A stretch of 51,572 nt of DNA from Phormidium sp. CCY1219 (GCF_035615515.1 NZ_JAJENT010000802.1:1-51572); one strand, 5' to 3'; numbered from the stretch's first letter, positions 1 to 51,572 are shown. Notes: generated by a model from the letters alone, not told the origin. Program-made: numbers and translations.

Positions 1-2
1 AA

Positions 3-116
3 CAAGAGCGCCAACGCGCCGAACGAGCAGAGGCGCAACTGCAAGAAGAACAGCAGCGCTATCAGGCTCTCATCGAGAGACTGCGCGCGCGAGGCATGGA
101 TCCGGAACAGTTGTAA
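3..116 (+). CDS. Uma2-family (DUF820) endonuclease, C-terminal fragment; the gene begins upstream of the window
   Basis: Frame-3 translation QERQRAERAEAQLQEEQQRYQALIERLRARGMDPEQL* closely mirrors the C-terminal tail of the complete Uma2 ORF at 30123-30797 (..AQEAEQQAQAAQQRIQQLEARLRELGIDPEPV). Confidence 0.5.
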   Translation, partial: QERQRAERAEAQLQEEQQRYQALIERLRARGMDPEQL

Positions 117-195
117 GCGCGCCAGGGGGTTCACCCACAAGACACAGTGGCGATCGCACCTCTAGGGGCGATCGCCACAAGTGACTGACTGGCAT

Positions 196-582
196 TTAAC
201 GCGACCCCTCAAAGGTTTTTGGCGAAACCTCAACCGCGTCCACCTCAATGGTTCCCGGCGGCGTCAACCGTTCGAAATGGTCTTGTGCTCCCTTCAGCGG
301 TTCCCCACAACTGGGACATTGAAACTGAGTTTGATTCAAACCGGTAATTTCATAACTGCAAACCGGACAGCGATCGATAATGATATTGCGCTTCAGCCAC
401 CAGCGCAAGCCAACAAATGCCACCACTGGCGCGATCGCTATTAATGCGAGTATAATCAAAATCGACTTAACGACCCATCCCAAACCAATCGACACCAACA
501 ACCACACGATTAACAGTGGCACCACCCATCGGCTCAATTCCGAAAGGGCAAACATAAAATTTTTAGTCGTTCCTTGATTCAC
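196..582 (-). CDS. small membrane protein with a C-terminal zinc ribbon (hypothetical)
   Basis: 128-aa ORF. Two hydrophobic helices (LLIVWLLVSIGLGWVV; ILIILALIAIAPVVAFVGL) are followed by CPVC..(14)..CPSC. Confidence 0.45.
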   Translation of the reverse strand: MNQGTTKNFMFALSELSRWVVPLLIVWLLVSIGLGWVVKSILIILALIAIAPVVAFVGLRWWLKRNIIIDRCPVCSYEITGLNQTQFQCPSCGEPLKGAQDHFERLTPPGTIEVDAVEVSPKTFEGSR

Positions 583-619
583 GATTTACTCCTGTGTCAT
601 ATTATCCAACACTTCCATA

Positions 620-1753
620 CTACTCAGAAACCGCGAGTAATTGTTGGAGGCGGTGAGTGAAGGCATCCGTACCAAATGCCGCCAACGTCTCTTGACGCAA
701 CCACTCCCCGTCACAGCGCTTGTCCTCGCCTTTGAGGATTTCGATGCAAGCTTTCGCCACCGCCTCCGGGTCGCGATGGGGCACTCGCCAACCCAACCTG
801 CCATCTTGCAGGGGATCTGCCGATCCATCCCTATCCCCAGACAGCACCGGTTTTCCCGTGGCCATCGCTTCCATGTACACGATGCCAAACCCTTCTTGAG
901 AGGGCATGATATAGGCATCGGCAACCCGATAATGTGCGCTTAATTCCTCCGCCGGCACGAACCCGGCAAAGACCACCCGATCGCTCACCCCCAACTCTCG
1001 CGCCAGTTGCTCCAATCGCGGGCGATCTTCCCCCCGTCCGATAGCCAAATACTTGACATTGGGAATCGCTTGTGCTATAATTGGCAAAGCCCGAATGGTG
1101 ACATCCACCCCTTTATAAATATCCCCGGGCCACAGACGTGCCACGGTCATCAACACCCGGGAATCCGCCAACCCATACCGTTCCACTAACTCCGGCGGTT
1201 TCGGACCGGGGGTAAATAGGGTTCCATTCACCGCGCAAGGGAGCAAGGCAAACTGTTTCCGATCCAATCCATTCTCCTCACAAGCGCGATCGCGACTGTA
1301 CCGACTGATCGTCCAAATCCGATCCGCCTTCTGCAGCGACTTTTGCGCCCTAGGGTCTAACGGTTCCCACACTTCCTTCCCGTAGGTCAACACCGTGTAG
1401 GGAATTCCGAGGGGTTTGCACAACAGTTGTACCAACGGCCCTAAATTAATATGACCGCAAAACACCCATTGAGGACGCCGCTGCACCAACAGCGCCAGTA
1501 ATGTCATCGCCAGACGCCAGCGCCCCCGCCACGGCGGTAGGGTTTTGAGATAATGAAATTCAAACGCCTCATTATCGGCAAATGGATTATCGCACTCCGG
1601 ATCGTCGCGCAATAGCAACACCTGCGCCTTCATCTGATTTTTCGAGGCAATTTGCCCGTAAGCTTGCAGAATATCTTTCACATAAGACTGAATTCCCCCT
1701 TCCCGGGAAAAAATTTCTAAAAACACGAAGATATGTTGGGTTTTACCTGCCAC
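620..1753 (-). CDS. glycosyltransferase family 1 (GT4)
   Basis: 377 aa. The C-terminal GT-B signature is present (EGFGIVYMEAMATGKPVL, E-x7-E) and the N-terminal half has a typical GT4 layout. Confidence 0.8.
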   Translation of the reverse strand: MAGKTQHIFVFLEIFSREGGIQSYVKDILQAYGQIASKNQMKAQVLLLRDDPECDNPFADNEAFEFHYLKTLPPWRGRWRLAMTLLALLVQRRPQWVFCGHINLGPLVQLLCKPLGIPYTVLTYGKEVWEPLDPRAQKSLQKADRIWTISRYSRDRACEENGLDRKQFALLPCAVNGTLFTPGPKPPELVERYGLADSRVLMTVARLWPGDIYKGVDVTIRALPIIAQAIPNVKYLAIGRGEDRPRLEQLARELGVSDRVVFAGFVPAEELSAHYRVADAYIMPSQEGFGIVYMEAMATGKPVLSGDRDGSADPLQDGRLGWRVPHRDPEAVAKACIEILKGEDKRCDGEWLRQETLAAFGTDAFTHRLQQLLAVSE

Positions 1754-1834
1754 GTTTTGCTCCCATTTTTAACCGATAATCTTGGCGATCGCCCCCTAAT
1801 TTTTTCCCAAAAAGATCATCCCCTTGCAACAGCT

Positions 1835-3124
1835 TCACCCTGCGGATTTTCCCATCGCCTGACCCGCCAACCAACTGGTGGTCCAAGCACTTTGGAAATT
1901 AAACCCTCCCGTTACCCCGTCAATATCCAGGATTTCTCCAGCAAAATAAAGACCGGGACAGCACCGACTTTCCATTGTTTTAAAATTCACTTCTTTGAGT
2001 TTGACACCGCCGCAGGTGACGAATTCTTCTTTAAACACCCCTTTCCCCGTAATTTGATAGCGTCCCCGCGTTAATTCTTCCACCAAGCGATTAAACGCTT
2101 TTTTGGAAATTTCCGCACAACGGGTTTGGGGGTCGATCGCCACCGTGGCGAGCAATCGTTCCCAAAGGCGGCGCGGAAGGGCAAAGCAGTTACACTTGGC
2201 GATCGCCGATTTTGGCGCAGCAGACTTTAACTGTAGCAACTCGGCCCGCGCGGTTTCCGGGTTATATTGCGGTACCCAATTTATTGTTAATGGGGCGCGA
2301 TACTTTTGTGCGGACAAATATCTCGCCCCCCATGCAGAAAGTTTGAGCGCTGCAGGACCGCTCAGTCCCCAATGGGTAATTAACACAGGACCAGTTTGCT
2401 GTAATTTGGCCTCGGGTAATTGCACGATCGCATTCGCCACCGAAATTCCCGCTAAATCCTTTAGGCGATCGCCCTCCAGATTAAACGTAAACAAAGACGG
2501 TACCGGCGGTTCGATTTGGTGTCCCAGGGACTTGGCAATTCGATACCCGAGGGGATGACTTCCCGTTGTTAATAATAGGCGATCGCATTCCAACTTTGCC
2601 CCAGACTTTAACAAAATTTCAAACTTTCCCCCCTCAACCCCCTCAGTTCCGGAGTTTGCAGGATGTGCGATCGCCCCCACCACCGCCACCCCCGTGCGAA
2701 GTTGCACCCCCGCTTGTTTTGCTTCCCCCATCAAACAACCCGCAATCGTTTCCGAATCATCGGTGATGGGAAACATTCGCCCATCCGACTCAGTTTTCAG
2801 CTTCACTCCCCGCGATTCAAACCACTCCACCGTATCCCGGGGTTGAAACCGCGAAAAAGCACCGCGCAACGCTTTTCCTCCTCGGGGATAATTTTGCACT
2901 AACAGCGCCGGTTCAAAACAATGATGCGTCACATTACAGCGCCCCCCACCGGAAATTCTGACCTTCTTCAGCGGATCGCGTCCCGCTTCCAATATCGTCA
3001 CCTCCGCATCGGGATGGGTTTGGGCGCAGGTAATCGCACCAAAAAATCCCGCCGCACCTCCCCCGACGACGATCGCTCGCAATTTATCTGACCTCAAGGC
3101 CGATTTACGCTTGATAATTGACAC
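1835..3124 (-). CDS. HI0933-like NAD(P)/FAD-dependent flavoprotein (BaiN/aminoacetone-oxidase family)
   Basis: 429 aa. Rossmann motif IVVGGGAAGFFGA, then RISGGGRCNVTH and GLYFAGEILDIDGVTGGFNFQ, all typical of the HI0933 family. Confidence 0.85.
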   Translation of the reverse strand: MSIIKRKSALRSDKLRAIVVGGGAAGFFGAITCAQTHPDAEVTILEAGRDPLKKVRISGGGRCNVTHHCFEPALLVQNYPRGGKALRGAFSRFQPRDTVEWFESRGVKLKTESDGRMFPITDDSETIAGCLMGEAKQAGVQLRTGVAVVGAIAHPANSGTEGVEGGKFEILLKSGAKLECDRLLLTTGSHPLGYRIAKSLGHQIEPPVPSLFTFNLEGDRLKDLAGISVANAIVQLPEAKLQQTGPVLITHWGLSGPAALKLSAWGARYLSAQKYRAPLTINWVPQYNPETARAELLQLKSAAPKSAIAKCNCFALPRRLWERLLATVAIDPQTRCAEISKKAFNRLVEELTRGRYQITGKGVFKEEFVTCGGVKLKEVNFKTMESRCCPGLYFAGEILDIDGVTGGFNFQSAWTTSWLAGQAMGKSAG

Positions 3125-3199
3125 TCCACCTGACGATAAATAAGTATGCCAAATAATTCTAACTCATTCTAACTCATTCTAACCCATTTGAATCCATTT

Positions 3200-3229
3200 A
3201 ACTCGTTCCCAGACTCCTGCCTGGGAACG
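3200..3229. repeat. palindromic hairpin element (AACTCGTTCCCAG / CTGGGAACG); putative terminator between two minus-strand genes
   Basis: A 9-bp stem (cgttcccag / ctgggaacg) encloses an 8-nt loop. The same core with a 14-bp stem recurs at 38819-38851. Confidence 0.5.
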
Positions 3230-3296
3230 CCCTATTTGAGGCTCCGCCTCCCCCCGTAACCATGCCAAATAACTCGCCCACTGTGGCTATTTACCC

Positions 3297-4178
3297 CTAC
3301 AATTGAAAGCGAAACTGCTGCAACTGTTCTCGCAAATCCGGCGGATTGTAGCCCAATGCAAACGCCTTTGAACTATCCAACGACACATCCGGTGGCCGTG
3401 GTGCCGCCATTTTTACTTCCGCTTGCCGACCTTCTTTTAGGTTAGCATCCCTCAGTTGCAGCACCTCCACCGCTATCGCCAAAAACTGATAGCGCGACAC
3501 CCGTTCTTTCCCGCCCAAATGTAGCAATTCCGGTGCTTTTTCTAGGGCTAATAACAACCCCTCTGCGCCCACTTTCCCGCTGACCGGGGTGCGGAATTCA
3601 TCCACAAACAAACTCAGTTCTTTTCCTTCCCGCAGGGTTTGCAACATCGGTTGCAAGAAACTTTTCGCCACCGGCCCGCCATAACCAAACATTAACGGCA
3701 TCCGACAAACCACCGTTTTCGGATAGCGATCGCGCATTCCCTGTTCCGCCATCACTTTATGCTCGCCATAAATGCTCACCGGACACACCGGATCTGTTTC
3801 TTTGTAAGGCGGATTTAACCCATTAAATACCAAATCAGTAGAAGTAAAAACGCAAGCAATCTCCGCATCGGCACAAAGACCCGCCAGATTGCAAGATGCC
3901 TTCACATTGATTTTATGGGATTCCTGGGGATGAACTTGACAAAAATTCGGTTGAGATTGGGCCGCCGTATGAATCACCGCATCCGGTTTAATCTCTTCAA
4001 ACAAACGCTTCATTGCCGCAAAATCCCTCAAGTCAACCTGTAACAAATTTACCCCGGGAATGCTGCTCGGTTTTAGGGAAAAATAAGTCCCATAAACCTG
4101 CCAGTTTTGTTTGGCTTTTTGACCCAGATTCCATCCTAAAAAGCCGCTAGCACCAGTAATTAACAGTTTATTAGTCAT
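3297..4178 (-). CDS. SDR-family NAD-dependent sugar-nucleotide reductase/epimerase (RmlD/dTDP-4-dehydrorhamnose-reductase-like)
   Basis: 293 aa. N-terminal Rossmann motif LLITGASGFLGWNL and catalytic YGEHK (YxxxK). It is co-directional with the GT4 and flavoprotein genes. Confidence 0.7.
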   Translation of the reverse strand: MTNKLLITGASGFLGWNLGQKAKQNWQVYGTYFSLKPSSIPGVNLLQVDLRDFAAMKRLFEEIKPDAVIHTAAQSQPNFCQVHPQESHKINVKASCNLAGLCADAEIACVFTSTDLVFNGLNPPYKETDPVCPVSIYGEHKVMAEQGMRDRYPKTVVCRMPLMFGYGGPVAKSFLQPMLQTLREGKELSLFVDEFRTPVSGKVGAEGLLLALEKAPELLHLGGKERVSRYQFLAIAVEVLQLRDANLKEGRQAEVKMAAPRPPDVSLDSSKAFALGYNPPDLREQLQQFRFQL

Positions 4179-4186
4179 TCGTCAAT

Positions 4187-4548
4187 TTTTATTAGTCAAT
4201 TGTCATTGGTCATTGGTCATATTGGTCATTGGTCATATTGGTCATATTGGTCATTGGTCATATTGGTCATATTGGTCATTGGTTTTGGGGTGTAGGGTGC
4301 GTCACCCCCGCCACCCTATCACACAAATCAACCAATCCCCGACGGGGGTGACGCACCGATTCCCGTGCGGCTCATTGGTCAATTGTCATTGGTCAAGTGT
4401 CATTGGTCATATTGGTTATATTGGTCATTGGTCATATTGGTCATTGGTCATCTGGTAACAGGTCATTGGTACTCCTTCAAAGGACAAATGACAAATGACA
4501 AATGTCCAATGACAAATGTCCAATGACAAAGGACAAATGACAAAAATC
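4187..4548. repeat. STRR2-type heptamer array (TTGGTCA / CATTGGT units), composite. Forward units lie at 4196-4285 and 4373-4470, and reverse-orientation units (TGACAAA) at 4480-4548.
   Basis: Many tandem copies of cattggt / catattggt, then the mirror-image run atgacaaatg / aaggacaaatgac. The same heptamer family and the same junction motif (GGTACTYC..CAAAGGACAAA) recur at 45528-45750. Confidence 0.85.
4296..4357. other. GC-rich perfect hairpin embedded in the STRR array (15-bp stem, 32-nt loop)
   Basis: ggtgcgtcacccccg (4296-4310) is the exact reverse complement of cgggggtgacgcacc (4343-4357). Confidence 0.6.
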
Positions 4549-4549
4549 C

Positions 4550-4708
4550 CTACTGTGGTTCAAAATCGGTTTTATCCACACCACATACCGGGCACACCCA
4601 ATCCTCGGGAATATCTTCAAAGGCGGTTCCGGGTTCGATTCCGCCGTCAGGATCTCCTTTTTCCGGGTCGTAAACGTAACCACAGACGGTACAGACATAT
4701 TTTTTCAC
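4550..4708 (-). CDS. rubredoxin (52 aa, GTG start); not on the supplied ORF track
   Basis: Minus-strand translation [52 protein letters not shown] has both CxxCG knuckles and the canonical rubredoxin length and motifs (YDPE, IPDDW-like). Confidence 0.8.
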
Positions 4709-4773
4709 GATCGCTCTCCACTTTCATCTCGGCGTGACTCTTATTTTAAGGGAAAGGCGATCGCAATCTTGCT

Positions 4774-5349
4774 TTGCTCTCCCCAAAGCAGCGATCGCCC
4801 CATCCAATCCACCGGATCTTCCGTCATAATTGGGAACGATTTACACTCACCCAATCCCTGCTGCACTCTATGACCACTCCCAGAGACCCAAACACCAACC
4901 ATCTGCGCCGCCTTCGTACCCTGTCTCGCCTCCTCGATAGCGCGATTACCATCCCCGGAACCCGCTACCGGGTCGGATTGGATCCCCTCCTGGGACTCCT
5001 CCCTGCTGGGGGCGATATCGCCGGTGCCCTAGTTTCGGCGTATATCGTCTTTGCGGCGGCGCAAATGGGCGTACCGCGCAACAGTTTATTGCAAATGGTC
5101 TACAACATTCTCTTGGAAACCTTAGTGGGTACAGTTCCCGTACTCGGCGATTTGTTTGATGTTGCTTGGAAAGCCAATCTCAAAAATATGGAGCTGTTGG
5201 AGTCTCACCTTGGTTCCCCCCGCCCCGCCAAACCCGCCGATAAATGGTTCGTCTTCTTGCTGTTGGCGGGATTAATACTGGCTGTTCTGGCGATCGTCGC
5301 CCTCGGTCTCTGGATCCTCAGCCTCATCGTCGGCGCGGTATTTCAATGA
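4774..5349 (+). CDS. DUF4112 membrane protein; the real start is probably the Met at 4870 (MTTPRDP..)
   Basis: Core GLDPLLGLLPAGGDIAGALVSAYIV..VPVLGDLFDVAWKANLKNMELL matches the DUF4112 pattern, and the protein ends in a C-terminal TM helix. Confidence 0.6.
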   Translation: MLSPKQRSPHPIHRIFRHNWERFTLTQSLLHSMTTPRDPNTNHLRRLRTLSRLLDSAITIPGTRYRVGLDPLLGLLPAGGDIAGALVSAYIVFAAAQMGVPRNSLLQMVYNILLETLVGTVPVLGDLFDVAWKANLKNMELLESHLGSPRPAKPADKWFVFLLLAGLILAVLAIVALGLWILSLIVGAVFQ

Positions 5350-5487
5350 GCAAAATAACTTTTTTCTGCAAGGTTTGAAAATCGCATAATTTCTGATTTG
5401 CTTGGCTTACAGGCTAGCAATAGCTTGCAAAAAATTAGCAATTTGTACTGACAAAGTAATAAATCTCCGCCAAGGGCGCTTTCGGGG

Positions 5488-5516
5488 TTGACAAAAAAAT
5501 CAACCTCGGTTATATT
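5488..5516 (+). promoter_or_regulatory. near-consensus sigma70-type promoter (-35 TTGACA, 17-bp spacer, -10 TATATT) upstream of the vWA gene
   Basis: ttgaca (5488-5493), a 17-nt spacer, tatatt (5511-5516), and GGAGG 7 nt before the ATG at 5687. Confidence 0.5.
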
Positions 5517-5686
5517 GATTCTAGAGCGTTGGGAGGGTAGCGGGTAGAAACCGGATGGCTATACCCACTCTTTGCCTGGGCAACGAATGAGTTATAGAAT
5601 GTTTCTTCGCCTTGTTATCTACTACTAAACCGACGCTTTAGTGGCACGCCAATTGGGTTATAAATTTATCCCCCGGAGGTATATCA

Positions 5687-6751
5687 ATGACGATGAAAAC
5701 CATTGATGTTTTGTTCAGTTTTGATACCACAGGCAGCATGTATCCTTGCCTGACGCAAGTTCGCAAAAAAATCAAAAGCACCGTCACGCGCCTTTTAGAT
5801 GAAATCCCCGGAATTCGTATTGGAATTATCGCCCACGGAGACTATTGCGATGCAGGCAAAACCTACGTCACGAAAACCTTAGATTTTTCCGGAGATCTGG
5901 ATAAAATTTGCCACTTCGTGCAAAATGTTGAGGCAACTTACGGCGGCGATGCCCCGGAATGTTATGAATTAGTCTTGCATGAAGCGCGATCCCTATCTTG
6001 GCTTCCCGATAGTACGAAAACCGTGGTAATGATTGGGGATTCGATTCCCCATGCGCCGGCCCAAACCCCTGAAAAATTGAATTGGCGCAAAGAATTAGAC
6101 AAATTAGCAGCGATGGAAATTCCCGTTTATGGGGTGCAAGCGCTGAACCGCTCTCATGCTACGCCGTTTTATCAAGAACTCGCCGATCGCTCTGGTGGCT
6201 TTCACATTAGTTTAGACCAGTTTTCCTACATCACTGACCTATTTTTTGCTGTCTGCTACCAGCAATCCTCCGACGAACAACTGCAAGCATATGAAAAAGA
6301 AGTTGCCTCCCAAGGGCGCATGAGTCGCGGATTAAACAAAATGTTTAATTCCATGATGAATCGCGAGGTAGCAGTGTATGAGGAAGCTGCCGATTTGCGT
6401 GCGGTTCCTCCGGGACGATTCCAGGTTCTCGAAGTAGATAAAACCTGTGCGATTAAAGGATTCGTCCAAGAAAATGGCCTAATTTTCAAGCGCGGACGCG
6501 GCTTTTACGAATTCACAAAAACCGAAACTATCCAAGGTAAAAAAGAAGTCATATTGATGGATCGCAAAACCGGAGATTTATTTGCCGGCGAAGCAGCGCG
6601 GGAAATGCTGGGATTGCCAAAAGGGGAAACCGTGCGGATAAAACCCGCCAACTTGGAACAGTATGCAGTGTTCGTGCAAAGTACCTCTTACAATCGCAAA
6701 TTGATGGCGGGCACGCGGTTTCTCTACGAAGTAGAAGACTGGGACAAGTAA
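5687..6751 (+). CDS. vWA-like domain protein (hypothetical)
   Basis: 354 aa. The N-terminus VLFSFDTTGSM resembles a vWA MIDAS (DxTxS), with a Rossmann-like alternation after it. Confidence 0.5.
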   Translation: MTMKTIDVLFSFDTTGSMYPCLTQVRKKIKSTVTRLLDEIPGIRIGIIAHGDYCDAGKTYVTKTLDFSGDLDKICHFVQNVEATYGGDAPECYELVLHEARSLSWLPDSTKTVVMIGDSIPHAPAQTPEKLNWRKELDKLAAMEIPVYGVQALNRSHATPFYQELADRSGGFHISLDQFSYITDLFFAVCYQQSSDEQLQAYEKEVASQGRMSRGLNKMFNSMMNREVAVYEEAADLRAVPPGRFQVLEVDKTCAIKGFVQENGLIFKRGRGFYEFTKTETIQGKKEVILMDRKTGDLFAGEAAREMLGLPKGETVRIKPANLEQYAVFVQSTSYNRKLMAGTRFLYEVEDWDK

Positions 6752-6868
6752 TTAAACAATCACAGGTTTTTTGACTTATTACCAGGATAGTGCTGGGAAC
6801 GAGAGCATAAAACTCTGATAAAATATCCGGCATTGGGGGTGGGGCAGCTCATCCCCAAACTGGGATGA

Positions 6869-8956
<2,088 letters not shown>

Positions 8957-8983
8957 TTGCAAACCCCTGGGAAACTCGGGGAT

Positions 8984-9016
8984 CCGGTTAGTAGTGGTGA
9001 GAAACCGGGTTTTTTT
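8984..9016 (+). terminator. putative intrinsic terminator of ligA
   Basis: ccggtt..(13-nt loop)..aaccgg followed by a 7-T run. Confidence 0.4.
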
Positions 9017-9143
9017 ACCGCATATTTACTGATTCGGCAAGCCCACGTCGGGTGCTTGTATCCCCTCGGTGGGAGAATTGCACAACCGAATTGGGGGGTT
9101 TATGCACCCGACGCTGGCTGATTTTAATGCCTCTTGGATTGGG

Positions 9144-9632
9144 TTACAGCTTTTCGATGGTCTTCATCGCCGAAACTTTGGGATTTTTCCGGGTCGAACC
9201 GGTTCCCACGGGTACCCGACCGATTAATTGCTGAGGGAAGTCATGGGCCGCGATCGCCCGCGCCCGCGCCCGGGCGATCGCTTGTTGGGCGCGGGTTTTT
9301 TCCGGACGACTCTGGGCGCTGTGCAAACTTTCCCGGGCAGTTTCTAAAGCACTATCCGCCATCGCACAATCGATTTCGTCTCCGCGTTCTGCGCCATTGA
9401 CCACCACCGTCACTTCGTCTGCTTCAACTTCGGCAAATCCTCCCATCACGAATATCGGAAGCCAATCTTTTTCAAACCGCACCCGTATCACCCCGACTTG
9501 GAGAAATGTTACAATCGATACATGACCCGGGAGGATGCCAATTTGACCGTTAGTGGTGGGCAAAATGATTTCGGGGGTGGGCGCATCCCAGACGACTTTT
9601 GTGGGCGTGACGACATGAAGGTTCAAAGTCAT
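9144..9632 (-). CDS. atpC: F-type ATP synthase epsilon-subunit homolog; solitary and divergent, with a ~30-aa C-terminal extension
   Basis: MTLNLHVVTPTKVVWDAPTPEIILPTTNGQIGILPGH..VRFEKDWLPIFVMGGFAEVEADEVTVVVNGAE aligns along its length with cyanobacterial AtpE/epsilon. No beta-subunit gene lies upstream. Confidence 0.75.
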   Translation of the reverse strand: MTLNLHVVTPTKVVWDAPTPEIILPTTNGQIGILPGHVSIVTFLQVGVIRVRFEKDWLPIFVMGGFAEVEADEVTVVVNGAERGDEIDCAMADSALETARESLHSAQSRPEKTRAQQAIARARARAIAAHDFPQQLIGRVPVGTGSTRKNPKVSAMKTIEKL

Positions 9633-10619
9633 AGCAATTTTAGATTTTTCGATGTTACATTCAACATGAATTCACCATGCAAATCTTAAACTGTGAAATT
9701 ATAGCACTGCTGTGGGTTCCTTTTTCTCGTGAGACTTCCCCCTCCCCCACCCGATCGCGCCTTTCCCCCCGATCGCCCGCACTGGCGTAGGCATCCCACC
9801 CGCGATCGCGCAATCGCCTCGCCATTTTTCCCTTGCTGATTGCCGATTCATCATCTAAAATCATTACCCATCATTAACTTGAGAGTTGCAGATTGCAGGG
9901 ATTGCAGAAACATCGGCGGCTGACGCCGGGGCCTTGGGAGAATAAATTGCATTGTGTTCACGAGAAAAACCGGTGGGGTCCCCCAGACATCCCTGGATCC
10001 CGACAGTGAGCCCGGGGGAGATTTGTTTAAAAATATGTTAACCGAGCCGTCAAATTTTTTACGATTCGCAATCTACACCTTTCACGTTTTATGATATTAT
10101 GGTTAGTTGCTTTTTTTTAAAACAAGTAACCGCACCACAAAAAAGCGAGCGGCAGCTTGTTAAAAAATATTAAGGGCGATCGGGATAGACCCAAAGCAAA
10201 GAAAGGCCGGAAAATTTCAGCACAAACCAGAGGTAAAATAGAAAAAGTCCACCGGGTGCATCTGGGAAAAAAATCAAGGGAAAAGCACTGGCCGATGGGG
10301 GGAATCGAGGCGGCTGAGTAGGGGCAGAAACCCTGTGTCCGTGAACGTTGCGGCCAGGGAGAGATTGCGATCGGGCAACCGAATCGAAGCGATCGCATCT
10401 CTGATACTTCGGATAGATTTTTCGCCCTGAGATTCACCATCTGTGGTTTTTGTCGTTTAGGATCGAGATGAGCTTGTCGGAAATGGCAAGTCAAGAAACC
10501 CGATCGAAAAACAGAAGTGAAACCCTGTTTTCATGGAGACCTTATGAAAAAACTAACCTTTAGAAGACAACCGATTTAACAACTGAGGATATTCGACGCA
10601 AGCAGGTGAAACAGCCGCC

Positions 10620-13382
10620 ATGAGAATTTTACTGGTGGAGGATGACGAGCCGATCGCGCAAGCGTTAGTCGCCACACTCCGAGAGCAAAACTATGTTGTA
10701 GACATCGCCACCGACGGACAAGAAGGGTTAGAACTGGTCGAAGCCTTTGGCTACGACTTGATTCTGCTCGACGTCATGCTACCCAAGCTCGATGGTATCA
10801 GTTTGTGTGGCAAGCTACGAAACTCCGGCTATCAGATGCCGATTTTATTGCTCACCGCAAAAGACACCACCGAAGACAAAGTTAAAGGACTCGATGCCGG
10901 GGCAGATGATTATCTGGTCAAACCCTTCGACATTCCCGAATTAACCGCAAGAATTCGCGCCTTATTGCGGCGAGGAAATGCCCCCTTATCCGCGATACTA
11001 GAGCGGGGACAACTGCAACTGAACCCCAACACCTGCGACGTCACCTATGCCAGCAAACCCGTCACCCTGACCCCCACCGAATATCGCTTGCTCGAACTCT
11101 TTTTGCGAAACAGCAACCGAGTTTATAGCCGCAGTGCCATCCTCGATCACCTGTGGTCTTTTGACGAACCCCCTGCAGAAGACACGATTCGGGCGCATAT
11201 CAAAGGCTTGCGACAGAAATTGAAAGCCGCAGGCGCGCCTGCGGACTTAATCGAAACCGTGTATGGGATTGGATATCGGCTCAAACCCCTCAGTTCCGAG
11301 GACAAATACCGCGAACCGCCCAAGATTCTCATGGCGGGATTGCCAGAAGAATTGGGTTTTTGGTTACAGCAGCGACTGGGGAAAGTCTCGGTGCGAGTCA
11401 CCCATACCGGAGAAGAGACCCTGCAAGAAATCAGCGCCGCGCCCCAGAGTTGGTCGCTGTTAATCGTAGACGTGCAGTTAAAAGAACCGGCAGGGGTGGA
11501 AGTGCTGCGCCAGGTAGCCAGCATGAGAAAAGGCAAACACGAACTGCCGACGATTTGGTGTGTGGAGAAAGGGGAACAGACGGGAAATGGGGAGCGCTTC
11601 AACGGAAAAGGGAAGGGAAAAACTGCCGGAAACGGAGCCAGCGATCGCGTGACTCATGCAACCTGCGTCTTAGTTCATCCCATCGATCGCGTAGAACTAG
11701 CGCGCCAAGTGGCCAAAATCCTGGAATTGCCCCTGAGTACGCGAGAAGACGGTTCCTCTGAGGAAGCCACCTTAGCCGCCGTAGGGAAAGTTTGGGAGCG
11801 GTTCAAAGACCGGATCGGCGATCGCGTCACCACCCTAGAGCAAGCCAGCAATGCCCTCAAAAGCGGCGAACTCAACTCAGACTTGCACGCCAAAGCGCAA
11901 AGAGAAGCCCACAAACTAGCCGGATCCCTAGGGACCTTCGGGTTTTCCAAAGGTTCAGAAATTGCCAAAGAAGTGGAGCAGTTATTGCGCGATCGCCCCT
12001 TGGAGTGTGAAGACGGGTTGCATTTATCGAAATTAGTAGTAGAACTTCGCAGCCAGCTCGAGCGCAGTCCCTCTCCAAAGCAGACTGCATCCGTGGGGGT
12101 TGCGGAAGACAAACCGATGCTGTTGCTGGTAGATGGAGACCCAGAGCAAGGGTCTCGCCTGACAGCAGAAACCCAGCAGTGGGGAATGCACGGAATCGTC
12201 GCCAATACAATTGCCAGGGCCAGAGCGGCGATCGGCGATCGGCGGCCCGAGGTAGTGATTTTAGACCTCGATGTCCCCGCCCCAGAAACAGACGGCAAAC
12301 GCCCCCATCAAGAAGCATTAGATTTCCTCGCCGAACTCGCCAACCGCTTCCCCCCCATTCCCGTGGTGGTTTTAACCGATCGCAGCAGCGTAGAAGAGCG
12401 CTTAGAAGTCGCCCGACTCGGCGGACGCGCCTTTTTGCAAAAACCCCTGCGCCCCGAGCGCATTATGGAGGTAGTCACTCAGGTTCTGCAACGCGCCCAC
12501 AACACCGAGGCGAAAATTATGGTGGTAGACGATGACCTGCAGGTGCTTTCCCTAGTGCGAACCTTTCTCGAGCCTTGGGGTCTCAAATCCCTCCCCCTTT
12601 CCGACCCCCATCGCTTCTGGGAAACCCTGGAACACACCATGCCCGACTTGCTGGTGCTGGATGTGGAAATGCCTCACATCAGCGGCATCGAACTATGTCA
12701 GGTAGTTCGCAACGACCCGCGCTGGAGCGGACTGCCGGTGCTATTTCTCACCGGACACCGGGATCCGAATACCGTGCATCGAGTGTTCGCCGCCGGGGCC
12801 GATGATTACGTCAGCAAACCGATCGTCGGGCCGGAATTGGTGAATCGGATTCTCAATCGCTTAGAACGAGTGCAGTTATTGCGAAATATGGCCGAAACCG
12901 ATGCCCTGACTGGCGTGGCCAACCGTCGCAAGTCTACCCAAGAGTTAGAGAAGTTTCTCAAGCAAGCTGCCACTCACGACCAACCCATGTGTTTGGCGAT
13001 TTTGGATCTCGATCGCTTCAAATGGGTGAACGATCGCTACGGTCATGCCACCGGGGATACTATGTTGCGTCATTTTGGCAAACTGTTATTACGCACCTTC
13101 CGCAGTGAAGATGTGGTCGCCCGCTGGGGCGGCGACGAGTTCGTCGTCGGGATGTACGGGATGACGAAAATCAATGGAATGAAGCGTCTGAGCGAGTTGC
13201 TCGATATCATGCACCAAGAATCGGCAATCCCGGTTCCGGAAGGAAACTGGCAAGTGACCTTCAGTGCCGGCGTAGCTGAATATCCCGAGGATGGGATAAA
13301 ATTGGAAGCCCTTTATCGCTGTGCCGATGACGCCCTGTATCGCGCCAAGGAAGAAGGCCGCGATCGGATTGTGGCTCGTTAA
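10620..13382 (+). CDS. multidomain response regulator / diguanylate cyclase: OmpR-type REC + winged helix, pseudo-REC, Hpt, REC, REC, GGDEF
   Basis: MRILLVEDDE..LILLDVMLP (REC); LTPTEYRLLELF..YGIGYRL (winged HTH); AHKLAGSLGTFGF (Hpt); MLLLVDGD..VVILDLDVP; KIMVVDDD..LLVLDVEMP; RWGGDEFVV (intact GGDEF). Confidence 0.85.
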   Translation: MRILLVEDDEPIAQALVATLREQNYVVDIATDGQEGLELVEAFGYDLILLDVMLPKLDGISLCGKLRNSGYQMPILLLTAKDTTEDKVKGLDAGADDYLVKPFDIPELTARIRALLRRGNAPLSAILERGQLQLNPNTCDVTYASKPVTLTPTEYRLLELFLRNSNRVYSRSAILDHLWSFDEPPAEDTIRAHIKGLRQKLKAAGAPADLIETVYGIGYRLKPLSSEDKYREPPKILMAGLPEELGFWLQQRLGKVSVRVTHTGEETLQEISAAPQSWSLLIVDVQLKEPAGVEVLRQVASMRKGKHELPTIWCVEKGEQTGNGERFNGKGKGKTAGNGASDRVTHATCVLVHPIDRVELARQVAKILELPLSTREDGSSEEATLAAVGKVWERFKDRIGDRVTTLEQASNALKSGELNSDLHAKAQREAHKLAGSLGTFGFSKGSEIAKEVEQLLRDRPLECEDGLHLSKLVVELRSQLERSPSPKQTASVGVAEDKPMLLLVDGDPEQGSRLTAETQQWGMHGIVANTIARARAAIGDRRPEVVILDLDVPAPETDGKRPHQEALDFLAELANRFPPIPVVVLTDRSSVEERLEVARLGGRAFLQKPLRPERIMEVVTQVLQRAHNTEAKIMVVDDDLQVLSLVRTFLEPWGLKSLPLSDPHRFWETLEHTMPDLLVLDVEMPHISGIELCQVVRNDPRWSGLPVLFLTGHRDPNTVHRVFAAGADDYVSKPIVGPELVNRILNRLERVQLLRNMAETDALTGVANRRKSTQELEKFLKQAATHDQPMCLAILDLDRFKWVNDRYGHATGDTMLRHFGKLLLRTFRSEDVVARWGGDEFVVGMYGMTKINGMKRLSELLDIMHQESAIPVPEGNWQVTFSAGVAEYPEDGIKLEALYRCADDALYRAKEEGRDRIVAR

Positions 13383-13848
13383 GTGAGAATCGCGGCAGGG
13401 CATTGCCCACCCTCGGTTTCTCACTTAACTCGGTCCCCCCTGGGAGGAACGTCCCTCCAGAGCTACCGCCTCTCCCCCCAATAAATGCGACTGCGAAGGT
13501 TTGTACCCTTGCTTATCATCCCACAGCTTGCGATCGCCGATAAAGGCTTGCAAATCCGCGAATCGCGAAGTGCTTCATTGCTTTCCCCCGGGCTAAAAGT
13601 ACCGCCTCAATTCAGTGGCAATTGTCTCGCGCTTATCCACCCTTTTTTGCACCCCATATTCCCCGATTCCCCACTTCTGAAACTCCGCTTTTCCGGGTGG
13701 ATAATTCTCGGCTTTTCAAACCACCGCATTCAACCCCTCCGGGTTTCCTACCCCGGCGATCGCGCGCCTCTATCCCCAACCCAGAGAATGCATTGTTTAT
13801 AGTAGAAGTATTCCACCTAAATTATCCTCTCAAGAGCGGGTATTTTCC

Positions 13849-15039
13849 ATGACCAAAGCAGATAAAAACCTCGACAATCCGACAGCGAGTTCGGAACTCG
13901 CCAGTGGCGTCATTCGCCTCAAACCGCAACATTACATTCATGTTTTAGACAACAACACGGGGATTACCCGGTTGGAAGTCGGACCGCAAACCGTTACCCT
14001 GCGCGATGGAGAACGACTGCTATAGCAGGTCTAAATCAGTTGTACAATTCTTAACGGGAGTGGGAGCGTCTCGCTCCCTACACTGACAAGCGAGCTGGAA
14101 GCTCGCACTGCCATATCAATTGCATGAATCATTTAGACTAGCTATATTAAAACCGCAACCGGCAATTGTGGATGCGCGATGAAAACGGGGAACCGATCGC
14201 CGATTCTCCACGATTACAAAGAACGCACCGCGCGCACGGTATTCAAACCGGATTTAGTCATGTTAGGTCCGGATGAAGCGTTTACGATTTTAAGTTTATC
14301 CGGAGATAAGCCCAAACGTCCCAATGCGATTAAAGCCCTCGCTTTATTTTTAGGGCCGGATTTTATGACGGATATCTTCACCGTGGAAACTTCGGACCAC
14401 GCGCGGCTGCAATTGCAGTTATCTTATAATTGGCATTTTGATGTCGATCGCACCAACGAAGAACAAGCCGGCAAATTGTTTCAAGTGCCGGATTTTGTCG
14501 GGGCCGCCGGGGTGCAATTTGACGAATTTCACCGCAATTCAGCCCGCATCATTCGTTAAGCAGTGTTTGGGTTAGATGAACAGGGACGGATTCGCGAAGC
14601 GTTCCGGTTTCCGGCGAATAATTTGGTGATGACCAACATCGACATCCAATCCGTGGAACCGGTGGATGAAGAAACTCTAAAAAGCCTGCAAAAGTCGGTA
14701 CAATTGGCTATTCAAATTACCACCGATGCCCAAGAAGCCGCCGCCCGCCACGATGCCGAACGCATCGCCCAAGAAGCCCAAGCGCGACTGGAACGACAGG
14801 CAATTGTAGACAAAGGAGCTGCGGAAGCAAAACGGCGCAATCTGTTAGCATTAGAAGCAGAAAATGTGGCGATCGCCTCTGCGGGACAAGCTACCGCTGA
14901 AGCCCGCGCCAAAGCCCAAGCCGCACAAATTCAAGGGCAATTGCAAGTGGATTTGGCCACCCAAGAAGCTGAAGCTAAGGCGATCGCTTCAGCAGTGGCG
15001 ATCGCCACCACTCTTCCAACGCCGATTCTATGTCAGTAA
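13849..15039 (+). pseudogene. major vault protein (MVP) homolog, decayed. It has an N-terminal repeat-1 fragment, an internal deletion of the central repeat domains, and an in-frame TAA inside the shoulder/cap-helix part.
   Basis: 13849-14025 encodes ..KPQHYIHVLDNNTGITRLEVGPQTVTLRDGERLL* (MVP N-terminus). 14200-14556 encodes ..[42 protein letters not shown], then TAA (14557-14559), then AVFGLDEQ..VDIQSVEPVDEETLKSLQKSVQLAIQITTDAQEAAARHDAERIAQEAQARLERQ.. (MVP shoulder and cap helix). Confidence 0.7.
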
Positions 15040-15497
15040 TAAAACCCCGGCTCTTTCCCTCCCGAAGACTCTACAACAGTTTTGAGGGAGGATGCCGGTT
15101 CGACCAATAAAACGATATTGTAGCGTCCCACCACATACAGGATTTCCCCGGGAAGCAAGGTAATATTTTGCTGACACAAGGCGGGCCACCAAGAGTTGTG
15201 AAATCGTACCCGCCCACCGAAATGCGGTACAATGGCTTCGTCTACGATCGCTCGGTTTTCTAACGCCTCTCGATTGACCCCCGAGGCGGGGGGAACACCT
15301 GTGTTATCCCTAACTTTTTCCCCTTTTGAGAAAAGTCCGCCAAAAATTATCTGGAATGGATTTGACTTCATCTGATGCTGTCCTCCCCAGTAGCACTCCG
15401 ATGCGAGCGAGGGTCCTGTGTTTGTGCTTTCTCTTGGGAGAAATCCGCCAGTGTTCTTGACCAGGGTGTTGGTCGTATTTTTTGTACGATCTGGCAC
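15033..15497 (-). CDS. NfeD-like OB-fold domain protein; the likely start is the Met at 15371
   Basis: C-terminal GGRVRFHNSWWPALCQQNITLLPGEILYVVGRYNIVLLVEP fits the NfeD beta-barrel pattern (G.V.f.g..W.A.s...i..G..V.Vv...G..L.V.P). Confidence 0.4.
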   Translation of the reverse strand: MPDRTKNTTNTLVKNTGGFLPRESTNTGPSLASECYWGGQHQMKSNPFQIIFGGLFSKGEKVRDNTGVPPASGVNREALENRAIVDEAIVPHFGGRVRFHNSWWPALCQQNITLLPGEILYVVGRYNIVLLVEPASSLKTVVESSGGKEPGFYY

Positions 15498-15775
15498 AGA
15501 AGCACAGGCGATCGCCCGACTATAGCGTTAGTGGCATTGCCCTCCCGCAAATATGCAGCGCCAGAGCGATTTTTCCTCAAACTAGGACAACAGATTAACA
15601 ATCACTAACAAAAAAGGGGGAATGACCCCCGTAGCGATCGCGGGGGGAGTCTGGTAGAGTCAAAAAAAATCAGCAGCACCCTTGCATAATTGGCGACGGA
15701 GTGTCCTACTAAAGTCATAGGCTCCTGAAAAAGCGCTTTCCAGCGGCTCACTTTGTTGTCTAAAGGAGAACGAGA

Positions 15776-17659
15776 ATGTTCAATCCTTTTCACCGCGATC
15801 GCATCCCAACGCCACCCAAGCGTTTGAATAACGCCGAGCGATTTTCCACCTGTCTGATGGTGGATACGCAGCAGGGGCGTGTAGTGTTGCAATGGATTAC
15901 CCAACCGCGTTTGAGGCGCAACTTTCAGTTATATGCGGCGCGGGATCCGAACTTCGCGCGCTTGGGCGATCGGCGAGAAAGCGCCTTAGAAGCGTTTTGG
16001 ATCGACCTCGCCCTGAATCCGCCACCCCCCCAACCCTGGGAACCCACCAATCGCGAGCAACTCGCGTTGCAACATTTAGCCAGTTACTACGAACTCATTT
16101 GTGACAAAGCTGCCAAATGGATCGTCAACAAACATGGCCAACTTTTATGGCAAGATGCGTTCGATATTGCCAGAATCCTAGTCCATGACGAGGAAAAATT
16201 GGCAAGTATTTTAAGTCAATATCAAGCCAAAGGAGACGCTAAATTATCCACCTATTTGCAAGAAGTTTTAATCAGAACGATTAAAAGCGAAGCCTCAGTG
16301 GGTCGGTATTCTTACTGGCGGTTAGTCTGTCAAACGCCGCAGTATAAATTAATCGATGCCTTAGGGAGATTCGGATGTCAAGAGCCGGAAATTTCGCAGA
16401 TTATTTTTGCGCGAAAGTATTTCCACCAAGTGTATTTATTTAACCGGGTGAAAAGTCCACACAGAAAGCCGGGAGAAATTTGGCCCGTGCCCCAACCGGA
16501 AGACTTTGGCGAAACGGCAAATTGCTACAATGCGGAAAGACTACTGCCTTCCGCACCCCCTGAAGTAGCCGCCAATCCCAATCCCGTCACTGGCGAGCAG
16601 ATGAAAGCCTGGATGGAAACCTGTTTTGAAGCCTTAAAAACCACCAAAAAGTTAACAAAAGAATGTTGGTCTCTTGACGTGCTTCGAGAAAAAGGCAGAG
16701 AATTTGCAGCTCCGGAAACGGAAAGCGAAGACTATTTTATTAACATAGTGGGAGAGGGTCAATTTAAGGGAGGTTACTTGAATGAAGCGAAAGGAATTAG
16801 CGAACGGTTGGAAACCGAGCTGAGAAACTGTAAAAATGTTATCGAACTGCAAGTGGAAAATGGTCGGTGGTTCATCGATGAAACGAACCTGCTTCCCCTC
16901 ACCTACGGATTCGGCTTGACCCAAACGCAGATTGCTGCTTTATGCAACCTAAAACAATATCAAGTCAGTCGAAAGCTGAGTTACTATAAAACTCAATTGC
17001 TGAACGCTTTAACCGAGATTAGTCAGCCCGAGGAATGGGTTTTGCCCTATGTTAGGGAGTGGTTGCAGAAATATTTTCCAGCTCCCAACCGTGCGGATAT
17101 CATTCAAGCGGCTTTAGTCGAAGCGCTCAAAGAGATTACAGCCTCAGAACGAGAGTTATTGTCCCTGTGCTACGGAGAGCAACTCGATGTCAGGGCGGTA
17201 GGCGATCGCCTGGGAATCTCGCCAGAGGAAGTCGAAGCGAAATTAAACCGCATTGAAACCCAGTTGCATAATGCGTTATTGAAGCACCTAGATAAATGGA
17301 TGAAAGAGTATATCAAGCAATGGCTGTATGAGGTTTACCAACTGTCCATTCAACAAGTCTTAATCCATCATGTCCAGGAGCTGCCATTGCCAATTCAGAA
17401 CAGCTTGCAAATTCATTATCAAAATTATGCCAAACCGGAACAATTAGCGCGGGAGGTGAGACTTAGCGAATCAGAGGATAGCCAGCTTTTTTGGAAAGGA
17501 AGGTGCCAGGTAGAAGAGGATTTAGTTCGGTGGATTTTGGAGGAACTAAACATTAACCTGACTGGAAATAAAGAACGGGAAAGAATTAATAAAATCGTCG
17601 AGCGAAACTTGATAGCCATCTATAAACAAGGTAAAGGAGGACAAGACAATGAGAGCTAG
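15776..17659 (+). CDS. hypothetical protein with duplicated sigma-70-like modules (region-2-like segment plus two region-4-like HTHs)
   Basis: LLWQDAFDIARILVHD..YLQEVLIRTIKSE (sigma region-2-like); LTQTQIAALCNLKQYQVSRKL (region-4-like); SERELLSLCYGEQLDVRAVGDRLGISPEEVEAKLNRIETQL (canonical region-4-like). Confidence 0.55.
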   Translation: MFNPFHRDRIPTPPKRLNNAERFSTCLMVDTQQGRVVLQWITQPRLRRNFQLYAARDPNFARLGDRRESALEAFWIDLALNPPPPQPWEPTNREQLALQHLASYYELICDKAAKWIVNKHGQLLWQDAFDIARILVHDEEKLASILSQYQAKGDAKLSTYLQEVLIRTIKSEASVGRYSYWRLVCQTPQYKLIDALGRFGCQEPEISQIIFARKYFHQVYLFNRVKSPHRKPGEIWPVPQPEDFGETANCYNAERLLPSAPPEVAANPNPVTGEQMKAWMETCFEALKTTKKLTKECWSLDVLREKGREFAAPETESEDYFINIVGEGQFKGGYLNEAKGISERLETELRNCKNVIELQVENGRWFIDETNLLPLTYGFGLTQTQIAALCNLKQYQVSRKLSYYKTQLLNALTEISQPEEWVLPYVREWLQKYFPAPNRADIIQAALVEALKEITASERELLSLCYGEQLDVRAVGDRLGISPEEVEAKLNRIETQLHNALLKHLDKWMKEYIKQWLYEVYQLSIQQVLIHHVQELPLPIQNSLQIHYQNYAKPEQLAREVRLSESEDSQLFWKGRCQVEEDLVRWILEELNINLTGNKERERINKIVERNLIAIYKQGKGGQDNES

Positions 17660-19109
17660 AAACCATCGCAGAATTAACCCGATTGATGACTCGTTAATGT
17701 TGAAAATCGCACCGGAAGACCAAGAACGAGGGTGGCAGCTTGCTCAGAGCCATTCCAATGCGATCGCCCGCTATCATGGATATCTCAACTGGCTGAGTGT
17801 TAAAACAGTCTTACCTTGGCTGGAGGAATGGGCAGCGGAAGAAAATTTACCCAGACCCGCAATTTGGCCCGGGGAAGAAAGAGTGCCGAGCGTTTTAGAA
17901 CTCGTCCATAATGGCACTGCCATTCAAGTGGGTAACAGGCGATTAATCCTGATTCCATCAGATGAAATGGAACCCGAATTGTTTACCGTACCCCAGGAAT
18001 GGGTAGACAATCCGAGCTGGATGGGAGATTATTATTTAGCAGTGACAGTTAGTGTGGAAGGAGAAGAGGATGACTGTTGGATGAAAGTATGGGGATTCGC
18101 CACCCACCGACAGGTGAAAAATCGAGGAAATTATGATGCAAACCATCGCAGTTATTCCCTAGCGCTTGCAGAGTTAACCCGTGACTTAACGGTAATGGAA
18201 ATTGCGTTAGGACTTCAGGTGCGCGAGGTAGTGAAACCTTTACCACAGTTATCGGAAACCGAAGTAAAACAATGGTTAGAGCAGTTGGGAGATGCGTCAG
18301 TATATTCGCCGCGCTTGCAATTGCAGGTGCCTTTTGAGAAATGGGCCGCCCTGTTGAGTGACGATCGCCTCAGACAACACCTGTGCGATCGACGCATGGG
18401 AAAATTAGCGGCGGAGGTGGAAAATACCTCGCCGGTAAAGTTGCGAGAATGGTTAGAGAATGTGCTTGACTCGGGAAAGAATGCGTTAGAAGATGGATGG
18501 CAACAGTTTGAGTGGCTGGTATCTCCAGCAGAACCCAGTGCGGTGCGCGGGAAAAGCGAAGTGGTAGACGCCATTGCACCAGTCATTCGCTTGCTGCAAC
18601 CCAAGGAATTAGAACAGACTCGTCGCCATGCGGCGGGGGTATTGGGAGAACTAGGGGTGGGCAATCCAGAGGCGATCGATGCGTTAACCCAATTGTTGCA
18701 TACCGCTCGCGAGGAGGAAACCCGTTGGCAAGCGGCGCTGAGTTTGGGTAAAATCAGTCCGGGGCATCCGCAAGCTGGAATTAGAAAAGCCAGGTATCTG
18801 GATTTTGGATTGCAGTTGGAGGGTCACTCGATTGCGTTAATTGTTGCCATTATGCCCAGAAATGATAACCGACTCGGCGTGTTTTTGCAAGTGCAACCAA
18901 TCGCGGGAAGGAAATTGCCACCCTATCTAAAATTGAGCCTACTTTCGGAATCTGGAGAAACGAAAAAAGAAGTGGAAAGTCGAAGTGATGAGGAAGGAAA
19001 AGGAAAGGATAACTTAATTCAATTGCGGTTTAGTCCGCCTTCGGGCACTCGATTTAAGGTGCGAGTTTCAGTGAATGAAGTTAGCGCTACCGAGGAGTTT
19101 ATCGCATAA
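17649..19109 (+). CDS. hypothetical protein with C-terminal HEAT/PBS-lyase-type repeats (possibly DUF1822-like); overlaps the upstream gene by 11 nt
   Basis: HAAGVLGELGVGNPEAIDALTQLLHTAREEETRWQAALSLGKI is an E-Z/HEAT repeat. The ATGAGAGCTAG overlap implies translational coupling. Confidence 0.55.
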   Translation: MRARNHRRINPIDDSLMLKIAPEDQERGWQLAQSHSNAIARYHGYLNWLSVKTVLPWLEEWAAEENLPRPAIWPGEERVPSVLELVHNGTAIQVGNRRLILIPSDEMEPELFTVPQEWVDNPSWMGDYYLAVTVSVEGEEDDCWMKVWGFATHRQVKNRGNYDANHRSYSLALAELTRDLTVMEIALGLQVREVVKPLPQLSETEVKQWLEQLGDASVYSPRLQLQVPFEKWAALLSDDRLRQHLCDRRMGKLAAEVENTSPVKLREWLENVLDSGKNALEDGWQQFEWLVSPAEPSAVRGKSEVVDAIAPVIRLLQPKELEQTRRHAAGVLGELGVGNPEAIDALTQLLHTAREEETRWQAALSLGKISPGHPQAGIRKARYLDFGLQLEGHSIALIVAIMPRNDNRLGVFLQVQPIAGRKLPPYLKLSLLSESGETKKEVESRSDEEGKGKDNLIQLRFSPPSGTRFKVRVSVNEVSATEEFIA

Positions 19110-19149
19110 CATATGCCGCAGTTAAGCGAATTAGCAGGGAACTACAGTT

Positions 19150-21636
19150 ATGGGAAAGGCGATCGTTTTAAAAATAGTGGCGGGTGACTTTGACAGCGGA
19201 TTTCCCGTTGTGTTACAAGTCTTGGACGAGCGCGGCGGTCTTCCTTTGGCAGAACGCTCGGGTTATCTTCCACCGCATCCGCATTTGGAAGGATATTATT
19301 TCAATTGGCAAACTAGCTTTCGCAGTCTGACAAGTCAGAGAGGGAGGGATTGGGGAATCGATCCAGATTTACCCTCTAATGTTTCTAATGAATACGATAT
19401 AGAAGCTTGTCGCGAATATGCCAAATTGCTAGAAAAAAATATGAAAGAGTGGCTGCGGCAGACAGTTGATGCAGGATGTCTAAACATTAGAGAGAGATTG
19501 ATTGAGGATTTGGCGGAAAATAGGGGTAACGTTCGCATAACGATCCAAGCCAATCCCAAATTATGGAAGATGCCTTGGTTGGAGTGGGATATATTGTCAA
19601 AGTATGCCGATTTGGGGATTGGGTTTAGTCTGCTGGAGTATCAGAAACCCGACGCGATCGCTCGCAGTGGAAAGCAAGGTGCTGCCGTGCGAATTTTGGC
19701 GGTGTTTGGCAACAACGAGAATATTGATTTGACACCGGATAAACAGGCGATCGCGCAACTGCCGAATGTCGAGTTAGAACCGTTGGAGCAACCCTCGGCA
19801 GCAGAAGTGATTCAGAAGTTACGAGATAAGAGAGGATGGGATATTTTCTTTTTTGCCGGTCACAGTCAAACCAAAGGCGATGAGGGAATCATTTATATCA
19901 ACGAACGGGAAAGTTTAGAAATCGGACAGTTTAAGGAGGCGTTAAAGGAAGCGATTCGCCAGGGATTGCAATTAGCGATTTTTAATTCTTGCGACGGATT
20001 GGGGTTAGCGGAAAAGCTGGCGGGATTGCACCTGCCGATCGCGATCGTGATGAAAGAACCCGTGCCCGATCGGGTAGCGCAGCGCTTTTTAACAGAGTTT
20101 TTGAAGGAATATGCATCGGGAGCGTATTTATATACGGCGGTGAGGCAAGGGCAAAAATGTTTAGAAGAATTTATCGATTTACCGGGATGTACCGGGTTGC
20201 CGATCGTCTGTCAGAATCCGGCTGAAGTGCCGCCGACATGGGAGGAGTTGCGGGGTAGGGAAAGGGGAAGTGTATTGATTCCCGAATCGATAGAGATAAG
20301 CGATGCCGGAACTATTTTCCGCGATCGCGAAAAGCAAGTGCCGGATGAACTCACTGGTTCCTCAGTTCGCGATCGTAAAATTGTATGGAGAAAACTGGGT
20401 CGCTCATTAGCTGTGAGTTTTGCGATCGGGCTGTTTGTCCTCAGCGCACAATGGCAAGGAAAACTTGAAACCTGGGAACTGCAAGCCTTTGACCATTTAA
20501 TGAGGCAGCTTCCCGTGGAAGACATAGATCGCAGGCTTTTAATTGTGGGAGCCGATGAAACGGATTTGAGCTTGTATGGACACCCTTTACCGGATGCTAT
20601 TTTAGCAGAAGTTTTAGAAAAAATCAATGAGTATCAACCTGCGGCAATTGGGTTAAATATTATTCGCGATCGTCCAGTGGAAAACAGAAATTATCCCGGC
20701 GAACATAACGCTTTCCTGACTCAGATAAATACTTCATCAAAAAATGTGATTTTAGTCTGTTCTATCGGAAATGACTTAGACAGTAGCACAGAGCCTTTAC
20801 CAGGACTGGTGGATAGCGAGCGACAAGTGGGATTTATTGATGTGTTTGACGATCGTGATTTAGCCCTGGACAATCGCTTACGTCGCTATCTCTTATATCG
20901 CAGTGATAATCCAGTTCCCGAGCCTACGAAATGTCATACTCCTTATTCTTTAGTTTGGCATGTAGTGGAGCGTTATTTCCAACATCATCACTCTATTGAC
21001 GTGACCCTATCCCATAGCCACTCAAAATTTGGCTCAGTTGGGATTCAACGGATCGCAAATCGCAGTGGGGGATACCAGAATTTGGGGGAATATGCTAAAG
21101 GCAATCAAATACTGATTCGTTATCGCCATACTCCGGATCCGAATCAGATCGCTCACCAAATTACCGTGCGAGATGTGTTGGAACAACGCCATTCGTTTAA
21201 ACGATCTCGAATCGAAGGAAATGTTGTTTTGATTGGCATGACCGCTCCAACGTTACAGAAGTCGTTTTCTACCCCTTATGGGAAAATTAGCGGGTTAAAC
21301 ATTCATGCCCATGTAGTGAGCCAGATCCTTAGTACCGTTGAGGGGGAATTGAAGGGCAAAAATAAGCGACCCTCGATTTGGTGGTGGCCTCAATGGGTTA
21401 ATGCACTTTGGGTATTATTATGGTCATCTATTGGTGGAACGATCGTCTGGCGTTTTCAACAACCTTTACAGCGATGGGTAGCCATTAGTGGTGCTATTCT
21501 GATATTATATGGAGTCTGTTTGTTTGCCTTAACTCAAGGAGGCTGGATTCCACTAATACCAACCATTTTAACCCTCCTGACCCCCACCTTTTGCTTGAGT
21601 TTATATACCCTATTCAAGCTGAAGTCGTTTGATTAA
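19150..21636 (+). CDS. CHAT (caspase-like protease) domain fused to a CHASE2 sensor domain: N-terminal cytoplasmic CHAT, TM, periplasmic CHASE2, three C-terminal TMs
   Basis: CHAT His/Cys dyad context DIFFFAGHSQ .. LAIFNSCDGLGLA. TM helix LAVSFAIGLFVLSA. CHASE2 motifs LLIVGADETDLSLYG, VGFIDVFDDRDLALDNRLRRYLLY, VVLIGMTAPTLQKSFSTPYGKISGLNIHAHVVSQIL. A hydrophobic C-terminus gives three helices. Confidence 0.8.
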   Translation: MGKAIVLKIVAGDFDSGFPVVLQVLDERGGLPLAERSGYLPPHPHLEGYYFNWQTSFRSLTSQRGRDWGIDPDLPSNVSNEYDIEACREYAKLLEKNMKEWLRQTVDAGCLNIRERLIEDLAENRGNVRITIQANPKLWKMPWLEWDILSKYADLGIGFSLLEYQKPDAIARSGKQGAAVRILAVFGNNENIDLTPDKQAIAQLPNVELEPLEQPSAAEVIQKLRDKRGWDIFFFAGHSQTKGDEGIIYINERESLEIGQFKEALKEAIRQGLQLAIFNSCDGLGLAEKLAGLHLPIAIVMKEPVPDRVAQRFLTEFLKEYASGAYLYTAVRQGQKCLEEFIDLPGCTGLPIVCQNPAEVPPTWEELRGRERGSVLIPESIEISDAGTIFRDREKQVPDELTGSSVRDRKIVWRKLGRSLAVSFAIGLFVLSAQWQGKLETWELQAFDHLMRQLPVEDIDRRLLIVGADETDLSLYGHPLPDAILAEVLEKINEYQPAAIGLNIIRDRPVENRNYPGEHNAFLTQINTSSKNVILVCSIGNDLDSSTEPLPGLVDSERQVGFIDVFDDRDLALDNRLRRYLLYRSDNPVPEPTKCHTPYSLVWHVVERYFQHHHSIDVTLSHSHSKFGSVGIQRIANRSGGYQNLGEYAKGNQILIRYRHTPDPNQIAHQITVRDVLEQRHSFKRSRIEGNVVLIGMTAPTLQKSFSTPYGKISGLNIHAHVVSQILSTVEGELKGKNKRPSIWWWPQWVNALWVLLWSSIGGTIVWRFQQPLQRWVAISGAILILYGVCLFALTQGGWIPLIPTILTLLTPTFCLSLYTLFKLKSFD

Positions 21637-21652
21637 ACTAATGCACTGATTT

Positions 21653-22432
21653 GTGTTTCTATTTTCTATGATGAAACTGCTGATTCACTTGTTATTTGCG
21701 AGCGTCATTGCTCTTGCCAGTATGCTGAGGCTCCCTGCTTCCATGAGTACGGAAATGGGGGGACAACAAGTAGCCCAAGAGACAGAACCAACAGATCCAG
21801 GAACACCAAAAGGAACATCTGAACCAGCGGGAACCCGACCCGAATCAACTTGTCCGCCAACGGAAACACCTCTAACAGCCATTAATCATGGAAACGAGAG
21901 TGATTTTACCCTAGCGGAATATCCGATTTTTTTCTTTTATAATCCTTATTCCCGCGAAAATCTGGATGCCATTGAATTTTCCCTCTATGACAGAGCCGAA
22001 CGCCGCACTATTTATAGAACTGAGATAGAACCCCGTGAAAATCCAGGAATTATCCAACTGAGGATTCCCGAACAGGCTGATTATGGCTTAGAGGTTAATC
22101 AAACCTATCGGTGGTATCTTACCGCCTATTGTTCCGAACGCCGTACTGATGGCCCGGATGTGGAAATTAACGGCTGGATTCATCGCAAACCGATGACGGA
22201 ACAACTGGAGGCTGAGCTAGAAAATCCCTCGATTCCCCAATACATCACCTATATGAATGAGGGAATTTGGTACGATGCCGTTAGCCTTCTCGCCCAAAGT
22301 TATGCATCTAATCCACAGAACCAAACATTTAAAGAAGCGTGGGAGAATTTGTTGCAAGCGTTAGGTAGAGAACACTTGAGTCAAGAGCCATTGATTAACC
22401 CGGTGGTGAGTGGAGGAGAGGCAGACGAGTAA
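21653..22432 (+). CDS. secreted protein, DUF928-like (tentative)
   Basis: Signal peptide MMKLLIHLLFASVIALASM. About 230 aa remain in the mature part. It lies 16 nt after the CHAT-CHASE2 gene. Confidence 0.45.
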   Translation: MFLFSMMKLLIHLLFASVIALASMLRLPASMSTEMGGQQVAQETEPTDPGTPKGTSEPAGTRPESTCPPTETPLTAINHGNESDFTLAEYPIFFFYNPYSRENLDAIEFSLYDRAERRTIYRTEIEPRENPGIIQLRIPEQADYGLEVNQTYRWYLTAYCSERRTDGPDVEINGWIHRKPMTEQLEAELENPSIPQYITYMNEGIWYDAVSLLAQSYASNPQNQTFKEAWENLLQALGREHLSQEPLINPVVSGGEADE

Positions 22433-22542
22433 TACCTTGTTGGTAGCAAATCTCTCAATCTAAGATTTTCTGGTGTAGGGGCAATTCATCAATTAAACCT
22501 ACACTATTAATTGAGGCGCTATCCTCCTGGGGATTTGGACGT

Positions 22543-25359
22543 TTATCGCCAATTTCCGACTAAAATGTAAGGTGCCCAAGATTTGGGGTTTTGATACTTG
22601 AGAGTTTTTAAAAGAGCTTTTTGAGCGCGATGAAGTGCCTCAGCTTTCGTGACTCCCCTTTCGATGAATTCCAAATAAAACTGTTTCATCAGTTGATTGG
22701 TTGAGTCATCCTGAACTCGCCAAAGGGTAGCAAGGGTACTGCGAGTTCCGGCTCGGACTGCTAACCCGGCTAATCCTAAAGTAGCGCGGTTATCCCCATC
22801 GGCGGTTTTACAGGCACTCAAAACGAGTAATTCAATCGTGCTAGAGGGAGTGCGATCGCGAAGCAGTCTATCAAATTCGTTAGGTCGGATTAATTGACCA
22901 GTGGAGTTTGCTGAACCATAAACCAAGATATAAGTATTCTGTGGATTTGAACTAAATTGTCCATGAGTTGCCATGTGGACGATAGAAAACGATCCGATAT
23001 TTAACTTTTGTTTGAGTCGGGGCTGGGTAAACTCTGAGTTTAACAAAATTTGAGTCGAAACTAGATTGCTAATACTTTCTAGTTCAGTGCGGACATCTAG
23101 GGGTTGAAAGTTTTTATCTTCTACTGTTAGAGCTTCAGTAACTCCGGTTGCCAATACGCTGAGTTGGGCTGACTCTTGTTCTAAATCGAAAGTTTGTAAA
23201 TTTGGCAATAGAGCAATCGCATAATCCTTTTCCACTAAATATTTTTCGGTTTGGCGATCGTATAATGCTGCGATGGGAATATTTTTTAACTCCCCATCCA
23301 AGACAAAAACTAGGGTTTTGAGTTCAGCGCTAGTTTCTAAGGCGGGTTCTAGGGGTTGGATTAACCAGCGATAAAGATTATCAGAGTTCTCTAACAGATC
23401 TTCCAATGATGAAGGGTTGGCTAGTTTACGTCGGAGTGTTGCGACATTCTCTTGCACTTCTGCCCGAGGAATGGGAATCATCCGACGTTCTAATGATTGT
23501 TGGGGTAATTTAAACAAAACTTCTATCCGATTTGGCAAGAGAATCGGATAAATGAGGGCAGCATCTCGGGTAATCTCATTGAGCGATCGCTCAATTCGAG
23601 CCGATGAATCCAGCGATCGCCCGGCGTTAGAAACGGCTAGATTGCATTGCAGGAAGTTTTCGAGTTCAGCGAGTTGCAGCGCATCAATAAACTGAATTGC
23701 ATTTTGCAGGCGATCGCGATTTTGGTCAGCGGTTTGTAACAGCAGATCGACAAATTGCCGATACATGGGTTCAACATTATCTCTCAACGAAAACTGCACA
23801 TCGGCATTAACGGCCAATAAATCATTTCGCAGCGAATCTAGGATTTCAACGGCAGCGGTATAGTTACCGATCGCATCTTCTACATTCCCTTCACCCGCTA
23901 ACAACCGTCCCATCTGCCACTGCCACTGATATCTCAACTCTGGCGCATTACTTTGTACCGCTAACTCTAACGCTTCCTGAGTTAACGTTTTCGCTTTCTG
24001 TCTGTTTGGGTTATCTCCCTGCTTTTGCGCTTGTGGTGGCAAGAAAGATTCATAGCGTTTCCCTTGAGTCCCGATCGCATACGATTTTAGTCGCGCATCC
24101 CGTAATGTCTCCGCTTCTGTTACCGCCTGCTGCAATAATCCATCAATTTCTTCCCTCGAGACAAGCGCCAATTCTGCTGTCTCTCCCTGCCCTAATTTTT
24201 CGCACTGCATCAAACTACAGGCTAACTTAATTCGCGCTTCTACCAGTGGTTTACTCAGTTTCATCTCGCTCATCTGAGATTGAATCGCCGCCAATAAGGA
24301 TTGTAATTCTGTGCCTTGAGTTTCCGATTGACGCAGCAAACTGAAGAGATTTAATTGCGCTAGAAGTTTGATGGTAGGTGAAGGCGCGATCGCCAGCGCC
24401 TGGTGGTAATAATTTATTGCGGCTTTTCGATACTCCTCAGCCTCTTGTATCTCTCCATAGTCTTCTTTTTGTTTGGCTAAAGATTGTTGAGTATTAGCTA
24501 GGAAAAATAAGGTCAAGCTTTTTTCTCTCGGCGAATCGATTTGACTGATTAAAACCCAAGTATTCTGTAAAATTTGCTCCGATGCATCAAGCTGCCCGAT
24601 CGCTCGCAAAACATTTCCCAAACTCCGCAATGCGATCGCTTTGAGTTCCGGATTATATTCTCCCGCGAAATGCCGTTGCACCAATTCAATCTCTGACTCG
24701 GTTTCTATTGCATCACAAGACAAATTCTCTTCTGCGCCAACCACTTCCAATAACAGATTACAGGAGCGCCGATAATAGCCCATTTGTTCCAATGCCTGAG
24801 CTTGATTCACCAGTGCCCCGAGTTGTCCTTCTTCATCATTAAGGTGCTGGTATTCTGCTGCGGCATTTTCCCAACTGTCAAACGCGGTTTCTGCGTTTCC
24901 CAAAGCCAATAATAAATGACCTCGAGTATTCAATGCCACTGCACGAGCAATGCGATCGCCTCTTGTTTTTCCCATCCGTGCTAATTGCAGACTGGCCGAG
25001 CTGGCTTTTTCGGCATTGTCCCATTGTTTCAATTTTTGATAAGTTAAGGACAAATAACTCAATGCCAAAGACTGATTTAAGCGGTTGCCGTGTGCCGCAT
25101 AAAAATCCGCCGCTTGTTGGAGTGTTTCTGCTGCTTCAGAATAGAGATTGCGACGATAGAGTTCCCTCCCCCTTTCCATCAGTTGTTGGGGCGTAGCGGA
25201 TTGCGAGATAAGCTGGGACACTTCCCATGAGTGCCCTATCTGCAATCCGGGGATGCCGAGGGCGAATATTACCCCCAACATCCCTAACAGGAAGAATCTC
25301 AACCCCCGTTTCAGAACGGATTCCACCTGACGGAAAAATACACCCCATTTTCTTGCCAC
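22543..25359 (-). CDS. TPR-repeat CHAT-domain protease with an N-terminal signal anchor
   Basis: N-terminal TM (FFLLGMLGVIFALGIPGL). Several TPR units (YSEAAETLQQAADFYAAHGN..). C-terminal CHAT (SIVHMATHGQF .. LLVLSACKTADG). Confidence 0.85.
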   Translation of the reverse strand: MARKWGVFFRQVESVLKRGLRFFLLGMLGVIFALGIPGLQIGHSWEVSQLISQSATPQQLMERGRELYRRNLYSEAAETLQQAADFYAAHGNRLNQSLALSYLSLTYQKLKQWDNAEKASSASLQLARMGKTRGDRIARAVALNTRGHLLLALGNAETAFDSWENAAAEYQHLNDEEGQLGALVNQAQALEQMGYYRRSCNLLLEVVGAEENLSCDAIETESEIELVQRHFAGEYNPELKAIALRSLGNVLRAIGQLDASEQILQNTWVLISQIDSPREKSLTLFFLANTQQSLAKQKEDYGEIQEAEEYRKAAINYYHQALAIAPSPTIKLLAQLNLFSLLRQSETQGTELQSLLAAIQSQMSEMKLSKPLVEARIKLACSLMQCEKLGQGETAELALVSREEIDGLLQQAVTEAETLRDARLKSYAIGTQGKRYESFLPPQAQKQGDNPNRQKAKTLTQEALELAVQSNAPELRYQWQWQMGRLLAGEGNVEDAIGNYTAAVEILDSLRNDLLAVNADVQFSLRDNVEPMYRQFVDLLLQTADQNRDRLQNAIQFIDALQLAELENFLQCNLAVSNAGRSLDSSARIERSLNEITRDAALIYPILLPNRIEVLFKLPQQSLERRMIPIPRAEVQENVATLRRKLANPSSLEDLLENSDNLYRWLIQPLEPALETSAELKTLVFVLDGELKNIPIAALYDRQTEKYLVEKDYAIALLPNLQTFDLEQESAQLSVLATGVTEALTVEDKNFQPLDVRTELESISNLVSTQILLNSEFTQPRLKQKLNIGSFSIVHMATHGQFSSNPQNTYILVYGSANSTGQLIRPNEFDRLLRDRTPSSTIELLVLSACKTADGDNRATLGLAGLAVRAGTRSTLATLWRVQDDSTNQLMKQFYLEFIERGVTKAEALHRAQKALLKTLKYQNPKSWAPYILVGNWR

Positions 25360-28300
25360 GTTCTGTCCCTCGAATCAATCTCAACTAAAGGTAGACCCCA
25401 GTCTAACCGAGCAGAGAAGTCATTCCCCAGTTGCAATTGTAAACCCAATCCGGTGGAAAGTAACGTATTTTTATCCGGGTTGGCGCGATCGCCTTCATCC
25501 CAGTTCCACCCCACCCCCAAATCCACAAAGGGAATCACCTGCAAACTGCCTTGCAACTGGGGAAACTGGACAATCGGATATTGTAACTCTACCGAAGCAA
25601 AGGCCCCATTATCCACCAGTAATGCATCTTGGCGATAGCCCCGCACGCTATTGAATCCACCGACGCTAAACTGTTCTAATGGCAGTAGGGAATTCGTCGC
25701 TAACTGGATATCTCCGCGCAGGATGAGTAACGGATCTGTGCCCCCTGTTACGCCTAAACCGTCTAACCGACGCACCCACTGTCCCTGTCCCCGCCACGCC
25801 AAAAATCGGCTATCGGGTTCGTTGTCATTTACGGTGGCATCAAACCATCCGACACCCAAACTGAATTCGGACCGGGCGGCAAAGATTTGTTGACTGTCTT
25901 GCCATAAGGCATCTTGAAAGAATCGAATGGCAGAAACGCGGGTTTCACCGTTGTTGTTTGCGCCGGGGGAAAGGGGGAAATCTACGCCTAATAAAGAGGT
26001 TTCGCTTTCCCGACGCGAGGCGGTGATTCCTAATGCCAATTCGGTTCGAATTAAGTTGCTGGCATCTTGCAGGGATTGGTTGGGAGATTTGGGAATAATC
26101 CGTTGAATAATGGGTTGACGATAGCTGAGTTCGTAGGTGCGAGAATTCGCTTCGATATCCACTTCATCGAAAGGGGGTTCGACGATTTTGCTGTCGCCTG
26201 TGCTGTAGCGGAAAGTGAGGGTGCCATTGTTAGGGGTGAGGGGGAGGGCATACCCGAAATCTAAGTTGTTACTGCCATCGGTATTGGCATAGTTGAAGGT
26301 GGCAATGTCACCGAGTCCTAACAAATTGTATTGTGTGAGTTGCGCTTGACGACGCAAACTGCCAACCGAGGGCGATCGCCCGTTATCAATTGCCAATTGA
26401 GGGCTAAAAAATCGCGCTTTTTCGACGCTGACGGCGAGGAAACTGGTATCGGGTTCGATGCCTGCAGCAAGTTCGGCGGAGATGGTTTCCAGGCGGGGGT
26501 CGAATTGCAGGAGGTAGAGGGATTCTAGGAGGGTGTCGGTATTGACGATATCGCCGGGGTTTAATCCCAGACGGTTTCGCACGTAGGTGGCATATTGGTT
26601 GGTGAGGCGGGAGTTGCCGATGACGCGGATATCTTCGAGACGGTTTTCGATCGCTTGGATGGTGACGACGCGATCGCGCACGATTTGCGGCGGGAGAAAG
26701 GCCCCTGAACCGATATATCCTTGTTGTTCGTAAAAGGTGGCGATCGCTTCTGCTGCTTCCTGAAGTTCGGTAAACGTGAGATTGCGGTTGGTGTAAGGTT
26801 CGGTGATGGCGGCGAGTTGTTCGGGAGAAAGGGCGCTGCTGTCGCGCAGTTCAAATCGCGCTACGGTAAGGGTTTCGGGGACGGAAGCCACGGGAGTGGT
26901 GACAAGGGTTTTCGGTTGTTGTGCCGAGAGACAACCGGGGGAGAGTGAGGATTGATTGGTGAGGGGAGTGGCGGCGTCGGGTGCAATCAGTTCGAGTTCG
27001 CCGCGATCGTTGATTCTCATGCCGGTTGCTTCGATTTTGAGGATGCGGCGAGGTGGTACCGGTGAGGGAGTGTTGGGGAGGGGTTCTTCGGTGGCGGGTG
27101 TTTCCTCCAGTTGCAAGACGCGCCAATCTTCCCATCCCTCCCGAGGGGTGAGGGGATCGGTGGGACTGGCGGGGATGCCCCCTTTGCCGGTTTGGACAAA
27201 TTCGCTGTTTTGGACGATGCGACAGGGATCGCGATCGACGAGGGATGCTACATCTACGATTTCGTCTTCTAATTCGACAACGCCGCGACTGGGGTCGATG
27301 TCGGGAGTGTTGAGGGCAATTTGTCCGCTTAAGGTGGGATCGGTGCGCGAAATGGCGGTAATATCGCTGGTATCGGGGAGGTCTATAGTGGGGTCGAATT
27401 GACTCAAGTCAGCATCTAAAACGTTTTCCAATTCCTCTCGCGATCGCGGTTCTAATCCAAAGATTCCTTCAGCAGTAATATTAATAACGCCACCGCTGCC
27501 ATCAAAGGCATTGGCAGAAATATCGCTATTTTCTAAAGCAGCAATAATCTCGGTATTGATGTTAATATTACCGCCATTTCCAGGTAAATTTGCGGTTCCA
27601 GCAGTAGTGGAAATTTCGCTTTGGCGACGCAGGAACATATTATCGGATTCTACGATAACATTTCCTCCTTCACCGGAGGCAGTTTCTGCGGTGAGTCTTC
27701 CGGTCTCGAGACGGAATTCAGGACTGATAATTTGAAGATTGCCTGCTGCACCTCCGCCTAATGCGGCATCGACGGCTACTTTTGCTCGATCTTCGATATT
27801 TAATTGTTCGGTGGTAATGCTCAAGCTTCCCGCATTCCCCGTTCCGGTGGTGATAACGGTGATGCGACTGGGTAATAAACCGTCTGGATCTCGCGAGGGT
27901 AAGGGTTCAGTTGGGGGGATTGCCGATCGCCCAGTCACTTCAACAGAATCGGCATTAATAATCACAGAACCGCCTTGTCCATTGCCAAAAGTATCGGAGG
28001 AAATTGCTGCACCATCACCGACGATAACGCGATCGGCGGAAACCGTTATATCTCCTGCATCTCCCAGTTGAGCGACGGGGACTCGGGGATCCGGTCGAGA
28101 TTGACTAACTGCACCACTAGGCAATCCATCTGCATCGGTTCCGAGTAATTCTAGGGTTTCTGAAGCGTTTAAATTTAAAATGCCACCGCGTCCGGATCCT
28201 ACGGTGAGGACAGAAATTTGTCCGCCTTCTAACACCGTTAAATTGCGGGTATTGATGTTAATATTGCCGCCGGTAGATGTTCCAGTAGTTAAGGCAGTGA

Positions 28301-29843
28301 TTTCAGCGCGATCGCTAACGATTAACCCTCCCGTGTTGATGGTAATGTTACCTGCTTCTCCGGTTGCATTTGGCGCAACAAAAGCGGCTATTCTGCTCCG
28401 ATTTAATTCTCCACGGGGATTGGTAATGCCGCCACTGATTTCCAGCAATCCTGTATTTTCAATAGTCAAATTTCCGGCATTTCCACTGGCTGATGTGGAG
28501 GTAGAAATCACAGCGCCGTTCAGAATGGTTAAGCGATCGCTGCGAATGGTGATATCTCCCGCAGTTCCCGTTGCTGGAATGGGATCGATCCGCCGGAGTG
28601 CAACAATACTTAACAAGCTGCTCGGGCCGACTGGAGAAGCTCCGCTTAATTCTATTTCGCCAGCGTTAATCTCTAAATTTCCACCCCGTCCTCCAGCATA
28701 GGTACTGGTCGAAATTTGTGCGCCATTTCGGACTGTTAAGCGATCGGCTTCAATTGTTAAATTGCCAGCATCACCCGCTCCTTCCGTTTGATTGAATAAA
28801 CCGGCTGCCAGTGGAGGTGGAGGTTCTGCACCCGCTGGAATATTGGGAGGAATTGGTCGTGGTAAAAAACCACTCACTTCGATTTCTCTTCCTTGAATGG
28901 TTACATCTTGTCCCGGTGCGAAACCATAGGTGCTACTGGTAATTCCTGAATTTTCCACAATCAGGCGATCGCCGCGCACTTGAATCGCACCCCCTCCCCC
29001 GCGTGCATTGGGAAACATTGGCGGCAAACTGCTGGCATCTACCACAGAATTATTGATAACTTGAATGTTACCAAACTGTTCTATTTCCTGATAAGACAAT
29101 GAAAATCCTGTCTCTGCGGGGGCTAAATTGACGGTGCCATTCACCACACCACCCAGTTCGATTCGTCCTTCTAATGCGGCGAGGTTCCCATTATTTAAAC
29201 TAACCTCTCCCCCCACCAAACCCAACGTTTGTCCCGGCGCAACAGCCAACCCTAACGGCGCACCAATGCTATTGACGGGAAATTGTTCGGGAGTTGCTTG
29301 GGATTGATTGATGATTCTGCCGGTATTGCTCTCAAATTGTAATTCTGTAGGAATGCTAATGGTTAAAATGGGTGTAGTTGTGGCAAGGTCGGTGCTAAAC
29401 AAGCTACCATCGGCAAACCCAATCCGATTGGCGGTAGTTGCTAAAAACGATCCACCGATTCGTAATTGAGCGTTGGGTCCAAAAATAATCCCATTGGAAT
29501 TGATTAAAAATAAGTTTGCAAACCCATTGGCACTCAAAATTCCATCTATATTTGAGATTGAATCTCCGGTGATGCGAGAAAAGATATTTTGGATGGCGGG
29601 AGAATTGTTAAAAAAAGCGCTGCCATTAGTGGGGATAGAAAATTCCTGGAAGCTATGGAAGAGATTGCCGCCTCGGATGGTTCCCCCGTTAATCTCGAAG
29701 CGGTTCCCGTCAGAATTGATGAGGGAATTGTCGGGAAGGGTGGTATCGGGGACAATTTGAGGAAATGCTGGAGTAGCGATCGCTACAATCGCTAGAGAAA
29801 AACCGCTCAAAAACCAGCACCCTGAAAACGCATTGGGTTTCAT
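25311..29843 (-). CDS. two-partner-secretion protein carrying both a TpsA-type TPS (haemagglutination-activity) domain with beta-helix passenger and a C-terminal TpsB (ShlB/FhaC-type POTRA + beta-barrel)
   Basis: Signal peptide. TPS domain NGGTIRGGNLFHSFQEFSI..NIFSRITGDSISNIDGILSANGFANLFLINSNGIIFGPNAQL. Long Gly/Asn-rich beta-helix repeats. POTRA (LTFTELQEAAEAIATFYEQQGYI..), then a beta-barrel ending ..YFSVRWNPF. Confidence 0.8.
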   Translation of the reverse strand: MKPNAFSGCWFLSGFSLAIVAIATPAFPQIVPDTTLPDNSLINSDGNRFEINGGTIRGGNLFHSFQEFSIPTNGSAFFNNSPAIQNIFSRITGDSISNIDGILSANGFANLFLINSNGIIFGPNAQLRIGGSFLATTANRIGFADGSLFSTDLATTTPILTISIPTELQFESNTGRIINQSQATPEQFPVNSIGAPLGLAVAPGQTLGLVGGEVSLNNGNLAALEGRIELGGVVNGTVNLAPAETGFSLSYQEIEQFGNIQVINNSVVDASSLPPMFPNARGGGGAIQVRGDRLIVENSGITSSTYGFAPGQDVTIQGREIEVSGFLPRPIPPNIPAGAEPPPPLAAGLFNQTEGAGDAGNLTIEADRLTVRNGAQISTSTYAGGRGGNLEINAGEIELSGASPVGPSSLLSIVALRRIDPIPATGTAGDITIRSDRLTILNGAVISTSTSASGNAGNLTIENTGLLEISGGITNPRGELNRSRIAAFVAPNATGEAGNITINTGGLIVSDRAEITALTTGTSTGGNININTRNLTVLEGGQISVLTVGSGRGGILNLNASETLELLGTDADGLPSGAVSQSRPDPRVPVAQLGDAGDITVSADRVIVGDGAAISSDTFGNGQGGSVIINADSVEVTGRSAIPPTEPLPSRDPDGLLPSRITVITTGTGNAGSLSITTEQLNIEDRAKVAVDAALGGGAAGNLQIISPEFRLETGRLTAETASGEGGNVIVESDNMFLRRQSEISTTAGTANLPGNGGNININTEIIAALENSDISANAFDGSGGVINITAEGIFGLEPRSREELENVLDADLSQFDPTIDLPDTSDITAISRTDPTLSGQIALNTPDIDPSRGVVELEDEIVDVASLVDRDPCRIVQNSEFVQTGKGGIPASPTDPLTPREGWEDWRVLQLEETPATEEPLPNTPSPVPPRRILKIEATGMRINDRGELELIAPDAATPLTNQSSLSPGCLSAQQPKTLVTTPVASVPETLTVARFELRDSSALSPEQLAAITEPYTNRNLTFTELQEAAEAIATFYEQQGYIGSGAFLPPQIVRDRVVTIQAIENRLEDIRVIGNSRLTNQYATYVRNRLGLNPGDIVNTDTLLESLYLLQFDPRLETISAELAAGIEPDTSFLAVSVEKARFFSPQLAIDNGRSPSVGSLRRQAQLTQYNLLGLGDIATFNYANTDGSNNLDFGYALPLTPNNGTLTFRYSTGDSKIVEPPFDEVDIEANSRTYELSYRQPIIQRIIPKSPNQSLQDASNLIRTELALGITASRRESETSLLGVDFPLSPGANNNGETRVSAIRFFQDALWQDSQQIFAARSEFSLGVGWFDATVNDNEPDSRFLAWRGQGQWVRRLDGLGVTGGTDPLLILRGDIQLATNSLLPLEQFSVGGFNSVRGYRQDALLVDNGAFASVELQYPIVQFPQLQGSLQVIPFVDLGVGWNWDEGDRANPDKNTLLSTGLGLQLQLGNDFSARLDWGLPLVEIDSRDRTWQENGVYFSVRWNPF

Positions 29844-29949
29844 GTCGAATCGAATTAAAAAACTGTTCTAATTTTAGGATATTTTAATTGAAACGTACAA
29901 CAGACAATAGAAGATCGATTCCCCATGATTCAGGAGCGGATCCCCCCAA

Positions 29950-29998
29950 CCCCCCTTTTTAAGGGGGGCTTAGGTGTTTCCCCCCTTAAAAAGGGGGG
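29950..29998. terminator. twin C6/G6 hairpins (cccccc-tttttaa-gggggg and cccccc-ttaaaaa-gggggg) downstream of the Uma2 gene and upstream of the TPS gene
   Basis: 29950-29968 and 29980-29998 each form a 6-bp G:C stem with a 7-nt A/T loop. Confidence 0.4.
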
Positions 29999-30122
29999 AC
30001 GAAGGGGGGATCTTAACTGTTTCGTCGTTAAAGAAAAATGGGATCGGGACATTTTGGCAACAAAAAAGCGATCGCCTGTGACATATTTTCCTCCAAAAGT
30101 TTCTTGGCGATCGCTGACAAAG

Positions 30123-30797
30123 TTACACCGGTTCCGGGTCAATCCCTAATTCCCGCAGTCGCGCCTCCAACTGTTGGATGCGCTGTTGCGCTGCTTGCGC
30201 TTGTTGTTCTGCCTCTTGCGCTCGGCGATCGAGTTCGATGGGAGTTAAAAATCGTCGTCCATCGGGACGATAAATTTCCAATCCGCTTTCGGTCATTTCA
30301 AAGCGAATTCCCAGACGCGGTGACACCCACCCATTCATCTCTTCAATAACCGTTAATTTATTGTCAGAACGCTGCCAGCCGTTTAAATCGATGCGTTCTG
30401 GATCGTAGAGATAATACTCTTCTACCCCATAGCGATCGTAAAATTGCAATTTTTTCGCCATTTCCTTCAAAGTGTTGCCGGGGGATAAGACTTCAAACAC
30501 CACTTGCGGGGGGATATCCTCCTCTTCCCATTGTTTGTAAGAGCCTCTTTTGCCTTTAGGACGGCCAAACACCACCAAGGCATCGGGAGCTTGACAAAGT
30601 TTATTCTTTCCCTCCACAGGATACCATAGCAAATCCCCGGCTACAAAAACATCGGCATTGTCAGCAAACAGGATTTCTAAATTTTCTTTAATGACGACAA
30701 TCCAAGTAAACTGCTCGGTGTTTTCTGCCATTGGTTTGCCGTCACTTTCGGGATAGATAATCTCTGACTTTGGGGAAGCTTCAAGTTTTTGGCTCAT
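30123..30797 (-). CDS. Uma2-family (DUF820) putative endonuclease
   Basis: 224 aa. ..YPESDGKPMAEN..DLLWYPVEG..PDALVVFG..QVVFEVLSP.. is typical Uma2 (PD-(D/E)xK-like), and it ends in a coiled-coil tail. Confidence 0.85.
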   Translation of the reverse strand: MSQKLEASPKSEIIYPESDGKPMAENTEQFTWIVVIKENLEILFADNADVFVAGDLLWYPVEGKNKLCQAPDALVVFGRPKGKRGSYKQWEEEDIPPQVVFEVLSPGNTLKEMAKKLQFYDRYGVEEYYLYDPERIDLNGWQRSDNKLTVIEEMNGWVSPRLGIRFEMTESGLEIYRPDGRRFLTPIELDRRAQEAEQQAQAAQQRIQQLEARLRELGIDPEPV

Positions 30798-30951
30798 ACC
30801 GCGTTATGCCTCCAGCGCTTTCCATTCCGATTTTAGTGTATCATAGGCGGCCTTCAAGTATGGTAGGGTGGGCAGTAACCTGCCCACCCTACATTTAGAG
30901 TTTATGTGTAACTCCCGAAAAAGCGATCGCTCGTTTTACCCCCCTTTGATT

Positions 30952-33900
30952 TTAAGGTAAAGCTTCTACAGTAACCTCTACGAATCCAGCACTTCCTCCC
31001 GAACCGGAACCGGAATTCAATACTGTCGGTTCTCCATCAATAATCGCAGCAGAAATCCAGTCATTCGTTCCCGCTATCCGATACCACAAGGAGCTAGACT
31101 GTCCTAACTCTGCGGAATAATCCACAAAGTCACCTTCCGTCCATTTGTCAAAGGTTAAGTTCGTTCCGTAGGGATATTCATTAACTTTTGGAAAACTGGT
31201 TCCTGGGCCAGAACGGACATTCGCCCCAATGGTTGATAGGGTACTTCCGGTAAAGTTAACTGTTTCCCATGATAGATCGAACTCTGCACCACCCCGTTCT
31301 TCATAAAAGTCCGCATAGACTTCATAAACTCCATCTTCAGGAACGGTAAAATCAACGACTTTAGCCCCGCCATATTGTTGTTGCCATTGATTTTGTGGCG
31401 TCATGTAAACCCATTCATTCGTGGTCTTATTTTTCGCGAGTAGCTGGAATCCATCATCCCCGCGTACAAATGCGCGATAGTGGCGACCCGCTTCTAGATT
31501 TTCTTCCGTATAGGCGCGAATGGCAAAGTTATTATCGGGCAAGCGCACATCATTTAACGCCGCAGATTCTCCCCAATTAAAGCTAATCCCTTTTTTACCA
31601 TCAGTGCGAGTATCCGATCCTAAATTAACCACACCGATCGCATTGGTCGGATCTCCACCATTGGCAAAGTAATCTCCCGCCGGTTGATTTCCCAGTTTGC
31701 GATCCCACCAGTAGAATGTGGAGTGCCATTCTGGGGATGGGTTCACTGCATCTTGGAAAAATTGAGCTTCTTCTACTGTAAAGTCAACCACACTATCAAT
31801 CCCTAGCTCGTAATAATCCACATAGAAATCATACTCGCCAGTTTCCGGTACTTTAAAGAAAATGGTTCGAGAAGGCATAGTTGTCTCGCGAGGACGCCAA
31901 TCGGCACCATCTCCTCCTAAGACGACACTATCATCAATCCATTCCCCTGTTTCAACGTTCTTAACCCGGAACCAGACGCCATCATCAGATTGCGTGGTAA
32001 TTTTATACAATTGGCCGGCTTCAAACGTAGTGCGCGTCCAAGCTTCCATTGCAAAATCATCATTTTGCACAGCACTATCGGGACTACCAGTATCCCAATC
32101 TTTGAACAAACTTAGCTTGCCATTTTGAGATTGATTTCCTAGATCGAGAATGGCTGCGGGATTGGTGAAATCGTAGGTACTGCGATCGCTGACATTTTCA
32201 GGAGTGCGATTAATAAACCGGGCATTCCAGTGGGTTGTGGGGATGGCATAGTTGGCAATTTCCACCGTTCCACTCTCATCGGTTCCGATCGTATAAGCAT
32301 CGTCTGCGGTAAGCGTCAGTTCTACTGTTTCATCTTCTTCGTCGAAGAGGGTATCGTAAATCGGATTAATATTAATCGGTGCCGAGTTTTGTCCTGCGCC
32401 AATCGTGACTGTACCTGTTAGCGGTTGATAGTCTTCTCCATTGGTAGCACTACCAGCGATCGCATAATTCACCGTCAGCGGATTTTTGGTATTCCCGGTG
32501 CGCGTTACGGTAAATTGACCTGGAGTGCCATCTTCTGACGCATTGGGTTGCGTCGCAGCAATGGTAACGGTGGGAGGAGTACCGTACAAATTCAGTTGCC
32601 ATGACAACCATTCCCCTTCGATTTGATTGCCTTTTTCGTCGTACACCTCTAACGTCCATTCTCCCAGAGAAGATTCACCCCAATGATGAATTGAGGTAAA
32701 TGTCCAGTGATTCGATCCGGGGTGAACTTCGTAGGTTTTGCCAATCCCATAAGGATCGTCGGGAATCGAGTTCATCAAGCGGGATTCGGTGCCATCGGGG
32801 GACTTGAGAACGATGGTTAAGTCTTTCCAGTCTGCATGGTCGATATCAACCAAAACCTCTGCATGTTCCACGGTGATATCTTTGGCGATGGAGATGGAAT
32901 CCGCCAGTGCTTCGTTATCTCGGATTTCACTGAGGACATTTTTCAGTTTATTCTTGCCGCTGACTTTGATTTCTTCTCCCACTGTGGTCCAATCTTTCGC
33001 CGCCGTCACCGCCGCTACCGGATCTACTGCACCAAATCCATAGTGCTCATTGATGTGATATCCTCCGCCATTCTGCTGCCAATCGGGATGAGTGTTATCG
33101 GTTTTATAGGCGGTTTTGGCGAGGATATGCTGCACGTCTCGTGAGGTTAAATTGGGATTGGCTTCTAACATTAAGGCAATCACACCGGAAACAAACGGTG
33201 CCGCCGCCGATGTGCCGCCAAAGTCAGTCACCCTGCGCTGATTGAGTGCGATCGCAGTGGTGGTAATTCCCTCTCCATCCCCAGTTCCACTATCAGAGTA
33301 TGCTACCACAAATGGTGCTTGGGTGCTATATTCCGAAAGAATGCCTTCGCGAGAAATGGCACCGACAGGAATTACGGCGCGAGAATTGGCTAAATTATTG
33401 TAGTTGACATGACCAATTTCTGCGCCATCATTTCCCACGGAGAATACATAATTATTCCCTAGTCCATTTCGACCGAATTTAAACCCAGAGTCTAAGGCAG
33501 CGATCGCCAGGGGAAGTTGCCGCATATATTGCGGCCCCCAGCTATTATTAAACACATCAATTTCCTGGTTGCGATTTAGGCGTTCTTCGGACTGTTTTGC
33601 ATCAAACAAGGCATCGGCGATCGTATAACCTTGAGAATCATAGCTATAGTTCACGGGGTCGATACTTCCAATCAGCCTAAGCGCGGCAAATTCCGCTTCT
33701 GGCGCAACTCCAAACACTCTATTTCCGCCTGCTTTACCCACTCCTGTCACTAAAGTGCCATGAGGATTTGCAACTTCCAGTTCCACCGACCAAGACTTTA
33801 TTTGATTGGTAATCTGTTGGAGGAATTTTGGTGGATTTTTGTGGTAAGCATCCACGGAAATTTCTAAGTACCACAATCCCGCAGCATAAGTGCCTTCAAA

Positions 33901-36696
33901 CCAATTATCTAACGATAAGTTTACCGATTGGCTGCCTTCCTGAACCCCTAACTTTTTGAATTGGGTTGCGCGAGAGTCCTCCCACCCCGGAAAACTCCAC
34001 CAATAACCTGCAAAAGATTGCCAGTCAAATGGGTCTTTTTCGGTGTGAGTGGGACTGTACAACCGAAACTCTGCCTCGTCAAGAGATAATGGTTTTTTGC
34101 CCTTGAACTCTAAGTTAAAATTCGTATCCATTACCAGTCCAGTTAAATTAACCGGAACGGGTAACAACACCCGATTGCCATCGATAACGGGTTTGCCAAC
34201 ATCTCCCTCAAATCGCTGTTGCGATCGCGGGGATGGATCGGCATCGAGATCGGTAAAATCCCAACTTATATTGGGGTTATACCGAGGAAGCAATTCGGGA
34301 TGTCCATAATAGACCCCATCGTCCACAATCCCGATCGTTGCATTTCTACCTCTGATGGGTAAATTCGTCACTGGATCGATGATTTCCCAGGCATCAGTAA
34401 CACTAGAAGAAGCGCTGGAATTGATATCTGACCACAAGTTCCAGTGATCCTTAAACCAATCCTCCGATAGGGTACTCATCAATTTCATGGGAACCGGCAC
34501 CTCTGGATAGGCAAATTCCACTCCGTCGAGTTCGGCGAGGAGATTGGCGATATATTCCGGAGTGGTTTTCGGTTTTGACCCTTCGGCAAATTCCCATATA
34601 TAAGTATTGGGAATCTGGCCCGTTTCTCCCAAATTCACCGCACCCACTGATGCGGCTAGTTCCTCCGCCGATTCCCCCGGCGTGACCCACACTACCCATT
34701 CCCGAGTGTCGGCTAATTCTTCAGCGGTGTAGCGATTCAAATTGGCGGCACCAGCAATATCTAATTTCAGTTCTTCTGATAATCCTTCTCTACCAGGATC
34801 GGTAATGACGGCAAAGTTTTCAGTGGCAATATTGCTTTCCGCACCTTGTTTATCCCAAGCAATGGCTCGCAGTTCGTAGCTACCCGGTTCTAAACTGCTC
34901 AATTCGTAACTAAAGGCAAACCGACTCGTTCCACTACTGCCCGGAGTGAACTCCGTCACTTCCCCGACATCCAACCACGCCCCGCCGATTTTACGCATGG
35001 AAAATTCGATGCGATCGAGATCGCTGATGCCATCGGCATCGAAAACTTTACCGCCTTCAAAACTCAGGGTTTCGCCGTTCGTATAAAGGGGGAAAATACT
35101 AAAGCGCAACTCTCCCGGAACCGAGTTGGGTAACTCGCCGCCTAAGCTGGGTGTCATTGGTGGCACTACGGGCAGAATGACTTCGGGTCTTTTCTCCGTC
35201 GGTGGGGAAACCGGTGGTTTATCTTCCGGTGACCCCTGGGGTGCGGGTTTTTCTGGAGTCTGTGGTGGCGCATCCACAATGGTAACTTTTTCGATCGCTA
35301 CGTTACTGGATTTGCCTGCCAAATCGTAGGCGATCGCTCTTACTTTGTACTCACCCGCCCCTAACTCCTCGTTCCACTGATAGCTAAAGTTAGCAACAGT
35401 ATCGTCTGAAGCTTTCGCCGCGAAGTTCGTCACCGAATCGATTTCCCTCCATCCTTCCCCTGGAGTTTGCAAGAACAATTCCACGCGCTGAATATCCTCA
35501 AACCCATTGCGATCTCTCACACTTCCGGCGATCGCTGTCGGTGCCCCTAACGAATCTGTTTCAACAATCCCAAACTCTAATTTTTTCGGCGGAATATTGT
35601 TATTTCCCGGTGTAGCGCTCTCCGGAACCTGGATTTCTGGCGTCGGAGTTGGTTGCGGCTGATTGTTTTCCTCGGTTTCCGATGTGGGTTCCTCGGTTTC
35701 CGATGTGGGTTCCTCGGTTTCTGGTGTCGGTTCCTCGGTTTCTGGTGTCGGTTCCTCGGTTTCCGATGTGGGTTCCTCGGTTTCTGGTGTCGGTTCCTCT
35801 ATTGCGGGTTGAGGGGCGATCGCATCTTCTGGATCTTTCTCTACATAAATAACGATATCTTTTGTATTGCCATCGTTATCCTGCTTTCCTCCTTCTCGTT
35901 CCAGGGTGAAAAGCGTCCCTTCTTCAGTTTCCTGTTGCCGAAAATGGAAACCGCCACCAGAATTCGTATCTAGGGAAAACACCGGACGATTGTTGCCATT
36001 CAGTTTATTCGGATTGTCGAATACCTCCTGAATCGTTCCTTTCGGAACCATCATCAATCCAAACTTATCCCCGGCTTCCATCGAGAAAGTCTGGCTGGTG
36101 CGATATTTTACCCCGTCTAACTCTTCATTTAACTGATTTTCCCAAGGGAAACTGCCGCTGACAGAGGAGGGTTGACTTGACTGAGAAATTAACTGTTGTC
36201 CCAAATGGGAATTACTCAATACTCGTCGGGCTACTTCTTGAGAGTAAGCGGCTGAATCCGGGGCGAATTGTTCCATCCCCTTCAGACTAAACAAGCCAAT
36301 TTCGCGATCGTGCTTATCCGCGTAGGCAATCTCGACTTTTACTTCTGTATCCTTCGTTACCACAGAACCGGGTTTTAGGGGCGATCCCGTAATCGGATCG
36401 ATGTTCAGGGTATAAGCCGTATCGCCATCGCGTCGCAGAATTTCCAGGGAATAGTCTCCGGGCAATAAATCGTTGAGGGTAATGACACCCGCTGCATCGG
36501 TGAGTGTTGATGTCCGCAGAATTGTCCCCGCCGCATTGCGAAGCACCATTTCCACATCGCTTTCCAATCCAGTTACACCCAATCTCCAACTCCCCACTTC
36601 TCCCACTTGAAACAGGTAATTATCCTCGGGGTAGAGAGCGAGTACCGAGTCGCTGTAGTTGTAGTTATTTGTCAGTAAACCCAAGTCGATTGACAT
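30952..36696 (-). CDS. giant multidomain subtilisin/kexin-like S8 protease: N-terminal PPC-like and DUF4114-like domains, PT-rich linker, S8 domain, P-domain, Calx-beta, two PA14-like domains, SH3b
   Basis: S8 Ser motif GGTSAAAPFVSGVIALM. P-domain DITVEHAEVLVDIDHADWKDLTIVLKSPDGTESRLM. Calx-beta TVTIAATQPNASEDG..VELTLT. PA14-like GQLYKITTQSDDGVWFRV / RHYRAFVRGDDGFQLL. SH3b ANVRSGPGTSFPKVNEYPYGTNLTF. There is no obvious signal peptide. Confidence 0.85.
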   Translation of the reverse strand: MSIDLGLLTNNYNYSDSVLALYPEDNYLFQVGEVGSWRLGVTGLESDVEMVLRNAAGTILRTSTLTDAAGVITLNDLLPGDYSLEILRRDGDTAYTLNIDPITGSPLKPGSVVTKDTEVKVEIAYADKHDREIGLFSLKGMEQFAPDSAAYSQEVARRVLSNSHLGQQLISQSSQPSSVSGSFPWENQLNEELDGVKYRTSQTFSMEAGDKFGLMMVPKGTIQEVFDNPNKLNGNNRPVFSLDTNSGGGFHFRQQETEEGTLFTLEREGGKQDNDGNTKDIVIYVEKDPEDAIAPQPAIEEPTPETEEPTSETEEPTPETEEPTPETEEPTSETEEPTSETEENNQPQPTPTPEIQVPESATPGNNNIPPKKLEFGIVETDSLGAPTAIAGSVRDRNGFEDIQRVELFLQTPGEGWREIDSVTNFAAKASDDTVANFSYQWNEELGAGEYKVRAIAYDLAGKSSNVAIEKVTIVDAPPQTPEKPAPQGSPEDKPPVSPPTEKRPEVILPVVPPMTPSLGGELPNSVPGELRFSIFPLYTNGETLSFEGGKVFDADGISDLDRIEFSMRKIGGAWLDVGEVTEFTPGSSGTSRFAFSYELSSLEPGSYELRAIAWDKQGAESNIATENFAVITDPGREGLSEELKLDIAGAANLNRYTAEELADTREWVVWVTPGESAEELAASVGAVNLGETGQIPNTYIWEFAEGSKPKTTPEYIANLLAELDGVEFAYPEVPVPMKLMSTLSEDWFKDHWNLWSDINSSASSSVTDAWEIIDPVTNLPIRGRNATIGIVDDGVYYGHPELLPRYNPNISWDFTDLDADPSPRSQQRFEGDVGKPVIDGNRVLLPVPVNLTGLVMDTNFNLEFKGKKPLSLDEAEFRLYSPTHTEKDPFDWQSFAGYWWSFPGWEDSRATQFKKLGVQEGSQSVNLSLDNWFEGTYAAGLWYLEISVDAYHKNPPKFLQQITNQIKSWSVELEVANPHGTLVTGVGKAGGNRVFGVAPEAEFAALRLIGSIDPVNYSYDSQGYTIADALFDAKQSEERLNRNQEIDVFNNSWGPQYMRQLPLAIAALDSGFKFGRNGLGNNYVFSVGNDGAEIGHVNYNNLANSRAVIPVGAISREGILSEYSTQAPFVVAYSDSGTGDGEGITTTAIALNQRRVTDFGGTSAAAPFVSGVIALMLEANPNLTSRDVQHILAKTAYKTDNTHPDWQQNGGGYHINEHYGFGAVDPVAAVTAAKDWTTVGEEIKVSGKNKLKNVLSEIRDNEALADSISIAKDITVEHAEVLVDIDHADWKDLTIVLKSPDGTESRLMNSIPDDPYGIGKTYEVHPGSNHWTFTSIHHWGESSLGEWTLEVYDEKGNQIEGEWLSWQLNLYGTPPTVTIAATQPNASEDGTPGQFTVTRTGNTKNPLTVNYAIAGSATNGEDYQPLTGTVTIGAGQNSAPININPIYDTLFDEEDETVELTLTADDAYTIGTDESGTVEIANYAIPTTHWNARFINRTPENVSDRSTYDFTNPAAILDLGNQSQNGKLSLFKDWDTGSPDSAVQNDDFAMEAWTRTTFEAGQLYKITTQSDDGVWFRVKNVETGEWIDDSVVLGGDGADWRPRETTMPSRTIFFKVPETGEYDFYVDYYELGIDSVVDFTVEEAQFFQDAVNPSPEWHSTFYWWDRKLGNQPAGDYFANGGDPTNAIGVVNLGSDTRTDGKKGISFNWGESAALNDVRLPDNNFAIRAYTEENLEAGRHYRAFVRGDDGFQLLAKNKTTNEWVYMTPQNQWQQQYGGAKVVDFTVPEDGVYEVYADFYEERGGAEFDLSWETVNFTGSTLSTIGANVRSGPGTSFPKVNEYPYGTNLTFDKWTEGDFVDYSAELGQSSSLWYRIAGTNDWISAAIIDGEPTVLNSGSGSGGSAGFVEVTVEALP
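35647..35810. repeat. 21-bp tandem repeat encoding the EEPT(S/P)ET heptad linker
   Basis: ggtttccgatgtgggttcctc and ggtttctggtgtcggttcctc units repeat about 7 times. Confidence 0.8.
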
Positions 36697-36920
36697 TTCT
36701 TTACTCCTGCGGTTCTATTCTCGGCTCCTCGATCGCGCAATGGATTTGCTGGCTTGGCTGTTCCACTGCTGCGAGGGCATTTCAGCGGTTGGGGCAACGA
36801 TTGTGATTCCGGAGTTGTGTTTGGGAGATTTGAGCTAATAGGTTTGACTGTTCGATTATTTTCCGATTGGAGCATAAAATAGATCTCTCAATCTGTTCTG
36901 CCGTTACCGTTGTGCATTAT

Positions 36921-36968
36921 TTCATCAAAACTTTACAAGGCAGCCTATGTTTGTAAAGTTTTGATGAA
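36921..36968. promoter_or_regulatory. 18-bp perfect inverted repeat (12-nt spacer) in the divergent promoter region between the S8 protease and the CAP protein
   Basis: ttcatcaaaactttacaa (36921-36938) is the reverse complement of ttgtaaagttttgatgaa (36951-36968). Confidence 0.5.
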
Positions 36969-37395
36969 GAAGTGGCGCAGCGAGTCCCCCGGGGTTCGCG
37001 AATCGGGCGATCGCGTCTGCTGGGGGACAAGCGGAATCTGGCTTGGTAACGTTTTCATCGGCAACCTCCCTGTCGGTTTAACTCCCTTAACCCTTTAGTG
37101 GGAAAGGCACGAACCGATTATGCAAGGCAGTTCGCCCGCCGTTTTCCGGTTCGCTATTTGCTTAGTGGGAGAGGGGATGGAAAATTATGCACGGCTGGAA
37201 AAAAATTCCTGCTGCAATCTCGAGATGTCTGCCACCCTGGGGGGCGATCGCCAATTGTGTAGCTTCGCAAACGCCTTCGCTTGGATCCATCGCCACAGTG
37301 GCTCCCAAAAATTGCGGTGGGATGGAAACCGACTGCTGCATAATTTGCCAATGTTTTCCCCAATAAATAGATAGAAGATTGCGAGGTCATTAAAT

Positions 37396-38526
37396 ATGGC
37401 GATCGATATCTATGTTCCATCGGAGTTCGACAATTTCGAACCCGAAGAGGTTAAACTTTATAATCTCGTCAACGAATATCGTGCTGAAAATGGCTTGCCT
37501 ACCATTCCGGCATCCAAAGCTCTGTCTCTGGTTGCCAATCGGCACGTTCTGGATTTAGCCGAAAATATTGGAGAAGTGACCCACGACTGGAGCGATGTTT
37601 CTTTTTCCAACAATCCAGAGGCGATGTGGAACGCTCCTGAGCGATTTAATACCGGTTATCCCGGTATTGGCTACGAAAACGTTACCGGATTTGAGGGATT
37701 TAATGGACCGACGATAACCGCAGAACAAGCAATCAGTTCTTGGAAAAACAGCAATACAGGTCATCGGGAAACAATCCTGAATCAACTCGGCCCCAATGGC
37801 GACTGGCGAGACAACCAGTGGAATGCTTTGGGCGTTGGAATGCATGAGGGATATGCCGTTTTGTGGTTTGGCGAAGAGGTCGATCCCACGGGAGAACCAA
37901 CACGAGATCCAGTCTCGGAGGAGACGCCTCCACTTCCAGAGCCACCACCGCCGCCAACGCTACCAACACCGCCACCGCCACCGCCACCACCCGCACCAAC
38001 ACCTCCGCCCGATCCTCCAGAGCCGGTACCGCCTCCAGAGCCGGTACCGCCGCCGATTCCAGAGCCACCACCGCAGCAGAAGGCAATTTACCGTTTTTTC
38101 GATACGGTAACGGGAACTCACTTTTACACGGCTTCGGCAGAGGAACGGGATAACGTGAGGAATACGTTGCCGCGATATGATTACGAAGGACCCACTTTTG
38201 CGGCTCCTGCTGTACCCTCGGCTGAAACGGCGTCGATTCACCGCTTGTTCAATACGGAAACGGGAACGCATTTTTTCACGATTTCTCAAGAGGAAGTGAA
38301 CCAAATTCGCGCGAATTTGCCGCAGTATGTTTACGAAGGGATTGCTTACGAGGCGTATCCGGAAGCCGTCGCCGGTACTGCGCCACTGCATCGGTTTTTT
38401 AATACGGAAACCGGGACGCATTTTTTCACGCCATCGGCACAGGAACGGGACGCGGTAATGGCGAATTTACCGATTTACGACTATGAAGGGATTGCCTATT
38501 ATGTCAATGAGATCGGTTTGTTTTAA
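37396..38526 (+). CDS. CAP (SCP/PR-1-like) domain protein with a Pro-rich linker and three C-terminal DUF5648-type repeats
   Basis: CAP motifs HVLDLAEN .. SSWKNSNTGHRETILN .. ALGVGM. PPPPP linker. Three repeats of the type YRFFDTVTGTHFYTASAEERD..YDYEG. Confidence 0.7.
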   Translation: MAIDIYVPSEFDNFEPEEVKLYNLVNEYRAENGLPTIPASKALSLVANRHVLDLAENIGEVTHDWSDVSFSNNPEAMWNAPERFNTGYPGIGYENVTGFEGFNGPTITAEQAISSWKNSNTGHRETILNQLGPNGDWRDNQWNALGVGMHEGYAVLWFGEEVDPTGEPTRDPVSEETPPLPEPPPPPTLPTPPPPPPPPAPTPPPDPPEPVPPPEPVPPPIPEPPPQQKAIYRFFDTVTGTHFYTASAEERDNVRNTLPRYDYEGPTFAAPAVPSAETASIHRLFNTETGTHFFTISQEEVNQIRANLPQYVYEGIAYEAYPEAVAGTAPLHRFFNTETGTHFFTPSAQERDAVMANLPIYDYEGIAYYVNEIGLF

Positions 38527-38818
38527 ATTGTTGGCGATCGCAGTGACACCGTGCGTGCGCCTGTGATGGTTGAATGTTAACGCAGGCTCAAACATAGGGA
38601 ATTTTTTCCCATTCTCAAAATGCTTTGAGTCAGAATGCGATCGGGGTGCGTCTATTTTACCCGATTCCGGTTCAATACCTCATTCCTCTGTTTTGCCCCT
38701 TTCGAGGGTTATATCGCCACTGAAGGTTTGTGCCAATCCGTGGGCACCGAAATCAATATAAAAAACCCAATTTTAAAAGAGTTTTTTGCCAGGTTTTTTG
38801 TAGATAATATAACTCGTG

Positions 38819-38851
38819 AACTCGTTCCCAGGTTGTGCCTGGGAACGAGTT
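38819..38851. repeat. palindromic hairpin element (14-bp stem aactcgttcccagg / cctgggaacgagtt); putative bidirectional terminator between the convergent CAP and NACHT genes
   Basis: Perfect 14-bp stem with a 5-nt loop. The core is shared with 3200-3229. Confidence 0.5.
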
Positions 38852-38983
38852 AAACCCTTCCCCTAGTCCTTGTCATGCGGACTATAGCCCGCTTCGGGCA
38901 TGGCTACGCTAACGCCTGCACAGGCGCGATTTCAATCCCCCGAGTGATGTTTGCACGCGCCGCATGTTTGCACGATCGCGATT

Positions 38984-41900
38984 TCAATCTTCTGCCTCAT
39001 GTTCCACCGCACCCAACGCCTTCAGGGTGGATTTTTGCGCCTCAGTCAGCCCGATCGCGCCAGTGATATTCATTCCGGCATAGGGCTGATTCACGATCGC
39101 CTGTACGCAGTCTCCGGAGGGCACCTCCCACAGTTTCATCCATTCATCTTCACTGCCCGACACCAGGCGATTTCCCTGGGGATGAAATGCCAGGGAGAGC
39201 ACTGCACTGGGATGCGCTTGCCAACTGGCGACAGATTCGCCGCGCTGGATATCCCACAGATATATCCGACCCTCCTCGGTTCCCGAGGCGAGGGTATTGC
39301 CATCCGGGCCGATCGCGATCGCCACCACGGACTCGCAACGCTGTATGGTTTTCACACATTGTCCACTGGCGACCTCCCAGACATTTATCGTGCCATCATC
39401 AGTTCCGGAAACCACCCGTTTGCTATCCCACGCAACGCCTACGGATATCACTTTACTGGTATGTCCGGGGAAATTCGCCACACAGACACCGGTGTCGATG
39501 TTCCACAGTTTCACGGCGCGATCGGCACCGCCAGACGCCAGGGTGTTGCCATCGGGGGCGATCGCCACTGCGCCGACTGCACTGGCATATCCGGATCGGG
39601 TGGCGATACACTGGCCGGTTGTCCGGTGCCAACGTTTTACGGTGCCCTCGGCGCAGAGACTGACCAGGGTTTCTTCCCCGGGGGCGATCGCCACTGCCAT
39701 CACTTTACTGTGGTGTCCGGCGAAGGTTTTGGCGCACTGGCCTGTTCTCACATTCCACAGTTTCACCAAGCGATCGGCACTTCCCGAGGCGAGGTACTCC
39801 CCGTCGGGGGCGATCGCCACGGCTGTCACCGCACTGGCATATCCGTGAATCGTCCGCAGGCACTCGCCGGTGCGAATGTGCCACAGTTTCACGGTTTCAT
39901 CCGCACTAGCGGAGGCCAGGGTTTGCCCGTCGGGGGCGATCGCTACCGACCCCACGCGGTTGCTATGCCCGGTCCAGGTTTGCAAACACTCGCCGGTTTC
40001 GAGGTCCCACAGTTTCACGGCGCGATCGGCACCGCCAGACGCCAGGGTTTTCCCATCCCGGGCCACATCCACGGACCACACGGAGCTACTATGTTCTGCC
40101 AAGGTTTGGCTACAAGTGCCGCTCTGGATATCCCACAGTTTCACGGTTTCATCCGCACTGGCACTCACAACGGTTTTCCCATCTGGGGTGACGCCCACGG
40201 AGAGCACCCAATCAATATGTCCCTGCAAGGTTTTCAAGCAATCTCCGGTGGGGATATCCCACAGTTTCACGGTTTGGTCTCCACTGCCACTCACCAGGGT
40301 CTTGCCATCGGGGCTGATGGCTACGGACCACACCACACTCGCATGTCCGTACAGGGTATGCAGGCATTCCCCAGTCTGCAAATCCCACAGTTTCACCGTG
40401 CGATCGGCGCTACCGGTGGCGAGGGTTTTGCCATCTGGGGAGATGCGGGCGCAGAGGACGCGACTGGTATGCCCTGTCAAGGTTTTGATACAATTCCCGC
40501 TCTGCACTTGCCACAGTTTCACCGTGGTGTCATCGCTGGCGGACACCAGGGTGTTCCCATCCGGGGCAACGGCGAGGGACCACACTGCCCCCGCATGTCC
40601 GCTATAGCGCCAGATGGGCTTGCCATCGGCTACCTGCCACAAGTATATATCTCCCGGCTGGTCTCCTGTAGCACAATATTGACCGTCTGGGGTAAAGGCC
40701 ACGCTCAGTACCATGCCGAACAAGTTGGCGAATATACATTGTGATACCGTGGCCTCGGCAAAATTGGTATTTCGCAAACTGGCATGGCTGAAATCCCCCC
40801 CGACCACCACGGTTTGACGCAAATCGCGATCGTCCAAGGCATTGGGGTTGAGTTGCAACAGCAAGGCGATCGCATTCGCCCCGAGATACCCCACTTCGGT
40901 TTCGGTTTGACCTTTGGTTCCCTCCACGAGCTGCAATAACCGCGCTTCCGTGGCGGATCCGGGGGCGATCGCGGGCAATAATAAATCTAGCACTGCTTTC
41001 GTCAGGGGCGATCGCCCGAAGGTTTCGCGCAAGGGTTGGGAAAATGGATAATTCTGAATATCCCCCAGTTCGGCAAAATCCGGCGCTAATACCCCCAATT
41101 GCGCCGCCAACTTATACGCCACAAAAAACTCCAATAAGGAGCGATGGGCTGGGGCATAATCTCCATCCGCATTGCGAATTAACATGGTTTGCCCCATCAT
41201 ATCATAATGCCAGTGGTCTAAATCTTTTTGCTGCTGCACCACCGGGCCGAATAACTGACGAATGCGATCGGGAAATTCGCGATAGTTCAAACTCATGCGA
41301 TCGCCGGCGAGCATTTCCCACGACAACTCGCACAGGAAAAATAACTTATCCGCCATCGACGTAAACGTGCGCTCGGTTTTGATATCCCGCTCCATCTTTC
41401 GGCGCACTGCATACCAATAGATTCGCGCCAAATCAATCGGCTTGCCCGACTCGATTTCCGGTAAGGCTTCTAAAATTAATTCAATCATCACCGGGCGACG
41501 GGCTAAATCCACCAATTGCGGATGACTCATCACCTTCTCCACAATCTCCGGGCTAGCGCGTTTCCCCAACACTTCCCCCACCCGTTCTGACTGAAATTTT
41601 TCTAATTCCAGCACCTCAAATTGGGGGGTTTCCCCCGTTAAATTCGATGTAGATGCCTTTAACTCGGCATTGAGCAAATCTCGCCCTTCCCGCGCTTCTG
41701 GGAAATGCTCCGTGCGACAGGTTAAAATCACTTTCGAGCCGGGAACCACCACTTTGGCCAATTGCCAAAAATTATTAATCATTTCTTGGCGATCGACTTT
41801 GGCTGCCATTTCGTCGAACCCATCAAAAATTAGCAGCAATTTGCCCATCCGGTTGAGGCGATCGAAGGCAGAATATCCGGGCAAACCGATTTCGTGCTTG

Positions 41901-43231
41901 CGGAAGAAAAACTCGGAAAATAACGATTCTACGCTTACGGCTTTGGCATAGTCGCGTAGGGGAATCACCAAGGGAAGCCGGGGCCGGATGCTTCCTTCTT
42001 CCTTGGCGACGCGATATTTTTGTAAGGTTTGCCAAGCATAATGGAGGGCAAACCAGGTTTTCCCGGTGCCGAATTCGCCTAAAATGGAAATATGTTCTTT
42101 GGCCGGGTCGTCTAACCAGCGATTGATATAGCGATCGATCCACCCGTTGCGACCATCGTAGCGGCTTTTTGCAAGTCGTTTTTTGCTTATCGGATCGAGT
42201 TCTTCTTTGGTGCAGGCGAGGGGGACGTAGAGTTCTTCGATGTGACGTTTTTTCACTTCGGCTTCTAACCACTGGAAGTAACCGCTAAAGTCGGCGGATT
42301 CGTCAATCAGTTCGTCGAGGGTGTAGCAGAAGAGTTGGGGGTCGTTTTCTACGGCATCGACTGCGGCTTGACTGATTCGCCGGGGGGCAACTAACCATCC
42401 TTCATCGACTTTTTGTCGGTCTACTACTTGGCCTAAATCGTAAACGTCGCGGATGGTGACTTCGCCTTCGATACCGCGCACTAAAATGCGATCGAATCCG
42501 CGTCGGGCGCGGATGTTAATTATCCATTCAAAATACTTTTCGGTGATGACTTGGTAGGTCTCAAAGTCGTACAATGATTCGAGCCAGTCTCGCACTTGGT
42601 GGGCAAATGCGGAGGGAAGGCGTTTCTCGGCAGGATCCGGATTGGCTAATAAGGGGTTCGGATCGCTTTGGGTGAGTTTGGCGAGGTCTTGGCGAATGTC
42701 TTCGAGGGCGTTAAGATTGTTGAGTTGGTCTAAAATTTGGGAGGTTCTTTGGTTTAAGTCTTCGATTTTGCGAAATTGCAGGACTTCGGCGGGGGTGCGG
42801 GTGCGGTTGGTAATGTCCATAAAAATGGCGCTAAATTTTGCCAATTCGCGCTGATGTTCGATGCCTTGTTCGCGGATTTTGTCTCCTAAGGCGTAGCTGT
42901 AGATGTAGTCTTCGGCTTCTTGGAGCAAGCGACTGGGGTCGTTGCGATCGAAGGCGTTGCGAAAGGCTTGTTGAATTTCGATTTGGCGAAACAGTTCTAA
43001 AATCAATCGCAGTTTTTCGACGCCTACATGTTCGAGTTTTTCTAGTCCGTATTCCACTAAGGTATAGCGATAAACGCCGGTAAAATCCGCTGGGGGATGA
43101 TCGGGATCGAATTGAAAGCGTTTGAGTAGTTTGATGACTAATTCGTTGCGTTGCGCGGTGTTGATGATGACGGGGGTTGCGGTGCGCGCGATCGCCAATA
43201 TTGCTCGAATGATTTCGTCAGTTCCGACCAT
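38984..43231 (-). CDS. STAND NTPase: unassigned ~360-aa N-terminal domain, NACHT, short pentapeptide-like linker, ~14 WD40 repeats
   Basis: Walker A ILGEFGTGKTWFAL and Walker B LLLIFDGFDEM. The C-terminal half consists of ..GH...V.SV.FSPDG..LASGS.D.T.KLWD.. units. Confidence 0.85.
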   Translation of the reverse strand: MVGTDEIIRAILAIARTATPVIINTAQRNELVIKLLKRFQFDPDHPPADFTGVYRYTLVEYGLEKLEHVGVEKLRLILELFRQIEIQQAFRNAFDRNDPSRLLQEAEDYIYSYALGDKIREQGIEHQRELAKFSAIFMDITNRTRTPAEVLQFRKIEDLNQRTSQILDQLNNLNALEDIRQDLAKLTQSDPNPLLANPDPAEKRLPSAFAHQVRDWLESLYDFETYQVITEKYFEWIINIRARRGFDRILVRGIEGEVTIRDVYDLGQVVDRQKVDEGWLVAPRRISQAAVDAVENDPQLFCYTLDELIDESADFSGYFQWLEAEVKKRHIEELYVPLACTKEELDPISKKRLAKSRYDGRNGWIDRYINRWLDDPAKEHISILGEFGTGKTWFALHYAWQTLQKYRVAKEEGSIRPRLPLVIPLRDYAKAVSVESLFSEFFFRKHEIGLPGYSAFDRLNRMGKLLLIFDGFDEMAAKVDRQEMINNFWQLAKVVVPGSKVILTCRTEHFPEAREGRDLLNAELKASTSNLTGETPQFEVLELEKFQSERVGEVLGKRASPEIVEKVMSHPQLVDLARRPVMIELILEALPEIESGKPIDLARIYWYAVRRKMERDIKTERTFTSMADKLFFLCELSWEMLAGDRMSLNYREFPDRIRQLFGPVVQQQKDLDHWHYDMMGQTMLIRNADGDYAPAHRSLLEFFVAYKLAAQLGVLAPDFAELGDIQNYPFSQPLRETFGRSPLTKAVLDLLLPAIAPGSATEARLLQLVEGTKGQTETEVGYLGANAIALLLQLNPNALDDRDLRQTVVVGGDFSHASLRNTNFAEATVSQCIFANLFGMVLSVAFTPDGQYCATGDQPGDIYLWQVADGKPIWRYSGHAGAVWSLAVAPDGNTLVSASDDTTVKLWQVQSGNCIKTLTGHTSRVLCARISPDGKTLATGSADRTVKLWDLQTGECLHTLYGHASVVWSVAISPDGKTLVSGSGDQTVKLWDIPTGDCLKTLQGHIDWVLSVGVTPDGKTVVSASADETVKLWDIQSGTCSQTLAEHSSSVWSVDVARDGKTLASGGADRAVKLWDLETGECLQTWTGHSNRVGSVAIAPDGQTLASASADETVKLWHIRTGECLRTIHGYASAVTAVAIAPDGEYLASGSADRLVKLWNVRTGQCAKTFAGHHSKVMAVAIAPGEETLVSLCAEGTVKRWHRTTGQCIATRSGYASAVGAVAIAPDGNTLASGGADRAVKLWNIDTGVCVANFPGHTSKVISVGVAWDSKRVVSGTDDGTINVWEVASGQCVKTIQRCESVVAIAIGPDGNTLASGTEEGRIYLWDIQRGESVASWQAHPSAVLSLAFHPQGNRLVSGSEDEWMKLWEVPSGDCVQAIVNQPYAGMNITGAIGLTEAQKSTLKALGAVEHEAED

Positions 43232-43636
43232 AATACCCTTCTTTTTTGTTCGCCAAAGCGATCGCCTCTCTGCGCGCTACAGTGCAGTGGTCTGTTCGGT
43301 TTCTCGGATATCCCGAACCGATTTCGAGGCCGGTGCCCCTGCGCCCCCCCCTTTCTGCCGGAAATTACAGGTTGCCATTTTGGAATATGGAGCAATGGCA
43401 AGCGGATACTTCCGAGTGGGGAATCATCACTTCGGACGTTTGGCGGGGGTCAAACCTCGACGGCAATCTCGAGACTATTTTATTATCCCACAACCGCCAT
43501 GTGCGAGGATGCCCCGGGAAAATGGCGGATCCCCACCGGGATGTGGCGCTAGAATGCGCCATCGGCGAAGGGGGGAATCTCTGCACCGGAGCGATCGCGA
43601 TTTACTATAGAATAAACCACCAGATCGAGAAAGCCG

Positions 43637-45517
43637 ATGAGTTACTGTCTCAATCCCGCTTGTCCGAATCCCCAAAACCCAGACCCCACAACGTTTTGCC
43701 AAAGTTGCGGCACGAAACTCATCTTGGCACAACGATATCGACCCCTAAAACTCATCGGTGCGGGGGGGTTTGGTCGGACGCTGTTGGCTATCGACGAGTT
43801 TAAACCCTCAAAACCGCGCTGCGCCATCAAGCAATTTTACCTGCAATGGCAACAGAATGCGGCGAAAGCATCACAATTATTCCACCAAGAAGCGGTGCGT
43901 TTGGAACAGTTGGGCAAACACCCTCATATTCCCGAACTGTTCGCCCATTTGGAACAAGACGATCGCCAATACATCGTTCAAGAATTTATCGAGGGGCAAA
44001 ATTTAGCGGATGAATTGGCAGAAAATGGTCGCTTCTGTGAGTCCAAAATTATCAGCTTGCTGCAAGATTTATTGCCGGTTTTGCACTTCATTCACCAGGG
44101 ACATGTGATCCATCGCGATATCAAACCAGAAAATATTATCCGGCGTCGCAGTGATGGCAAATTGGTGTTGGTGGATTTTGGGGCGGCAAAATATGCTACG
44201 GGTACGGTTCTGGGCAAAACCGGCACCACGATTGGCACCAAAGGCTATGCCGCACCGGAACAAACTTTTGGTAAGGCGGTATTTTCTAGCGATATTTACA
44301 GTTTGGGGGTGACTTGCATTACCCTGCTGAGCGATCGCGAACCGTTTGAGTTGTATGACGCGATGGAAAGTACCTTCGTTTGGCGGGAATATTTGGGCAC
44401 CAATTCCGTCAGCGATCGCCTCGGGCAAATCCTGGATAAGGCGATCGAAAGTAGCGTCAAGCGCCGCTTTCATTCGGCGCAAGCGGTGATGCAAGCGTTA
44501 AGTTCCCCCGCGCCGGTCAGACAGGGTAGACCCCCGCGACCGGTGGCGCGGGCGCAACCCCCTACCCGCACGCGATCGCAACCGCCAATCCCTACACCGC
44601 GCCCGCGCACTCCCCCGGTGACGATTTCGGAGTTGGGCTGTTTTGGCGGTCATCCCTCGGCGGCGATCGCCCTGGCGATCGGCCCGGACGGACGATTGCT
44701 GGTCACGGCAAGCAAAGGGGGCATCAAATGGTGGCAATTAAAAACCGGCCAAGAATTACCCACTCTTCGCACGGAGTTGTTCTCCCACTCGGCGGGCGTC
44801 CATTCGGTGACGTTTTCCCCCGATGGTCGTCTGCTGGCGGCAGGAGGTGCCAATGGAACCATCTCTGTATGGGAAGTGGCCTTTCGTCGCCAAATTCGCA
44901 CCCTCTCCGGGGGTCGCGGACCGGTCCGCTGTGTGGCGTTTTCTCGGAATGGTCGTCTGTTGGCGGCGGGGTTTGATGAGGGGGCGATCTCTCTGTGGGA
45001 TGTGGCTACATGGCGCGTTCTTCGCACCCTGGAGGGCCATTCGGGGGCGGTGAATTCGGTGGCGTTTTCCCCGGATGGTCTATTGTTGGTTTCTGGAAGT
45101 GCGGATACTTCGATCGCTCTGTGGGATGTTCGCACCGGTGAGGATAAGCAGGTGGGGTGGGGGCGATCGCGAGCAGTGAATTCGGTGGCTATTTCCCCCT
45201 GCGGTCAGTTCCTCGCCTGCGGTTGCGCTAACCGCACGATTCTCCTCTGGGATTTCCGCGCTTGGCAACAACTGATCCCCCTCACGGGCCACTCCGCTTC
45301 GGTGAATTCGGTGGCGTTTTCCCCCGATGGTCTGACCCTCGCCTCCGCTAGCGACGATACCTCGATCGTCCTGTGGGATGTGAAAACTGGTGACGAAAAA
45401 CGCACCTGCTGGGGTCGATCCGGTGCCGCCTATGCCGTGGCATTTACCCCCGATGGCGAAATCTTTGCCGGCGGTTTTGAAGATAAAACGGCGAAAATTT
45501 GGCAAGTTAAGAGGTGA
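43637..45517 (+). CDS. Hanks-type Ser/Thr protein kinase with an N-terminal zinc ribbon and C-terminal WD40 repeats
   Basis: CLNPACPNPQNP..CQSCG. Kinase motifs AIKQF, HRDIKPENII, DFG, GTKGYAAPE. Seven WD40 units. Confidence 0.9.
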   Translation: MSYCLNPACPNPQNPDPTTFCQSCGTKLILAQRYRPLKLIGAGGFGRTLLAIDEFKPSKPRCAIKQFYLQWQQNAAKASQLFHQEAVRLEQLGKHPHIPELFAHLEQDDRQYIVQEFIEGQNLADELAENGRFCESKIISLLQDLLPVLHFIHQGHVIHRDIKPENIIRRRSDGKLVLVDFGAAKYATGTVLGKTGTTIGTKGYAAPEQTFGKAVFSSDIYSLGVTCITLLSDREPFELYDAMESTFVWREYLGTNSVSDRLGQILDKAIESSVKRRFHSAQAVMQALSSPAPVRQGRPPRPVARAQPPTRTRSQPPIPTPRPRTPPVTISELGCFGGHPSAAIALAIGPDGRLLVTASKGGIKWWQLKTGQELPTLRTELFSHSAGVHSVTFSPDGRLLAAGGANGTISVWEVAFRRQIRTLSGGRGPVRCVAFSRNGRLLAAGFDEGAISLWDVATWRVLRTLEGHSGAVNSVAFSPDGLLLVSGSADTSIALWDVRTGEDKQVGWGRSRAVNSVAISPCGQFLACGCANRTILLWDFRAWQQLIPLTGHSASVNSVAFSPDGLTLASASDDTSIVLWDVKTGDEKRTCWGRSGAAYAVAFTPDGEIFAGGFEDKTAKIWQVKR

Positions 45518-45527
45518 ATTGGGTGTT

Positions 45528-45750
45528 GGTCATTGGTCAATTGTCATTGGTCATTGGTCAATTGTCATTGGTCAATTGTCATTGGTTATTGGTACTTCCA
45601 CAAAGGACAAACCACATTGGACAAACCACATTAGTCATTGGTCATTGGTAATTCCACAAAGGACAAATGACTAAGGACAAATGACTAAGGACAAATGACT
45701 AAGAACAAATGACTAAGGACAAATGACTAAGGACAAATGACTAAGGACAT
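45528..45750. repeat. second STRR2-type composite array (forward CATTGGT units, junction GGTACTTCCACAAAGGACAAA, then reverse AAGGACAAATGACT 9-mers), filling the whole convergent intergenic gap
   Basis: Same unit family and same junction motif as 4187-4548. Confidence 0.85.
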
Positions 45751-45753
45751 TTT

Positions 45754-47133
45754 TTATTCTTCATTCTTGGCTACGGGTAACATAATTTCAAATTCCGTTC
45801 CGATACCGACTTGGGAGTTTAAATTAAGTTTGCCTTTGTGCTTGTCTTTGATAATTTCGTTGCTAATGGCCAAACCGAGTCCGGTGCCTTTGCCGACGGG
45901 TTTGGTGGTAAAAAATGTCTCGAAAATCCGCTTTTGAATGTCTTTGGGGATGCCCGGCCCGTTATCGCGAATGCGAATAACGGCCCAATCGGAATTGTCT
46001 GAGATTTGTAACAGTTCGGTGGCGATTTCGATGCGCGGTTTCCAATCGGCATCGGCCTTGGGATTGGCTTTTTCTGCTTCCAAGCGCTCCATCAGGGCAT
46101 CTACGGCGTTGCTTAGCAGATTCATAAAGACTTGGCTGAGTTGTCCGGAATAGCACTCTACGGGAGGCAGTTTGCCATAGTTTTTATTCAGTTCAATATC
46201 GTATTTAATCCGGTTATGGAGAATCAACAGGGTACTATCAATGCATTCATGCAAGTCGGCGGGTTTGCGGGCGGTTTCGTCCATGTGGGAAAAGTTTTGC
46301 ATGCCGCCAACGATTTTGGTTAAGCGGTGGGCACTGACTTCGATCGCTTGGACGATTTTGGGGAAATCTTCGCGCAAAAATTCTAAATCGATGTCGGATT
46401 CGAGTTCCCTGAGTCTGTCGGATTTTTCGGTCATTTCTTCTTCGTAAACCGAGAGCAAATCGAGGACGTCTTGGACGTAGTTGGTTAAAAATCCCATGTT
46501 GCCGCTAATACAGTTGACGGGATTTTTGATTTCGTGGGCGACGCCGGCCACCATGCGCCCCAAACTGGCCATTTTTTCGGTTTGAATCATGTGGGAGCGG
46601 GTTTGCTCCTGTAGCATTTTGGTGGTCAGTTCGTGAATTTTGGACTGGGCGACGAGGAGTTGATGGACGTCGAGGAGGCGGTAAACATCGGGTTCGAGTT
46701 CGACGACGATCGGTTCGTAGAGAAGTTGGGGCGATCGCTGTAGCGATCGGCGGGCGGCGAGGACGATTAAGGTGTTGCTCGGAATAATTAAATGTTGAGT
46801 TTTGGTAAAGTTATGGAGGGTTCTCAGGGGTCGTTTGGAAAATAGTTCTAATCCGTAGGGACGACTCAGATGCTCTAAAAATCGACGTCTGGAAATCATG
46901 CCTACGAATTTCTCGCCTTCGACTAAAATCGCTCCGGGCATTAGCGGATTTTGGGCAAAGGCTCTGGCTAGTGCTTCCCCGGGTTCGGATGCTTCGATCG
47001 CAAAGTCATAGAGTGTCAGTTCTTCCAGTGTAGATTCTAAATTCAGTTCCGGCGTCCATTGCCGTTCTTCTGGTTCTTGCAGGAATAATTCGGGATACTT
47101 GTCTTTTACGGCTAGCATTCTCTGTTCCCTCAC
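45754..47133 (-). CDS. sensor histidine kinase with an N-terminal CBS-pair-like sensor domain
   Basis: H-box VAGVAHEIKNPVN. HATPase N and G boxes (LLSNAVDAL; IRDNGPGIP; GTGLGLAIS). The N-terminal 170 aa are paralogous to the N-terminus of the 47680-48783 gene. Confidence 0.85.
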   Translation of the reverse strand: MREQRMLAVKDKYPELFLQEPEERQWTPELNLESTLEELTLYDFAIEASEPGEALARAFAQNPLMPGAILVEGEKFVGMISRRRFLEHLSRPYGLELFSKRPLRTLHNFTKTQHLIIPSNTLIVLAARRSLQRSPQLLYEPIVVELEPDVYRLLDVHQLLVAQSKIHELTTKMLQEQTRSHMIQTEKMASLGRMVAGVAHEIKNPVNCISGNMGFLTNYVQDVLDLLSVYEEEMTEKSDRLRELESDIDLEFLREDFPKIVQAIEVSAHRLTKIVGGMQNFSHMDETARKPADLHECIDSTLLILHNRIKYDIELNKNYGKLPPVECYSGQLSQVFMNLLSNAVDALMERLEAEKANPKADADWKPRIEIATELLQISDNSDWAVIRIRDNGPGIPKDIQKRIFETFFTTKPVGKGTGLGLAISNEIIKDKHKGKLNLNSQVGIGTEFEIMLPVAKNEE

Positions 47134-47679
47134 TTGCTTTGTGTTTTGCAGGGTGTTAAAACTCTGGTATTCTTTTTACAATTTTATAAAATTTTTGGAG
47201 CTATAGTGTTAACTCTAGTAAATTTTTTAGCAAATTTAACGGGGTCTTAACCTTGAATTAACCTAGAAAAAAAGTGGTGGTGGCTTACAGTTTTTTTTGA
47301 GAAAGAAATAATCGGATTCGGTGGCCGATTTTTCCGCAACTTGGGGAGATAAACGGGAAAATCCGGTGGCGATCGCCGATTGGTTTGCGGAGATTTCCCG
47401 GCTGAATGCCCTTTGGCGGGTGAAAATGGCCAGAATGTTTGGCATTGGATGTTTGTCGGCCATCATCCCCGAGGGGGTATGTTAACTGTACCGCAATCGG
47501 CCAAAAATCGGCAGTATTTTCCCGCCGATCGCCGTTAGTGCAATGAAATGTTACATCAATCGAAGTCATCATTTTGGATTGAGTGAATTTTGATTGCCAA
47601 TCCGGGGCGATCGCCAGGGGACAACCCCCACTGGAGGGTTTGCAATCCGGGCAATGACTGACCACGGATTTGAGAAACC

Positions 47680-48783
47680 TTAGCTGCAATGGGCCACGCA
47701 GCGATCGCGTCCCAGTTCTTTTGCCCGATAAAGGGCTTCGTCTGCTGCCCCCACGAGGGTTTCGGGAGTATGTTTGCAAGTCGGAATCATTGTCGCTACC
47801 CCTACACTCAGGGTGACGGTAGAACAAACCCGGGACTGGCGATGGGCAATATTTAACCCTTTGACCTGTTTGCGGATCTGTTCGGCGACGGTGAGGGCAC
47901 CGGCAGGGGGGGTATGGGGCAAAATCACGGCAAATTCTTCGCCGCCATAGCGGGCCACTAAATCTGCGGAACGCCGAACCGCCTCGCGCAAACGCTGGGC
48001 CACCTGTTGTAAGCAGCGATCGCCGGCTAAATGCCCGTAGGAGTCGTTATAAAGCTTAAAAAAGTCGATATCGCATAAAATCATGGATAACGGCGCATTT
48101 TCTCGCATCATTCTGCTCCATTCTTGCTTTAAGTAACTGTCAAATCTTCTGCGATTGGCGACTTGAGTTAACCCATCTAAACTGGCTTGCCGTTCTAATT
48201 GTTGGTTGGCGAGTGCTAAATCGCGATAGAGTTTTTGCAATAATTCCGTGGCTAATTCGTGAATTTTTGACTGGGCTAAGAGTAACTGGTGAACGTCGAG
48301 CAATCGATACCTACCCAACCCCATGTCTACGATAATGGGTTCGTAAAGTAAGTCCGGCGATCGATGCAAGGCTCCTTGGGCGGCGGCGACAATGGTGGCG
48401 GAACTGGAAAAAATCAAAGAGTCTGTACGGGCAAACCGATACAAAGTTTTGATGGGTCGTTTGAGAAATAACTCCAACCCGTAGGGGCGACTCATATGCT
48501 CGAAAAATCGCCGCCTAGATATCATCCCCAATAGTTCGCCGGATTCGATGAGGATGACTCCCGGTAACAGGGGATTTGCATTAAACGCTTCGGCAATTTC
48601 GCGCCCGCCTAATGACGATTCTACTTGAAAGTCATAAAGCGATAGTTCTTTCAGGCTGGATTCTAAATGTAAGGGTTGACTTTGCACTCGCGAGGAAAGT
48701 AAAAAGGAATTTTCAGTAGGGGAAGCACTCGACATTGTAGACTCTCCAGAAGTTATCGCCAGAAATTGATGAGCGCTCATCAT
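47680..48783 (-). CDS. diguanylate cyclase (GGDEF, GGEEF active site) with the same CBS-pair-like N-terminal sensor domain
   Basis: LDGLTQVANRRRFD..RYGGEEFAVILP. The N-terminus LESSLKELSLYDF..PLLPGVILIESGELLGMISRRRFFEHMSRPYGLELF aligns with the histidine-kinase N-terminus. Confidence 0.85.
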   Translation of the reverse strand: MMSAHQFLAITSGESTMSSASPTENSFLLSSRVQSQPLHLESSLKELSLYDFQVESSLGGREIAEAFNANPLLPGVILIESGELLGMISRRRFFEHMSRPYGLELFLKRPIKTLYRFARTDSLIFSSSATIVAAAQGALHRSPDLLYEPIIVDMGLGRYRLLDVHQLLLAQSKIHELATELLQKLYRDLALANQQLERQASLDGLTQVANRRRFDSYLKQEWSRMMRENAPLSMILCDIDFFKLYNDSYGHLAGDRCLQQVAQRLREAVRRSADLVARYGGEEFAVILPHTPPAGALTVAEQIRKQVKGLNIAHRQSRVCSTVTLSVGVATMIPTCKHTPETLVGAADEALYRAKELGRDRCVAHCS

Positions 48784-49116
48784 TCATCATTCGGTGGAAG
48801 TAGAAGCATTTGCTCGCGATCGCGTCTAGCCGGGAGGCGATCGCGATCGCCAGGGAATCTATGGCCGTTTTTCGACTGCGATCGCGCAGAGAAGCTGCAA
48901 CCGTTCCGTCTGCGTGGCTCCCTCGAGGGAGCGAGAGAATTTAGATACTAATATGTTAAACATTCCCCCGCTAATTGCAACATTTAATAAATATTTTTTA
49001 ATCATTAGCAACATTTTTCCTCAATTCTGTCATTTTTTTTAGCATTTCTGATAGTGCGTTGCCCCCTGAATATTACTATTTATTAATACAAATTTAACCT
49101 TTTCTTAAGTCTTGAC

Positions 49117-49160
49117 CCTGGATTGTCCGGAAAGGGCGATCGCGTGGCGGACAATCCAGG
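49117..49160. promoter_or_regulatory. 13-bp perfect inverted repeat with an 18-bp spacer (operator-like), upstream of the permease pair and partly overlapping a TTGACC -35-like hexamer
   Basis: cctggattgtccg (49117-49129) is the reverse complement of cggacaatccagg (49148-49160). Confidence 0.45.
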
Positions 49161-49345
49161 CAACGGCGGACGTACCACTTGAGCTTGTATATTGTTATGA
49201 TGTGGTCTGCCTAACATCCGAATGCCGCTTTGCGATGCGGGGGGTGTTTGGATCCAGGGTGCTGGCGCTAGCTCCCCTTGGAGGGATCGGAGCGCTGATG
49301 GTTCGGATCCCTCAAACCAGTTCCTCACTGCGAAACATAGGCCGT

Positions 49346-50404
49346 ATGAATCAACTACACAACGCCTTTACGCTCTTTATGAGTCTGCTCGTCGAAGCAA
49401 TGCCCTTTCTGCTGCTCGGAGTCCTGTTCTCGAGTTTGCTGCTGCTGTTTGTAGACGAGCGCCAATTGCTTGCGAAGTTACCGCGCCATCCCCTCCTGGG
49501 AGCCTTTATCGGCAGCTCGATCGGCTTTCTGTTTCCCGTCTGCGAGTGCGGAAACGTTCCGGTGGCGCGTCGCTTGCTGATGCAGGGGGTGCCTTCTTCG
49601 GTGGCGATCGGGTTTCTCCTGGCGGCCCCGACGGTGAACCCGATCGTGATTTGGTCTACCTGGAGTGCCTTTCGCGATCGCCCGGAAATGGTGGTGCTGC
49701 GAGTGGTCTTTTCCCTGGCAATTGCCACGATTATCGGCTGGGTCTTCAGCGCCCAAGAGGATTTAAAACCCATTTTACAACCCAGTGTGGTGCGCGCGAT
49801 TCCTAAAGCTGCGCCGAAACGGGAAAAAGCGGCGATCGCTTCCGACTCCCCCCTGTTGCAGTCGGGGACTTTCTTATTGGGAGAACCGGGCAAACCCATG
49901 CGCCTGGATACCGCTACCCTGCCCCCGGTGGAATCCGCTACCGCCGCACCGCCCAAGGGCTGGATGGGCAAATTACCCCTAAAATATCCGATCGACGCTC
50001 GCCGATGGCGGTTGTTTGTGGATAATACAATGGCGGAATTGCGCGAACTCGGCGGGGTGCTGGTCCTGGGAAGCGCGATCGCGGCGATCGTGCAAGTGGC
50101 TGTCCCGCGCGAAATTATCCTCAGCTTGGGTCAAGGTCCGGTTACTTCAATTCTGGCAATGCTCGTCCTGGCAACGGTGGTCTCGATTTGTTCCACGGTG
50201 GATGCCTTTTTTGCCCTGTCTTTCGCCTCTACCTTTACCACCGGCTCTTTGCTGGCATTTCTGGTGTTCGGTCCGATGATCGACCTGAAGGCGATCGGTC
50301 TGATGTTGTGGATTTTCAAACCCAAACCTATCGCTTATATCCTAATTCTCGCAGCACAATTAACCTTCTTCTTAACCTTGGCTTATAATCTAAAAATCGC
50401 CTAA
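49346..50404 (+). CDS. permease, DUF318/ArsP_1 (COG0701) family. Start revised to ATG 49346, because the track ORF starting at 49112 runs through the inverted repeat and promoter.
   Basis: MNQLHNAFTLFMSLLVEAMPFLLLGVLF.. gives multiple TM helices, with a conserved PVCECG motif in the third helix. Confidence 0.7.
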   Translation: MNQLHNAFTLFMSLLVEAMPFLLLGVLFSSLLLLFVDERQLLAKLPRHPLLGAFIGSSIGFLFPVCECGNVPVARRLLMQGVPSSVAIGFLLAAPTVNPIVIWSTWSAFRDRPEMVVLRVVFSLAIATIIGWVFSAQEDLKPILQPSVVRAIPKAAPKREKAAIASDSPLLQSGTFLLGEPGKPMRLDTATLPPVESATAAPPKGWMGKLPLKYPIDARRWRLFVDNTMAELRELGGVLVLGSAIAAIVQVAVPREIILSLGQGPVTSILAMLVLATVVSICSTVDAFFALSFASTFTTGSLLAFLVFGPMIDLKAIGLMLWIFKPKPIAYILILAAQLTFFLTLAYNLKIA

Positions 50405-50477
50405 TTCCTTCCGCCTGCTGACTTCCCCACTGCCTTTTCCGGGCATAAATTCAGCGGTAACTCTCTGCAAAAACTCT

Positions 50478-51371
50478 GTGCAACACTCCAGGATTTCGGC
50501 TGTGTTTCCCAGCAATTTATCCTCAATTCTGCACTGGCACCTCTACCCGCAAAACTGCACAATGGTTGTTCGTCGTTCTAATTCTTCTCGGTTCTCTCGG
50601 TTTGTCCCTTGGATTGATGTTCTGGCAATTTTGGCTTGGGGTATTTTGCTGCTCAAATATCGGGTAACGGGAGAATTAAATATCCTCATTCACCCCAACT
50701 ATTTTGCCCTAACGGTTCTCGGTGGGATTGCGCTGCTAATTGTAGGCAGTATTAAAGCAAAAGATTTACTCGATCGCCAGGGGATGTTCCCGGGAGGGGG
50801 AAACAATTCCGCGCGGGAGACGTTTCAAAGTAACGAACAGCATATTACTCTCTTTGCCCCGGGATGGAGTTCCGGATTGCTGTTGTTTGCGGCAATTTTG
50901 GGCTTTATTATCAGTCCCAGTGTATTTGCCAGCGAAAAAGCCCTGCAGCGCAGCGTGAATGACTTTTTGCCTGTCACCCGCGTGCAACCCCAGGCGTTTA
51001 CCGCTTCTGTCAAACCGGAGGAGCGATCGCTCATCGATTGGGTTCGTACCTTAGCCGTTTATCCGGAACCGGATGCATATGCGGGTCAAAAAGTCAAGGT
51101 GCAAGGCTTTGTCATTCATCTGCCCGAACCGGAACTCCCAGAGCAATATCTCCTGGTGGCGCGGTTTATCATCACCTGTTGTGCCGCCGATGCCTATCCG
51201 GTTGGTTTGCCGGTGAAACTGTCCCAAAGTCGCGACGCCTATCCTCCAGACACTTGGATCGAGGTGGAAGGTCAGATGATGACGGAAACCTTGGCGGACC
51301 GTCGTCAGTTGGTGATTCTCCCGAGTTCGATTCGCGAAATTCCCAAACCGAAAAATCCCTACGAGTATTAA
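50478..51371 (+). CDS. TIGR03943/DUF1980 (COG3689) membrane protein; the usual partner of COG0701 permeases
   Basis: N-terminal TM helices (VLAILAWGILLLKY; ALTVLGGIALLIVG) and a C-terminal domain with the CCAAD motif (FIITCCAADAYPVGLPV). Confidence 0.65.
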   Translation: MQHSRISAVFPSNLSSILHWHLYPQNCTMVVRRSNSSRFSRFVPWIDVLAILAWGILLLKYRVTGELNILIHPNYFALTVLGGIALLIVGSIKAKDLLDRQGMFPGGGNNSARETFQSNEQHITLFAPGWSSGLLLFAAILGFIISPSVFASEKALQRSVNDFLPVTRVQPQAFTASVKPEERSLIDWVRTLAVYPEPDAYAGQKVKVQGFVIHLPEPELPEQYLLVARFIITCCAADAYPVGLPVKLSQSRDAYPPDTWIEVEGQMMTETLADRRQLVILPSSIREIPKPKNPYEY

Positions 51372-51439
51372 ACCCTTAAATTGCATCCCCCCACCCCCGG
51401 GGGCGATCGGGTGGAACCCACCCTCACCTGCTTGCTGGA

Positions 51440-51572
51440 GGCTTACGCAATTAAAGCATTGCACATACGCCCTGCCTGCGCCTACGGCTTCATTATACCC
51501 CATGCTACTCTTGTTTGTCAAGGGTGAATCTGGATAAATGCTGGGTTTGGCTTACGCAATTAAAGCATTGCA
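51440..51572. repeat. direct repeat (GCTTACGCAATTAAAGCATTGCA, 2 copies 110 bp apart) at the window edge
   Basis: Exact 23-nt copies at 51440-51462 and 51550-51572 with related 5' flanks (tgctgg..gg). The window ends inside the second copy. Confidence 0.5.

Follow-up and report, generated by a model that had tools for sequence, protein, structure and literature searches.

A clade-11-type NACHT-WD40 protein with NNH5 and NA-iREase1 domains, and its divergent 4-Cys kinase neighbour, in Phormidium sp. CCY1219

Introduction

Two divergently transcribed genes of Phormidium sp. CCY1219, one encoding a large NACHT-WD40 protein and the other a kinase with WD40 repeats, raise the question of what occupies the N-terminus of the NACHT protein and whether the two genes belong together. 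Both lie in a stretch of 51,572 nucleotides (GCF_035615515.1, NZ_JAJENT010000802.1:1-51572), which is referred to here as the window. Because the NNH5/iREase/NACHT/WD40 family is already catalogued, a correct gene call by itself adds little. The point of value is the function of NNH5, which fills the slot that related receptors give to caspases, sirtuins and TIR domains, and the locus provides a clean, intact, full-length example of this architecture in its chromosomal context.

Results

Domain architecture of the NACHT protein

The NACHT gene is complete and comprises the following features, with residues numbered on its product.

38984..43231, minus strand: complete NACHT-WD40 gene, 1415 aa, stop codon at 38984-38986 (ORF list and translation)
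42791..43222, minus strand: NNH5 (NACHT N-terminal helical domain 5), an eight-helix domain, residues 4-147 (PF22736)
42608..42790, minus strand: linker, residues 148-208 (AlphaFold2 secondary structure and pLDDT)
42302..42607, minus strand: NA-iREase1, restriction-endonuclease PD-(D/E)xK fold without the conserved lysine, residues 209-310 (PF22722)
41684..42091, minus strand: NACHT nucleotide-binding domain (NBD), residues 381-516 (Pfam PF05729)
42056-42079, minus strand: Walker A GEFGTGKT, residues 385-392
41810-41827, minus strand: Walker B FDGFDE, residues 469-474
40826..41683, minus strand: post-NBD part of the NACHT module, residues 517-802, kept in all complete orthologues
40730..40825, minus strand: short element of pentapeptide repeats separating the NACHT module from the propellers, residues 803-834 (Pfam PF00805)
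39125..40729, minus strand: WD40 repeats, putative sensor, 13 units of 42 aa in register, residues 825-1369

The original prediction of a 1415-residue STAND NTPase was borne out, and its tripartite NLR/STAND-type layout was right in outline. The NACHT domain scored 31.6 bits against the Pfam cut-off of 26.7 (E=1.7e-7), and both Walker motifs are intact. Walker A fits GxxxxGK[ST], and Walker B stands in the context LLLIFDGFDEM, in which D-G-F-D-E (residues 470-474) matches D[GAS]hDE, the NACHT Walker B signature (Kibby et al., bioRxiv 10.1101/2022.07.19.500537). In the Pfam search, residues 517-802 matched no model of their own; based on the definition of the NACHT module by Kibby et al., this segment presumably forms the helical and winged-helix portion of the module. 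The pentapeptide-repeat element is marginal, with 20.9 bits against a cut-off of 20.2 (E=2.6e-4). The WD40 region was detected by Pfam as 13 stretches (E=5.8e-126) with a mean pairwise identity of 0.41 in the repeat table, and the DNA encoding it contains 126-bp tandem repeats at 40046-40396. Judged by their number, the 13 repeats would suffice for two propellers. The exact sequence of the 1415-residue protein is not on record.

The N-terminal region

The N-terminal ~360 residues had been described as a helical domain with no assignable motif, a description that the domain search replaces with four distinct elements. NNH5 was identified with 151 bits against a gathering cut-off of 27 (E=2.3e-44). 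It is followed by one long helix (residues 147-187) and a low-confidence or disordered stretch (residues 189-203) in the AlphaFold2 model; phmmer found this linker segment in the closest clade only. Directly before the NACHT module lies NA-iREase1 (E=1.6e-34), which has the alpha/beta restriction-endonuclease fold. The idea that this region occupies an effector position holds for related bacterial NACHT proteins, which do bear effectors there, but the N-terminus of the present protein consists of curated families, one of which is annotated as inactive. To a large extent it is therefore the kind of well-known, non-effector sequence that the original prediction had itself set against an effector role, since NA-iREase1 carries precisely that annotation.

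Nearly all of the 150 representatives listed carry NNH5 at the N-terminus, and its combinations are varied: with NB-ARC/AAA_16 and TPR, with NACHT but no iREase, between a ParA-like domain and NACHT, in the order EAD1+CHAT+NNH5+Macro, with a kinase-like domain (Symploca protein P0105), and with DUF4384 in a protein whose gene lies 30 nt upstream of one for a TPR-CHAT protease. NNH5 is thus a mobile module joined to various STAND NTPases. Its internal position behind real effectors (EAD1+CHAT, ParA-like) in some proteins means that a connector role fits as well as an effector role. No structural homologue of NNH5 was found.

Conservation and genomic context

At least 538 relatives were found in species-representative genomes. 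The best 80 of these are all cyanobacterial and, judging from record names, nearly all belong to filamentous lineages. Most of the complete loci among the 80 (L001-L080) encode full-length collinear orthologues of 1393-1570 aa. Identity to the orthologues is highest in the NACHT NBD (75-86%, with a median of 75% across orders), followed by iREase (58-78%) and NNH5 (52-75%), and is lowest in the WD40 region (42-61%), as would be expected if the switch is fixed and the sensor diversifies. Compared with its nearest relatives, the orthologues in the syntenic block, the NACHT protein is 68-74% identical, a value similar to the 63-73% of the neighbouring genes. By this measure the gene behaves as a well-conserved, vertically inherited orthologue, something that fast-turnover defence genes show less typically.

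No partner gene conserved across the 80 loci was found, and the family is thus one without an obligatory partner gene. The immediate neighbours at 72 loci are heterogeneous: PIN accounts for 14 of 115 and CHAT for four, with scattered single PADLOC matches, and defence models occur sporadically among them, with at most three members per model in raw counts. Across these 115 neighbours no consistent defence island is evident for the orthologues, a context that the original prediction had proposed to check. In the window, the gene is surrounded by signalling and housekeeping genes, and mobile elements and defence genes are not among them.

The neighbouring kinase gene

The divergent neighbour and the spacer that separates the two genes have the following features.

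43232..43636, no strand: divergent intergenic spacer, 405 bp, holding two blocks that the closest clade conserves, each close to one of the gene starts
43637..45517, plus strand: 4-Cys/Ser-Thr-kinase/WD40 gene, 626 aa
43643-43720, plus strand: 4-Cys prefix (NCBIfam NF045510, 4Cys_prefix_kin)
43739-44488, plus strand: Ser/Thr kinase domain (Pfam Pkinase, E=5e-37)
44489-44611, plus strand: Pro-rich linker
44612-45505, plus strand: seven WD40 repeats (Pfam WD40 x7)

The prediction of a kinase with WD40 repeats, transcribed divergently from the NACHT gene, was confirmed. The 4-Cys prefix scored 43.4 bits against a cut-off of 24, and the catalytic motifs GAGGFG, AIK, HRD, DFG and APE are intact, which makes this a Hanks-type kinase of the cyanobacterial 4-Cys-prefix class. 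It belongs to no defence-kinase equivalog: the NCBIfam models for these (MAD6, PglW and others) were all far below their cut-offs. The PADLOC PD-T4-6 models matched it with E=6.5e-126, over model positions 1-292 of 450 only, that is, the kinase core and prefix. The conserved blocks of the spacer were seen in an alignment with L001, L002 and L005-L008, and a sigma-70-like sequence at 43457-43486 is a consensus match only.

The kinase gene accompanies the NACHT gene in all seven closest-clade (Laspinema-like) loci that have upstream flank (L001, L002 and L004-L008), and in none of 60 further loci whose upstream flank is 3 kb or longer. Consequently, the pairing is a feature of one clade and not of the family. 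In the closest clade both genes lie within a six-gene collinear block that continues past the kinase with a histidine kinase, a GGDEF protein, an ArsP permease and one more ORF.

Comparison with known systems

Apaf-1 is an AP-ATPase/NB-ARC protein and not a NACHT protein, and the N-terminal domains of the fungal HET proteins and of TEP1 are the HET domain and TROVE, respectively. Fungal HET-E/HET-D and metazoan TEP1 also combine NACHT with C-terminal WD40 propellers of very similar 42-aa repeats and an NLR-like mode of working, but they have neither iREase nor NNH5, and their N-terminal domains differ from those of the 1415-residue protein. HET-E/D fall in NACHT clade 18 and TEP1 in clade 16 (Kibby et al.), and the TEP1- or apoptosome-like layout that had been suggested was accordingly set aside.

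The same order of NNH5, NA-iREase1, NACHT, pentapeptide and beta-propeller is listed for clade 11 in Table S1 of Kibby et al., with examples from Calothrix parasitica (WP_096653106.1) and Acaryochloris marina (WP_083776698.1). The present protein shares the domain order, the phylum and the NACHT Walker B signature of this clade and shows no architectural difference from it, a placement made by architecture and not by phylogeny. In other members of clade 11, the slot before the iREase-NACHT-pentapeptide-propeller core is taken by caspase, SIR2, PNPase, TIR/calcineurin, trypsin, HTH or EAD4 (Kibby et al., Table S1).

The bNACHT proteins in the first part of Table S2 of Kibby et al. are all from Proteobacteria; among the characterized ones, bNACHT25 (clade 6) and bNACHT01 (clade 14) are enterobacterial. 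Like the 1415-residue protein, both are built in three parts, effector, NTPase and sensor, around a NACHT switch, but they have short C-terminal domains and no propellers or NNH5. bNACHT25 also resembles it in having an N-terminal restriction-endonuclease-fold domain; in bNACHT25 the nuclease is active, with toxicity lost in the D48A mutant, whereas NA-iREase1 of the present protein is without the lysine. Avs/AVAST proteins, too, are STAND receptors made of one protein, with the effector slot at the N-terminus and a repeat sensor at the C-terminus, but that sensor is TPR-like, whereas the present protein has WD40 repeats, no recognised enzymatic effector and, among the 115 neighbours counted, no evident consistent defence island. 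The suggested Avs-type resemblance did not extend to the models: no PADLOC Avs model matched, and the search returned only a WD40-driven HEAT-ARM_XIII match and weak, chance-level ones.

Discussion

We consider it fairly likely that the 1415-residue protein is a stand-alone, single-polypeptide, NLR-like bacterial NACHT receptor of clade-11 architecture that works as a switch with NNH5 as its output. The C-terminal double propeller would keep the receptor autoinhibited until a protein ligand, viral or endogenous, binds. On binding, the intact NACHT module would oligomerise in an NTP-dependent manner and thereby gather the N-terminal NNH5 domains. NNH5 would be the output element, most likely as a non-enzymatic, proximity-activated adaptor or effector, and the lysine-less endonuclease-fold domain would form a fixed structural or ligand-binding collar before the NTPase and not a DNase. 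Such a receptor may serve in phage defence or in regulated cell death of filamentous cyanobacteria; related bacterial NACHT proteins protect E. coli from phage (Kibby et al.).

A bolder and quite tentative proposal is that NNH5 is a new non-enzymatic, proximity-activated death/adaptor domain that executes or relays the output of several STAND receptor classes (NACHT, NB-ARC/AAA_16). It could then play in cyanobacteria the part that CARD/PYD, fungal HeLo or plant CC domains play elsewhere. Homotypic NNH5-NNH5 recruitment would be possible, because the domain is re-used before different NTPases and on separate small proteins beside CHAT proteases. An autonomous death/adaptor module of this kind would lengthen the list of NLR output domains common to multicellular bacteria and eukaryotes.

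The output might instead come from the endonuclease-fold domain, as a functional nuclease of a non-canonical kind or an effector that binds nucleic acids; the protein would then be an Mrr-type NACHT nuclease, with NNH5 as a mere regulatory cap. The effector of bNACHT25 is such an Mrr-like REase (Kibby et al.), certain members of the present family match Pfam Mrr_cat in precomputed annotation, and seven conserved arginines within ~50 residues would suit a polyanionic ligand. Moreover, strands 2 and 3 start with two conserved acids, E235, which is invariant, and D247, which 50 of the 53 sequences keep; because these are the places expected of the PD-(D/E)xK catalytic acids, loss of nuclease activity in NA-iREase1 is probable on sequence grounds but not proven. 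Against a nuclease, no lysine is conserved at 85% or above within residues 205-320 of the 53 members, strand 3 reads D-R-I-L-V-R-G, and the Mrr_cat model (PF04471) reached only 12.5 bits against a cut-off of 21 (E=0.16). A profile comparison with the bNACHT25 nuclease domain aligned the C-terminal strand-helix only (probability 1.7%), and the family is named inactive by its curators. The presence of NA-iREase1 behind bona fide effectors (caspase, SIR2, TIR) in clade 11 argues for a constant structural part and not an output, and we regard a nuclease effector as unlikely. Still less credit is given to a functional two-gene module, as implied by the original prediction, in which the NACHT oligomer would recruit the kinase as its output, or the kinase would control the NACHT protein by phosphorylating it. 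The conserved pairing in the seven closest-clade loci, with kinase identity of 66-68%, speaks for it, but the pair is missing from the 60 other loci, and the four further genes that remain collinear past the kinase explain the adjacency by ordinary synteny. Protein kinases are among the effectors fused to bacterial NACHT proteins (Kibby et al.), and P0105 fuses NNH5 to a kinase-like domain within the same cyanobacterial subfamily (40% identity); that domain, however, has HRH and NFG instead of HRD and DFG and is probably inactive. The kinase itself carries no NNH5, and generic WD40 is the sole domain that it has in common with the NACHT protein. Its strong PD-T4-6 match would also count for the module, but it is limited to the generic kinase part, and the defence-kinase equivalogs score the kinase far below their cut-offs. 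Most likely, the kinase gene acts in signalling independently of the NACHT gene and lies beside it through synteny within one clade.

A further alternative concerns the purpose of the receptor: it may be no immune receptor but a housekeeping signalling scaffold of filamentous cyanobacteria, such as a sensor of endogenous protein state in development or stress. This is improbable, although it would agree with the wide distribution in filamentous lineages, the high conservation of the NBD across orders, the signalling and housekeeping genes around the locus and the merely sporadic defence genes beside its orthologues. On the other hand, clade-mates with the same core bear caspase, SIR2, TIR and PNPase effectors typical of conflict systems, and NNH5 is found in combination with CHAT, EAD1 and Macro. 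Among the immediate neighbours PIN toxins are the most frequent, a sign of variable regions, and the sensor propellers diverge fastest.

Intergenic repeats

The convergent spacer between the kinase stop codon and the histidine-kinase gene is filled by two arrays (45526..45749) found with Tandem Repeats Finder.

45526-45593, no strand: STRR2-type heptamer array TTGGTCA, 9.7 copies
45659-45749, no strand: 14-mer array AAGGACAAATGACT, 6.5 copies

We take TTGGTCA to be the STRR2 consensus from the literature on cyanobacterial STRR sequences. The array that had been said to bound the gene pair is thus present on the kinase side, but not on the NACHT side, and it marks no boundary. A second, similar array at 4174-4544 of the window indicates that it is a generic intergenic repeat.

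Domain organization and distribution of the NACHT protein

Translation and the ORF list recovered exactly the two genes of the original prediction, whose start codons lie 405 bp apart across a divergent spacer:

38984-43231, minus strand: NACHT gene, 1415 aa
43637-45517, plus strand: kinase gene, 626 aa

A 597-aa ORF at 38951-40744 (plus strand), antisense to the WD40 region, was treated as spurious. Judged by its sequence, the 1415-aa protein is a NACHT NTPase. With the Pfam NACHT model it reaches 31.6 bits (cut-off 26.7), and its Walker B region, LLLIFDGFDEM, has the D[GAS]hDE signature by which NACHT is distinguished from the remaining STAND NTPases (Kibby et al., bioRxiv 10.1101/2022.07.19.500537). 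The following elements were assigned on the protein:

Residues 4-147: NNH5, "NACHT N-terminal helical domain 5" (PF22736, E=2.3e-44)
Residues 209-310: NA-iREase1, "NACHT-associated inactive restriction endonuclease 1" (PF22722, E=1.6e-34)
Residues 385-392: P-loop, GEFGTGKT
Residues 803-834: pentapeptide-repeat element, downstream of the NACHT module (PF00805, just above cut-off)
After the pentapeptide element: 13 WD40 repeats of 42 residues each, in perfect register

The WD40 repeats suffice for two propellers; their mean pairwise identity is 0.41, and in the DNA they are visible as 126-bp tandem repeats.

A pattern scan with one genome per species gave at least 538 relatives; the best 80 of these loci are all cyanobacterial and, judged by record names, almost entirely from filamentous lineages. 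In phmmer searches with segments of the window, most complete loci have the full architecture (1393-1570 aa), while a few are truncated, split by a frameshift or devoid of propellers. An exact-match query with the protein gave no identical entry; identity is highest, at 68-74%, in the genomes of Laspinema, Oscillatoria sp. HE19RPO and Phormidium pseudopriestleyi. A word-indexed protein search for the family returned only entries of 627 aa or less, many of them partial, and the genome loci show genes of about 1500 aa; full-length architectures were therefore drawn from the genome loci. The short entries, among them P0080 (513 aa, annotated with NACHT and many WD40 families), may reflect a property of the database or gene calls.

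The N-terminal region

The N-terminus had been described as a helical stretch of about 360 residues without an assignable motif. Instead, residues 1-360 match the two curated Pfam families NNH5 and NA-iREase1 far above threshold, and these matches, together with an AlphaFold2 model (53 homologues as input, mean pLDDT 83.9), rule out a single novel 360-aa helical domain. The model is divided as follows:

Residues 4-144: eight helices
Residues 147-187: one long helix
Residues 189-203: disordered stretch
Residues 208-312: alpha/beta domain

The family alignment revealed no conserved lysine in residues 205-320, and strand 3 of NA-iREase1 reads D-R-I-L-V-R-G at the expected (D/E)xK position, both of which agree with the "inactive" label given by the curators. 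Conserved positions of the domain include E235, which is invariant, D247 and seven arginines, and it could still bind metal or nucleic acid. An hhalign comparison with the active nuclease of bNACHT25 aligned the last strand-helix only (probability 1.7%) and thus does not fix the catalytic register of NA-iREase1. No significant solved homologue of the N-terminus was detected by sequence (best E=0.09); weak matches to phycocyanin beta (E~0.3) were judged to be due to chance. A Foldseek search of the PDB with the two-domain model returned endonuclease-fold matches only, and none for NNH5.

The exact arrangement of NNH5, iREase, NACHT, pentapeptide and propellers is already published in Table S1 of Kibby et al. 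(bioRxiv 10.1101/2022.07.19.500537). In clade 11 of that table, the slot before the iREase-NACHT-pentapeptide-propeller core is occupied by EAD4, HTH, caspase, PNPase, SIR2, TIR with calcineurin, or trypsin, so that NNH5 fills the variable output slot, and the endonuclease-fold domain belongs to the constant core. In the available part of that source, the bNACHT proteins of Table S2 are from Proteobacteria, and we found there no experimentally tested protein with this architecture.

NNH5 as a module

NNH5 on its own, searched exhaustively with HMMER (E<=1e-3, 1.84 billion proteins), yielded 298 representatives, in which the domain is nearly always N-terminal. The architectures sampled include NNH5 with NB-ARC/AAA_16 and TPR, NNH5 with NACHT but without iREase, ParA-like+NNH5+NACHT+pentapeptide, and EAD1+CHAT+NNH5+Macro; in addition, DUF4062 can substitute for NNH5, or be inserted behind it, before the same iREase-NACHT core. 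On the strength of these domain combinations, NNH5 is a mobile helical module of cyanobacterial STAND and conflict-type proteins. An adaptor or output role suits this mobility. A connector role stays conceivable, because NNH5 is occasionally internal, behind genuine effectors.

The library proteins P0126 and P0183 carry NNH5 internally, in the EAD1+CHAT+NNH5+Macro and ParA-like+NNH5+NACHT+pentapeptide arrangements, so the domain is not confined to the extreme N-terminus. In Symploca sp. SIO1B1, protein P0105 (locus L081, 7062-8480) joins NNH5 to a kinase-like domain sharing 40% identity with the window kinase; HRH and NFG replace HRD and DFG, and it is therefore probably a pseudokinase. An NB-ARC-TPR protein is encoded about 3.7 kb from it. 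At a further locus (L082, 218-4821), the gene for a small NNH5+DUF4384 protein precedes that for a TPR-CHAT protease (1196 aa) by 30 nt, possibly as a two-gene unit with NNH5 as a separate subunit.

Kinase neighbour and genomic setting

The 626-aa protein comprises a four-cysteine prefix (NCBIfam NF045510), a Hanks-type kinase domain with all catalytic motifs, a proline-rich linker and seven WD40 repeats. Its pairing with the NACHT gene is kept in all seven closest-clade loci that have upstream flank (Laspinema, Oscillatoria sp. HE19RPO and Phormidium pseudopriestleyi), but in none of the 60 loci outside it whose upstream flank is 3 kb or longer. Within the closest clade, six genes are collinear: the ORF at 50478, an ArsP permease, a GGDEF gene, a histidine kinase, the kinase and the NACHT gene. 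To look for a family-wide partner gene, the 549 proteins flanking 80 loci were clustered all against all, which yielded clade-level synteny only. The predicted pairing thus stands within this clade, as local synteny. Compared with six of the clade loci (L001, L002, L005-L008), the spacer (43232-43636) contains two conserved blocks, one by each gene start; in those genomes it measures 580-1150 bp, lengthened by inserted repeats.

Two arrays, one of TTGGTCA heptamers and one of 14-mers, occupy the whole spacer behind the kinase stop codon; the TTGGTCA array had been taken as a boundary of the block. A second cluster of STRR2-type arrays derived from TTGGTCA occupies a different intergenic spacer (4174-4544), and the kinase-side array is therefore a generic intergenic repeat of the genome and neither locus-specific nor a boundary marker.

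A defence-island context was also expected. PADLOC and Pfam analysis of the 115 nearest neighbours, from 72 loci outside the closest clade, revealed no recurring defence system; at most three members matched any PADLOC model, and the neighbours were heterogeneous (PIN, 14; CHAT, 4; lactate/malate dehydrogenase, 4; Uma2, 3). In the window, the pair is flanked by genes for a secreted S8 subtilase, a CAP/DUF5648 protein, a histidine kinase and a GGDEF protein, with LigA and RmlD farther off. This is an ordinary chromosomal setting.

Proposed mode of action

The best-supported reading is that the protein is a stand-alone NLR-like receptor. The NACHT nucleotide-binding domain is its most conserved part (75-86% identity to orthologues) and the propellers the least (42-61%). 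Extrapolating from the family for sensing, oligomerisation and biological role, the propellers would act as sensor, the NACHT module as switch, the lysine-less endonuclease fold as a fixed collar and NNH5 as a proximity-activated output.

That the kinase and the NACHT protein form a functional pair appears highly improbable, as clade-level synteny and one NNH5-pseudokinase fusion are all that speak for it, and the adjacency is absent from the 60 flanked loci outside the clade. The conserved E235 and D247 and the arginine cluster would suit an iREase that is an active, non-canonical nuclease, a reading that we regard as quite unlikely alongside the missing lysine. Somewhat less improbable, though still unlikely, is a signalling role outside immunity, with which stable vertical inheritance and the non-defence context are consistent. 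As an observation the original prediction is largely correct, but not in the interpretation that gave it interest: the N-terminus consists of known, curated domains, the exact architecture is in print, the pairing with the kinase amounts to local synteny, and the loci share no consistent defence-island context. Residual interest lies only in NNH5, in its putative function and its fold without a match.

Other genes in the window

Genes of the kind usual in conflict or cell-surface systems of cyanobacteria form a run at 15776-29843:

15776-17659: sigma-70 region-4-like protein
17649-19109: DUF1822+HEAT
19150-21636: CHAT+CHASE2
21653-22432: DUF928
22543-25359, minus strand: TPR-CHAT
25311-29843, minus strand: single ORF of 1510 aa in which a TPS secretion domain is fused with transporter domains of the POTRA and ShlB types

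The gene at 30952-36696 (minus strand) encodes a secreted-type protein of 1914 aa with S8 subtilase, proprotein-convertase P-domain, Calx-beta, DUF4114 and SH3 domains, and contains in-frame 21-bp tandem repeats at 35668-35799. Directly downstream of the NACHT gene, the CAP (cysteine-rich secretory) and DUF5648 protein (37396-38526, plus strand) has a Pro/Gly-rich repeat linker, seen as DNA repeats at 37941-38051; its gene is missing from the syntenic Laspinema-clade loci.
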